From: Epithemia pelagica
Taxonomy: Eukaryota; Protista; Bacillariophyta
Assembly: GCA_946965045.2 (NCBI GenBank)
Contig: OX337229.1
Location: forward strand, 6,076,001 to 6,140,000
Direction: 5' to 3'
DNA length: 64,000 nucleotides
In this document: piece after piece, positions 1 through 64,000 of the stretch
Layout: each line of letters starts with the position of its first letter
Numbering within the stretch: position 1 is the first letter of the stretch
Translations under genes and position numbers: made by a program
Notes under the pieces: model-generated
What the model was told of the DNA's origin: nothing
The model's input: only the letters and a program-made list of their open reading frames with translations
Database searches by the model: none

Positions 1-3000
1 GATTTGTCGCCATTTGTTTCGCGTGAGAACAACTCTAGAATCCACAGGTTTTGGAATGTGAAAATGGTGTCACTTATAGTCCACGCCATAAGGTATCTGA
101 TAATGCAATGCAATTTGGGTTCGGCAACTTTGATGGTATACTTGTTCCTGTTCGACTTGAGGCTATAGTACTATAAGATTTGTCGCCATTTGTTTCGCGT
201 GAGAACAACTCTAGTATCCACAGGTTTTGGAATGTCAAAATGGTGTCACTTATAGTCCACGCCATAAGGTATCTGATGATGCAATGCAATTTGGGTGCGG
301 CAACTTTGATGGTATACTTGTTCCTGTTCGCCTTGAGGCTATAGTACTATAAGATTTGTCGCCATTTGTTTCGCATGAGAACAACTCTAGAATCCACAGG
401 TTTTGGAATGTGAAAAAGGTGTCACTTATAGTCCACGCCATAAGGTATCTGATGATGTAATGCAATTTGGGTTCGGCAACTTTGATGGTATACTTGTTCC
501 TGTTCCACTTGAGGCTATTGTACTATAAGATTTGTCGCCATTTGTTTCGCGTGAGAACAACTCTAGAATCCACAGGTTTTGGAATGTGAAAATGGTGTCA
601 CTTATAGTCCACGCCATAAGGTATCTGATGTTGCAATGCAATTTGGGTTCGGCAACTTAAATGGTATACTTGTTCCTGTTCGACTTGAGGCTATTGTACT
701 ATAAGATTTGTCGCCATTTGTTTCGCGTGAGAACAACTCTAGAATCCACAGGTTTTGGAATGTGAAAATGGTGTCACTTATAGTCCACGCCATAAGGTAT
801 CTGATGATGCAATGCAATTTGGGTTCGGCAACTTAAATGGTATACTTGTTCCTGTTCGACTTGAGGCTATTGTACTATAAGATTTGTCGCCATTTGTTTC
901 GCGTGAGAACAACTCTAGTATCCACAGGTTTTGGAATATGAACCTGTTGTCACTTATAGTCCACGCCATAAGGTATCTGATGATGTAATGCAATTTGGGT
1001 TCGGCAACTTTGATGGTATACTTGTTCCTGTTCGACTTGAGGCTATAGTACTATAAGATTTGTCGCCATTTGTTTCGCGTGAGAACAACTCTAGTATCCA
1101 CAGGTTTTGGAATATGAACCTGTTGTCACTTATAGTCCACGCCATAAGGTATCTGATGATGCAATGCAATTTGGGTTCGGCAACTTAAATGGTATACTTG
1201 TTCCTGATCGACTTGAGGCTATTGTACTATAAGATTTGTCGCCATTTGTTTCGCGTGAGAACAACTCTAGAATCCACAGGTTTTGGAATGTGAAAATGGT
1301 GTCACTTATAGTCCACGCCATAAGGTATCTGATGTTGTTATGCAATTTGGGTGCGGCAACTTTGATGGTATACTTGCTCCTGTTCAACTTGAGGCTATTG
1401 TACTATAAGATTTGTCGCCATTTGTTTCGCGTGAGAACAACTCTAGAATCCACAGGTTTTGGAATGTGAAAATGGTGTCACTTATAGTCCACGCCATAAG
1501 GTATCTGATAATTCAATGCAATTTGGGTTCGACAACTTTGATGGTATACTTGTTCCTGTTCGACTTGAGGCTATAGTACTATAAGATTTGTCGCCATTTG
1601 TTTCGCGTGAAAACAACTCTAGTATCCACAGGTTTTGGAATGTGAAAATGGTGTCACTTATAGTCCACGCCATAAGGTATCTGATAATTCAATGCAATTT
1701 GGGTTCGACAACTTTGATGGTATACTTGTTCCTGTTCGACTTGAGGCTATAGTACTATAAGATTTGTCGCCATTTGTTTCGCGTGAGAACAACTCTAGTA
1801 TCCACATGTTTTGGAATGTGAAAAAGGTGTCACTTATATTCCACGCCATACGATATCTGATGATGCAATGCAATTTGGGTGCGGCAACTTTGATGGTATA
1901 CTTGTTCCTGTTCGCCTTGAGGCTATAGTACTATAAGATTTGTCGCCATTTGTTTCGCATGAGAACAACTCTAGAATCCACAGGTTTTGGAATGTGAAAA
2001 AGGTGTCACTTATAGTCCACGCCATACGATATCTGATGATGCAATGCAATTTGGGTGCGGCAACTTTGATGGTATACTTGTTCCTGTTCGACTTGAGGCT
2101 ATAGTACTATAAGATTTGTCGCCATTTGTTTCGCATGAGAACAACTCTAGAATCCACAGGTTTTGGAATGTGAAAATGGTGTCACTTATAGTCCACGCCA
2201 TAAGGTATCTGATAATGTAATGTAATTTGGGTTCGGCAACTTTGATGGTATACTTGTTCCTGTTCAACTTGAGGCTATATTACTATAAGATTTGTCGCCA
2301 TTTGTTTCGCGTGAGAACAACTCTAGAATCCACAGGTTTTGGAATGTGAAAATGGTGTCACTTATAGTCCACGCCATAAGGTATCTGATGATGCAATGCA
2401 ATTTGGGTTCGGCAACTTAAATGGTATACTTGTTCCTGTTCGACTTGAGGCTATTGTACTATAAGATTTGTCGCCATTTGTTTCGCGTGAGAACAACTCT
2501 AGAATCCACAGGTTTTGGAATGTGAAAATGGTGTCACTTATAGTCCACGCCATAAGGTATCTGATAATTCAATGCAATTTGGGTTCGGCAACTTAAATGG
2601 TATACTTGTTCCTGTTCGACTTGAGGCTATAGTACTATAAGATTTGTCGCCATTTGTTTCGCGTGAGAACAACTCTAGTATCCACATGTTTTGGAATGTG
2701 AAAATGGTGTCACTTATAGTCCACGCCATAAGGTATCTGATGATGTAATGCAATTTGGGTTCGGCAACTTTGATGGTATACTTGTTCCTGTTCGACTTGA
2801 GGCTATAGTACTATAAGATTTGTCGCCATTTGTTTCGCGTGAGAACAACTCTAGTATCCACAGGTTTTGGAATATGAACCTGTTGTCACTTATAGTCCAC
2901 GCCATAAGGTATCTGATGATGCAATGCAATTTGGGTGCGGCAACTTTGATGGTATACTTGTTCCTGATCGACTTGAGGCTATTGTACTATAAGATTTGTC

Positions 3001-6000
3001 GCCATTTGTTTCGCGTGAGAACAACTCTAGAATCCACAGGTTTTGGAATGTGAAAATGGTGTCACTTATAGTCCACGTCATAAGGTATCTGATAATGCAA
3101 TGCAATTTGGGTGCGGCAACTTTGATGGTATACTTGTTCCTGTTCGACTTGAGGCTATAGTACTATAAGATTTGTCGCCATTTGTTTCGCGTGAGAACAA
3201 CTCTAGTATCCACAGGTTTTGGAATGTGAAAATGGTGTCACTTATAGTCCACGCCATAAGGTATCTGATGATGTAATGCAATTTGGGTGCGGCAACTTTG
3301 ATGGTATACTTGCTCCTGTTCAACTTGAGGCTATTGTACTATAAGATTTGTCGCCATTTGTTTCGCGTGAGAACAACTCTAGAATCCACAGGTTTTGGAA
3401 TGTGAAAATGGTGTCACTTATAGTCCACGCCATAAGGTATCTGATAATTCAATGCAATTTGGGTTCGACAACTTTGATGGTATACTTGTTCCTGTTCGAC
3501 TTGAGGCTATAGTACTATAAGATTTGTCGCCATTTGTTTCGCGTGAAAACAACTCTAGTATCCACAGGTTTTGGAATGTGAAAATGGTGTCACTTATAGT
3601 CCACGCCATAAGGTATCTGATGATGCAATGCAATTTGGGTTCGGCAACTTTGATGGTATACTTGTTCCTGTTCGACTTGAGGCTATAGTACTATAAGATT
3701 TGTCGCCATTTGTTTCGCGTGAGAACAACTCTAGTATCCTCATGTTTTGGAATGTCAAACTGGTGTCACTTATAGTCCACGCCATAAGGTATTTGATAAT
3801 TCAATGCAATTTGGGTTCGGCAACTTTAATGGTATACTTGTTCCTGTTCGACTTGAGGCTATAGTACTATAAGATTTGTCGCCATTTGTTTCGCGTGAGA
3901 ACAACTCTAGTATCCACAGGTTTTGGAATGTGAAACTGTTGTCACTTATAGTCCACGCCATAAGGTATCTGATAATGCAATGCAATTTGGGTTCGGCAAC
4001 TTTGATGGTATACTTGTTCCTGTTCGACTTGAGGCTATACTACTATAAGATTTGTCGCCATTTGTTTCGCGTGAGAACAACTCTAGTATCCACAGGTTTT
4101 GGAATGTGAAACTGTTGTCACTTATAGTCCACGCCATAAGGTATCTGATAATGCAATGCAATTTGGGTGCGGCAACTTTGATGGTATACTTGTTCCTGTT
4201 CGACTTGAGGCTATTGTACTAATAGATTTGTCGCCATTTGTTTCGCGTGAGAACAACTCTAGAATCCACAGGTTTTGGAATGTGAAAATGGTGTCACTTA
4301 TAGTCCACGTCATAAGGTATCTGATAATGCAATGCAATTTGGGTTCGGCAACTTTGATGGTATACTTGTTCCTGTTCGACTTGAGGCTATTGTACTATAA
4401 GATTTGTCGCCATTTGTTTCGCGTGAGAACAACTCTAGAATCCACAGGTTTTGGAATGTGAAAATGGTGTCACTTATAGTCCACGCCATAAGGTATCTGA
4501 TAATTCAATGCAATTTGGGTTCGACAACTTTGATGGTATACTTGTTCCTGTTCGACTTGAGGCTATAGTACTATAAGATTTGTCGCCATTTGTTTCGCGT
4601 GAAAACAACTCTAGTATCCACAGGTTTTGGAATGTGAAAATGGTGTCACTTATAGTCCACGCCATAAGGTATCTGATGATGCAATGCAATTTGGGTTCGG
4701 CAACTTTGATGGTATACTTGTTCCTGTTCGACTTGAGGCTATAGTACTATAAGATTTGTCGCCATTTGTTTCGCGTGAGAACAACTCTAGTATCCTCATG
4801 TTTTGGAATGTCAAACTGGTGTCACTTATAGTCCACGCCATAAGGTATTTGATAATTCAATGCAATTTGGGTTCGGCAACTTTAATGGTATACTTGTTCC
4901 TGTTCGACTTGAGGCTATAGTACTATAAGATTTGTCGCCATTTGTTTCGCGTGAGAACAACTCTAGAATCCACAGGTTTTGAAATGTGAAAATGGTGTCA
5001 CTTATAGTCCACGTCATAAGGTATCTGATGATGCAATGCAATTTGGGTGCGGCAACTTTGATGGTATACTTGTTCCTGATCGACTTGAGGCTATTGTACT
5101 ATAAGATTTGTCGCCATTTGTTTCGCGTGAGAACAACTCTAGAATCCACAGGTTTTGGAATGTGAAAATGGTGTCACTTATAGTCCACGTCATAAGGTAT
5201 CTGATAATGCAATGCAATTTGGGTTCGGCAACTTTGATGGTATACTTGTTCCTGTTCGACTTGAGGCTATTGTACTATAAGATTTGTCGCCATTTGTTTC
5301 GCGTGAGAACAACTCTAGAATCCACATGTTTTGGAATGTGAAAATAGTGTCACTTATAGTCCACGCCATAAGGTATCTGATGATGCAATGCAATATGGGT
5401 GCGGCAACTTTGATGGTATACTTGTTCCTGTTCGACTTGAGGCTATACTACTATAAGATTTGTCGCCATTTGTTTCGCTTGAGAACAACTCTAGAATCCA
5501 CAGGTTTTGGAATGTGAAAATGGTGTCACTTATAGTCCACGTCATAAGGTATCTGATGATGCAATGCAATTTGGGTGCGGCAACTTTGATGGTATACTTG
5601 TTCCTGATCGACTTGAGGCTATTGTACTATAAGATTTGTCGCCATTTGTTTCGCGTGAGAACAACTCTAGAATCCACAGGTTTTGGAATGTGAAAATGGT
5701 GTCACTTATAGTCCACGTCATAAGGTATCTGATAATGCAATGCAATTTGGGTTCGGCAACTTTGATGGTATACTTGCTCCTGTTCAACTTGAGGCTATTG
5801 TACTATAAGATTTGTCGCCATTTGTTTCGCGTGAGAACAACTCTAGAATCCACAGGTTTTGGAATGTGAAAATGGTGTCACTTATAGTCCACGCCATAAG
5901 GTATCTGATAATTCAATGCAATTTGGGTTCGACAACTTTGATGGTATACTTGTTCCTGTTCGACTTGAGGCTATAGTACTATAAGATTTGTCGCCATTTG

Positions 6001-9000
6001 TTTCGCGTGAAAACAACTCTAGTATCCACAGGTTTTGGAATGTGAAAATGGTGTCACTTATAGTCCACGCCATAAGGTATCTGATGATGCAATGCAATTT
6101 GGGTTCGGCAACTTTGATGGTATACTTGTTCCTGTTCGACTTGAGGCTATAGTACTATAAGATTTGTCGCCATTTGTTTCGCGTGAGAACAACTCTAGTA
6201 TCCTCATGTTTTGGAATGTCAAACTGGTGTCACTTATAGTCCACGCCATAAGGTATTTGATAATTCAATGCAATTTGGGTTCGGCAACTTTAATGGTATA
6301 CTTGTTCCTGTTCGACTTGAGGCTATAGTACTATAAGATTTGTCGCCATTTGTTTCGCGTGAGAACAACTCTAGAATCCACAGGTTTTGAAATGTGAAAA
6401 TGGTGTCACTTATAGTCCACGCCATAAGGTATCTGATAATGCAATGCAATTTGGGTGCGGTAACTTTGATGGTATACTTGTTCCTGTTCGACTTGAGGCT
6501 ATACTACTATAAGATTTGTCGCCATTTGTTTCGCGTGAGAACAACTCTAGTATCCACAGGTTTTGGAATGTCAAAATGGTGTCACTTATAGTCCACGCCA
6601 TAAGGTATCTGATAATGCAATGCAATTTGGGTTCGGCAACTTTGATGGTATACTTGTTCCTGTTCGACTTGAGGCTATACTACTATAAGATTTGTCGCCA
6701 TTTGTTTCGCGTGAGAACAACTCTAGTATCCACAGGTTTTGGAATGTGAAACTGTTGTCACTTATAGTCCACGCCATAAGGTATCTGATAATGCAATGCA
6801 ATTTGGGTGCGGCAACTTTGATGGTATACTTGTTCCTGTTCGACTTGAGGCTATTGTACTAATAGATTTGTCGCCATTTGTTTCGCGTGAGAACAACTCT
6901 AGTATCCACATGTTTTGGAATGTGAAAATAGTGTCACTTATAGTCCACGCCATAAGGTATCTGATGATGCAATGCAATATGGGTGCGGCAACTTTGATGG
7001 TATACTTGTTCCTGTTCGACTTGAGGCTATACTACTATAAGATTTGTCGCCATTTGTTTCGCTTGAGAACAACTCTAGAATCCACAGGTTTTGGAATGTG
7101 AAAATGGTGTCACTTATAGTCCACGTCATAAGGTATCTGATGATGCAATGCAATTTGGGTGCGGCAACTTTGATGGTATACTTGTTCCTGATCGACTTGA
7201 GGCTATTGTACTATAAGATTTGTCGCCATTTGTTTCGCGTGAGAACAACTCTAGAATCCACAGGTTTTGGAATGTGAAAATGGTGTCACTTATAGTCCAC
7301 GTCATAAGGTATCTGATAATGCAATGCAATTTGGGTTCGGCAACTTTGATGGTATACTTGTTCCTGTTCGACTTGAGGCTATTGTACTATAAGATTTGTC
7401 GCCATTTGTTTCGCGTGAGAACAACTCTAGAATCCACAGGTTTTGGAATGTGAAACTGTTGTCACTTATAGTCCACGCCATAAGGTATCTGATGATGCAA
7501 TGCAATTTGGGTTCGGCAACTTTGATGGTATACTTGTTCCTGTTCGACTTGAGGCTATAGTACTATAAGATTTGCCGCCATTTGTTTCGCGTGAGAACAA
7601 CTCTAGTATCCTCATGTTTTGGAATGTGAAAAAGGTGTCACTTATAGTCCACGCCATAAGGTATCTGATGATGTAATGCAATTTGGGTTCGGCAACTTTG
7701 ATGGTATACTTGTTCCTGTTCAACTTGAGGCTATATTACTATAAGATTTGTCGCCATTTGTTTCGCGTGAGAACAACTCTAGAATCCACAGGTTTTGGAA
7801 TGTGAAAATGGTGTCACTTATAGTCCACGCCATAAGGTATCTGATGATGCAATGCAATTTGGGTTCGGCAACTTAAATGGTATACTTGTTCCTGTTCGAC
7901 TTGAGGCTATTGTACTATAAGATTTGTCGCCATTTGTTTCGCGTGAGAACAACTCTAGAATCCACAGGTTTTGGAATGTGAAACTGTTGTCACTTATAGT
8001 CCACGCCATAAGGTATCTGATGATGCAATGCAATTTGGGTTCGGCAACTTAAATGGTATACTTGTTCCTGTTCGACTTGAGGCTATAGTACTATAAGATT
8101 TGTCGCCATTTGTTTCGCGTGAGAACAACTCTAGTATCCACATGTTTTGGAATGTGAAAATGGTGTCACTTATAGTCCACGCCATAAGGTATCTGATGAT
8201 GTAATGCAATTTGGGTTCGGCAACTTTGATGGTATACTTGTTCCTGTTCGACTTGAGGCTATAGTACTATAAGATTTGTCGCCATTTGTTTCGCGTGAGA
8301 ACAACTCTAGTATCCACAGGTTTTGGAATATGAACCTGTTGTCACTTATAGTTCACGCCATAAGGTATCTGATGATGCAATGCAATTTGGGTGCGGCAAC
8401 TTTGATGGTATACTTGTTCCTGATCGACTTGAGGCTATTGTACTATAAGATTTGTCGCCATTTGTTTCGCGTGAGAACAACTCTAGAATCCACAGGTTTT
8501 GGAATGTGAAAATGGTGTCACTTATAGTCCACGTCATAAGGTATCTGATAATGCAATGCAATTTGGGTGCGGCAACTTTGATGGTATACTTGTTCCTGTT
8601 CGACTTGAGGCTATAGTACTATAAGATTTGTCGCCATTTGTTTCGCGTGAGAACAACTCTAGTATCCACAGGTTTTGGAATGTGAAAATGGTGTCACTTA
8701 TAGTCCACGCCATAAGGTATCTGATGATGTAATGCAATTTGGGTGCGGCAACTTTGATGGTATACTTGCTCCTGTTCAACTTGAGGCTATTGTACTATAA
8801 GATTTGTCGCCATTTGTTTCGCGTGAGAACAACTCTAGAATCCACAGGTTTTGGAATGTGAAAATGGTGTCACTTATAGTCCACGCCATAAGGTATCTGA
8901 TAATTCAATGCAATTTGGGTTCGACAACTTTGATGGTATACTTGTTCCTGTTCGACTTGAGGCTATAGTACTATAAGATTTGTCGCCATTTGTTTCGCGT

Positions 9001-11010
9001 GAAAACAACTCTAGTATCCACAGGTTTTGGAATGTGAAAATGGTGTCACTTATAGTCCACGCCATAAGGTATCTGATAATGCAATGCAATTTGGGTGCGG
9101 TAACTTTGATGGTATACTTGTTCCTGTTCGACTTGAGGCTATACTACTATAAGATTTGTCGCCATTTGTTTCGCGTGAGAACAACTCTAGTATCCACAGG
9201 TTTTGGAATGTCAAAATGGTGTCACTTATAGTCCACGCCATAAGGTATCTGATAATGCAATGCAATTTGGGTTCGGCAACTTTGATGGTATACTTGTTCC
9301 TGTTCGACTTGAGGCTATACTACTATAAGATTTGTCGCCATTTGTTTCGCGTGAGAACAACTCTAGTATCCACAGGTTTTGGAATGTGAAACTGTTGTCA
9401 CTTATAGTCCACGCCATAAGTTATCTGATGATGCAATGCAATTTGGGTGCGGCAACTTTGATGGTATACTTGTTCCTGTTCGACTTGAGGCTATTGTACT
9501 AATAGATTTGTCGCCATTTGTTTCGCGTGAGAACAACTCTAGTATCCACAGGTTTTGGAATGTGAAAATAGTGTCACTTAAAGTCCACGCCATAAGTTAT
9601 CTGATGATGCAATGCAATTTGGGTGCGGCAACTTTGATGGTATACTTGTTCCTGTTCGACTTGAGGCTATACTACTATAAGATTTGTCGCCATTTGTTTC
9701 GCTTGAGAACAACTCTAGAATCCACAGGTTTTGGAATGTGAAAATGGTGTCACTTATAGTCCACGCCATAAGGTATCTGATGATGCAATGCAATTTGGGT
9801 TCGGCAACTTTGATGGTATACTTGTTCCTGTTCCACTTGAGGCTATTGTACTATAAGATTTGTCGCCATTTGTTTCACGTGAGAACAACTCTAGTATCCA
9901 CAGGTTTTGGAATGTGAAAATGTTGTCACTCATATTCCACGCCATACGATATCTGATAATGCAATGCAATTTGGGTGCGGCAACTTTGATGGTATACTTG
10001 TTCCTGTTCGACTTGAGGCTATAGTACTATAAGATTTGTCGCCATTTGTTTCGCGTGAGAACAACTCTAGTATCCACAGGTTTTGGAATGTGAAAATAGT
10101 GTCACTTATAGTCCACGCCATAACGTATTTGATAATGCAATGCAATTTGGGTGCGGCAACTTTGATGGTATACTTGTTCCTGTTCGACTTGAGGCTATAC
10201 TACTATAAGATTTGTCGCCATTTGTTTCGCTTGAGAACAACTCTAGTATCCACAGGTTTTGGAATGTGAAAATGGTGTCACTTATAGTCCACGCCATAAG
10301 GTATCTGATGATGTAATGCAATTTGGGTGCGGCAACTTTGATGGTATACTTGCTCCTGTTCCACTTGAGGCTATTGTACTATAAGATTTGTCGCCATTTG
10401 TTTCGCGTGAGAACAACTCTAGTATCCACAGGTTTTGGAATGTGAAAATGTTGTCACTTATATTCCACGCCATACGATATCTGATGATGCAATGCAATTT
10501 GGGTGCGGCAACTTTGATGGTATACTTGTTCCTGTTCGACTTGAGGCTATAGTACTATAAGATTTGTCGCCATTTGTTTCGCGTGAGAACAACTCTAGTA
10601 TCCACAGGTTTTGGAATGTGAAAATAGTGTCACTTATAGTCCACGCCATAACGTATTTGATAATGCAATGCAATTTGGGTGCGGCAACTTTGATGGTATA
10701 CTTGTTCCTGTTCAACTTGAGGCTATTGTACTATAAGATTTGTCGCCATTTGTTTCGCGTGAGAACAACTCTAGTATCCACAGGTTTTGGAATGTCAAAC
10801 TGTTGTCACTTATAGTCCACGCCATAAGGTATCTGATGATGCAATGCAATTTGGGTTCGGCAACTTTGATGGTATACTTGTTCCTGTTCCACTTGAGGCT
10901 ATTGTACTATAAGATTTGTCGCCATTTGTTTCGCGTGAAAACAACTCTAGAATCCATTGGTTTTGGAATGTGAAAATGGTGTGACTTATAGCCCACTGCA
11001 TAAGCTATCC
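1..11010. repeat. 176-bp tandem satellite array, ~62.5 monomers, open at the left window edge
   Basis: Monomer gatttgtcgccatttgtttcgcgtgagaac...gaggctatagtactataa recurs every 176 bp. Repeat-derived ORFs start at 74, 250, 426 ... 10810 (=74+61x176). First monomer is 71/176 GC (~40%). Confidence 0.99.
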
Positions 11011-14000
11011 CTCATCCGAATACAGGTATATGATGGCTTCAATTTTATAAGAGCTATGTCTGTCATCTATATGAACCTTCGGTGGTGGATGCTTCGTAGT
11101 TCTAAAGCAGACATGGAATTCTTTACATTCCGCTGACATCCTGCGACACTTTTCTGCAATCAAAGGTTTTGCTATAAAGAGGCCCTTCATTTCACAAACT
11201 CTTGAAAGGCAAACATAGTTCCAGTTTCCAGTGTAATCCCAGTTCGATATGTAGAGGAACTCAATTGACCGTCCTTGCAGTTTATGGACGGTTCTTGCGT
11301 TTGACACGTTCACAGGAAGCTGGGTCATCTTCATCATTTTCCGAACTCTTGTCATGTTAAGCAGTGGCAATGGAAACTGTACTTGTTGACAGACAGTTTC
11401 TGGTTTTAGAATGACGAGTTGGTTACGTCCACCATCCAACATCTCCACTTTTAGTCCTTCAAGTTGGGAGACCTTTATACTCCAAACATAGAACCCATCA
11501 ATCATTATTTTTTCCATGTCATTCAACGTAACACCTTGTTTGAGAACAAGTCCCTTGAATTCACACATTGCTCCATTTGCAATACATGAATCAACTTTTT
11601 TATTCTCATTGATGCACAATGGTCTTCCATAGTACAGTTTCAGCAGAGGGTCATATCTTTTGTTGTCTTTTCCTCGTAGATGTCCTTCTCCACATGTTGC
11701 ATAGAGGATATCTTCACACGACTTGTTAAAATTGATGTATTCAGAACGTGTCCCAGCTTTCCTCCACTTCAAATTAGAGGCTTTTATACAGACTGTGTGT
11801 AGTGGTGGTCGTACAGTTGGATCTTTTGAATGGGTGTTTTCGAGATGTTTCCCAAAAATAGCATCATTGATGGCAGCGCGATCAAGGTTGGTTTTTGTTG
11901 CATATACCACATTTGGGGGTATATCACTTTCTGTTGGTCCACCTCTTGAACCAACAACCCGAGTGTTAATCTTCTGAACGTCTCTGTCACTTGGCCCTTC
12001 ATCCCGGAATATTGAAAGTAAGTTACCCCAAGGTCGATCCAAATGAAACCTGTGGTTTGTTTTTAGCTCAAGAAAAGTATGGACCCATTCATACCATTTT
12101 TCAAAGTCTTTGAATAAATACAAGGGCTGAGCTTTCACTGGTTTGAGCTGCGTAAAATCTCCAGCGAAGACAATTGGAATCCCCCCAAATTTGTGATCTG
12201 GCTTCAAAATGCGTCTCAATTTGTAATCCAGTTTATCAACAACATCTCTTGATGCAAAAGAAATTTCATCTACAATCAAGAGATAAGCATTTTTCCATTC
12301 TTCTGGTTCATTGGTAACTTCCCTGTTTAATGCACAAGCCATATGTGTCGTTTCACCATTGATTCCAACAGCTGCTGCACCAGTAAGGGCTGTAACAACA
12401 ATTGTACGTTTGTCATACCTGACCTTGAGGTTAGAACAGAGATTTTTGGCATATCTCACAAGTGTTTTGATGACATGGCTTTTCCCAGATCCACCTGCTC
12501 CAGAAAGAAAGGATATGAACTGGGATCCTTGATTAACCTTCTGCAAAGTCTTTCTTGTGTGATTCATTTTTCTTCTACGGAATGCAGGCATTTGTTCTTG
12601 TCCAGTCGTGTCTTTTGCTGCTTCATCGTGGAGGCGAAGTACAAATGCAGACATTATGGCCTCGAATGCATATTCCTGGTCTTCATCACCTCTGAAGTGA
12701 TGAACAGCATATTCTCGGATATTCTTCAGTGTTCCAGTTGCTTTTATTTCGTCGTGTCCATCATCCATGGTAATCCTTTCTGTTCTTGATATTGCTAACT
12801 CATGAAGTGCTTTCTTTGTCACAAAAGTTGAATAACGAGAAATGAAATCATCATCGTCTAGACCACTTGGATGCTGTTGATCTGGATCCATTTCCTTGCT
12901 TTGTGTTTCAAAAACGTTTGCACCCACACGTTCTCCAAGATTGGGAGTCGCAATGTTTTGCACACCACATTTTGCAGAGCCACATTTTTGGATGATTGAT
13001 GAGGAAAACTGATAAATGTTGTTCGACGTTCTCAACTGAAGTCCTGAGTCATTTAGTTCATTCATTGTTTCAACCAATTCTTCAAATGCACTGTCAATGT
13101 CATCGTGATTGGTTTCTTCAGCATTGTTCTCATTATAAGACCCATGGCCACAAGCAGCTGACGGGCATGATGTTTCAGACTCAAGAGAATCACACGGTCG
13201 CCCAGCTTCCAAACTATTGCGACAATCCTGAATATTTGCAAGAATCTCACAATGTGCTTCTGTTATAATTCCACTGCAAAGTGCCTCCTGGAAACTTCTA
13301 ACATATGAGCCTGCAACAGTCAAATCCGTTTGAACTGAACGAAAGGGATGAAACAGTAAGTTTGCCTTCTTGGCATAAAGTTCCATAGCATGATGCTCCT
13401 CCTCGAGAATTTCGGGAAGTTGAATAGAATCAATCGTTTGGTTTCCAAAAGAACTGGTGTTCATGAAATCTCTGTAATTGACCACAGGAACCTTGATGTG
13501 TTTGCTAGCCTGCACACCAAGATGATTTTTTGATGGATGGTCCTTTATCCATTCCAGACTGCTTTTTGTTCTTCTGCTCACTGTGAACTGGGACAAAAAA
13601 TCATACAAACAAGTGCCTTCTAGTTCTTCTGGACGCAATAAGTAGTTTGCGACACTTGAAGTCAAAAAAGGTGTCCCCTCAATGGAATCAACAGACAAAT
13701 CATTCAGACCATCTGTTTCAAAATGGTTCAAATTGACATATGCAAAATCATGAGAATAATGAAAACGTGAACCTCCATTTCTCACCAAAAAAGATGCCAT
13801 AGGAGCACTGCATATATGAGCAGAGGTGGAAAGCAACATTGCACCAATCAATGTTTTCATTACTGTAGCCACTCTGTCGTTCTCATTGTCTTCTCCTCCT
13901 TGCTCTTGATTTATGTTCGAAGACTCGTCCTCAAGTTGGAGTAAGGACTCTCTCATTTTCTTGATCATATGTTTTGCAGAATTTGTAAAAAGTTCATTGT

Positions 14001-14856
14001 CTTCTGTTTGTGTGTTCTTTGAAATGTAGCATGTCATATACATGACACTTCCTCCGTCCACTCCAGTGACAACATTTGTATTGCAACCAAATAGCTTGCT
14101 TGCGTGGGAACTGTGAATATTGACAAATGCATCAGCATGGGCCCGTTTAGAGTTCAAGGTGAACAATTGTCTTGACTGCTCCTTTCCTTTCCAGTCAAAC
14201 CAATCAGTCGTGTCTGCTGTAAATTTTAATTCTGTTTCGTCACATGACGCACATGGAACATGCATGCGACATTCTTCTCCTTTCTTGAAGCAGGAATTTG
14301 CATGTTTTGAACGATGCAGATTGCGCAATAGGTTCATGACAAATACGCCTTTGCTTGTCATCCGGGAAGGCTTCTTGAGTTGTTCCCGCATTAAGAGTAA
14401 CTCCATGGCATTGGTGAGTTTTGTTTTGTCAGACAAATCTGACTCGGCATTGGTTTCATTTTCTCTTTGCTCTTGAGTAAAAGTCATTGTTTGGAAGATT
14501 TCCTTCAATCGGGAGAAAACCAAATCCTCACTTGTCATACATGTGTTACATGTTGTGCACTTGGCAATCGCTTTCCCACCAAGTGATGTAGTTCCAAGTT
14601 TTGTGCGCAAATTCCTGATGTCTTGTTTTGAGCAGAATTCAAAAACATTTGAAGTACAATCTTGTTGAACACAGGAAGGAATGGCTTCACCATGCATGTA
14701 TGTGCTCATAACTTTTGATGCATATTCAACCAATTGTTCCGAGAACCGTTCTCTTGTTGCCTCACTTCCAAGTCCTTGAAGTAGCACAGACCATTTCATC
14801 AGATACAACAGGAAATGTGCATGAAGTGTTTTCCTGCCTTGTTCCTCAACAGCATA
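11005..14856 (-). CDS. Helitron RepHel C-terminal part: Rep motifs 2/3 plus PIF1-family SF1 helicase
   Basis: YAVEEQGRKTLHAHFLL (HUH, just upstream of the track ORF start), YMTCYISK (catalytic Tyr), FLSGAGGSGKSHVI (Walker A), TALTGAAA, LLIVDEISF (Walker B), FAGDFTQLKPV, TVHKLQG, YVCLSRV. Confidence 0.95.
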   Translation of the reverse strand, partial: YAVEEQGRKTLHAHFLLYLMKWSVLLQGLGSEATRERFSEQLVEYASKVMSTYMHGEAIPSCVQQDCTSNVFEFCSKQDIRNLRTKLGTTSLGGKAIAKCTTCNTCMTSEDLVFSRLKEIFQTMTFTQEQRENETNAESDLSDKTKLTNAMELLLMREQLKKPSRMTSKGVFVMNLLRNLHRSKHANSCFKKGEECRMHVPCASCDETELKFTADTTDWFDWKGKEQSRQLFTLNSKRAHADAFVNIHSSHASKLFGCNTNVVTGVDGGSVMYMTCYISKNTQTEDNELFTNSAKHMIKKMRESLLQLEDESSNINQEQGGEDNENDRVATVMKTLIGAMLLSTSAHICSAPMASFLVRNGGSRFHYSHDFAYVNLNHFETDGLNDLSVDSIEGTPFLTSSVANYLLRPEELEGTCLYDFLSQFTVSRRTKSSLEWIKDHPSKNHLGVQASKHIKVPVVNYRDFMNTSSFGNQTIDSIQLPEILEEEHHAMELYAKKANLLFHPFRSVQTDLTVAGSYVRSFQEALCSGIITEAHCEILANIQDCRNSLEAGRPCDSLESETSCPSAACGHGSYNENNAEETNHDDIDSAFEELVETMNELNDSGLQLRTSNNIYQFSSSIIQKCGSAKCGVQNIATPNLGERVGANVFETQSKEMDPDQQHPSGLDDDDFISRYSTFVTKKALHELAISRTERITMDDGHDEIKATGTLKNIREYAVHHFRGDEDQEYAFEAIMSAFVLRLHDEAAKDTTGQEQMPAFRRRKMNHTRKTLQKVNQGSQFISFLSGAGGSGKSHVIKTLVRYAKNLCSNLKVRYDKRTIVVTALTGAAAVGINGETTHMACALNREVTNEPEEWKNAYLLIVDEISFASRDVVDKLDYKLRRILKPDHKFGGIPIVFAGDFTQLKPVKAQPLYLFKDFEKWYEWVHTFLELKTNHRFHLDRPWGNLLSIFRDEGPSDRDVQKINTRVVGSRGGPTESDIPPNVVYATKTNLDRAAINDAIFGKHLENTHSKDPTVRPPLHTVCIKASNLKWRKAGTRSEYINFNKSCEDILYATCGEGHLRGKDNKRYDPLLKLYYGRPLCINENKKVDSCIANGAMCEFKGLVLKQGVTLNDMEKIMIDGFYVWSIKVSQLEGLKVEMLDGGRNQLVILKPETVCQQVQFPLPLLNMTRVRKMMKMTQLPVNVSNARTVHKLQGRSIEFLYISNWDYTGNWNYVCLSRVCEMKGLFIAKPLIAEKCRRMSAECKEFHVCFRTTKHPPPKVHIDDRHSSYKIEAIIYLYSDEG

Positions 14857-16070
14857 TCACCACGCTAACAGATCACCAAAAATTCCAAGATCTTTTATGT
14901 TTTTCCTCTTGTTCATATCCCAACCAAGTAGATGCTGAATAGTAATTGCTATCACATTTTCAAACTCAATGGCACAAAGCCCTGGATGAACTTGCCGAAT
15001 TCCACCACACTCAAGTATATATTCGTGTTGGTCATGAACCGGTGTTGTGTTTGGATCAGGAGGACTCCTTTCACCAGTTTTTTTGTTTGCCATTACACTT
15101 ATTCTGAAATTCACTGCATCCTCAGGTGTAATGGTAAACATGACACTTGGCAGGCCAAATTTTGCAATCATTGCCAACATATTCTGCCGTGCTTTCTTTG
15201 CAGCAGCACCTGTGTGTCCCATTGATGAAGTAATTGCTTTCATCTTTTTCAAAAAATTGTCACTTGGAGCTGATCCTTGTGCGGAATCAAGATGTCGTTG
15301 TATAGCTTCCTCAATCTGCTTATCTGTGATTGTTGCAAATGATTCTGCCTGTGATTCACTGGTTCTCAAATAAGAGTTTGACACCATTCTCTGTCGCTCA
15401 AACATGTTGTGAATAATGCACACAAAATTGGCCCGATGGAAATTTTTAGTTGAATGTCTCATGAGATATTCAAAATATTTCATGCCAGAATGTGGTTGAC
15501 CTTGACTGTCGTATGCACCAATACCAAATGGGAACTGAAGCGGAAAAGCCTTAAGAAGATTTTCGCCCTGATAGTCTTTCAATAATGTTTTTGATGAACG
15601 CGAAATCAAAGTTGCATCCTTATTCTCGCGGTCAGCCAAAAGACAATCAAGTGTTACCTGCTTGAAATCATTTTGTGATGAACAGCCGCCATTGATTAAC
15701 TGTGGTTCATCGGAGTCTGGGAAAACAGCTGTTATTTCAAAGACTTGTTCCACATTTGATGAAGCTGTTTCATCAATGTCCTCACTTTTGTCAATAATTA
15801 TTGGCTCAATGATTTTGTCGTCCGGCAAATCTAAGTCTTTGTATAAATGATTGTTGTCCTTCAGCCATTGCAATGCCATATGGACCTTATTCCAACGAAC
15901 CTTTGTACGCTGGTATGTCAGAGCTTTCTGTCTGGGTGTGAATGGTCCTGTTAGAATGACAGCAATTTGTGGTAGTAATGGAGAATCCTGTGGATCTTCT
16001 TGAATGTCTTCATCGTCATGATGCTCAGTTTCTTCTTCGCCGTCATTGCCGGTGTTCCCCTCAGATTTGT
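14857..16070 (-). CDS. Helitron RepHel middle segment (end of DUF6570-like region plus Helitron_like_N/Rep motif 1), ends in premature TGA
   Basis: Frame is open upstream of the track ORF (GPFTPRQK...VRWNKVHMALQWLKDNNHLY), then AFPLQFPFGIG and FGLPSVMFTITP. Same frame as 11005..14808, separated only by TGA at 14857-14859. Confidence 0.88.
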
Positions 16071-16934
16071 AGTGGAGTTGTTGGCAGTACTTTCGATATC
16101 TTCATTGCTGTCATTATCATCACCAATACTTTCTTCATCAAACAATGCAGTTTCAGCCCAGTGTACAGGGAGTTCTTGCCCATTTTGCGCGTCATTATCA
16201 TTAGTTGAATTCTGCCCTGTTGCTGTACGACACCAATTAATCACTCCATTTACTGCATCTAGGTCATTGTAGTACAACGCATGCCACCCCTTGATAGATT
16301 TATGTGACCCTGCGGTAAACGAAAAGATATGTTTATTTGTTCTTGCAGGTGAAATCAAAGCCAGCTCAACTTCATTCAAATCTTGCAAACGGGCAGGTGT
16401 GGGACCAAACATCAATCCATTAAATATGGCATATTTGGGGACCTTGTCAGGATCACATGATTCTTTGTTCATTTGAATAATAGTATTGTAACAAGTGCTA
16501 CAACATCCCAGTCCTTCACTTTTCTGCCCCTTTTTCAATGCATATGAAGATGGGGAAAGAACAAGTTGCTGCAGAAAGCGATATCGTGCAGTGTTTCTTG
16601 CATTATAACAACTTTGTGTGTAATGCCCCTTGATTATTTTCTTGCTGTCTTCTGAGATGCTGCAATGGGTGAAATCCAGATTTGCCTTCAGAAACTTGGG
16701 TTGAATTCGTCTGTGCTTTAGATCTTCTAGTTTCAAACATTTCTCATGTCCAACCTTGATGAACTGGTTGCAAACACAACACACTTTTGGAAAAAACTTG
16801 TCTCCGTCTTTATACAATAGGGAGTCACGGCATGCTGCTGCTTTAGCAACCCCTTTCTCAATGGAAGAGTCTCTAACATACATGCTAGCTAGGCCTGCTA
16901 TGGAAACACTGAGTGTTACCAAGCAGCTGCACAT
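15951..16934 (-). CDS. Helitron RepHel N-terminal segment (Cys-rich Zn-finger-like plus DUF6570-like), frameshifted relative to the rest
   Basis: CCVCNQF and CCSTCY Cys pairs, VPKYAIFNG...PARLQDLNEVELALIS motif. First ATG at 16934. Sensible reading switches frame at about 16060-16100. Confidence 0.8.
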   Translation of the reverse strand: MCSCLVTLSVSIAGLASMYVRDSSIEKGVAKAAACRDSLLYKDGDKFFPKVCCVCNQFIKVGHEKCLKLEDLKHRRIQPKFLKANLDFTHCSISEDSKKIIKGHYTQSCYNARNTARYRFLQQLVLSPSSYALKKGQKSEGLGCCSTCYNTIIQMNKESCDPDKVPKYAIFNGLMFGPTPARLQDLNEVELALISPARTNKHIFSFTAGSHKSIKGWHALYYNDLDAVNGVINWCRTATGQNSTNDNDAQNGQELPVHWAETALFDEESIGDDNDSNEDIESTANNSTTNLRGTPAMTAKKKLSIMTMKTFKKIHRILHYYHKLLSF

Positions 16935-16974
16935 AAATTTTGTGGCAGTAAGATTTGCATAATTTGGTCGACGC

Positions 16975-17002
16975 AAAGTAGAAAGTAGAAAGTAGAAAGT
17001 AG
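16975..17002. repeat. (AAAGTAG)x4 microsatellite upstream of RepHel
   Basis: Four perfect 7-mers read directly. Confidence 0.9.
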
Positions 17003-17114
17003 ACAACTTCGCTTACTCGCTAACATGGGGCTCGTCGGCTCGTCAGCCAAAGTGTTATTACTACTAATTTTGTCGCAACCGTTATGTCTGTTTGTACTCT
17101 CTTTGGGCCCATTT

Positions 17115-17906
17115 TCATTCGTCATTGGGTTCGTCGCCAATTTTGGATTCGTCAACCTCTGATCTACACTCCTCCTGATCCTGAGAGGCATCCTGCTTTT
17201 CACGCACACCCTTGGGGTATCCCCACTTGTCCACCGCGCATTTCGCGAACATGTCGTAGCGGTCACGTGAGAACACCAAATCGGCCACACCTTCCTCCTC
17301 ACCACCCAAGAACTCGTATAGGTCCTGGCACTTTTCAAGTGGAAAATAATTTTCAACAATCATGGCGACATTCTCATTTGGTAAGACTTCGTCCAACGAT
17401 CGAGGGGGACTCTTGGAGTGCACAAGTCCTGCTTCATTGGTCTTGTAAGTGCGTAGAAACCCATTTTTCTTGTCCTCCGCAGTCATCACCCTGACCATCG
17501 TCTCACACATCTTCTTCATCATTTGATCTTTCTGAAGCTCGTTTTCGGCATCCTCACAAAATCCTACGACAACCGACCAGTTGTACTCCCGACCATTCTT
17601 GTCGGGGTTTCCATTCAACATGGTGTTATCATTGTCACGGGAAACACGACGATAGAGTTTCTCGATTCTGATATCAAACTCATCGAAAAGCTGCGACTCC
17701 TTGTCCTTTATCAACTCAAACACAGGCTCCATGAAGCCTGATCGGGGCTTCGTGGTCCCAGCAAGTTGCATGTTTGCAACAACTCCCTTCTTCTTGGCGG
17801 TAGCAAACTTGAACTTCTTGCACAAACAACAATCAAACTTAGATGAAAATGCCTCAATGAAGTATAAGAAACAAAAATCACCACTTACCTTCTTCGTTGG
17901 GGGCAT
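17115..17906 (-). CDS. Hypothetical protein, probable Helitron-associated accessory gene, likely 72-nt intron at 17888-17817
   Basis: 263-codon ATG ORF. MPPTKK|gtaagt...caag|KFKF gives an in-frame intron and a basic NLS-like N-terminus. Acidic C-terminus. No family recognised. Confidence 0.6.
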   Translation of the reverse strand: MPPTKKVSGDFCFLYFIEAFSSKFDCCLCKKFKFATAKKKGVVANMQLAGTTKPRSGFMEPVFELIKDKESQLFDEFDIRIEKLYRRVSRDNDNTMLNGNPDKNGREYNWSVVVGFCEDAENELQKDQMMKKMCETMVRVMTAEDKKNGFLRTYKTNEAGLVHSKSPPRSLDEVLPNENVAMIVENYFPLEKCQDLYEFLGGEEEGVADLVFSRDRYDMFAKCAVDKWGYPKGVREKQDASQDQEECRSEVDESKIGDEPNDE

Positions 17907-17959
17907 GATGAATATGGAACATCAGTTGATTGTTGTGCAGGGATTGTGGGTTGGATTGT

Positions 17960-18084
17960 GGTTCAACCAGGGACTGGGTCCAACAAGGGATTGGTGCTCG
18001 ACCAGATGGATTTGGGTTCAACCAGACAGATTGGGTTCAACCACCAGACAGATCGGGGGCATCATCAGGATTTGGGGTTCAACC
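17960..18084. repeat. Four copies of the near-palindrome GGTTCAACC between divergent ORFs
   Basis: Copies at 17960, 18015, 18034 and 18076. Confidence 0.8.
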
Positions 18085-18173
18085 AGGGTTTGGCAGGTGG
18101 TGACAAAGTCATCTGTACACGTCATCACAGGTGCAGATCATGGGTGTCATATTTGTGCAAATTGGCTTTTATC

Positions 18174-18707
18174 ATGTCGTCAAAGCGTCCTGGATTCATC
18201 CATCACCCTGGTAATATGCCCACCATGGGGACTTCACCATTTCGGATGAAAACACTTGTGGCTCACTGTCCTCACCAATTCGTTGGCTGTTATGTCTTGG
18301 TCAGTGACTGTTTGCGAGTGAAACTTGATGTTATTAAAAAACATACGACTGCTGGTCACGTCGTGAACCAGGTAAAAAACTTCTTGGGTGTGTTTACAGA
18401 CCTTGCACATCTTCGCCGTATCGATAATTCCAAGCTGATCCCGAAGAACTCGTACGTCTTCAACGAGGATAGTGATGTGATTGATAACGCCATCACGCTT
18501 GAGCTTGTGATGATGAAAGTTGACCAGGAGGCTTTGTCCCGCCACCTCTGGTACTGGTCAGAAGAAGACGAAGAATCTTTTGAATCTTCCTTTGGTGAGA
18601 TGGATGAATCGGAAATTCGCGACACCAGCAATGAAGAAACTGGTAACAAGAACGATAACCAGAAGGAAGTTGAAGACTCTGCTGTTGACGGAAACAAGGA
18701 AGATTAG
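18174..18707 (+). CDS. Hypothetical protein with acidic tail
   Basis: Open frame from ATG 18174 (alternative ATG 18246) to 18707. Globular-looking core followed by a D/E-rich tail. No family recognised. Confidence 0.5.
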   Translation: MSSKRPGFIHHPGNMPTMGTSPFRMKTLVAHCPHQFVGCYVLVSDCLRVKLDVIKKHTTAGHVVNQVKNFLGVFTDLAHLRRIDNSKLIPKNSYVFNEDSDVIDNAITLELVMMKVDQEALSRHLWYWSEEDEESFESSFGEMDESEIRDTSNEETGNKNDNQKEVEDSAVDGNKED

Positions 18708-20490
18708 TAGATCACTTAGATTATATCTATAGTAGATTTGTTTCGATTCACGTTATCCCTACTTGTTGCTCTAGTAGTTATATATCCGAAAAATAGAGTT
18801 GTTAGCCGCATTGATGGCTACTTAGGACGACAATCAGTGTCGGCAAAACATACATTACTGCGAGAACAGAAACATCCGACGAGTAAACAATTTTGTGCGT
18901 CTTCTCTTGACGACCCAGTGCGAGCAACAAAGTCGTACACGCTCTCCATTTGGCCTTGGCCGCGCAACAACGGAACTTGAAAAAAAATCGGAATCACCAA
19001 AATTTGCAATTGAAGAATATACCCCTTGATCATTGCCATCAGCAATCATGACTGTCGAAGGAAGGAACTCTGTGATCGAAAATACATGTTAACGTTTGTT
19101 GGGCGCCATTTGGTTTGAAAACACCATGGGCCATGTGGTGTAAAGAAAGTCGAATGCGGAGTACTTGCGGTCCCTCAAGAAGCTGGTGCCCTTTTTGAAA
19201 TGGGACAAGGGACAGTGGTGTCCAACTCATCAACCTAATACCACAATTGGGAAAATTATTGACGCGCGCGGCCAAGTGTGGTATTGTTCGAACCAAGATG
19301 TGACAAGGAGGCCAATGCCGGGGGTATTCAAGCTCTCATCACACAATTCCCAAATCTCCTTCCAAACTTGAGAGACTTGTTGATGGGTCTTCGTCAGGTC
19401 CCTTGTGTGTTACCAAAATTAAGGTCCCTGGTCAAGGGATTTTGGCCGCCTAGGACAAATCTGGTGGGATTGCCCTGCACGGTGTGACCGAATACATGTT
19501 TACGCCCGCCACCATGTTTGATGTCATTCACGAGATGCCGACGACCATCATGACGTCCAGGGTTTTACTGGCGACCGTTTGTTGGGTTTTACTTGCGACC
19601 GTTAGTTGGGCGTCATTTAGTTTCAAAACACCATGGGCCGTATGGTGAAAAGTAAACCGCATGCAGAAGACTTCTGGTCCCTCAAGAAGGTGGTGTTGAA
19701 ATGGTTTCCAAATCGATCGACAATCCCTCGAACAAACATGGTATTCTTCTTTTTGCTCGTGTCTTGCTTAGGTAGGGAAATGATAACCAGTTCTCGATGA
19801 TACCCATAATATCTGTCTCAAGAAAACCTCCTTTGAACGACTGCGCTTCTGCACATGAGAATGTCCAATTCCACCAAGAATCCTTGGTTCCTCTCTCTCT
19901 CTATCTATCTCTTCGTTCGTGAATCCCAATCGATCGATAATCACTCGAACAAACATGGTATTCTTCTTGTTGCTCGTGTCTTATGCCGTTTTACTGGCGA
20001 CCGTTTTGTTGGGCGCCATTTGGTTTGAAAACACCATGGGCCGTATGGTGAAAAGCAAACCGCATTCGCCAATGGTTTCCCAATCGATCGACAATCCCTC
20101 GAACAAACATCTTGTTGCTCGTGTCGTATGCCGATACGCTACTGGCGTCGTTTGTTGGGTGGCCAACTTATGTAGGGAAATAATAACCTGTCTCAAGAAA
20201 ACCTCCTTTGAACGACTGCGCTTCTGCACATGAGAATTCTTGGTTCCTCTCTCTCTCTTCGTTCGTGAATCCCAATCAATCGACAATCCCTCGAACAAAC
20301 ATGCTCTCTCTCTTCGTTCGGGAATCCCAATCGATCGACAATCACTCGAACAAACATGGTATTCTTCTTGTTGCTCGTGTCTTATGCCGATACGTTATGT
20401 AGGGAAATGATAACCTGATCTCGATAGGCCAGCCCTGATGTGGCTGTTCTAAGTTGGTGATTGTTTGGGAGCAGTTTCAAGGCATGAACT

Positions 20491-20523
20491 CCCCACTCCC
20501 CACTCCCCACTCCCCACTCCCCA
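20491..20523 (-). repeat. (CCCCACT)4CCCCA G-quadruplex-prone repeat, copy 1
   Basis: Five GGGG tracts with AGT loops on the minus strand. Confidence 0.85.
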
Positions 20524-21228
20524 TGTTCCTTCTGCTTCCACCTGACGACGAATGGTTATGGGAAGCATGGCACAGAACACTCTCCACGAACGTAACAGGA
20601 GAGAACGCAGGCCCGATCAATAATCACTCGAACAAACATGGTATTCTTCTTGTTGCTCGTGTCTTATGCCGTTTTACTGGCGACCGTTTTGTTGGGCGCC
20701 ATTTGGTTTGAAAACACCATGGGCCGTATGGTGAAAAGCAAACCGCATTCGCCAATGGTTTCCCAATCGATCGACAATCCCTCGAACAAACATCTTGTTG
20801 CTCGTGTCGTATGCCGATACGCTACTGGCGTCGTTTGTTGGGTGGCCAACTTATGTAGGGAAATGATAACCTGTCTCAAGAAAACCTCCTTTGAACGACT
20901 GCGCTTCTGCACATGAGAATTCTTGGTTCCTCTCTCTCTCTTCGTTCGTGAATCCCAATCAATCGACAATCCCTCGAACAAACATGCTCTCTCTTCGTTC
21001 GGGAATCCCAATCGATCGACAATCACTCGAACAAACATGCTCTCTCTTTCTTCGTTCGGGAATCCCAATCGATCGACAATCACTCGAACAAACATGGTAT
21101 TCTTCTTGTTGCTCGTGTCTTATGCCGATACGTTATGTAGGGAAATGATAACCTGATCTCGATAGGCCAGCCCTGATGTGGCTGTTCTAAGTTGGTGATT
21201 GTTTGGGAGCAGTTTCAAGGCATGAACT

Positions 21229-21261
21229 CCCCACTCCCCACTCCCCACTCCCCACTCCCCA
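21229..21261 (-). repeat. (CCCCACT)4CCCCA G-quadruplex-prone repeat, copy 2
   Basis: Identical to copy 1, offset 738 bp. Confidence 0.85.
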
Positions 21262-21360
21262 TGTTCCTTCTGCTTCCACCTGACGACGAATGGTTATGGG
21301 AAGCATGGCACAGAACACTCTCCACGAACGTAACAGGAGAGAACGCAGGCCCAATACCGA

Positions 21361-21544
21361 GAATATAGCGCCCCAAACAAGCATTCAATGTAAAAGTCCT
21401 GTTTCAGTCATAAACAGATGGTTGGGAGTATTACATTAATACCAAAGATATGGAATATAGCGCCCCAAACAAGCATTCAATGTAAAAGTCCTGTTTCAGT
21501 CATAAACAGATGGTTGGGAGTATTACATTAATACCAAAGATATG
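21361..21544. repeat. Exact 92-bp tandem duplication
   Basis: gaatatagcgcccc...accaaagatatg at 21361-21452 and 21453-21544. Confidence 0.95.
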
Positions 21545-22443
21545 CTTAGGGAAATACCATACTCACAGATTACGCGGTTGACGGTGCACCCCAAAATCAT
21601 ACCATGACTCACCATTAAACTATTCGTAGCTGTATATATTTAACGGTTTCAACAACGCTCCTTTTCTCTCATTTGTACTGCTTGTGCTATTCTGCATCCG
21701 TTGACAGAACAGCTGGTCATTCTGGGAAGTTCCACCCCAGACCCCAAAGCCTTCGGCCTACCCATCACGTTCATACTGAACTTAGACGAATATCTCCACC
21801 CGAGCCCCGCTATGCTGACGTATTGGGGCTTTCTGATTGGCCTCACTATCCGGATAGCGGATTAGCGGAGCCAAAGGGAAATAAACTCCACGATCTCCGT
21901 TAAAAGAAGGCCGCTATCTCGCGTTGCGCGTACGCATTGCGCATATGCCCTCTCTTGTTTCGGTTAAAAAGGTGTGCGGCCGCAGAAGTTGCGGAATTCA
22001 AACAAGACAATCAACGAGAGACGAGAGCACAAAGCATAAACCAAAGATGGAGGACTCGTTGTTCTCCCTCTTCATTGTTGACTGTCATGGTGAATCATGT
22101 TGTTGTTCATGGCCAATGTAGATGTAGGTTGTAGGTTGCAGTCCAATCGTCCTATTGTATTCCCTGTCCGATTTCCGATTGATTGTCTTATAATCGAACA
22201 CATCAAAAGTTTGATGCTTTGAATGATGCATTTGTTTGATTGTTGCATTCCTTCCGATCCGTGATCCTCGAATCATCTTGCTGTGCATGGTTCTTGTCCC
22301 ATTGTAGGAAGTAGGGAACACAACAATGGAAAAAGAGATGGTAAGCGATCGTCACAAATCAATACGTGCCATTGTCATGTTTTCGACACGAGAGAAACTG
22401 TTGGCAGCAGACGTTAATTTATTTATGCCGACGGTTATATTTT

Positions 22444-22512
22444 GCTCCGCTATCCGCTATTTTCCCCGCTATTCGGGGCCCCAAATAGCGGCAAAAATGC
22501 GGATAGCGAAGC
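22444..22512. other. ~70-bp imperfect palindrome/hairpin
   Basis: CGCTATCCGC (22448) pairs with GCGGATAGCG (22499), CCGCTATT pairs with AATAGCGG, centre GGGGCCCC. Confidence 0.85.
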
Positions 22513-22577
22513 TGTTTAGCGGTTAGAGGAGATGGTGGAGTTCGATAGCGGCCCCGGGTGGAGATAGCCTTAAGTAT

Positions 22578-22842
22578 TACCCCCAAGCAGGGGGGAAAAG
22601 TCGGGTCGCATATGTGTCGTGAATTCGAGGTGCAAAGTCTTATTCACCCCCACGGCGCGAGGGTCCAAAATTGGCGATTTCTCGACTTTGCCACAAACCA
22701 CAAAAACACACCACACATTCACCACGGAGCCAATCTTGCGAGATCACCCATGAACGTTCAATCCTTCACCCAAGATGTGAGAAAGAGTTTGCACACAAGA
22801 ATCGAATCACTAAACCTCATGACTCACCCCCGCTGGGGGGTA
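22578..22842. mobile_element. 265-bp MITE-like non-autonomous DNA transposon with 10-bp TSD
   Basis: TIRs TACCCCCAAGCAGGGG and TACCCCCCAGCGGGGG (14/16 match). Flanking direct repeat CCTTAAGTAT at 22568-22577 and 22843-22852. Confidence 0.8.
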
Positions 22843-22990
22843 CCTTAAGTATATACCTACTGATCACAAGTTCCGCTTATTGTTTGACATCTGCGTCGAT
22901 GGTTTGGTGTTTTCTTGTTTTCTTCTATTGACACAAGCAATCTTCTTGTTTGTTTGTTCATTGAAGACGACGAGAGAGAGCAACAAAAAA

Positions 22991-25900
22991 ATGACCCTGT
23001 CGTAGTTGTTGCCTCGTCGCTTGGCGACTGCCCTTGTCGTCATTGGTCGATCCTTTTCGACGGCCTTGTCGTCGTCGTCAACACGACGCTTGTCCTATGC
23101 GGAATCCTTACCCTGGGCCACCAAAAGGGTGGAAGCATTTTCCCCATCTGCTTCCACGACGACGACCGTTGTAGTCCCAAGGAGGAGGAATCTGGGAATC
23201 TTGTCGTCGTCCCTTGCACAACAACAACAACAACAACAACAAGAAGAACCGGATAAAGAATCAGCGGCACTGGAAAATGAGCTTGATGCTGCGCAAGCAC
23301 TCCTCCGTGGCGACGAGTATTCCTTGCTGGAAAAATTGATTCAAGATCGAGACGCCGACATTGCCAATGTTATCGATAGTCGTAGCATCGACAATGAGGG
23401 CAACAGCAGCTGCAGCAGTGCCAGTGACAGTGACGTAAATGTTCACAGCAAAGCAAAAGTCGACCAACCCTTGAGTTACCCAGAGTTTCTAGCCTATGTG
23501 TTGAATGCTCTGGTGGAGGATAAAAAGTGGATGAATGTGGTTTCCGTCACTGTTGACTGGGGTGAGAATCTCTTCTCAGCAAAGAACTATGGGTCAGCAG
23601 AGAAACTCTTGGAGGCGGTAACCGATCCGGCCGTCGAAGGAAAAGAACTGCAACTGATAGTCTCTTTTCGGAGCGGTGAAGACGTTAGAGGACAATATAT
23701 TGTCTTCTACCAAGACAAAGACGAGTACACCAGGTACACCGCCGACAAGGCACTGGGTCGAATCAAGGGAAACAGGGACGAATTCAAGAAATTTTGCGAG
23801 CCGCAGCTCCTACCTATCCGAGATAGCGATGAGAACGGCGTTCTCCCCACAAAAAGGGAATACGTACAAGTTCATGGCGTCAATGAATTTGACAATCCAG
23901 ACAGCAACATCCAAAACGACAAATCGTATGCGTTGGTGGTGGCCGGAGAAAGCGGCAGTGGTAAATCTGTATTTTCTTGCCTTGAATCAATGGAGCGTGG
24001 TTTTACCCCACTGTACATGTTGCTACGCATGAATAAAAACAAAAGGGAGAACGAGGGAGAGGACAAGAAAGGGGACGAAGAAAGCAACAAAGAGGAGAAA
24101 GAAGAGGGCAAGAGGACCGATGTTTCCGAGATTTACCCCAGGAAACCAAACAATGAGTTTCCACGCATACATAAGTTTTTGCAGGGGGTCCTAAACGTTC
24201 ACAAAGAAAAGAGCAGCAATCATATTGATGTCATCTATAGCTTGAAGACCAAGCTAAACGTATCACGAAACAACTGGGCGAGGGAGATTCTCAAACAAGC
24301 TTTCAAGAAATTTTGTGAAGGCGATGCAAACGCCCGATCATGGAGTGAGGGTTGTTGGTCGAGTGATGCATTGCCAAGTAAGGTTGCACTGATTCTTGAC
24401 GAGGCAACGGATATTGATCTGGTCGAGGGCTTGATTGACACTGTGAGGCAGACGTACCGCGAGATGGATGGTTTAGTCAAGGAACAGATCATTCTTGTCC
24501 TGGTGGGCACTGGTTTGGATTTAATCCGTGATGGCAATCAGGTAGGAACAAACCCTGCCTATAGCAGGCTAATTCGAATGAAAGGACCAGATCTGACAAG
24601 AAAGGGGACGAAGAAAGCAACAAAGAGGAGAAAGAAGAGGGCAAGAGGACCGATGTTTCCGAGATTTACCCCAGGAAACCAAACAATGAGTTTCCACGCA
24701 TACATAAGTTTTTGCAGGGGGTCCTAAACGTTCACAAAGAAAAGAGCAGCAATCATATTGATGTCATCTATAGCTTGAAGACCAAGCTAAACGTATCACG
24801 AAACAACTGGGCGAGGGAGATTCTCAAACAAGCTTTCAAGAAATTTTGTGAAGGCGATGCAAACGCCCGATCATGGAGCGAGGGTTGTTGGTCGAGTGAT
24901 GCATTGCCAAGTAAGGTTGCACTGATTCTTGACGAGGCAACGGATATTGATCTGGTCGAGGGCTTGATTGACACTGTGAGGCAGACGTACCGCGAGATGG
25001 ATGGTTTAGTCAAGGAACAGATCATTCTTGTCCTGGTGGGCACTGGTTTGGATTTAATCCGTGATGGCAATCAGGTAGGAACAAACCCTGCCTATAGCAG
25101 GCTAATTCGAATGAAAGGACCAGATCTGCAGCAACTTGAAAAGATAAGCGTGATAAAACCAGAAGTAAGTCGGGCAGTATCCAACGGGCTGTTCTCTCGA
25201 GTTCTCCAGACCAACGCAAGAATGCTCTTTAGAGGGATCCTCCCCGTTCTTCGGCAAGGTTTTCACTCAGTCGACGGTGACTTTGATCCTCAAGCGAAGA
25301 CAAGACGATACGAGGAAAGATTGAAGGCAATCGCATCGTTTGGCCCACTCATGGATTACGGGGTCAGGTTCTTTGTCGCCCAGAATATTGTGGGTGACTT
25401 GTCCTCACAGAGGCGTGATGAGTTGTTGAAAGAATCCTTTGTGTATCATCTATCGACGGCGATTGGACCACCACTGAGAGCACACGCAGCTGTCTCGAAA
25501 ATTCGACAGATTGAGCTAGAGAAAGTGAAAAACCTCAGGAAGCCTTCAAACGAGATCTTCAAAGTGGGCCTTGCTGTCAAGTCGGGTACCTCAGCAGCTC
25601 TCAAATACATGTCCTGTTTTGGTTTAACCTGTCCTATCCGACCCTCATTTGGCAATGAGTTGGAAGAGTTGACCGCTTTACATTACCAGCGTTTAATGGA
25701 AATCCACGGATATCGTTCGCGGCGTGTCACGCTGCGGTATGCATGGCCACCTGTGTCCAACAAACATGATGACAATATTACCGCCACGGTCATTGCGGAT
25801 CTGAAAGAGAAGCTAGCAAAGCAATCGGCGATGGAGCTACCTAACCTTTCGGTCGGACAAGAAAATGGTCGGGAGTGCATTGTCTTTTCCCAAGGAACAG

Positions 25901-26355
25901 CTTCTGCGCAAGGTGGGGATGTCCTTGCTCTTCTTTTCGACAACAAAAACAAGACCGGTGAGCTAGTGAAGATTCAATGCAAACATCATAGGACAATGGC
26001 GAGTGCCGAAAAAATTAAATCCTGGTGGGCATCCCTCGGAATTTCATTTCAAAATAGCGATTTCAGCCCCAAAGTTGGTAAAGCTGGATACTCTTACACT
26101 GGTCTGGAGGCCCTGCGCAGTCTGTTGGAGACAAGGTTACAGCAACAGCATCCATCGGCAAAAATATCTCTAGGTGATCGCATCATGGCGTGTAGCTTCC
26201 GCGTACCGCCTACTGCAGAATTCCCTATTCCCGAATACAAGCACGCCCGTGTTTGGTTTCGTGAAATGTTGGAACCGACCATATCCACATTTCAACTCCG
26301 TGACACCGAGGAGGAGGAGGAGGAGGAGGAGGAGGAGGAGGAGGAGGAGAACTAG
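22991..26355 (+). pseudogene. Crinkler/RHS-type P-loop NTPase plus PD-(D/E)XK nuclease, disrupted
   Basis: LVVAGESGSGKS (Walker A), ALILDEA (Walker B), TNARM, then FGNELEELTA, GGDVLAL and IQCKH (REase signature). ATG 22991 is followed by TAG at codon 5. The 533-bp duplication shifts the frame. Confidence 0.75.
24062..25127. repeat. 533-bp tandem duplication inside the NTPase gene (24062-24594, 24595-25127)
   Basis: Copies look identical except agt/agc (synonymous Ser). Track ORFs 24235 and 24768 are identical and 533 bp apart. Confidence 0.95.
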
Positions 26356-26911
26356 GTTTGAAGGTGAGGAAGTGTGAGGAAGAATCTTTTTGAAACTCAA
26401 CGACGGAAGATCACGAAGCACGAATACGTGTGTGGTGTTACTAAGGTGTTCGTGCTGATTTTCCAAGACGAAACGCTTAACATCCATGTTGTCCCGGTCA
26501 GTCTTCTACATTTTCACTCCACCGTCAGTGGGATGACGAGGAATGCCGAGTGCCTCGCATGCATCATCGACAACCCGAGGTCCAGCAAGAACACTTTTTG
26601 TTTAATAATCTTCATCATTGATGCCACCCTCAAGTAAGAAGGACGGAAGTTGTGCGCCTACTACTCGTGGATTAGAGACTACTCGTGGAATAGAGATATA
26701 GCCCGTAGTTGACAAACTTACTCTAGACAACCTCACTCATGTGCTATTTGCTATACACACTCACCTCCCGTTTCCTCAGCCCAATATCAGGGTTCGAGTC
26801 TTTCCATTGTATTTGTGTTGTGGGTATGATGGTTTGCAATCCTTTCATAACCTGTGTTATCTATCTAGGTAGATACTTGCGCGCGCATTGACTCATCATT
26901 GTGTTGTGTCG

Positions 26912-29202
26912 TCAAGTTCTCCGTCGTTTGCGGCCCGATTCGTTTCGTGCTGATGCCCTCGGAGCGGGTGGTGGTTGTGGAGCCGAGTTGGCGACGTTTT
27001 GTTGGTCGTAGGCTTGTTTCATGCGGCCCATATTGGCCTTGGAAATGACACTGTGATCCACCTGGGGGCGTTCAAAGAAAAAGCGTCAGAAAATTGAGTC
27101 AACCATCATAGCACCCAACGAGAACAAACCACAACGACGACATTATCTATGAGACTTACAATGGGCGGTGGATAATCCTTTCCAATGACAAGACCGCATT
27201 TTCGTTGTACCTCAATAGGTGCCTCCCACGGTGTATAGATAAAAGCTTTGGGCATGTTCTTGAATTGAGGGAGCCATTTGCGAATGTAATCGCCGTTCCT
27301 ATTGTTGTTGTGGTGGTGTTTGTGGTGAGACGCTTGTGGTGAGAAGCGTCGTAATGAAAACAAGTGGGACCACAGGACGACGCCAAACCTGCCTGTCCGG
27401 CGGTATACTTACGGATCCGTCTTTTTGCCAAAGGCCACGGGGCTATAACAGCGAAAGTACTGATAAAAGTGTGCGGTACACGACAGCCATTGCCAATTGA
27501 AATTGTTAATACTCCAATCAGCATCAATCAACAATTCTTCAAATACTTCTGCTCCCTTTTCCTGTGTGTGACGTACAAGGAGAGATACGACAGAGTGTTG
27601 TGCAATCAAAAATGAGACGACAACTGACACACGCGAAAAGGAACTACTGCTGCACGTACCCAAGATTGCCACAAATCCCCTCGGGTCAAAAAGCATGCCA
27701 CAGCATGTCGTGCCAAATGATGAATCCATCCCGTTTCCCGTAGTTGCGTCATGATGGCATCGATAAAGGGATATCCCGTTTGCGAATTCCGCCAGGCCTG
27801 GAGCAAGGCGGGATCATCGTCCCAGGGAATTTGACGCGCCACGGGATTGTCCACCATATGATCAAAGTTGGGGGTACTGTAGCCCATGAGATAGTTGTAT
27901 TCGCGCCACAGGAGTTGACCATGCAAGGAGACGGGGGGTTTGGATCGTTCCCGGGCGGGGAATTTGGCATAGACGGCCGACAAGGCATGAAAAAAGCGAC
28001 GCGGTGACACACAACCATGTTTGACATCTAGAATATATAATACACAGACAGTGGAAAGGCAGATCCACACACACACACAAGAAAAACGCCAGCAACATGA
28101 GGGGACGTACGGCGCATTCACATATATGGTGCGGTGCATTCGTTCGGTTCGGTTGTGACTTACAGGGACTCAAGCCGGTCGTATCGACCGTCAAGGCATT
28201 GGGACTTGTCTTGGGTTTTTCAAACGTGGCGACCCAATGATGACGTTGCATCATGGTATCCAAAAGTTGTAGACCGGCCGTTTCTCCACCCAGAAAGTCG
28301 ATACCACCCTTGCCGCGGTGTTTCAATCCATCCTCCTGTTGCTGCTCCGTACTAGTATATCCCAAGTCGGTCAAGGAAGGAATGGCAAAGGCATTATTCT
28401 CCTTGCTAGTGTCAGAGTCTCGACGAAGGAGGAAGCCTAGTTTGGAACTCAACACGTCCCGACTCGGAGGAGGGGGCAGCTGGGTCACGGGTTCCACCTC
28501 GGGAGGGACTGTCAGGCTTTGGAAAATCTTGGTAAAGCCACCATAGGTGGAGGGAGCGACCTGCAATCCTCATCATTGTCGAGAGAGCGAGCGAGAGAGA
28601 TGCCGGTTGAAACAAATAAGACTGTGTTGGTATATCGTCCTTCTTGCACAATTGGAAATCGTTGCTTTCGCATTTTGCCAAACACGACAACCAACGACGT
28701 ACCTGTTGTTTGCAGTTGCTTAAATACGTGTCGAGCGGAAACAAGGTTTGGGAATCAAAGGCTCGAATGTCACACGATGCTAGTTTCTGGACGTTTTGGC
28801 GGACTTGTCGATCGACGGCCCGTACGGGAGCGGCCATGTCCTTTTCGTAAAACAAGGCTTGGGCCTTGAGGGCTTGCACGACTTGAGGAATAACCTCTCG
28901 GGGATCTCCCAGGACGACACACAATTGCTGTTGTTGTTGTTGCAGTTGGGTATTGAGTTCGTACAAACTTTCCAAGACGAAATTGGCCCGAAGGATTCCG
29001 GCCCGACGATGTGTGGTTTGTGCAAAGGGGGCTTCCGGATCAATCACGACCAAGGGCAAGACGGAGTGGGACGATTGACTGGCGGCCAACAACGAGGGAT
29101 TGTCGTGCAGACGCAATCCATTGCGAAACCAATGAATGGACAAGTCATAGTGCTTCTCCGTCGTTGTCGTTGTCGTCGTCGTTGTATCGGTGGAGCTCCC
29201 CA
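26912..29202 (-). CDS. CPF1: Cryptochrome/(6-4) photolyase family protein (CPF1-like), 6 exons
   Basis: HWFRNGLRLHDNP, WIHHLARHAVACFLTRGDLW, NGDYIRKWLP. Inferred exons 29202-28703, 28560-28164, 28027-27660, 27561-27413, 27298-27160, 27061-26912 with GT-AG introns. C-terminal GRKRRRT NLS. Confidence 0.92.
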
Positions 29203-29724
29203 TGGTCTGCCACACGGCGGTTCGCCTTGTCGTGGTGGTTGCAAAGGACGACGATCGACCCGAGAGGAGCGAGAGGCAACTCACAATGGATGCTGCTCTC
29301 GTCGTAAAGAATGGCTTCCACACTTTGACAGATTTTTTTTCTTCTTCTTCCTCCGCTGGCGGAACGTTCCGTGTTACAAAGGCTTCGTTTCACTTGTCAC
29401 TCGTCGCGGCTGTTTCTCGTTGAATGTTACAAATCATTTAGACCACTTTGGTGATTGCCATGTTCTGCTCGTTGGGAGATGTGAGATGCGCTGTCTCATT
29501 CTCTCTTTGTCATGGTGTCGACGCGTGCGTGGTGATCTTCCGAATGAGGAACGGTCTGTTTGTGCGACCGATCCTCTCACTCATAATGACCGGCCGGCGC
29601 TCTATCGCACGAGTACAGCTTCTAGGTCGCGTGTATTTTGGATTCGGAACCATTTCTCAACCGCCCATGCAATCGTATAGTCGTTGTGATCTTTTATTCT
29701 TCACCACAACGAAGGAGACGGACC

Positions 29725-32202
29725 ATGCGCCATGTCCTTCCGGCACTCCTCCAATCAATGGCCGCCTGCTGGACGAGTAATAGGAGTATTATTCGGGGAT
29801 TCGCCGGATACCGCAGGAGAATCCGTACTGCTGCCAGTCCACCAGTATCATGGCACGAGAAGAAGAAGAACCACAACGTGATTCTGGGTGGTACCTGGAC
29901 CAGAAGGACGACGACGACAACAACGAGTTGTTGTTGTTTTGTGCCACTACTCGTGGATGCACCAATCCATGCCCATCCACGACAGCACCAACCACAAGGA
30001 CAACGACGGCCAAGGTTGTCCAATACGGTTTGGGCGGTCCACCGGAATCCAACGAGACCAACACGTGTTCGATTCTTCTCCTCCTCCGTCGACAAGGACG
30101 ACGACCCGACTGCTGCTGCTCCTGCCAAGGATGATGGATGGACCCAGGATCTCCGAGCCTGTTGGCAAGCAACCAGTTTTACAGCCAATCCTCACAGTGA
30201 CCCGGCCATGGATGGCATTTTGCAAGGTCTCGTCTCCCCCGCACCCCAAAGTTTGTTTGTATTGGAACGAGCCATTCAAAAGGCAACAACCCCATCAAGC
30301 ACACCAACAAGCACCAGCACCCGCCATTCTTCAGTTGGTGGGCAAGACGAAACCACTCGTCGTCGTATCCTGCTGGGTCCAGCACTGGCTCCCTTTACCT
30401 ATTTGCTCAAACAAGGCTATCACTTTTCGAAACCATCCGCCCTGGCCGCCACCCAACACAACAACAGTAGTGGGATTGTTGCGGGTGTGGATTGGACCAT
30501 TCGACCCATTGCTCCACAGGACGACACGAATGTCGACACCGACAAGAACAACAACAACAATGAATTGTGGGAACCCTTATTCGATTCCACGTCGAACCAA
30601 CAACAACAACATTGGGGCTGTCGAGCCTTGGCCGAACACTTGTTGGACTATATTCAGACGGAATCGCACGCGCAACGACCCATTGACGAATCTGTCGTGA
30701 CGGCCCACGTGGATCAAATCGAAGGTCGATTGCAGCAAACCTTGGGGACCGATGTCCGAGGCCGGACGGCGGCCGATACCCTGTTTTGTCTAGCCGTGGC
30801 CGGTGTCACGCGCCACAGGTTGTACAATCAACTCTTGGAGATTTGTGGGTTGGAATTGCAACGCACGGGACCTCGAGTGTCACATCGCGTCCGTGATATT
30901 CGACACGTGGTGGAAAAAGTCGCCGCTTCGGGCCTGGTCGGACCCCACGTGCAAGCCTTTTACCACGTGGCGGGAACCTGCAAACCACCACCACCAACGA
31001 GCCATGACAACAACAAGCGCCCAACCAAGGACCAGATCCGGGATGAAACCGTCTTGCAACAAATTCGAGACGAGGCACGGTTGCTCCATGCCTTGTCGCC
31101 GCGACCCTTGATGTGGATGTGGAAATTTTCCAAGCGTCAACCCAAAGCCAAGGAACAACGACAGCAACAAGGACGACGACAGGGTCCTTCTTCTTCTTCT
31201 TCTTCTTCTTCTTCTTTGGATCGTAGTAGTAGTTCCCAAGCCCACGAGGGTGGACCACCAGTACGCGTGTTGTACGAAACCAAGTGGTTGGACCACTTCC
31301 AGGCCAATACAACCACAGCAACAAAACCACTGGTCGTGGATCTGGGATGTGGATTTGGAGCTTCCTTGTTGGGACTGGCCAGTTTGGAGAATTCTGTTAC
31401 ACCCACCAATGTCGTCTTGCCGTCACATTTACCCTCCACCAGCAGCCCGGCGGATGCTGCCGCCTTGGCATGGTCCGAGTGTCACTTTGTGGGCTGTGAC
31501 TTGTCTCAATTGGCCATTCGATATGGTCGGGGCATGGCACACCGATGGGGATTGGAGGACCGATTGCAATTTTGTCATGCGTCGGTCCAACATGTGTTGG
31601 AGCAAGTCGAACACGAGTATTCGGGACCAGTCGCCGGCATTTTGATTCAATTTCCGTCGCCCTATCGACTGCCAGTTGGAGGAGAAGAATCATCCTTCTT
31701 GTCCAGTGGCAATAGCCAATTGCCCACTGATACAAAGTCTGGATTCATGATTACAAACGACTTGATGATGCAAATTGTTCGTATCCTCACAAAATCGCAA
31801 GGACACTTGCTCATTCAATCCAATTGTGAAGATGTGGCCATTCATTTACAGAAATTGGCCAAGGATTGTGGAATGCAAAACATTGTTCTGGATCCACCCA
31901 ATAGTAGTAGCACTGCCAAAACGACCGCGAAACAAGACAAGGATGTCCAAACCCCCAGCAACCACCATGACAACAACAACAACGGGATGGAAGAACGATT
32001 GACGGAACGAACACGACGATGGCTAGAGCTACTGGGTGACGATGCAACCACCATGGATCGGGCCAGAGGTCCGGAATGGTCCTCGGTGCCCTTGTTACCA
32101 CCAGGGTGTCGAACGGAAACAGAAGTTTCGTGTGAATTCAATGGCACTCCCGTCCATCGATGTATCCTGAGACCCGCACCGAAGCAACGGCGTCGTCCTT
32201 GA
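29725..32202 (+). CDS. SAM-dependent methyltransferase (TrmB-like C-terminal domain) with long N-terminal region
   Basis: Long intronless ORF. LVVDLGCGFG, FVGCDLS, ILIQFPSP and LIQSNCEDVA resemble the tRNA m7G methyltransferase fold. Confidence 0.7.
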   Translation: MRHVLPALLQSMAACWTSNRSIIRGFAGYRRRIRTAASPPVSWHEKKKNHNVILGGTWTRRTTTTTTSCCCFVPLLVDAPIHAHPRQHQPQGQRRPRLSNTVWAVHRNPTRPTRVRFFSSSVDKDDDPTAAAPAKDDGWTQDLRACWQATSFTANPHSDPAMDGILQGLVSPAPQSLFVLERAIQKATTPSSTPTSTSTRHSSVGGQDETTRRRILLGPALAPFTYLLKQGYHFSKPSALAATQHNNSSGIVAGVDWTIRPIAPQDDTNVDTDKNNNNNELWEPLFDSTSNQQQQHWGCRALAEHLLDYIQTESHAQRPIDESVVTAHVDQIEGRLQQTLGTDVRGRTAADTLFCLAVAGVTRHRLYNQLLEICGLELQRTGPRVSHRVRDIRHVVEKVAASGLVGPHVQAFYHVAGTCKPPPPTSHDNNKRPTKDQIRDETVLQQIRDEARLLHALSPRPLMWMWKFSKRQPKAKEQRQQQGRRQGPSSSSSSSSSLDRSSSSQAHEGGPPVRVLYETKWLDHFQANTTTATKPLVVDLGCGFGASLLGLASLENSVTPTNVVLPSHLPSTSSPADAAALAWSECHFVGCDLSQLAIRYGRGMAHRWGLEDRLQFCHASVQHVLEQVEHEYSGPVAGILIQFPSPYRLPVGGEESSFLSSGNSQLPTDTKSGFMITNDLMMQIVRILTKSQGHLLIQSNCEDVAIHLQKLAKDCGMQNIVLDPPNSSSTAKTTAKQDKDVQTPSNHHDNNNNGMEERLTERTRRWLELLGDDATTMDRARGPEWSSVPLLPPGCRTETEVSCEFNGTPVHRCILRPAPKQRRRP

Positions 32203-32603
32203 CGAGAGAGAAAGAGAGAAAGAGAGGAGAGGAGAGCGAAGCATTCCTGTACTATACGTACAAAAATAGCAGCATCATCAGCACAGGGGGAAACTGGGGA
32301 TTTTCATGTCCATGTACAGGATGATACGGAAACACGAATACAGACTACAGACGGAAAACAGAAATCACCAAATGACGAGACTTGAACCTTACAAATTTGG
32401 AATTGACTTCACAATGGATGAATGTGGTTGAGTATTAGGTTCATCATCCTGACTCTCCCAGACAGATACGAATCGTGATCTTTCGAGACACAAAGTTTTG
32501 TTGTTGGGCATACCGAGACACCTCCTATCGCATCCATCTCGACGATTCGTCACTCAGACTGCTGCATCTATTTGTACAAGGGCTATGCCTATAGAACATT
32601 ACG

Positions 32604-35093
32604 TTATAGTTTTCGTCTTCGTTTCTTGGCGTCGTGTGTGAGCTGCTTTCGTGCCGCCCGTTTCTTGGATAATCCGCCCTTGCCTTTTCCTTTGGTTCTG
32701 GCATCCGAACTGTACTTGCTCATCAAAAAGTTTTTGGTCCTCTTCTTTTCCACGTTCGTGGCGCCTCCATCTCGTCCCTTGGCCTCAAACTTGGCTCGTC
32801 CGGCCAAGGTCCGTTCCAGTCGTTCGGCCTTGTTTTGTCGTTTGCGCTTGGCTTCCGCCATAATGTCCTCTGGATTCACTACACCAGCAATGTGCAAATT
32901 GTCTTCACCCACACTTGCATCGTCCGAGAGTTCGTCCACCTCCTCGCCTCGTGCAATGGCACGTTTCCGTCGAGCGGCTTCTCTGGGATCGCGTTTGGCT
33001 CGGTTTTCTCGTTCTACAAGTTTGCGCATCTTTGCAAAATCTCGAGCTGTAAAAATACGGGTCGATGAAATGTCTTGTTTCAATTTCTCTCGTTCCTCCG
33101 AAGACAATTTGGACAAATCCAATGCCTTCACTTCCTTTTTACTCTCGTCCACAGTATCAAGGTTGACGAGTGTAGGCGCTTCTTCATCCTCGCTGTCTGC
33201 TTCAATCATGTCTTCGTTCACGCTTCCGTCGTCGTCGTCGGTTTGGTCCCCTTCAGCTTCACTGGCATCGTCTCCAGCTTCTTCTACCCCACTAGCAACT
33301 TCTTGCCATGAACCTTGGCTTTCGTCGTCGTCATCATCATCATCATCATCATCACTAGCATCGTCACCTCTCGACTGTTTTCGTGCGGCTTTCTTGGCTT
33401 CGTATTCGGCAAGTAGATCGGCCCCTTCGACTCCCTGAGCTACTTTGGTCTGACCATATCGAAGAGGCTTGGTACCCGCCTTGTACAATGCTGTTCCCTG
33501 TAGACCACGAGCCTTGCCTTGCAAGAGACTGGGATAGGTTTCTCGAATAAAATTGGTCCACCCCTTGCCTGCAATGGACACACTTCGATCGCGATGATTG
33601 GCAAAGGCGGCCAAATCTCGAACATAGGCTTCAATATCCATGGCCGATTGTCCTTGTGATTCCTTGCTTTCTTCAATGGAGAGCACGGAGGGCACACGAG
33701 CACAAATGGCTCGAGCCGCATTGATTCCCACCGCCATTTGTTCCTCGGAGCATCGTTCCGCGATAAAGTTGTGAGCAATCGTCTTGAGAATGCCATAGAC
33801 TTCATCGGGAGGCACGTATTCATGACACGCCTGTACCGTGTACGCTAGAACGGCCGTTACATTTCGTTGATGACCTCCCATGTATTTTTGCAAAAAGGGA
33901 TAGAGTGGGAGAAGCAACAATTCATGATTGCCCACGAGACGAGTAATGAAATTCACCATGAGAATTTTGGTATCGTATTTGATAGATCCAGCATTGCGCA
34001 GTCGCTTAAACACTGCCTCGGCTAGCCCCTGTGGATCTCGGAGAAGTTCAATGGCCGGAAAGAGCTTTTTGGAAGCTTCCACACCTTTATCTTCGTCCGG
34101 CGAGATATCGGTCCATTCGGCCTCATCCTTTTTTCGAAGAGCCTTTTTGCGGTTCTTGAGTTGTCGTTCCACATGTCTGGCATGTGCTTTGGTCTTTTTG
34201 GAGAAACTGTGATAATCAATCGAGTTTTTGTGATCCATCATTTCTTGAGTCTTTTGTTTGTCATCTTCGGCCATTTTTTCTTCAATTCCCAAAAAGAAGC
34301 GAATGGCCCGACACATGACGTTGGTATTCTTGGATTCCACGGCCGATGCGACAATGGCCACAGCACGGTCATCCGTCCACACATGACGTCGATACAATTC
34401 ACAGACCATATCGGTGGCACGCTTGGCGGCCATGTCCGTGGCCGAATCTTCGGCCGCATCGACCGTCCCGTGCGTGGTCACGACACGATGCAAAAAGGAT
34501 TGAATGGAACGATTCACTTTTTCTTCTCGTTTGCCATTTTTGTTCAGATTTCGGATATCATTCACCATGTGTTTGTAGAGCTGTGTTCGGAGTCCCTTGT
34601 CCGGTATGGTCGACAGGATGCGAAAAAACGACTCGAGGAGTTGCAGTGGTTGTACGGCGCCCTTATTTCGCATGAGAATGAGCGCCGAGACACAGGTTTT
34701 TCGAACTTCTCGATGTAATTGAAGAGCTGCGGTAGGCATGGAGCTTACATTTGCAATGGAACTTGCTGTGGTTGTGGTTCCTTCTCCCATTCCAGTGGCC
34801 GATCCGACCAACAAACTCAAGAGAATTCGTGCAATTTTATCGGATCCCTCTCCCTTATAAGAGCTACTGGAAACGGCAGCTGCGAATTGAATCAGTTCAA
34901 TCAAACTTTTGGAAGGTTCTGTTCCGGGTTGAAGTGCCAAGAGGCCCAGTTCCGACTCGAGACGACGAATCTGTGCATCGTAATCCTCACGATACCCCTC
35001 TGGATCTCGTTTGCAGAGATTTTGCAATTGCGGTAATTTGAGCGTGACATTTACTTTGGTCCCCGCTCCGGTAGACTCTCCTGGACCTCCCAT
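32604..35093 (-). CDS. SDA1: SDA1 ribosome biogenesis protein
   Basis: LPQLQNLCKRDPEGY N-terminus, helical body, acidic insertion, basic C-terminus with GGATNVEKKRTKNF. Confidence 0.92.
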   Translation of the reverse strand: MGGPGESTGAGTKVNVTLKLPQLQNLCKRDPEGYREDYDAQIRRLESELGLLALQPGTEPSKSLIELIQFAAAVSSSSYKGEGSDKIARILLSLLVGSATGMGEGTTTTASSIANVSSMPTAALQLHREVRKTCVSALILMRNKGAVQPLQLLESFFRILSTIPDKGLRTQLYKHMVNDIRNLNKNGKREEKVNRSIQSFLHRVVTTHGTVDAAEDSATDMAAKRATDMVCELYRRHVWTDDRAVAIVASAVESKNTNVMCRAIRFFLGIEEKMAEDDKQKTQEMMDHKNSIDYHSFSKKTKAHARHVERQLKNRKKALRKKDEAEWTDISPDEDKGVEASKKLFPAIELLRDPQGLAEAVFKRLRNAGSIKYDTKILMVNFITRLVGNHELLLLPLYPFLQKYMGGHQRNVTAVLAYTVQACHEYVPPDEVYGILKTIAHNFIAERCSEEQMAVGINAARAICARVPSVLSIEESKESQGQSAMDIEAYVRDLAAFANHRDRSVSIAGKGWTNFIRETYPSLLQGKARGLQGTALYKAGTKPLRYGQTKVAQGVEGADLLAEYEAKKAARKQSRGDDASDDDDDDDDDDESQGSWQEVASGVEEAGDDASEAEGDQTDDDDGSVNEDMIEADSEDEEAPTLVNLDTVDESKKEVKALDLSKLSSEEREKLKQDISSTRIFTARDFAKMRKLVERENRAKRDPREAARRKRAIARGEEVDELSDDASVGEDNLHIAGVVNPEDIMAEAKRKRQNKAERLERTLAGRAKFEAKGRDGGATNVEKKRTKNFLMSKYSSDARTKGKGKGGLSKKRAARKQLTHDAKKRRRKL

Positions 35094-35462
35094 GACAAAT
35101 GTATTACGTGTAGTGGTGGATCTCAATCGACCAGGGACAATCGATTCTCTCCATTGCCAACAAGGGTGTTTTGTTGTCGGTCAAAATTTGTTTGGACGGA
35201 TGGTGGATGGTCAGAGGCCCATAACCCATTATAGCCTCATTCATAGCATGGGTAGCTAGATCAGAAGCTTTTATGGGGTCAAGTCGATGCTTGAGAATGA
35301 GTATGGAGGTATGATGAGGGAATGACAATACGAAGAGAGTCATACATTGGAATCGAACGCCTGAAGAATTATAGATGTTCTACAATAGTGCCTATTCTAG
35401 AAAGAGAATGACCCACGTGTTCTGGCATGACCCACCACACCATCACCAACAACAAGAAGCAT

Positions 35463-37614
35463 TCACGATCGCAATCGTGCATTGAGATGATGCGCCATGC
35501 GTTCAATGGCTTCGGATTCCGTTTCTTCCGTTTCCATGGGACATGCGTACGACAAGATGACTCGCAAGGCCAATTGACACAAGACTCCGGCCAACCCCAT
35601 GGAGGCCAATTGGGCGGGATCCGTCATGTATTGCGAGACGGTGGCAATAAATCCAATCAAACACACTCTCAAGGCAATACTTGTGGCGGCCACCCATTGG
35701 GCCACTCGTTTTTCCTGGTGTTGTTCGTGCAATCGTCTCAACCAGGCCTGGGTGCCACCATGAGCAAGAATAGTGACATCCAAACAAAACCATACCAACG
35801 CCATGCTGCCACTAAAAAAGTGCGCAATTCGTTGTTGTCGATCCTCCGTTTCAAATCGCAAGGCCGAACTTGTGGATCCGGCCAAGAATCGTTCTTGCAA
35901 CAAGACCCACAAGTTTCGATGTGAATCTTCGTTTTCTTTTTCTTTGGCCAGATCGGCAAAGACAAATTCAAACAAGAACATTTTGTACGAGGTTCCCAAG
36001 ACAATGAGAGCGGCCGAATAGACCCACATGGCGAGGGTGAAAATGAGGGCAGCATCGCGGGACCGACGCAGGGCATGATTGTCGGGATTGTGTGGTTGCG
36101 ACCGAAAATGCAAAAATTCGAGGAGAATCACGGTCAGGAATCCGGAAAAAAAGGTTTGGTAGTACTCGTAACCTTCACTCAGGTCGACAATGAGCAAACT
36201 CAAGACACTGCAACAAGGAGCCATATATAGAGAGGAGATTCAATAGCGCTGAGACATTGCACCCAATGCAATCACAGTAGAAAAACATGCACCCCAGTGC
36301 GTACCTTTCTCCCAGAAGGAGCATGGTCCACTCGCCATAGCGATGGATGCAATAGTCAATGTTCATGGGCACCGTATACCTAGTATTCATAGAGAATCAA
36401 ACAATACAAATGAGCGACGCTTGTTTTGTTTTTGTTGCCGTTTGGGGACTCTGTTCTCTTCCATATGTGGTCATTGTAATACGTACTTTGTAAAATTGGC
36501 CGATACGGACGGTCGGGCAAAGACAAAGAGAACAAAAATACTCATAACCAACAGGCTGGCCATGGGCCCTGCCAGGGAAAGCCAAATGGCAATGTCGTCG
36601 TCGTCGTCATGTTGTGGTTCCGTCGTTTCGGCCACGATCCGGTGATACGACGAGTCGGTCTTTTGCTCGTGGTCTGGATGATTCTCGTCATTGTCATTGT
36701 TGCCGTAATATTCCAGGCCGGCATAGGTGGCCGATGCCACGGCCAACAAAAAGGAGGGACCACCCCAGATCAAATCGCGTTGGGTGGCATGGTAGGCTTC
36801 GGGAAACAATCCCTGAGTGTGAAACACGTGTTGACACAGCATGACTTCGGCCGATCGCAACAAATTGAGCAAGACGGCGAGGGCAATGCTGACACTGTAG
36901 GCAAACATGTCAAACTGATGAGCCAGTGCCGACAAAATGGGCACGGTCCGAATGTGCAACACGGCCGTGGCCAAGGGCAAGAGAGTGGCCACTTCATAGA
37001 GTCGATGAAAAATGTCGGGCACGACGTAAAAGCGGGACGCATACATCATTTTTTGCGTCCAAATATTCAAAATGGGAACAAAACAACCGGCCAAGTACAA
37101 GAGGCCTCGGGCACTGGGATCTTCTCGCAACAAATTGCCCAAATTGTCTAATAGCAGTAGTAGTGAGAATAGTAGAGGAGTGTAAGAATAAAAGAACAAC
37201 AACAATGGAACCATGACAGGACGTGAAATGAGAGAGCGAGATGCATGAGACACAAAAAACCAGGACGGTATATATATATTCGAGAAAACCTGCAGACTTA
37301 CAGGCAGCCGCAACATAGAACAAGTCAAAAAAGATATCTCCCCATTCCGTATGGGGAGCATGTTGATGATCAGACCATCGTTGTCGTTGTCGGGGAGGAC
37401 GATAAAACGGAAGACTGCCATGATTCTCCTCGTGATGATGATGATGGTGATGATGGTGGTGGTGATGATGGTGGGAACGGCGATTCTTGTTCGACCGATG
37501 AGTCATGATGGTGGTGGTGGTTGTGGGAGTTTGGTCCTCGTTGTCGTTGGGAGACTTTATCATCATACTTGTGGCAGGTTCGTTATCGAGACTTGGTGGC
37601 TGTTGCGACGCCAT
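35463..37614 (-). CDS. LtrA-like multi-pass membrane protein with His-rich N-terminus, 4 exons
   Basis: EWGDIFFDLFYVAAAY and HRYGEWTMLLLGESVLSLL. Inferred exons 37614-37302, 37147-36487, 36379-36305, 36207-35463. Confidence 0.8.
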
Positions 37615-38124
37615 ACTAGTGTCTTCTCTTGTTTCCTGTCATCCAGGCTTACCATGGGAAGTAACGACTGACCGGCATTCGAGGTTCAAAGTCCATCGTA
37701 TGAGGCTGCCTGATGATGATTGATTTTGGTATTCGCTCATTGTGCCGCCATATCCATATGCGTGTGTGGATGGTGTGTCTGTCCGGGTTCCACCATGACG
37801 GAATTTGAGTCCCGCTCTAATTGTCCTTTTGATGTCTCAATGAAAACGCGACCAAAAGTCCCTTCAGTCGCGGATGTCACAACCACCAAACGTGGCCATG
37901 ATGTCCGCCCGTTCGTATCCATCACGACCACGCCACAACAGAATCTAAGAAGCTTTTCGGCAGAGGCGTGACCATCCCGATTGTATCATCAACATACACC
38001 ATTCAAAATCAGGAGGAGTAACAGCAATAGCTATCCACAAGCAAAAGAGAGATTATTCTGGTCGACCAACAAGAACCATCAAACAACCGAACATCATCAT
38101 CATTCATCCTCATTCATCCGTATC

Positions 38125-40194
38125 ATGCCTCGTTCGTTGTCGTCGTCGGTGTGGTCATGGGCGCAACGAGTACGAACCGTGGTGCAATCCCCTCCTCGAT
38201 GGGTACTGGGTGTGGTGGTGGCGACACCGGTCTTGGGCTTTATGCAAGGGACGGCCTTGTTGTTGGATTATCGCAAACACTATCTCAATGTTCCCTATCC
38301 ACTCTCTCCCAGTCAAGGCTTGGTGGTGGCCGTCGACGAACGAACACATAAAAACAAAACGACCAAACAAACGCCAGAATCGTCATCATCATCCCATTCT
38401 CATCGACAAGGACAAGAACGAAAACAACCCTTGTATTCTTCCTTGGCTCAATTTTTGCAATCCCATCATGGTGGTACCAATGGTCGTGGTCGTTCTCCCC
38501 CCACGCCCCTTCGGTTGCTCGTGATTGGTGATTCGTTGGCGGCCGGAGTGGGTGTCATGCAAGGTGCCACACCGGTCCTGCCGGAAAGTATTGCGCGCAC
38601 CTTGTCGCAACACTTTAATGGACGACCCGTCTATTGGACCTGTATTGGCCGTCCGGGAGCCTTGTTGCCCGAAATTTTGCACAAGATTGAAACGCATACA
38701 TCACAACAACACTACGACAATGACAATGACAAGGACGAACTCAACACGACGACAACGCACAAGGTCTTGTTGTGGAATCCCATTACCGTCGTGGGACCAC
38801 CGACGGTCAAGGAACGCTTGTTTCATCGCATGTATTGCATTGAAGAATGGTGGAAGAATCGAAAATTACAACCAGCACAACGACAACGACATCAAGAGCC
38901 ACAACCACCAATCTCCAGGGACCAGGAGGAGGCGGCAACTTCCAATCTGCAGAAAGATCCTCCCAAGAGCAATCCAATTCTCCAGTGGTGGAGCCTCCTT
39001 CGCGAAGATGCTCGTACCTTTGTCAAGGCGTGCCAAGGAGAATTGGAAGACGACGACGATGATGACGATGACGATTTGTTGTTGGAGGGCCAGGACAAGG
39101 GCGAACCAAATGCCTCCCAATCATCCTCCTCCTCGCTCCCCCATCGATCTGCGGTATGGAAACGACGACGGTTACAGCGACGCTTGTCGTCTCGTCAATG
39201 GGAGGAATTGTCCATGCAGGGCGACTATTATGACATTGCCGTCGTCTTGACGGGTCCCAATGACTTGAAACATGTCTGGTTGCCCTTCATGTTTCGTCAT
39301 TCGTCTACGGGAGAGGATGATGATGGAAAGACAGTTCCCGAACGGTTGCAAAAGGTCGTGCAAGCCCTTCGAGCGCGCATGAAATCGCCCCTGCGGAACC
39401 CATCCAGAAATACAAATACTACGACGGCAGCCAACGACAACCATGCAACAAGCACCACAACTGAAAGTGAGACCGACGATAAGAGCGATACTCGTTCCAC
39501 CAAAGTTGCGACGACTGGTATATGTGAGACAAGAGGCTCGACAATGCATCCACCAACTAGCGCCCGACCATTGGTGGTCTTTCCCGCGGCTCCGATTGCC
39601 TTGGTGCCGCAGCTTCGATCGGTACCCATGCGCTGGTTTGTCTTTGCCATTTTCAATCGTTTGGAAAATACCAAGAAACAATTGGCGGAACAATATCCGG
39701 GTGAAATTGTCTTTGTCGAATCGCCGCCCGTTGAACTCTTTTCAGCCGTCCAAGAGGGCAAGGGGGAATTGTATGAAGATATTCAAGCCCAAGAAGTTTT
39801 GCTCAAACTCACCAGTGTCACACGACGCTTTCAAGAACAATTTGATGCCAAAATCAAGGAATATCGGGACAAGTGGGCCCAACGAATTCAACGACAAGCA
39901 CGACGTCGTGCCAAGGACACAACGGCCGGCTCTCCGGAGGGTACGGATACTACCGACAATAATGACGACGATGATGATGACGACGAGGACAATGAGGAAT
40001 CGGGTGGATACAATCATCCCGATGAATTTTATCCCGATTATGACAAGACCAAATCCCTCAAAGCACTGTCCATCCTGTCCTTGGATCAATTGCATCCCAG
40101 TGATGAAGGATATGAGATTTGGGGACGGCACATTGCCAGTACCGTCCTCAAGCATTGGAATCCAACCTCCGATGAGAGTGAAAGTGATGGGTAA
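38125..40194 (+). CDS. SGNH/GDSL-like hydrolase
   Basis: LLVIGDSLAAGVG (block I), VVLTGPNDL (block III), DQLHPSDEGY (block V). Confidence 0.85.
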   Translation: MPRSLSSSVWSWAQRVRTVVQSPPRWVLGVVVATPVLGFMQGTALLLDYRKHYLNVPYPLSPSQGLVVAVDERTHKNKTTKQTPESSSSSHSHRQGQERKQPLYSSLAQFLQSHHGGTNGRGRSPPTPLRLLVIGDSLAAGVGVMQGATPVLPESIARTLSQHFNGRPVYWTCIGRPGALLPEILHKIETHTSQQHYDNDNDKDELNTTTTHKVLLWNPITVVGPPTVKERLFHRMYCIEEWWKNRKLQPAQRQRHQEPQPPISRDQEEAATSNLQKDPPKSNPILQWWSLLREDARTFVKACQGELEDDDDDDDDDLLLEGQDKGEPNASQSSSSSLPHRSAVWKRRRLQRRLSSRQWEELSMQGDYYDIAVVLTGPNDLKHVWLPFMFRHSSTGEDDDGKTVPERLQKVVQALRARMKSPLRNPSRNTNTTTAANDNHATSTTTESETDDKSDTRSTKVATTGICETRGSTMHPPTSARPLVVFPAAPIALVPQLRSVPMRWFVFAIFNRLENTKKQLAEQYPGEIVFVESPPVELFSAVQEGKGELYEDIQAQEVLLKLTSVTRRFQEQFDAKIKEYRDKWAQRIQRQARRRAKDTTAGSPEGTDTTDNNDDDDDDDEDNEESGGYNHPDEFYPDYDKTKSLKALSILSLDQLHPSDEGYEIWGRHIASTVLKHWNPTSDESESDG

Positions 40195-40918
40195 TTGACC
40201 GAATAACAACACGGACGGAATCCACTGCTCACGGACTGCGTCCGATTCGGTTGCCAGCGGATCATCTGTGCTGGATATAGCATTCTGGAGCGATTTGTAT
40301 AAGATTGGAAATTGCACTCGCTTTGAAACCGCGCTATCATACGCCAAGTGTCAAGGGCATGAGATATCGGGTAAGCAACCTTGGCAAAAAACGGATTGAA
40401 TGGAGAGCCACGAGTTCTTCTTCTTCTTCTCTGGCTGGTATGTTGTGTAATATGCTGTGTCACGGATACCCAGTCTCGGACCACCCACGGATATGTTATG
40501 TGCATTTCATCATCATGTCGTTGGCTCTCTCATATGGGCTTTGTGGATATCTATATCTATGGGGTCTCATCACTCACCATCTCATTCGTCCTCAATGGAA
40601 CAAATACCTCTATAGTCTACAAGCCGTGGATGATGTTTGCATCAAGGGGTCGCATATGAGACGCTTTTATGGAACACGTGTACCTACGTGGAAAATTTCA
40701 CTCGGAAGCTCATCATCGATTCGTCCCCCAATTTTTTTGGCATGGAGGGACAGCAAACGCCGTCGCATCATTGATGTGGGTGTCAATGTCAGAATCACAA
40801 ACAAGACAGTCCAAATCCATTCGGATCTTGTCACCGAAGAAACCAACCACTCGAGTATTGTTTCATAATATCCAGTCAGGGTGGCTTTGAATGTTGACAA
40901 ACAAGCACACACAGTATC

Positions 40919-42648
40919 ATGTTGGAATTCCAGTCCGAAGTCTTTAACGTACAAGTGTTGGGACCGTCGTCGTCCGATGCGGCTGCCGAAATCTTGACCA
41001 AGGATGCTCTACGATTGATCGGTCATTTGCATGTCCAGTTTGATGGTCGTCGCAAGGCCTTGTTGGAAGCCCGCAAGTGTCAAGCCACCTTGTTGGATGT
41101 GGGTCAAACACCCCACTTTCTTTCCGACGATCATCCCTCCAAGGAACCCACGTGGAAGTGCGCATCCATTCCACCCGACATTCAAGATCGACGGGTCGAA
41201 ATTACGGGTCCGGTCGACCGCAAAATGGTCATTAATGGTTTGAACAGTGGTGCCAATGTGTACATGGCCGACTTTGAAGATTCCACCAGTCCCACGTGGA
41301 CCAATATTGTGCAAGGGCAAGTAAATTTACGAGACGCTGTTCAAGGAACGATTGAGTATACCAATCCGACGAATGGCAAGGAATACAAGCTCAAGGAAAC
41401 GACGGCCGTCTTGTTTGTTCGTCCGCGAGGCTGGCATTTGGACGAAGCTCATATCCATGTCAATGGCAGTGTCGTATCCGGCTCCTTGGTCGATTTTGCG
41501 CTCTACTTTTATCACAATGCCGCACGGCTTGTGGCCAAGGGATCCCGTCCGTACTTTTATCTACCCAAACTGGAATCGCACAAGGAAGCCGCCTTGTGGA
41601 ATGATGTCTTTTGTGCGGCGCAACAATTTCTCGGTGTTCCGTTGGGAACGATTCGCGCCACGGTCCTGTTGGAAACCATTACGGCTGCCTTTGAAATGGA
41701 GGCCATTTTGTACGAGTTGCGTCATCATTCGCTTGGTTTGAATTGTGGTCGTTGGGATTACTTGTTTTCCTACATTAAAAAATTCAAGCATCATACCGAC
41801 AAGATTGCCCCCGATCGACGTCACTTGACCATGACAACACCACTCATGCAAGCCTATGTCCACAAATTGATTGCCACGTGTCACCAACGAGGGACCTTTG
41901 CCATGGGAGGTATGTCGGCTGCCATTCCCATTCGACATGATCCGGAAGCGAATGCCATTGCCATGCACAATGTCGAACAAGACAAGTTGCGCGAAGTTCA
42001 AGCGGGGGTAAGTTGTGTTGCTACTATCCTGTAGAAACGGGTATACCTGCTCTCACAATGTTGCTCGTGTGTGTTCATTGTTGGCTCCCATAGCACGATG
42101 GTACCTGGGTGGCCCATCCCGACTTGGTGCGTGTGGCCAAGGATGTGTTTGACACGCACATGAAGAAGGGGCCGAATCAGATTGACACCAATCCAGGAAC
42201 TGTCCAAGGAAGCACCATTGGAGAAGAGGACTTGCTACGATTGCCCGAAATTGCTGCGGGCGAGGCCATTACCAGTGCCGGTTTGGACAAGGGCATTAGT
42301 ATTGTCTTGGCCTATACCGAGGCGTGGTTACGAGGGGTGGGTTGTATCCCTCTGTACAATTCCATGGAAGATGCGGCGACGGCCGAAATTAGTCGCGCGC
42401 AAATTTGGCAATGGCGGGTCCACGGTGTCTTGACCCAAGACGATGGACAAGTGATTACTGGATCTCGCATTTCGTCACTGATTGGAGAACATGTTTCGCG
42501 AAATAACCAGAATTCCAAGCAAGGAGGAGATGGCAAATGGATCTTGGCGGGCAAACTGGTGAATGACATGCTCAATGCTCCAGTCATGGACGACTTTTTG
42601 ACAAGTGTTTGTTACCCCTACATTGTGCAAACGTGCGACGACGACTGA
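40919..42648 (+). CDS. MS: Malate synthase (A-type), intron 42008-42093
   Basis: DRRVEITGP, MADFEDS, VRPRGWH, YFYLPKLE, GLNCGRWDY. Splicing gives REVQAG|HDGTWVAHP. LMEDAATAEISRAQIWQW-type motif in exon 2. Confidence 0.96.
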
Positions 42649-42942
42649 GACTTGTGTGTTTGTGGAATGGTGTATCATTGTATACGATGGGATCCATAAT
42701 ATACTAGGAGAACTTTAGTTTCATTTTGCTTTCCTCCAGTCTCTGTATATAGAGCTATAGATACACGGTAGCTTTCTCCTTTCCAGACATAGCAACGCCT
42801 CAATGAGGGACCCCAAAATTTGAAGGACCAACTGCGACCACCGCCCCCAACATGGGCGTCACCAATCCCCAAACTTCTGTTCTCCCCCATTCTCGCAAGT
42901 ACGTGTTCTTTGTTTCCGACGGCTTCAACATAATAGACAGAG

Positions 42943-43683
42943 ATGACCATGACGATGAGGCTGATTCACACATTGATTCTCTGCAATGTGGTACAATTGG
43001 TGCCAGGGTTTGTCTTGACAGCCAGTGGCTCCACGCCATCCAAAAGTGTCTCATCATCGGCGCTCTTTGCTTCCACGTCGGAACCAGTGACGGACGATCT
43101 ACTGAAACCAACCTACGAGATTGAAAAGATACCCCTCCGCATTGGACATGGGTTTGACATTCACCGCATGGCTCCTATTGAGGAAGCGGGACAACCCGTT
43201 GTCATTGGTGGAGTCGTGATTGATCATAAACCATTGAAATGGACCGATGCCGAAGGCAAATATGTCGAAAAGGGTGGCATTTACGAGAGTGAATTGGGTG
43301 TGGTAGCCCACAGCGATGGGGATGTGATTTATCATTCCATTGTCGATGCCATTTTTGGAGCACTGACCTTACCAGATATTGGCCAAGTGTTTCAAGATAC
43401 GGATCCGCGATGGAAAGGATGCGATAGTAGTAAATTCATGGAACATGCACTGGAGGTGATGAAAGGCCATGGTTACCGAATTGGTAATATTGACGTGACA
43501 TTGATCCTGGAACGTCCCAAAGTTGCTTCCTTCAAGCCTCAAATGAAGGAGAATATTGTAAGCTTACTGGAAACAACGCCTGGACGAGTGAATATCAAGG
43601 CTCGAACGCATGAACGAGTAGATTCGGTGGGAGAGCTTCGAAGTTTGTCGTGTCACGTTGTTGTAACACTGGAATTGGCATAG
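42943..43683 (+). CDS. ispF: 2-C-methyl-D-erythritol 2,4-cyclodiphosphate synthase, plastid-targeted
   Basis: RIGHGFDIHR, HSDGDVIYHSIVDAIFGA, PDIGQVF, NIKART. Signal peptide ending VPG|F. Confidence 0.96.
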   Translation: MTMTMRLIHTLILCNVVQLVPGFVLTASGSTPSKSVSSSALFASTSEPVTDDLLKPTYEIEKIPLRIGHGFDIHRMAPIEEAGQPVVIGGVVIDHKPLKWTDAEGKYVEKGGIYESELGVVAHSDGDVIYHSIVDAIFGALTLPDIGQVFQDTDPRWKGCDSSKFMEHALEVMKGHGYRIGNIDVTLILERPKVASFKPQMKENIVSLLETTPGRVNIKARTHERVDSVGELRSLSCHVVVTLELA

Positions 43684-44072
43684 ACTTTGGAGCAACTACA
43701 CTCCAGACGAATTTGTAGAGTGATCCATTTTTACTATAGGATTGGAAGCACAGTGTTACGGACTCGTAGAGATAACAGATCCACGGATATCTTGTTTTGT
43801 AAACGCCTTGTTCCTTTTGACAGTCTAAACCAATCGCTGATACTGACAGAGGTCTGTCTGGTTACTTTTTATTCTACACACATTGTCACAAACTTCGAGA
43901 CTTGGTTGTTCTTCAGACCAGGTTCTGTACTACTACTATACACAGTTTGCCCCGCATCATACACTTCAAAGGGATCGCAGTATGCCACGACACGGTCGAA
44001 ATCGCAACGAGAGACCTGCAGAGTTTTACAGCGATTCTCGTTGCTTGGAATCCCCTCGTGTCGTCCATTTTC

Positions 44073-45329
44073 TTACTCGGCTTCTTCGGCCGATTCCTGG
44101 TCCTCGTCGGGGGCATCACCGCCCACAGTCGATGACGACGAGGAAAGCGCGGAAGGATAGATGCGATCCCACAATTCATTGAGCATGTGTATGGCGGCAC
44201 TATTGTTGGAGACCCAGACCAAAAATTTGGCCGCCTGGGTCGGTGACAAGACATTGCGCACATTGTTGAATTCGGTTTCCAAATCTTCTCCTGTTTGCGC
44301 CAAGCGTTCCCGCAACTCCTTCACGACTCCCAGGGCCTGTTCAAAACAGGCATCCATTTCCTTGGCCACAAAGCGACTATCTTTGAGGGCGGCGGCTTGT
44401 TCCGGTGTCACATTCAGGCGATTGACCAAGGTTTGAAAGAGCACTTTGGGTTCCAAATTGGGATTGGGAGTCGTGGCTTCCTCCATGTCCGGTGTGGTGT
44501 TGTCAGTAGCACTTGCACGACTGGGGCGTGCTTCCATCATGGCATCCGGTGCAGCGGTTGTCGTTGTTGTCGTCGTCGTACTAGTACTACTACTCGATTC
44601 CGAGGCATGTTGCGATCCACCTTGAATGGCTCGCATGACAACCGAAGTGGTTTGCGTGGGCATGAGTAGCCGTTCGACATTGCGCAAATGAAATTCAATG
44701 GCCGATCGTCGATCGCGTCCATAATCGGCATACTTTTCCTTGAAGGATTCGAGGGCGGCATAAATTTCCGCTTCCGAGGCTCCTGATTTTAACAGGGCAT
44801 CAATTTCTTCCGTCAATTTGGTTTGATCCTTTTCCATGGATTCTTCTGCCTCTTGTCCAATTTGCAATTGGAGACGGAGTCGTAAATTTTCGCCTTCCAA
44901 GACATTGATTTCGCGTTGCAAGTTTTCCGTCGCTTCGCGTTTCCGACGACGGCATTCGCGGGCCGACACACGATTTTTGGCCAATCGACGCAACTTTTTT
45001 TCCGACAATTGATTGCCATCCTTGTCGGTGGTCGTATGGGGTCGTTTGGCGTTGTTGTTGGTGGTTGTAGTCGTAGCAACCGGAGCCGCATCGGGACGTT
45101 CGGGAGAGGCTTCTTCCGACGCTGGATGAAGGGACAATCCCACGGAATGTGAGGTCGCTGCATGGTGTTGTTGCTGGGGTTGTGGTGGTTGCTGCTGCTG
45201 CGGATGGGGCACGGCGGTATGCGACATGATTTCAGCATGATGATGATGATGACTGGTACTCCCTGAAGTGGGTCCTTTCAGTGGATTGGCGACAGGAATT
45301 GCTTTGTTTCCCTCCACGACATCTGCCAT
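44073..45329 (-). CDS. bZIP transcription factor
   Basis: KKLRRLAKNRVSARECRRRKR basic region plus Leu zipper. First plausible ATG at 45329. Confidence 0.88.
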   Translation of the reverse strand: MADVVEGNKAIPVANPLKGPTSGSTSHHHHHAEIMSHTAVPHPQQQQPPQPQQQHHAATSHSVGLSLHPASEEASPERPDAAPVATTTTTNNNAKRPHTTTDKDGNQLSEKKLRRLAKNRVSARECRRRKREATENLQREINVLEGENLRLRLQLQIGQEAEESMEKDQTKLTEEIDALLKSGASEAEIYAALESFKEKYADYGRDRRSAIEFHLRNVERLLMPTQTTSVVMRAIQGGSQHASESSSSTSTTTTTTTTAAPDAMMEARPSRASATDNTTPDMEEATTPNPNLEPKVLFQTLVNRLNVTPEQAAALKDSRFVAKEMDACFEQALGVVKELRERLAQTGEDLETEFNNVRNVLSPTQAAKFLVWVSNNSAAIHMLNELWDRIYPSALSSSSSTVGGDAPDEDQESAEEAE

Positions 45330-45898
45330 GATGATGATGATGATTCGTTTTGCAATTCGAATAACGTTGGTGTCGTTCTCTCCTCTCTTTCTCTCTATTA
45401 AAATAGAATGGATGGGTTCTTTCTTTCCTTTGTGGCATACAATCGAACATCGAGCTCCGCCATGCAGATTTGGGGGCGTCAACCTCGCTTTTATATACTC
45501 TTTCTGAAATCGTACGAAGTGAGAAATGTGAACAAGGGGAAAATGGGGGGGCACCAAAAGGGCAAGAGAGAGGGGGAGGAGGAGGGTCAGTGGGTGTGAC
45601 ACTGCGCGCGCGTGAGCCGTTCTCCACACAAAATCGTGAGAGAAAAGAGAGAGAAAGAGGAAAGCGCAACCGAGAGCGAAGAGAATCGAGAGCAGCAACA
45701 CGAGGCGTGAAGGAGGACGACGAGAGATTCATGGCTGCAGTATAGTGGTGTGGTTTTGGAAAAACTCAAGCACTGTGAATGTGAATCAAGGCTGGTCGAT
45801 CCATGCTACAATACCATAAGAGTTGTGGGTGATTGATTCTTGATTCCGAACCACGAGGACAAGTTCCATCGTCAAAGAACAACAACAACAACAACAAC

Positions 45899-46591
45899 AT
45901 GTCGTCGTCGTCGTCGTCGTCCGCACCACAACCAGCAGTACCAACGAATGCCACTCCACAAGAACAGCAAGAACAACAAGAACCACATCAACTACTCGAA
46001 TTGCCGACGGAATCGGTTCGATTTGCCGAATTGCAAGCCCTTGTTCGCAGTGCCTTGCACTCGTCGCGGAATCAACTGGTCAGTGCGACGTTGGTCGATC
46101 AAGTCTATGGAACGGACGATGCGGCCATGTTTGGAGGACCCGACGTCTTACATCAAGTGTTGGAATCCATGTTGGATCGGATTCACGATGGTGTGACGGA
46201 ATCCATGGCTCAATTCGTCGTCGAGCAACGGATCGAGCCGCACTTGTTGCACTTGGAAACGGCATTGGCCTGGGTAGCCCAACGACAAGCCTGGCAACAG
46301 CATGACGAACATGTTCATCAACACGAAACGCGTACGGCAGCCGCCGTTGCCAAGGACAAGGGTGGCTTGGAAACCGTCCAACAAGTGGTTCTGGCGCGAA
46401 CGCTCCAGGAATTGCACACGCAACGCGAACAGCTCGAAACACAATTGCAACATGTTCAAACGCAACTCGAGACGGTCCAAGAGCAACACGACGAGGCGAC
46501 CGTGCAGCACGAACGATTGTCGCAGGCATTGACCCAAACGACGAACGAATTGGAAAAATCCGCCAATGTGGGATCCATGATGCAGTCCTAA
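45899..46591 (+). CDS. Coiled-coil protein, Nnf1/PMF1 (Mis12 complex)-like
   Basis: Size, helical N-terminal domain (RFAELQALVRSAL...RIEPHLLHLE) and C-terminal coiled coil. Resemblance judged by eye only. Confidence 0.5.
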   Translation: MSSSSSSSAPQPAVPTNATPQEQQEQQEPHQLLELPTESVRFAELQALVRSALHSSRNQLVSATLVDQVYGTDDAAMFGGPDVLHQVLESMLDRIHDGVTESMAQFVVEQRIEPHLLHLETALAWVAQRQAWQQHDEHVHQHETRTAAAVAKDKGGLETVQQVVLARTLQELHTQREQLETQLQHVQTQLETVQEQHDEATVQHERLSQALTQTTNELEKSANVGSMMQS

Positions 46592-46958
46592 TCCTACTCT
46601 ATTACTACTTGTTCTAGAGAGAGAGAGAGAAGTACGGACTGGATGTGTAGGATTCATTTGTATTCTTTAGCTTTTCATTTCGTTAGCTTCTATGGTTCGT
46701 TTGAGAGTTTCATACACACATCCTACAGGACAGTAGATGGAGTGCCTCTCATAATGCAGCGAGCATCTCAATTCTCTCTGGTCCGCTTTCCCGCGCTTCC
46801 AGAGCATGGCCTGGCGCTGCAAAGAGCGAGCGTGCCATGCATTTCATGGCGCGAGCAGCAGGTCTCGCGCGCCACACAACCTCTCTTGATTATATGCATA
46901 TTTCGTTCCACCCCACAACATCATCATCACTCGTTGGACTACGGATTCTACGACGACC

Positions 46959-48903
46959 ATGGGACGACGCTCTTCTCGAGGGGTATTTGCCACCACCACC
47001 CACCAGTTTCAGGATGATCCCGAGTCGGACCAAGACAATGACGATGAAGAATGGACCAGCCGTCGTGCATCATCATCATCATCATCCTCCCATCGAGCTC
47101 AAGCACCAACACAACGCCCACAACCACAACGACCACAATTGAATACGGCAGAACAATTGTCGCGGTTGCGAGCCTTGGGATTGACGCAGTATACCGAATC
47201 GGATTTGATGCAGTGTCTCAAAGACTGCGACTTTAATCTCGATCGAGCGGCCGAACGTCTCTTGTTGGGACAATTTGTCAGCCGCAAAACCATTCAGTAT
47301 CGCAGCCGGCCCAAGCATCATCATCACAAGAGCATTCCTCCTGCTCCGGCTCCTCGATCCAGCAGCGGCAACAACAGCAACACTCCTCGTGATTCTGGTC
47401 CGGATGTCAAGGCACCACCACCCTCATCATCGTCGTCGTCATCGTCGTCATTCATTCCTCGTACCGCTTCCAAGGCAGCACGACGAAAAGCACCACCACC
47501 GACCGTTACACCTCCCACGAACAGCAGTTGTAGTAGTGCTAGTAGTGCTGGCAGCAGCAGCAGGACGGCCCATCCCTCTCCCCTTCGAACAGAGTCTTGT
47601 TCTACCCACACAACACGGCTGGTCCACAACCCCGCAAAGGGACGCTGGTTATTGTGTCATCGTGTCTTGCCCGATGCCATTTGTCAGACTCGCAATGGAT
47701 CTCTTACCCATGAAGAATCCTTGACCGTGACACCCCTGTTTTCCGCGGGACGACAACACCCCATTGTCCATGTGCGGGGCCAACATATGGAAGGACGCTT
47801 GCCGGACAAGCTGGCACGCCTCTTGGCACCCCTCTTAATGCCGCAGGGCCGCCACCCAAACCACAAGAAGGAACCAGCAGCCCACCAACAACAACAACAA
47901 CCCTATATTCGGGTCGATTGTCAGGCCTACCTGGACGAACAAGGCTTGCAAATGGGCGAACATGTCCCCGTGGCCTTGACTGTCTGGTTGATGGATCCGC
48001 AACGGCTCTTTGCCTTGTTTGAAAATGACAATGACGACAAGAGCAGTGGCTTGTCCTCCCAGGCCCTGTCGCGAGACTTGTTGCGACAGCGACACGGCAA
48101 ATCGCCACCCTGGTATAATTCGTCGTTGTCCCATCCTCCACTCCGGGCGGCCGCCTTTGCCTTGTTGCAATGGGCTCAGTACGGAGAAGACTATACCTCC
48201 ATGGCGCAAGCAGCAGCTGCCGCACCACAAGGCAACAGTACCCAAACTAACCACAACGACCCTCGGGGGGACGATCATGCCGTGGTCGAACTCGAGGAAC
48301 AGGATTTTGAAACCGAAGAAGAAGCACACGCACAAGAAGAAGAAGAAGAAGAAGAGACACGGAAGGACCAGCCGCACGTTGTACCGCCGGAACAGGCCGA
48401 TTGGGCTCGATCCTTGCCCCAAGCCGACAATCCTCCCGGATTCACGGACGGCATGGAACTGCGACCCTATCAAAAACAAGCCTTGTATTGGATGCGACGT
48501 CGCGAAGTCCATGGGACATCCCGCGAGCAACTGCAAGAGGAACTCCATCTCTTGCAAGAATTGGCCCAGGAACAAGAACAAGGACCACCGCAACTGGATG
48601 CGTGGACCGCGAACGACAACGACGACGACAAGACCGGAATTCACTGCGAGTGTGGACCCGTCCTCGTGTCGGCCGCGGCGCAACAACAGAGTACGACTCT
48701 GGAGGGCGACTGCAATCCGCTCGTCCATCCCTTGTGGAAGACTCGCTATCTCGCGTCGCCCGACCGAACGCACGCGGTTTCGTTTTACGTTCAGGAGTTG
48801 CTGGGACTGGCACGCCGTACTCCACCCGCTCCACCCACACCCTGTTCGGGAGGCATTCTCGCCGATGGTACGTACGAATCGTAGTCACGTGTGGAATCCA
48901 CCA

Positions 48904-48942
<39 letters not shown>

Positions 48943-49162
48943 GGGAGACAATCTCTCTCATTCTCTGGAAATGACACCAAGAACCACATGTTGTGTGTCT
49001 CACCCCAATGAGTTGCTCGTGTATTGATTTTTGTTTGGTTGTTTGTTTGTTGAACTGGAACACAGACATGGGCTTGGGGAAAACGGTCATGTTACTGGTA
49101 CGTGACTCACCACTGTTTCTGTGGTATTACAGTTGTTGACACCCACTCTCTCTCTCTCTCAC

Positions 49163-49193
<31 letters not shown>

Positions 49194-51676
49194 GCTCCTT
49201 GTGGATCCCAATCGTATTATACTTGAATAGGGTCTGGTGTTGCAGCAAAAGGCCGACGATGCGGCCCGAAACGACAAGGACGACGACCCACCGACGAGTA
49301 CCACTACCACTACCTTGGTGGTGGCCAAGTTATCCCTCTTGCCCCAATGGGAAGACGAGATTCGTACCAAAACCAACTTGACCTATCGCATCTATTACGG
49401 TAGTAGCAAGGACCCGTATTCCCCAGAGGAATTGGAAGGCGTCGATGTGGTCTTGACCACCTATGGGACCATTCAAGGAGAAGCAAGCCAGGCCACCAAA
49501 AACAAGAACAAGACCAAGCGAGAGGCCGTCTTGTCGTCCATGGCGTGGCGTCGCGTCATTTTGGACGAAGCGCATTGCATCCGGTACGTGGGTCCAGCTA
49601 TTTATATTGTTGTGTTATGTGTACGGAACCAAGACTATTGTGATGATCCACAGGAGATAATGACGACCGTTCTCTCACGACCATTCTGTCTTGTTGTTGT
49701 TGTTGTTGGTTTTCGTACTTGTTTCGTTAGAAATCAACAAACACTAGCGTCCAAAGTGTGTTGCAATCTCACGGCCCAGCACCGTTGGTGTGTCTCGGGG
49801 ACCATTGTAAGTTGGATGTGTGTGTGTCATTGGTCGCTGTTTCTTCGAGATTCCAGACTCTGATGCGTTTTCTTGTTTGTGTTGTGTTGTTTCTGGATAG
49901 ATTCAAAATTCGGTGGCCGATGTGTACGGGATTCTCAAATTTTTGCATCACGAGCCTTGGTCGATACCGTCCTTTTGGCAAAAGGCCATTGCCAAACCCT
50001 TGACGACCAGCGCCACGGGAGGAGCCGATCTCACGGAACAAGAACGGACCGAGGCGTTTAATCTCGTCTTGGGACGACTACGTCGTGTCCTGGCACCCCT
50101 CATGCTCCGACGGACCAAGGATTCCTTGACCAAGGATGGACAGCCCATTCTCTCGTTGCCACCGATTGAAACCAAGGTGATTTCGGTCGAGCTCTCCCAG
50201 CCCGAACGTGACTTTTATAATGCCCTTCGGGCCCGATCGGTGGAACTCTTTGATGGCTTTGTCGGTCGAGGGGAAGCGGCCAAATCCTACTTTAAAATCT
50301 TGTGTTTGATTGCTCGGTTGCGTCAAGCCTGTGATCACATCTCCTTGACGGTACGGTCGCGGTTGGAGGACGACGACGCGACACTCGCGGCATCCTCACA
50401 AGACGAACCGCACGATACGGAACTGGTAGTAGCCACTAGCGGAGCTCCTTCCACTCCACAACAGCAACAAGAGGAAAGTACGGTGCTGGGAACCAACTTT
50501 TTGACCGAGTTGTACGACAAAATCTTTACCAGTCCCACCCCTTCCAGCACCAAGCGCAAACACCCACAAGACGACGACGACAACAACAACAACTCCCAGG
50601 AACCCCACAAGCGTGCCCGACAGCTGTCCTATGCCTCTAGTGTGGCCAATACATTGTCCACGGCCATTGCCAAAAACTTGACCCATGTCGAAGAGGAATG
50701 TCCCATTTGCCTCGAACATCCGCGCATCGAAGATGCCGTCTTGACTCCCTGTGCGCACATTTTTTGCCAAGCCTGTCTCGTGGGCGTCTTGAAAGGACAG
50801 TCTGCCACACGGTCCAGTGGATCGAAAACGAAATCAGTGTCGTCCTTTCACATTCCCAATGGCCCTTGCCCGCTCTGCAACAGTGCCATGGAATCGAACA
50901 AGATTATTGCCATGACCAAATTGGACACGGGCGAGTACACAACACACTTTTTGACGACACCACCGTCTACTATTACTACGACTCCGAAACCTTGCAAGTC
51001 CTTGGCTCGAACCTCGACACTGATGGATCGGAACCACCACACCGGAGCATCCGCCAAGCTCGTGTTGAAAGCTTCGATGGAAGGCACGAGCGATTCGTCC
51101 AAACTGGCCGCCATTGTGAAGGAATTGCATGCCGTGTGGACGATGGATCCCCGGTCCAAAATTATTGTCTTTTCGCAATTTTTGGGCTTTTTGGATTTGT
51201 TGCAAGTTCGATTCCAAAAGGAGGGCATTCCCTTTTTTCGATTGGATGGCAAACTGTCTCTCCACAAACGCATGAAGGTGCTCGAAACCTTTCGATCTTC
51301 CTCGACTGCTTCGAGTTCGAACAGCAGCAGCAACAACAGCAAGAATACTATTGGAACCGTCTTGCTCATGTCCATGGCGGCCGGTGCCGAAGGCTTGAAT
51401 TTGGTGGCGGCCTCGTCCGTCTTTTTGGTGGATCCCTGGTGGAATGGTGCCCGACAAGACCAATGCATTCACCGTATTCATCGCATTGGTCAAACGGCCG
51501 CCGTGGTGCGCGTCCGTCAATTCATTGTCCGGGACAGTGTCGAAGAACGCATGATGGAACTGCAACGACGCAAACAAACCGTGGCGCACGAATTGTATCA
51601 AGATGTCAGACAGGCTGGACCCGATGCCCAAAGTTTGCGATTGAGTCTGGAAGATTTCAAACTCATTTTTCAATAA
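46959..51676 (+). CDS. RAD5: RAD5/HLTF-like SNF2 ATPase with RING finger, 5 exons
   Basis: Inferred exons 46959-48867, 49066-49097, 49231-49583, 49731-49806, 49901-51676. They give GGILADDMGLGKT, VILDEAH, RING CPIC...PCAHIFCQAC...CPLC, IIVFSQF and GLNL. HIRAN-like and UBA-like N-terminal regions. Confidence 0.92.
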
Positions 51677-51832
51677 CACACAAGGAAGGAAAAAAGGAAT
51701 AGAAGCACACACGGGGATGATACTACTACTACTACTACTACTACTACGATAGAATGATTTGGTTATAGGACAGCACCCACGTCCAAAATTGCACTCTAGC
51801 TTTACCATTCGGATTCTTCTTGTCGTCGTCGC

Positions 51833-52477
51833 TTACTGCTCGTATTGTGCGAAATTGTCCGAGGGTGGCATGGGTAGGATTTGGGGGAGGGGAATTGAGG
51901 GCAGGGTCAAAAAGCCATCGACAATCAAGTTTTGACCAAACGAAAAGAATCCGGCCACGGCCACCAACAATCCGACACTGGCCACTTCCTTGGGTACCAA
52001 GGTTTCATACGGTGGCGCGAGCAATCGCAAGACGTACGAGGCTGCCAATCCCAAACTGGCCGCCGTGGCAATCCACAATCCCGTCGCGGTCGAGGCGGCA
52101 TCGCCACTGGTAATCATGGGACCGGACACGGCAACCAAGATGAGGGCGGCAATGGTGGGGCCCATCAAGACCTTGATGTTGGCCAAACTCGGTTCTTGCA
52201 CAAAGGAATACAAGCCTTCCCCAAAGGCTACCACGGCCAAGCCATAATTTTCTTGGCCGGCCACCAAGGCAATCACATCCAAATCTTGAGCCTGCAATTG
52301 TGTGGGAGTAGAAGTACGAACGACGACTGAGGCCGTGGGTGTTGTTGGTACTCTGTGCAGGGTACGAATGGGACGGGCAGGTCCTCCAGGAGCTGTGGTG
52401 AAGGCATCCGTGACCAAGGCGAATGCCACCAAGGCAAATGCCAGCAGCAGCAGTGCAACGGCTGAACCAGAACGCAT
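51833..52477 (-). CDS. Plastid-targeted multi-pass membrane protein, unknown function
   Basis: Signal peptide ending TDA|F followed by a transit-like region and about 4 hydrophobic helices. Confidence 0.75.
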   Translation of the reverse strand: MRSGSAVALLLLAFALVAFALVTDAFTTAPGGPARPIRTLHRVPTTPTASVVVRTSTPTQLQAQDLDVIALVAGQENYGLAVVAFGEGLYSFVQEPSLANIKVLMGPTIAALILVAVSGPMITSGDAASTATGLWIATAASLGLAASYVLRLLAPPYETLVPKEVASVGLLVAVAGFFSFGQNLIVDGFLTLPSIPLPQILPMPPSDNFAQYEQ

Positions 52478-53259
52478 CGTCTCCTTTTTTCCGTTTGTGA
52501 AAATGATTGTCTCTATTATAGCGTAGATATAGTGGTCGAGGCAACAACAAGGGTTCCTGTCGTCGAAATGGAGAGCAAAGAGGTACTTATTCAACTCTTC
52601 ATTGTGGAGAAATCTTTGGAGAGAAATATAATTGTGACGATGGTTTGAGAGATGACGTCAGACAGGGGCGATTCGTGACTGGAGCTTCAGTCCCCCCCAA
52701 TGTCGGGCCAGTCACGAATGTATGTCAGATGTCAGATCGTGCGACTCTTTGTAGTTTTGGACAACTGCACGACCCTGCCGGTCACGCTCGCGCTCGCTGT
52801 CTCTCACACTTTTTCTTCCTCTCTCGCTCCCCGTTTTCCTCCTCGCCAAATTTCAGGCACGACCCCAAGAAGAAAAAGACATCCGAGACACAAAACAAAA
52901 GCGCCCTGCAAGCACCTCCACGACGAACGAAAAGTCTTCACATCTCTCTCTTGATTGCGAGAACGTTCCAAGCTGGAACAACTGGAATCACGAACCAAAC
53001 AATTGACAACAACGAATCTCGTTCCTATCGATCCGTTGGGTCCATTCAAGATCTTTTTACGACCAGAAGTTGCCCGTTATTGCGCGATTGGGACAGGACC
53101 GAACGCAATATCCTATCATCATTACGATCACCATCATCATCCCCCATCTCTATCGCTCTTGTGAGTGAGAACGAGACGGAACCCCGCAACAAGCTAGTTT
53201 CGTCCAACAACGCGTCTTGACATTCTCAACCGTACAATCACATTCTCTAGAGAATCACC

Positions 53260-55173
53260 ATGGGAAATTCGGAGAGCGTCTCGATTGAGATTCAAGTGGA
53301 TTGGCCCAACGATGCCTGTGGTAAGTCACTCTTTCGAACCTCTGCTTGTGTGTGGATCGATTGCCGTGTGTACACACATTCTCCTCATTCATTGATTCAT
53401 TCATGCATCTGGTCCATCTCTCTTGTTTTGTTTCCTATTTCTATATCTATAGTCATTCAGGCCGGCAAACGGTTGCAAGGCCAAGTGGTGGTGACGGTCC
53501 ACCAGGCCGTGACGGATGGATCGCCCGTCAAATTGATTTTGTCGGGCAAGGAAAAGGTGGGACTCAAACTCCGCCGTCGCGATCACAGCATGGTACCGAC
53601 GCAAGCGGAACGACGATTCTTTTCCGTCAGTTTGCCCTTGGCCTTTCAAGAACCACAACGGCAACGACGCATCCAACCAGGTGTCTACAAGTTGCCCTTT
53701 TCCATCAAATTGCCCTCCTCTTTGCCCTCGTCCGATGCCCATCCCAATGCGCACAAAAAGAATAAAGTCGGTTATGCCATTCAATATCGCATGACGGCCA
53801 AAATGGGAAAATTGTACAAGGAATTGTACTTTGACGTCCAATCGTCGCCACTGAGACCGGAAAAGATTCCCTGTCTCATTCAACCCACACAACATCGCAT
53901 TCATTCCATGGGTCTCAGTGAAGAAGGACAAGTCATTCTTGGTGCCTTGGTGCGGAATTCCACCATTGGTCGGGGCAAAAACGTGGAACTTGTCTTGGCG
54001 TGTCGCAACGAATCGGCCGTCCATATCCGGTGTGTGGAAATTCAAGTGGTGGAATTTTTGCGATGGACCCTCGGTCCCCAAACGGAAACCATGGATGTTT
54101 CCAAGGTTCTCAAAACCATCAAAAGTGTCGAATTGCCCTCTTCCTGCAAGGCCCAGTCGCGTCACGAGATTGGCCGAACGTCGACGGGGACCTTGTTTCG
54201 CGAAATTCATGACGAATTGCGGTCCCGTCGGGATCCCATTTTGATTCGCATTCCCGACACGGCCCGAGATACCTACAAGGGTCGGTTGGTCAGTGTGTGG
54301 CATTGTCTCAAAATTACCTTTCACACCCGGTCCCTCTGCAACAATGCCACGGCCGTCGTGCCCATTCATATTGGAACACCGCCCCCGAAACGGTCTCAAA
54401 AACAACCGTCACAACAACAGCAACAACCACAACATCCCGAAGCTCATCCCTTGAGCAATAGTGCTACACTGGTACCCATTTTGGCACCGGGAACTCTTTC
54501 GGCCGTACCAGAGGATGCCGAAGACACACCCCAAGAAAATATGGATCCCAACAATCCAAACAACAACACCAATGGCGAATTTCCATTCATGGTGAATCCC
54601 GACGATTTGATTATATTGGGATCGGCCTCGATTCAACGTCGGACCGATCCGGATGCGGCCAGTGTCGTGACGGCGCCACCGGAAACGTCGGCCGCTCCCA
54701 TTCCCATTTCCGTACCGTCCTTGTTGGCCCGCATGGAGCATGCCGTGAATGAATACGATTTGATTCAAGGCTATTTGCGCGATCGCACCTGGCTCCGTCG
54801 CGTCTTTCAACGATTCAAGCCGCAGGAATACGGTCAAGTCGTGTCGCACGTCAAGGTCGAAGTCGATCAAACCCGAGTGGCCGTTTTGATGGCCCCCCAT
54901 GTCCAGGGCGGCACGGGCTTGACCTGTGAGTTTGCCGCCGCCGCGGTCAAACAATGTGCCGCCTCGTATCGATCCGTCACGACCAAACGACTCTTGCCCC
55001 TCTGTGTCGATCTCCCCCAAAATCATCATTTGATTCTCAAGGAATTGAATGAATGGGAACGCATTGCCACGAGCAATGAATTTGAAGAGGCCCTGCAACA
55101 ACAACCATCACAACAAACAGAATCAGCACAAAAACCACCCGCAGTACAACCACCGGTTGTACCCGTTGGGTAG
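53260..55173 (+). CDS. Arrestin-domain protein, intron 53321-53452
   Basis: MGNS start, LQGQVVVTV...GKEKV, PGVYKLPFSIKLPSSLPSS (arrestin-N). G|gtaagt...tatag|tc restores the frame. Confidence 0.82.
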   Translation: MGNSESVSIEIQVDWPNDACGKSLFRTSACVWIDCRVYTHSPHSLIHSCIWSISLVLFPISISIVIQAGKRLQGQVVVTVHQAVTDGSPVKLILSGKEKVGLKLRRRDHSMVPTQAERRFFSVSLPLAFQEPQRQRRIQPGVYKLPFSIKLPSSLPSSDAHPNAHKKNKVGYAIQYRMTAKMGKLYKELYFDVQSSPLRPEKIPCLIQPTQHRIHSMGLSEEGQVILGALVRNSTIGRGKNVELVLACRNESAVHIRCVEIQVVEFLRWTLGPQTETMDVSKVLKTIKSVELPSSCKAQSRHEIGRTSTGTLFREIHDELRSRRDPILIRIPDTARDTYKGRLVSVWHCLKITFHTRSLCNNATAVVPIHIGTPPPKRSQKQPSQQQQQPQHPEAHPLSNSATLVPILAPGTLSAVPEDAEDTPQENMDPNNPNNNTNGEFPFMVNPDDLIILGSASIQRRTDPDAASVVTAPPETSAAPIPISVPSLLARMEHAVNEYDLIQGYLRDRTWLRRVFQRFKPQEYGQVVSHVKVEVDQTRVAVLMAPHVQGGTGLTCEFAAAAVKQCAASYRSVTTKRLLPLCVDLPQNHHLILKELNEWERIATSNEFEEALQQQPSQQTESAQKPPAVQPPVVPVG

Positions 55174-55247
55174 ATACCAAAACCAGAAGGACGATACGAC
55201 TGTTTTCTAATGTTAGTGTACCATTAATTCTACAAGAGTCTGCTATT

Positions 55248-56348
55248 CTATTTCGTATTCTTTGTTTCCGTATGTCGGTCCAAGACCATTTGGGCAATGA
55301 CACAATCCTGGAGCGAGACTCCCGACGAGTCGACCAGAAACAATCGATCATCGGTCGCGTCGTCGTCCTTGTTGTGGTTGGAGGATTGTTGGTGTCGTCG
55401 ATGAAGGGTGGAATCTTGAATGGCGTGTCCCAAGGAATAAATGTCGTCGTTTGGGTGGCAGTATTGAAATTCTCCCCGGTGTCGCGATTGGGGAACGCAA
55501 TCGGCCACTTTGACCGGAGCCTGGGCCACAAGATGTGGGTGCAATTCTTGTTTGCCCGGTGCGTCAGATCCAATGGCGACAATGAGTCGCGCTCGGCGTG
55601 GTTGTGGTTGGTTGTGGTTGTTGTCCTCCATCAGGGAACAGCCCAAGACGGGTTTCCGGGCACTGGTGGTGGTCACAATCACGTCGCACTGCTGCAGCAA
55701 ATCGTCGGCCTGATTTACACTGGAAACGGCCCATCCCTTGCTCGTCAGTTCGGTTTGCAAGGTTTGAACATGAGCTTTGGTCCGTCCCCAGAGAACTACG
55801 GTGCGACAGCATGTCACGGTTTGAATCAATTCGAGTTGATAGCGGGCTTGTACACCGGTTCCCACCATGCCAATGGCTTGAATGGAACCACCACCAAAAT
55901 ACTCAATGGCCAAGGCTCCCACGGCAGCCGTTCGCAATTCCGTCAAGAGTCCCTCATCCAACAACAAGGCTTGCAATTGACCCGTGCGTTGCGAATAGAC
56001 TTGCATCAAACCACTATTAGTGGGCCAGGGATGGCCTCCACTGGCCACTTTAATCACGAACGAGGCATGATTGCGAAAATAACCCGATTTGATGCACACT
56101 TGTGCAGCATACAAGTTGTCGTCCACGTCGTCCTCGTGGACAAACGGTGCCAGGGGTGGTGCTCCCAAGGTTTGAATGGGAGCGGCACAAAAGTCACCGC
56201 GTTCGAACGCCACAAAGCCTTGCGCCATGGCAGCAATCAATTCGGTTCGAAAGGCATGGTCTTGAACAATGCGTTCAATCTCGTCGAGCTGCAAAATTTG
56301 GATCGACGAGGAGGAGGAGGAGGATGGATCCGACGACAAGGACGCCAT
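55248..56348 (-). CDS. OCD: Ornithine cyclodeaminase / mu-crystallin family
   Basis: LLTELRTAAVGA, GMVGTGVQARYQ, DVIVTTT, IVAIGSDAPGKQEL, DSSGVSLQD. Confidence 0.9.
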   Translation of the reverse strand: MASLSSDPSSSSSSSIQILQLDEIERIVQDHAFRTELIAAMAQGFVAFERGDFCAAPIQTLGAPPLAPFVHEDDVDDNLYAAQVCIKSGYFRNHASFVIKVASGGHPWPTNSGLMQVYSQRTGQLQALLLDEGLLTELRTAAVGALAIEYFGGGSIQAIGMVGTGVQARYQLELIQTVTCCRTVVLWGRTKAHVQTLQTELTSKGWAVSSVNQADDLLQQCDVIVTTTSARKPVLGCSLMEDNNHNQPQPRRARLIVAIGSDAPGKQELHPHLVAQAPVKVADCVPQSRHRGEFQYCHPNDDIYSLGHAIQDSTLHRRHQQSSNHNKDDDATDDRLFLVDSSGVSLQDCVIAQMVLDRHTETKNTK

Positions 56349-56593
56349 GGTCTTTTTCTGGGTTGAGATCTTTTTTTGGATCTTCTTTGGAGCGTGACTC
56401 ACGGGCGACAGGAGTCACGAACAGACATTCTTGACTGCCCCCGGGCATGCTGACATCATCATCCGGGTTCTGTTGATGATTTTGTTCAGATACCATCCTA
56501 TTTCAGCAACGCTCCTTCTCTCGATCTATCCTTCCAATAGACTGCATCCATCCATCTTTATCCTTCTTCTCATCCTTCTTCTTTATCATCATC

Positions 56594-57295
56594 ATGTTGT
56601 TGTTGACTCGTTTGATTCGAGCCAATCAAGGGTTGCTGCAACACAAGTTGGCCTTGATGGAGGCCTTGCAAGTCAAGCACGGACCACCACACGCCCAAGA
56701 CGTCTTTTGCCAACAGTGTCCCATTGCCAAGGCGTCCATCGGACAACATGTCCGACATAGTATGGATCATATCCAACGAGTCGTGGCCGCCATGGAACAA
56801 CAAACGAATAATGCGAATACGACTTTGCAACCACAACACCAGCAAGACGGCACTCCCAATAATACATCGACCATTCGCATTCACTACGATACTCGCGAAC
56901 GAGGGTTGTTGGAAGAACGCGACATGGGGGTGGCCCACGACCGAATTCAAGACGTGTTGCAGGCCTTGACCCGCCTCGATGAGAATCATCAACACATTTC
57001 CGTCTTGGATCCCCGTCGTGTCCACGCCTGCTTTTTTCTGAATGATAGTGACAAGGAAATTACCTTGCCGACCACCTTGGCGCGCGAATTGGGATTTGCC
57101 GCCCATCATGCCATTCATCATTTGGCCATGATTCAAATTATTGCCACCACATCGGGGGGATTGGCGCGACACGAGTTGCCCGATGGATTTGGCAAGGCGC
57201 CCAGTACACTGCTCTATGAACAAACACAACAACAACAACAAGATCAACAAGAAGAAACCACGCGCAGTGCCTCGTCGTCATCGTCGTCGTCTTGA
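56594..57295 (+). CDS. DinB-superfamily protein
   Basis: SIGQHVRHSMDH, YDTRERG, RELGFAAHHAIHHLAMI, FGKAPST. Confidence 0.8.
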   Translation: MLLLTRLIRANQGLLQHKLALMEALQVKHGPPHAQDVFCQQCPIAKASIGQHVRHSMDHIQRVVAAMEQQTNNANTTLQPQHQQDGTPNNTSTIRIHYDTRERGLLEERDMGVAHDRIQDVLQALTRLDENHQHISVLDPRRVHACFFLNDSDKEITLPTTLARELGFAAHHAIHHLAMIQIIATTSGGLARHELPDGFGKAPSTLLYEQTQQQQQDQQEETTRSASSSSSSS

Positions 57296-57875
57296 GGAGA
57301 GAAGCATTGCAAGCATGCTCCTTTTGTTTTTTCTCGTTGGAGCTGTACTGCTGTTTGTTTCTGCTTTTGTTCTTTGTTCTTGGCCAGTTGTCTTGGATGC
57401 GCAGAGAACCAAAGGTCCATGGACGACACACTCTACGAGAAGATGGAGCAACCGCGTCCACGACGACGAGAACAACAGCCACCACCACAATTGCAGGACA
57501 GTGCTATAGCTAAACTAGGTAGTTTAGAGTAGATTCCAGACCACACAAGGCTCACGAAACAACGCTGCATCATCGTAGAGGATAGTGTGTGTGTATATGT
57601 CGGATTTCTTTGGTTTGGCCAGAACGAACCGCGGGTTCTTGGCAAAAAAGTGCTGCCTACCACGAAAAGATCGCGTCTCCTTACGGATGCATGGCCAGAC
57701 GGAAGATACCACAGACAGTGATGTGGTCAGTGCTTCCCGACCACATCCCCACCATTCATCCATCCCAAATCCCATCAAGTGTGGACCATGGTCGTCGTCG
57801 TTGTCTCTCTCTCCATGACACACTATAATACCTACAGCTCTATATAGAAGAAAGACCAACACGACAACCACCACC

Positions 57876-60281
57876 ATGAGTGCAGCATCCTCATTGGACC
57901 ATTCACCACAAACAGAAAAAGAAGGAGCAGAAGCAGTACGAAACGACGAGGAGATGACAACCACCACAAACAATAATGGTGAACCAAGCAACACTGCGGC
58001 TACCAACACCACCCTGGTTCCTCCGTTGGCCTCTCACCAAATTACTCACCAAGACTTGGCCACCTGTTGTCGTGTGCTACATGCTGTGGCCAGTTTGAAT
58101 CGACACTCCAAGCCAACGTACCAGAGCCAGAGAAAACGCAATAAAAAGAAGCGACCACGAGACCCAACCTCGAACCATGAGCAAGACGATGCACCAAAGC
58201 AGGAGGACCAAAAGGACCAGGACCAAAACGACGACAACAAGAACGATGATGAGGATGACGGCCTCGCCTTGTACCAGACACCTGTATTGCGTCCCTTGCG
58301 CAAGGCCTTGGCGGGTTGTTTGGAATTGCACAAACGAACCATGTTTCACGGCCAGGAGGAAGAAGACCATTATCGACATCGTCAGGAATTACGGAGTTTG
58401 AAACGACAAAAGGTGGCCGAACAAGCCTTGCAACAACAATACTTGGCCGCCACACAATTGCGTCAGGGTCGCGTCGCCAAATTACGGCACTTGCAAACCG
58501 AGGCACAAGACCACGAACAAGCCCACTTTGCCGCTGCGGCCGCGGCACTCTTGATTCCCGATGGACCCGTCGAAACTAGTGTCCAGAATACTACCAAGGC
58601 TCCGTTGTTGTTGACCGAAGGACCACAAACAGCTCAACAAACGCCCGTCGAATCCGACGACACCCACGAACCACAGGATTCGACAACCAACAACACCACC
58701 ACAAATACTACAACAAGCACTCCCCCACCACGATTGTTGCCCAAATTACGATCCTGCTACGTGTGCAAGGTTCGGTATCGGGAATTGCATTCCTTTTACG
58801 ATCAATTGTGTCCCTCCTGTGCCGCTCTCAATTGGCACAAGCGCCATCAAACGGCAGATTTGCACGGCAAGATTGCCGTCGTGACGGGGGCTCGGGTCAA
58901 GATTGGCTTTCACGTGTGTTTGAAATTGTTGCGGGCCGGTGCGCATGTCGTGGCCACGACGCGGTTTCCGCATGCCGCCGTGGCGGCCTATCGCAAGGAA
59001 TGCGATTTTGAAACCTTTTATCCTCGATTGCAAGTCGTGGGCTTGGATTTGCGCGATGTCACGGGCCTCGAAGCCTTGACGCGCTTCTTGACGCACAAAT
59101 TCCCCACGGGTATTGACATGGTCATTAACAATGCCTGTCAAACCGTCCGACGACCCGTGGCCTATTATACACCCTTGGTCCAACAAGAACAAGAACTCTT
59201 TCAACAAGCCGATGCCGTTCATCATTCCGTCTTGAAGGCTTGTCGAGAATTGGAACAGGTCCGCCAGGATTTGTTGCAGCACGAACAACAACAAGAACAA
59301 CCATCCAATGGTGGTCCCACCACTATCCGCATGACGACACCGCAACTTACTTCGGCATCATCGTCGTCGTCGTCCCATGCGACGACGAGTCCAAAGAGAC
59401 CGGCCATGCTAGCATCATCCACCACATTATCCGAATCGGATCCTCCAACGGACACAACAAACCAGAATAATCCACCCATGCTCGAGGAAGCCGAGTCCAC
59501 AACAACCACCGTTGTCGTTCCATCGAAAAGTGTTTCCAAAAACAAGAATGGTTCATTATCGACAACCAGCAGCAGGACTCACTTTGAAACAACGGGCCTT
59601 TCCCATTCGGCGGCCATGTCCCAACTGGTGCTGCTTCCCGAAGATGCCGGTGTCTCGAACGATATTTTGGCCGCTCCCGTTGGTAGTGGTGTTACGGATA
59701 TCAATGGTCATGCCTTGGATTTGCGAACCAGGAATTCCTGGACGAGTAAATTGGATCAAGTGTCGACCCCCGAAGTCGTCGAATGCATGTTTGTCAATGC
59801 CATTGCTCCCTTTGTCCTCAATGCTCGATTGCAACCCTTGTTGACGACCCCACCCAACAAGGACGATCGTCCCAATCGATACATTATCAATGTGTCGGCC
59901 ATGGAAGGCAAATTTTATCGGTACAAAATGCCCAATCATCCCCATACCAACATGGCCAAGGCGGCCTTGAACATGATGACGCGGACCTCGGCCGAGGATT
60001 TGGCGGTCCACCACAAGATTTACATGAATTCGGTCGATACCGGGTGGATCAATGATGAAAATCCCTTGGCCAAGGCCAAGAAAACGGCCGAAACCAACTT
60101 GTTTCAAACGCCCATTGACGAAGTGGATGCCGCTGCTCGCATTTTGGATCCCATTTTTGTCGCCGTGCTGGCCGAACAACAACCACAACAACAACCGGCA
60201 GAATCGAACGAAACCCAGGAGGTACCACCAACTCCTCTCTATGGCAAATTTCTCAAGGATTATCATGAAACCGAGTGGTAA
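57876..60281 (+). CDS. Short-chain dehydrogenase/reductase with N-terminal Cys4 finger
   Basis: CYVCK...LCPSC, VVTGARVKIG, INNACQT, INVSAMEG, HPHTNMAKAALNM. Confidence 0.88.
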   Translation: MSAASSLDHSPQTEKEGAEAVRNDEEMTTTTNNNGEPSNTAATNTTLVPPLASHQITHQDLATCCRVLHAVASLNRHSKPTYQSQRKRNKKKRPRDPTSNHEQDDAPKQEDQKDQDQNDDNKNDDEDDGLALYQTPVLRPLRKALAGCLELHKRTMFHGQEEEDHYRHRQELRSLKRQKVAEQALQQQYLAATQLRQGRVAKLRHLQTEAQDHEQAHFAAAAAALLIPDGPVETSVQNTTKAPLLLTEGPQTAQQTPVESDDTHEPQDSTTNNTTTNTTTSTPPPRLLPKLRSCYVCKVRYRELHSFYDQLCPSCAALNWHKRHQTADLHGKIAVVTGARVKIGFHVCLKLLRAGAHVVATTRFPHAAVAAYRKECDFETFYPRLQVVGLDLRDVTGLEALTRFLTHKFPTGIDMVINNACQTVRRPVAYYTPLVQQEQELFQQADAVHHSVLKACRELEQVRQDLLQHEQQQEQPSNGGPTTIRMTTPQLTSASSSSSSHATTSPKRPAMLASSTTLSESDPPTDTTNQNNPPMLEEAESTTTTVVVPSKSVSKNKNGSLSTTSSRTHFETTGLSHSAAMSQLVLLPEDAGVSNDILAAPVGSGVTDINGHALDLRTRNSWTSKLDQVSTPEVVECMFVNAIAPFVLNARLQPLLTTPPNKDDRPNRYIINVSAMEGKFYRYKMPNHPHTNMAKAALNMMTRTSAEDLAVHHKIYMNSVDTGWINDENPLAKAKKTAETNLFQTPIDEVDAAARILDPIFVAVLAEQQPQQQPAESNETQEVPPTPLYGKFLKDYHETEW

Positions 60282-60348
60282 CTCTAATACTGCATCCTAT
60301 TCTAGAGGCTTTTATAGCATGTGTAGCATTCCTATGATGGTCCGTATG

Positions 60349-61686
60349 TTATCGTTCCGCCGTCCAGGTGGGGACAATTTTTCCCACCAAGTCACGATTG
60401 GTGAGGGCATTGACGGCCGCTCGGGCCGCATCTCGTCGGTTAATCATGCGCAACAGTGGTCGTTTGTTCTGCTTGTCCTTGTCCTTGTCGTCCAAGGATT
60501 CTCCATCGTCCATCAGGTCCATGCAAATTGGCAAGTCTTCTTGGACAAAATTATCTTCGTACCGGCCCATTTGCAAAACGACAGACTCCAAACTGGGAAA
60601 GTCTTGCAACAAGAGTTCTTCGCCGCGTCGTTTAATGCCGACAAAGGATCCAAAGGGAGTTTCAAAATCCTCCAAGGCATTGGGGTCGGTCGAAACCAAG
60701 ACGACTTGAAGTGGACCCGTCTTCTTGTGGTTGTTTTGGTTGACAGTCGTTGTACTACTACTACCACCCACAGTCATTTGTTGTCGTCGTTGTTGTTGCA
60801 CTTGTTCTTGTTGGTATCGATAGAGGGCGCCCAACATGTTTTCCAAGCCTTCGACTTCGACGCGGCCCTTGTCGGGGACCGTCACGGCGCGAAATAAAAA
60901 TGCGAGATTGAGACCGGAAATGGCCCGCGGTTGATTGCCATGAAAGTCGGTCGCACACCAAATCACGGCATTGCAACCCGCATCGTCCACGACGGATTGA
61001 CATGAGACGGGATCCAACAATTCGCATTCGACGACGCGCAAATTTTGCAAATTGTATCCCGCCATGCTTTCTTGCCACGTGAACGTGGCGCGTCGTCCAT
61101 TGTCTTCAGCGGACCAAATGGGACCCAGTTGACCGACACCATCTTCGGCACCCACTTCGTACGACAAGCGTCCATAGCCTCGCGTCGAGGCTTCCCCGAC
61201 GACATGAACGACGGCCACGACTTGGGTCTGGGGATGATTTCGCAACAAGTAGCGACACACCATGCTGCCCAAACGACCATTGGCACCCGTGACCAAAACG
61301 CGTTTGCCATCCAAGGATGGCAGTGTGCTACTGCTGGTACTGTCGGCATTCTCCTCCTTGTCGGGTTGTTGTTGTTGTGGTTGTCGTTGTTGTCGTGATT
61401 CGCCCAAGGCGGCTTCCATGTCCCGAATTTCTTGTCGCATACGTTCGGCTTGTTGTTGCAATCGATCCGCTTCCGTTTGTTTGTTGTGGTTGTTGTCGTC
61501 CTTTGTGGCGTCGTCGTCGGCTGCTGCCATCAATGCCAAGACAGTAGAGGATTGTTGTGGTTGTTGTTGCTGGGAATGAAGGATGGAGCATGCGGGTAAT
61601 GGCACGACGGAAAATCCTTGACAAGTCCCCACCAGAGCCAACAACAACAGTAGGTGAGAGATGCATAACCAACAAAAGGGAACCAT
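60349..61686 (-). CDS. Plastid-targeted NAD(P)-binding Rossmann-fold protein (NmrA/NAD_binding_10-like)
   Basis: Signal peptide ending CQG|F, VLVTGANGRLG, INRRDAARAAV. Alternative ATG at 61725. Confidence 0.82.
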   Translation of the reverse strand: MVPFCWLCISHLLLLLALVGTCQGFSVVPLPACSILHSQQQQPQQSSTVLALMAAADDDATKDDNNHNKQTEADRLQQQAERMRQEIRDMEAALGESRQQRQPQQQQPDKEENADSTSSSTLPSLDGKRVLVTGANGRLGSMVCRYLLRNHPQTQVVAVVHVVGEASTRGYGRLSYEVGAEDGVGQLGPIWSAEDNGRRATFTWQESMAGYNLQNLRVVECELLDPVSCQSVVDDAGCNAVIWCATDFHGNQPRAISGLNLAFLFRAVTVPDKGRVEVEGLENMLGALYRYQQEQVQQQRRQQMTVGGSSSTTTVNQNNHKKTGPLQVVLVSTDPNALEDFETPFGSFVGIKRRGEELLLQDFPSLESVVLQMGRYEDNFVQEDLPICMDLMDDGESLDDKDKDKQNKRPLLRMINRRDAARAAVNALTNRDLVGKIVPTWTAER

Positions 61687-62009
61687 CCTGGAGGATGAGA
61701 CACGAGATGCCCTCAGGATCGTCATGGTGGATGGGATGACAAAATCTTTTCTTTGAGAGAAACGAAAAAGTTTTTGTGAGACAAGGATGACGTGGCCAAC
61801 GAAGAGAAACAAGGGCCCCCCTTTTTATATGGCATCGTCCCCCCCTCTCATCTCATGGAGATGGACAGACGGACCGGCTTCTCTGGTTGGTCCTGGTCCC
61901 GGCAGATGGTCCTGCCGCATGCCGTGCACTCGGAAGTCGGATTCTTCTCATCTCCACAGCACCATGGCAAATGACAACGATGACAATGTCAGCAACCACA
62001 GCCATTCGA

Positions 62010-64000
62010 ATGCAAAGCAAAATGATTCGCCGTGGTGCTCCATTCTTCTTCTTCGTTCGTCGGCCACCGAGTCCTATTGCTGCGGCGGCACGGTTCCATC
62101 AGGGGAGAAGAAAAAGAACCTGTCCAATTTCTTCTTTTTCTTCCTCTTCTTTGTTGCCATACCAACCACAGCCACAAGCTGCGTCCTTCTCCTTTGGTTC
62201 CTCCTTACCATGCTTCTCGTCGTCGTTACGTGCCTTTCACAGCACTGCTCGCACAAAGAACAATGCGGAATCAACACCATTCGCACACCGTGGTCGTCGT
62301 TCCTCACAGGATCTTCTTCCCACCGAGGCACAGGTCGTAATTGTGGGTGGTGGTGTGATTGGCACCTCCGTGGCCTATCATTTGGCGCAATTGGGCGTGA
62401 CCAATGTCGTACTCTTGGAACAAGGGGAGTTGACCAGTGGCACGACGTGGCATGCGGCTGGATTAATGAATTCCTTTGGCAGCACGAGTCATACCAGTAC
62501 GTGGATGCGACAATATACCCAAGACTTGTATCGCCATGTCTTGCCGCAAGAAACGGGCCTCGAAACGGGCTATCAAGACAGTGGCTTTTTGGAATTGGCC
62601 AGTGACGAGCATCGCTTGGAACACTATCGTCGGATTGCCGCCGTCAATCGGTATTGGGGAGTCGATGTGCAAGAATTGACACCGACTCAAGTCCAAGACC
62701 AGGTCCCCTTGCTCGATACCTCGTCCATATTGGCAGGCTTTTTTGTCGCCTCGGATGGACGGGCCAATCCTACCGATGTCACGCGAGCCTTGGCCAAGGG
62801 TGCCACACAACGGGGTCATGTCACAATTGTCGAACACTGTCCGGTCGTGGGCATTGCCACGGCACCGCCCGTACCTGGTCAAGTGGTGCCACAGGTCTCG
62901 GGTGTCCAAGTGGACCTGAGGGGTACTACTAATAGTAAACGTAGTACGTCAAACGGCGACGACGACAAGGAGGCCATTCACGTGATTCAAACACGCAAGG
63001 TGGTGAATTGTACCGGCATGTGGGCGCGACAATTTGGTGAGGCCTGTGGTGTCATGCGATTGCCCAATCAAGCCGCCGAACATTATTACCTCATTACGGA
63101 AGCCTTGAACGACGACGACCATGTGGATGTTTCGTCCTGGCCCGTGGTGGAAGATTCCAGTCGATGCACGTACATTCGTCCGGAAGGCAAGGGCTTGTTG
63201 CTCGGCTTGTTTGAAACGCACGGTGCCGTACCACCCACGTGGAAACAACAAACCCAGGGTGCCGTGCCGCACGACTTTCCCGAATATGGGCAATTGGAAC
63301 CCGATTGGGATCGCATGACACCCTATTTGGAACGAGCTCTGGAATTGTTACCCTCTCTCCAACATTCGGTGGGGATCAAGACCTTGTTTTGTGGTCCCGA
63401 ATCCTTTACCCCCGATGGTTGTCCCATGGTCGGTGAGTCGCCCGAACTCGCTGGATACTTTGTCGGTGCCGGATTAAATTCCTTGGGAATCTTGACGGGT
63501 GGTGGCTTGGGCAAGATATTGGCCGACTGGGTCGCCACCGGTCATGCGCCCGATACGGTTGATGTCACGGGGATTCATGTCAATCGCTTTCACGCCCCTC
63601 AATCCAATCCCCAGTATCGACAGGATCGAATCGAGGAGGTGCTCGGTCATACCTATCATGTGCATTTTCCCGATCTGCAATTCACCACGGGTCGCAACGT
63701 GAAACAAACCGTCTTGCACGAGAACTTGAAGCAAGCCGGAGCCTGTTTTCGCAACGTCAGTGGTTGGGAATCTCCGGCGTGGTATCATGCTCCTACACCA
63801 AAAGACAGTTCTCTATCATCATCCTCACCACCACCACCCATGGCCACCACGTTTGGTCGCGAAGCTTGGTTTGACCATTGGGCCGCCGAGCATTTTGCGT
63901 GTCGCAACGGCGTGGCCCTCTTTGACATGACTTTCATGAGTAAATGGTTGGTTCAAGGCCGGGATGCCGGATCCTTTTTGAATTGGTTGTCCACTGCCAA
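62010..64000 (+). CDS. Dimethylglycine/sarcosine dehydrogenase-like FAD oxidoreductase (GcvT family), truncated by the window end
   Basis: Frame from ATG 62010, absent from the track because it has no stop in the window. Mitochondrial-like presequence, VVIVGGGVIGTSVAYHL, TSGTTWHAAGL, GPESFTPDG, VALFDMTFMSK. Confidence 0.92.
   Translation, partial: MQSKMIRRGAPFFFFVRRPPSPIAAAARFHQGRRKRTCPISSFSSSSLLPYQPQPQAASFSFGSSLPCFSSSLRAFHSTARTKNNAESTPFAHRGRRSSQDLLPTEAQVVIVGGGVIGTSVAYHLAQLGVTNVVLLEQGELTSGTTWHAAGLMNSFGSTSHTSTWMRQYTQDLYRHVLPQETGLETGYQDSGFLELASDEHRLEHYRRIAAVNRYWGVDVQELTPTQVQDQVPLLDTSSILAGFFVASDGRANPTDVTRALAKGATQRGHVTIVEHCPVVGIATAPPVPGQVVPQVSGVQVDLRGTTNSKRSTSNGDDDKEAIHVIQTRKVVNCTGMWARQFGEACGVMRLPNQAAEHYYLITEALNDDDHVDVSSWPVVEDSSRCTYIRPEGKGLLLGLFETHGAVPPTWKQQTQGAVPHDFPEYGQLEPDWDRMTPYLERALELLPSLQHSVGIKTLFCGPESFTPDGCPMVGESPELAGYFVGAGLNSLGILTGGGLGKILADWVATGHAPDTVDVTGIHVNRFHAPQSNPQYRQDRIEEVLGHTYHVHFPDLQFTTGRNVKQTVLHENLKQAGACFRNVSGWESPAWYHAPTPKDSSLSSSSPPPPMATTFGREAWFDHWAAEHFACRNGVALFDMTFMSKWLVQGRDAGSFLNWLSTA

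Follow-up and report, generated by a model that had tools for sequence, protein, structure and literature searches.

Satellite-bearing rolling-circle transposons

Arrays comparable to the one described here are already known in Helentron/HINE elements and in Paramecium Helitrons; the kind of element is known, and the present member is new. As set out in sections of PMC4067079 and PMC7492417, HINE/DINE-1 elements (oyster Cg_HINE and pearl) have subterminal inverted repeats, a short 3' palindrome and T-rich sites, and a central satellite-like array of 140-180 bp repeats with variable copy number lies between their end modules, all of which is shared by the family studied here. HINE elements lack autonomy, and their arrays are usually no longer than 5 monomers, the largest oyster array having 29 (PMC7492417). 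In the present family, in contrast, the array lies in a RepHel-encoding element, comprises 13 to about 100 monomers and is found in a diatom-like alga, and RepHel sequence at all seven loci sets the family apart from non-autonomous elements. According to parts of bioRxiv 10.1101/2025.11.06.686955, germline Helitrons of Paramecium (organized as LTS - satellites - RTS) likewise include full-size, ORF-bearing elements with satellite blocks ahead of the right terminus and varying repeat numbers. Yet, as described there, they form a separate clade, mostly carry shorter minisatellites (e.g., about 44 nt) and occupy chromosome ends, whereas the present family has one nucleosome-length monomer at dispersed loci.

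The Helitron2 group (Chlamydomonas type) shares a single RepHel without endonuclease, asymmetric terminal inverted repeats and end palindromes, as stated in sections of PMC4067079 and bioRxiv 10.1101/2025.11.06.686955, which give its insertion sites as T|T or T|C compared to T|T or A|T here. This likeness is one of features, not of Rep/Hel phylogeny, and the Helitron2 features named in those sections do not include internal satellite arrays. Canonical Helitrons (HLE1) have in common with the family a RepHel, a 5' TC, a 3' hairpin with a CTRR-like end (CTAA in one copy, L003) and the lack of target-site duplication. However, they are without any terminal inverted repeat, while the family carries one of 17 nt, and their CTRR end differs from the CCAA end of six of the seven copies. 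Their A|T insertion may or may not be shared, the target here being A|T or T|T. Finally, the C-terminal AP-endonuclease domain of Helentrons is absent from the RepHel analysed here, in which Pfam detected no endonuclease family. Rep motif 2 in this RepHel clade reads R(K/G)(T/S)LHxH, i.e., T or S followed by L; the Helentron motif, as given in part of PMC4067079, is RGSPHxH with S between G and P.

Organization of the element

The window, i.e., the whole stretch of 64,000 nucleotides analysed, contains the following features, all on the minus strand:

21773..21789 (-), 5' terminus of the element: TC and a 17-nt terminal inverted repeat with a small palindrome
17007..21772 (-), 5' non-coding region, with short tandem repeats (53-57-mers, 7-mers, a 24-mer and a 92-mer x2; TRF) and one local duplication
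15951..17006 (-), N-terminal part of RepHel (DUF6570; Pfam 4.6e-10), in a different frame
14857..15879 (-), Rep (HUH) part of RepHel (Pfam Helitron_like_N, 6.5e-12)
14809..14811 (-), in-frame stop in the Rep motif region (W*YAVEEQGRKTLHAH), Cys in other copies (translation compared with P0127)
11050..14808 (-), helicase part (PIF1-like) and C-terminus of RepHel (Pfam PIF1, 2e-21; 98% identity to P0001)
11047..11049 (-), TAT codon at the family's ancestral stop (TAA) site, placed by sister copies and homologue ends
11010..11046 (-), 37-nt spacer from the ancestral stop to the array, translated as read-through in the window copy
11005..11007 (-), TAG ending the window ORF, a secondary stop within the partial monomer (TAC in the consensus)
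10981..11009 (-), first (proximal) partial monomer, degenerate, 29 nt, matching the consensus at 24/29 positions
1..11009 (-), satellite array of a 176-bp monomer, 62.6 copies inside the window, running on leftward past its start

Very probably, the 176-bp array forms an integral module of a rolling-circle transposon of autonomous type whose ends resemble those of Helitron2/Helentron elements. The window element extends from 21789 to about -24081, and its own 3' terminus was located at L009:3507, on the same contig and ~24.1 kb left of the window start, so that its ends are read in the window and in L009. The latter was reached through P0159, itself found by the search with satellite ORFs. The original prediction had suggested that the array may belong to the interior of the element, with a 3' terminus still to be seen beyond it, and had proposed reading past the left window edge for a hairpin or subterminal inverted repeat; the terminus found there carries both, a GC hairpin and an inverted copy of the 5' 17-mer. 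This inverted copy lies 23 nt from the 3' end with 16/17 matches, a value equalled in 0/5000 shuffles. The hairpin, with a 5-bp GC stem and a GAA loop, is positioned 4 nt from the end; by itself its fold energy does not reach significance (z = -0.75), and in a sister family (L002) the stem is retained while the loop differs. The 3' terminus is C(C/T)AA, with CTAA in L003 and CCAA in the other six copies.

At the opposite end, host flank begins at 21790/21791. The 5' start is common to the window, L003, L004, L006 and L007 with unrelated flanks in each, TC is present in all copies, and the 5' end folds into small palindromes; asymmetric terminal inverted repeats and end palindromes are both features of Helitron2. 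One terminal T can be assigned to either host or element, leaving T|T or A|T as the target. The 5' non-coding region is 96-99% homologous to that of L001, L003 and L004. The complete element would thus run from TC and the 17-nt repeat through a ~4.8 kb leader to RepHel (DUF6570, Rep and PIF1 helicase), then through the ancestral TAA stop and the 37-nt spacer into the 176-bp array, and end with a ~170-nt tail bearing the inverted 5' 17-mer, the GC hairpin with its GAA loop, and C(C/T)AA.

The RepHel gene and the proximal junction

The minus-strand ORF at 11005-14808 belongs to a Helitron RepHel, which Pfam matched in three pieces. The fusion of a Rep (HUH) domain (motif VEEQGRKTLHAH) to a PIF1-like helicase is that of the Helitron superfamily. 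Intact relatives have ~1900 aa in one ORF, whereas the window gene is broken, as its DUF6570 part sits in another frame. As called, RepHel is likewise broken at each of the seven loci, and with no intact copy current mobility is unproven. A 253-aa antisense ORF upstream of RepHel was considered as an accessory gene and rejected; its length equals that of one ORF in L010, but the two show no similarity (E = 3.5) and Pfam gave no match.

The coincidence of stop codon and satellite proved to be secondary, as the ancestral stop lies 14 codons upstream in sister copies, and homologues end there. All nineteen homologous RepHel proteins end near '...DDRHSS', at the ancestral stop position, ~60 aa past the last helicase motif, the same distance as in the window protein. 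The codon at this site is TAA in L001 and L008, TAG in L004, TAT in the window and AAA in L006, while L003 has a 27-nt deletion in the region; a contig of run X2 has T instead of A at 11047, giving TAA. The 37-nt spacer is conserved in the window, L001, L004, L006 and L008 (in L001, for example, the last gene position is 12685 and the first array position 12723). Mutation of TAA to TAT in the window copy made the ORF 14 codons longer, to end by accident at the TAG of the first monomer. Judged from these sequence comparisons, the last 14 codons of the window ORF are 3' UTR read-through after stop loss. The claim that the array begins at the stop codon thus holds only for the window copy and two others. 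It is also correct that the RepHel frame runs into the monomer and that its TAG corresponds to TAC in the consensus, but the alignment of the read-through peptide with a satellite peptide does no more than restate the likeness of the partial monomer to other monomers.

TRF reported a single array at 1-11009 with a period of 176, 95% matches and 0% indels. An anchor motif occurs 63 times in it at a spacing of exactly 176 bp, monomers are 95-99% identical to the consensus, and similarity to the monomer consensus ends at 11009. The array and the location of the TAG within its last, degenerate monomer are both real. The diagnostic differences of this divergent monomer are common to five of six sister copies (L001, L003, L004, L006 and L008), the region being deleted in L007. 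A fainter remnant proposed at 11026-11050 scored 20 against a monomer dimer (p = 0.03, 2000 shuffles); its phase is the array's starting phase, not that of a collinear continuation, and it is treated as indistinguishable from chance.

Seven loci and their empty sites

The same order of 5' end, RepHel, spacer, array, ~170-nt tail, hairpin and C(C/T)AA recurs at seven loci, each on a contig of its own within a single assembly, and the flanks are unrelated. Both ends and the array were read in one locus in L003, L004, L006 and L007, and the array with the 3' module in L008. In L001, L003, L004, L006, L007 and L008 the array lies between the same two junctions as in the window, with the proximal junction deleted in L007. 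Tandem repeats are thus embedded between two terminal modules, the HINE-type arrangement. In addition, the window contig and the homologous ctg1245l (L007) are each empty where the other carries its insertion, the two insertions lying 39 bp apart; these sites have neither satellite nor target duplication, and the L007 empty site on the window contig equals the joined flanks, save one ambiguous T. Insertion without target-site duplication is characteristic of Helitrons, and the site is T-rich. As the homologous empty sites carry neither element nor satellite, the satellite arrived with the element.

All 28 proteins resembling the satellite ORF map to the same seven contigs, and each of these carries the Helitron. 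The predicted linkage of satellite and Helitron, and its spread by the element, is hence borne out by the shared junctions and ends and the empty sites: every array found adjoins a RepHel 3' end, and no array without Helitron occurs among contigs bearing a satellite ORF. As this search depended on ORFs called within arrays, it would miss arrays that are short or have no ORF, as well as non-autonomous copies; the gene caller called zero ORFs on the window's array. Two sister families, L002 at 72% nt and L010 at 59% aa, are without array. Altogether, it is highly likely that the transposon took the satellite to at least seven genome sites and that the arrays then grew or shrank locally.

Array size and probable local expansion

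Across the seven loci, arrays contain 13.2, 37.8, about 40, 47.5, 48.2, at least 56 and about 100 monomers. The nearest neighbour of a monomer lies in its own array for 57/58 monomers in the window, 52/56 in L001 and 42/48 in L007, indicating that arrays expanded locally after insertion. Unequal exchange or slippage of replication may have both lengthened and shortened the arrays once inserted. Of all copies, that in the window appears to have grown most, to ~17.7 kb (a size that takes in ~3.2 kb of unread array between the window start and the nested transposon), and would then have received two other transposons. Array edges are 88-97% identical between copies, no better than interiors; the edges had been expected to be positional orthologues, but orthology is claimed for no more than the first partial monomer.

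In Logan contigs of three runs, summed word depth per bin was 200-29000 for the satellite compared to about 450-514 for RepHel (X2, X3). This translates to ~145 to 1950 monomers, varying with the placement of contigs that fit in several places, and the ~340 or more in the assembly fall between. One loose run-contig end at 10418 reproduces the array-to-tail junction.

Origin of the monomer

The original prediction derived the satellite from amplification of the RepHel 3' coding region itself, making the monomer coding-derived. In favour, the ORF of three copies (window, L006 and L003) enters the first monomer, and the spacer matches the monomer weakly (score 20, p = 0.03). This match, obtained by aligning the monomer dimer to the 62 nt that precede the array, is however in the wrong phase. 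Moreover, the ancestral stop precedes the window TAG by 14 codons (TAA or TAG in L001, L008 and L004, and TAA in run contigs), the nineteen homologues end at that stop, and the monomer dimer shows no similarity to the 173-nt tail (p = 0.79) or to the 3' UTR of the sister family L002 (p = 0.96). A coding origin is accordingly very improbable. Even less credence can be given to a chance insertion of the Helitron beside a pre-existing chromosomal satellite, or to a Helitron-satellite block spread by segmental duplication. The adjacency itself, and a long window array with nested transposons like those of heterochromatic satellites, would fit such an event, but both array junctions are identical wherever readable (the proximal one was lost by deletion in L007), and conserved ends enclose the arrays. 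In addition, flanks are unrelated beyond the exact termini, homologous empty sites are without satellite, and every satellite-bearing contig found has the Helitron.

With the array taken as a module of the transposon, it could be speculated that the repeat was not generated by the element itself but entered its 3' UTR as a fragment of a host satellite, through capture of the Helitron kind. Helitrons and Helentrons are known to take up host DNA, as noted in part of PMC4067079, and the lack of detectable similarity of the monomer to spacer, tail or sister-family 3' UTR would agree with an outside source. On the other hand, the satellite-ORF search detected no independent 176-bp array on other contigs, a metagenome scan with a 27-nt conserved monomer word gave zero matches, and no vestigial older 3' terminus lies between stop and array, contrary to what end bypass predicts; capture is thus possible, though rather unlikely. 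It is more doubtful still that the nucleosome-length array is a selected functional module and not passive cargo; as such a module it could be made or resized through rolling-circle replication of the element itself, or set the local chromatin state.

A probable case of satellite DNA seeded by a transposon

Our literature search for Helitron-borne satellites in diatoms found no report, in agreement with the statement made alongside the original prediction. With this family, satellite carriage by transposons reaches beyond animals and ciliates, to a diatom-like alga, and to an element that encodes RepHel. In annotation, the 176-bp satellite is best treated as cargo of a transposon and not as a candidate centromere or subtelomere repeat. 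The family, for which both termini, empty sites and seven copies with 13 to about 100 monomers are known, provides a bounded case of a transposon seeding satellite DNA, and illustrates how a small number of repeats borne by a transposon can become a 17-kb array later invaded by other transposons.

Position of the satellite array

Window positions 1-11009 form one array, in which a 176-bp period is repeated 62.6 times at 95% matches without indels (Tandem Repeats Finder), and 176 bp is the exact spacing of an anchor motif occurring 63 times in it. Full monomers are 95-99% identical to the array consensus, while a terminal partial monomer of 29 nt (10981-11009) retains 24/29 consensus matches, with no similarity beyond. 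The array and the TAG within its last degenerate monomer, as described in the original prediction, are both present. The Rep-helicase gene (RepHel) of the Helitron is arranged as follows.

15951-17006, minus strand: RepHel piece with DUF6570
14857-15879, minus strand: RepHel piece with Helitron_like_N
14809-14811, minus strand: in-frame stop in RepHel
within 11005-14808, minus strand: RepHel piece with PIF1 helicase
11005-11007, minus strand: TAG closing the last RepHel piece, inside the partial monomer

The window contig is ctg1257l of ENA assembly ERZ21939226, with P0122 as the window's own ORF. Five other contigs with proteins in the same 90% cluster provided sister loci (L001, L003, L004, L006 and L007), and RepHel is followed by a 176-bp array in 5/5. 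A reverse search with the protein translated from an ORF within the L001 array gave 28 matches, all on the six known contigs and a seventh (L008; 51,779 bp), which carries RepHel, a spacer, ~40 monomers, a tail and a 3' end. For the arrays found in this way, the proposed adjacency to RepHel was thereby borne out, with all 28 matches on seven Helitron contigs.

Array length, and codon equivalent to window 11047-11049, in copies of the family
Window: TAT (11047-11049)
L001: at least 56 monomers; TAA
L003: 47.5 monomers; 27-nt in-frame deletion spanning the codon
L004: 37.8 monomers; TAG
L006: 13.2 monomers; AAA
L007: 48.2 monomers
L008: TAA

The array ends within the locus at a single fixed junction in L003, L004, L006 and L007, followed by a common tail of ~170 nt that closes in a hairpin and C(C/T)AA, beyond which the flanks are unrelated. 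The 5' ends coincide at TCGTCTAAG..., again with unrelated flanks before them, and that of the window element is at 21789. In addition, the L007 flanks (ctg1245l) are homologous to those of the window element (5', 96.5% over 1.7 kb; 3', 99.8% over 1.2 kb; segments L007:1640-1735, L007:19882-21128, L009:1-3506 and window 21790-23475, L009 being the locus left of the window). The two insertions, of the same family and orientation, lie 39 bp apart; as separate insertions in homologous flanks, ctg1245l and ctg1257l each show the other's empty site. Both empty sites lack element and satellite, which excludes a pre-existing satellite at the insertion site. Occupied and empty L007 sites differ by the element and one ambiguous T, without target duplication, and the empty form of the window site is also short of 5 nt (TGGTA). 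Given the shared junctions, the shared ends and these satellite-free empty sites, it is well supported that the array lies inside the element and spread with the Helitron, as had been suggested. The homologous segments could represent two haplotypes or a duplicated region; under either reading, the paired insertions suggest a local insertion preference.

L001:1-13131 holds a 7.2-kb internal head-to-tail duplication, in which the equivalent of window 18839-11649 is present twice, giving a tandem pair of RepHel copies, the first without a 3' end. Beyond the L003 Helitron, ~230 bp from its 3' end, an ORF with cytochrome b domains (L003:22686-23357) is possibly an insert of organelle origin.

Extent and ends of the window element

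One satellite-ORF match, P0159, maps to the same contig as the window but beyond its left edge, in a locus (L009) that reads in order (negative coordinates are left of the window start):

17.2 monomers
foreign insertion of 5.4 kb, L009:4133-9509 (window about -23455 to -18079)
2.7 monomers
tail
3' terminus, L009:3507 (window about -24081)

The 3' terminus was thus found where it had been anticipated, left of the window. A Plavaka-like transposon is reported to be nested in the array; its left edge is visible at L009:12530. With it included, the element spans ~45.9 kb, comprising ~10.9 kb of unique sequence, ~100 monomers (~18 of them inferred) and two nested transposons. The second invader, L009:4133-9509, sits inside the satellite and has two ORFs, 637 aa and 376 aa long, neither with a Pfam match. 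In the 5' leader (20249-21261), a block of 53-57-bp repeats and (ACTCCCC)5 is doubled; it is single in L003 and L004, and the doubling is a local duplication of ~740 bp.

The element begins with a 17-nt sequence that recurs as an inverted copy near its 3' end, at a distance of 23 nt (identical at 16/17 positions; 0/5000 shuffles as high). A hairpin (5-bp GC stem, GAA loop) is separated from that end by 4 nt. The end of sister family L002 (72% nt identity) follows this layout too, ~110 nt past the stop and with no satellite; its stem is conserved and its loop differs. In its asymmetric terminal inverted repeats, its palindromes at the ends, its T-rich target and its lack of an endonuclease, the element agrees with Helitron2 and with Helentron/HINE ends as published (PMC4067079; bioRxiv 10.1101/2025.11.06.686955). 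The Rep motif reads R-K-T-L-H-x-H, on which the published S-versus-L criterion does not decide.

Stop codon and origin of the monomer

The original prediction placed the start of the array at the RepHel stop. P0001, the protein closest to the window RepHel (98% identity), has the C-terminus ...DDRHSS, 14 residues short of the window ORF end, and the C-termini of 19 homologues, down to 44% identity, all lie at most a few residues away from it. TAA is also the reading at the equivalent of window 11047-11049 in a public-run contig of this organism. Since sister copies, run contig and homologue ends place the stop there, the ancestral stop was likely this TAA, and the array begins 37 nt past it. 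The coincidence of array and stop is thus accidental, the ancestral stop lying 14 codons upstream, and the window tail SYKIEAIIYLYSDEG is 3' UTR read-through. Across six copies otherwise 97-99% identical, the stop codon has four states (TAA, TAG, TAT, AAA) plus a deletion, so the same 14-codon extension was gained independently in three copies.

Contigs assembled from the public runs X2 and X3 join window 12123 to 13517, 13539 to 13643 (GT..AG) and 13699 to 13996. Their depth is ~1/4 of RepHel depth, and they probably represent element derivatives with internal deletions.

Derivation of the monomer from the RepHel coding tail is unsupported. The proposed remnant at 11026-11050 reaches p = 0.03 against shuffles and has the wrong monomer phase, and the monomer shows no similarity to the element's 3' tail or to the L002 3' UTR.

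As for the later history of the arrays, the closest monomer lies within the same array for 57/58 monomers in the window, 52/56 in L001 and 42/48 in L007, while L003, L004 and L006 share more monomers among one another. Mean monomer divergence is 4.3% inside the window array versus 5.4-8.2% between arrays; the unique parts of the copies differ by only ~1.3-3.5%. Array edges are no better conserved than interiors between copies. From the monomer similarities and divergences we infer that local remodelling of the arrays, by unequal exchange or slippage, followed insertion.

Relatives and significance

The sister family L002 has no array of the 176-bp type. Nor has L010, whose RepHel is intact (1901 aa, 59% identical to the studied family); the array is therefore a trait of one Helitron family. 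Directly after the intact RepHel of L010, two similar ~65-nt segments lie ~150 nt apart (L010:15700-16100), a short direct repeat in the position of the 176-bp array.

In non-autonomous elements of the Helentron type, satellite-like repeats of 140-180 bp occupy the centre, usually in five copies or fewer, with an oyster maximum of 29 (PMC7492417; PMC4067079). The repeat length is similar here, yet the element encodes RepHel and carries 13.2 to ~100 monomers. Paramecium Helitrons likewise have satellites between terminal sequences, in variable repeat number (bioRxiv 10.1101/2025.11.06.686955). A literature search combining Helitron, diatom and satellite gave no relevant report. While Helitron-type elements bearing satellites are known, the length of the array, the RepHel-encoding host element and the host lineage are what is notable here.
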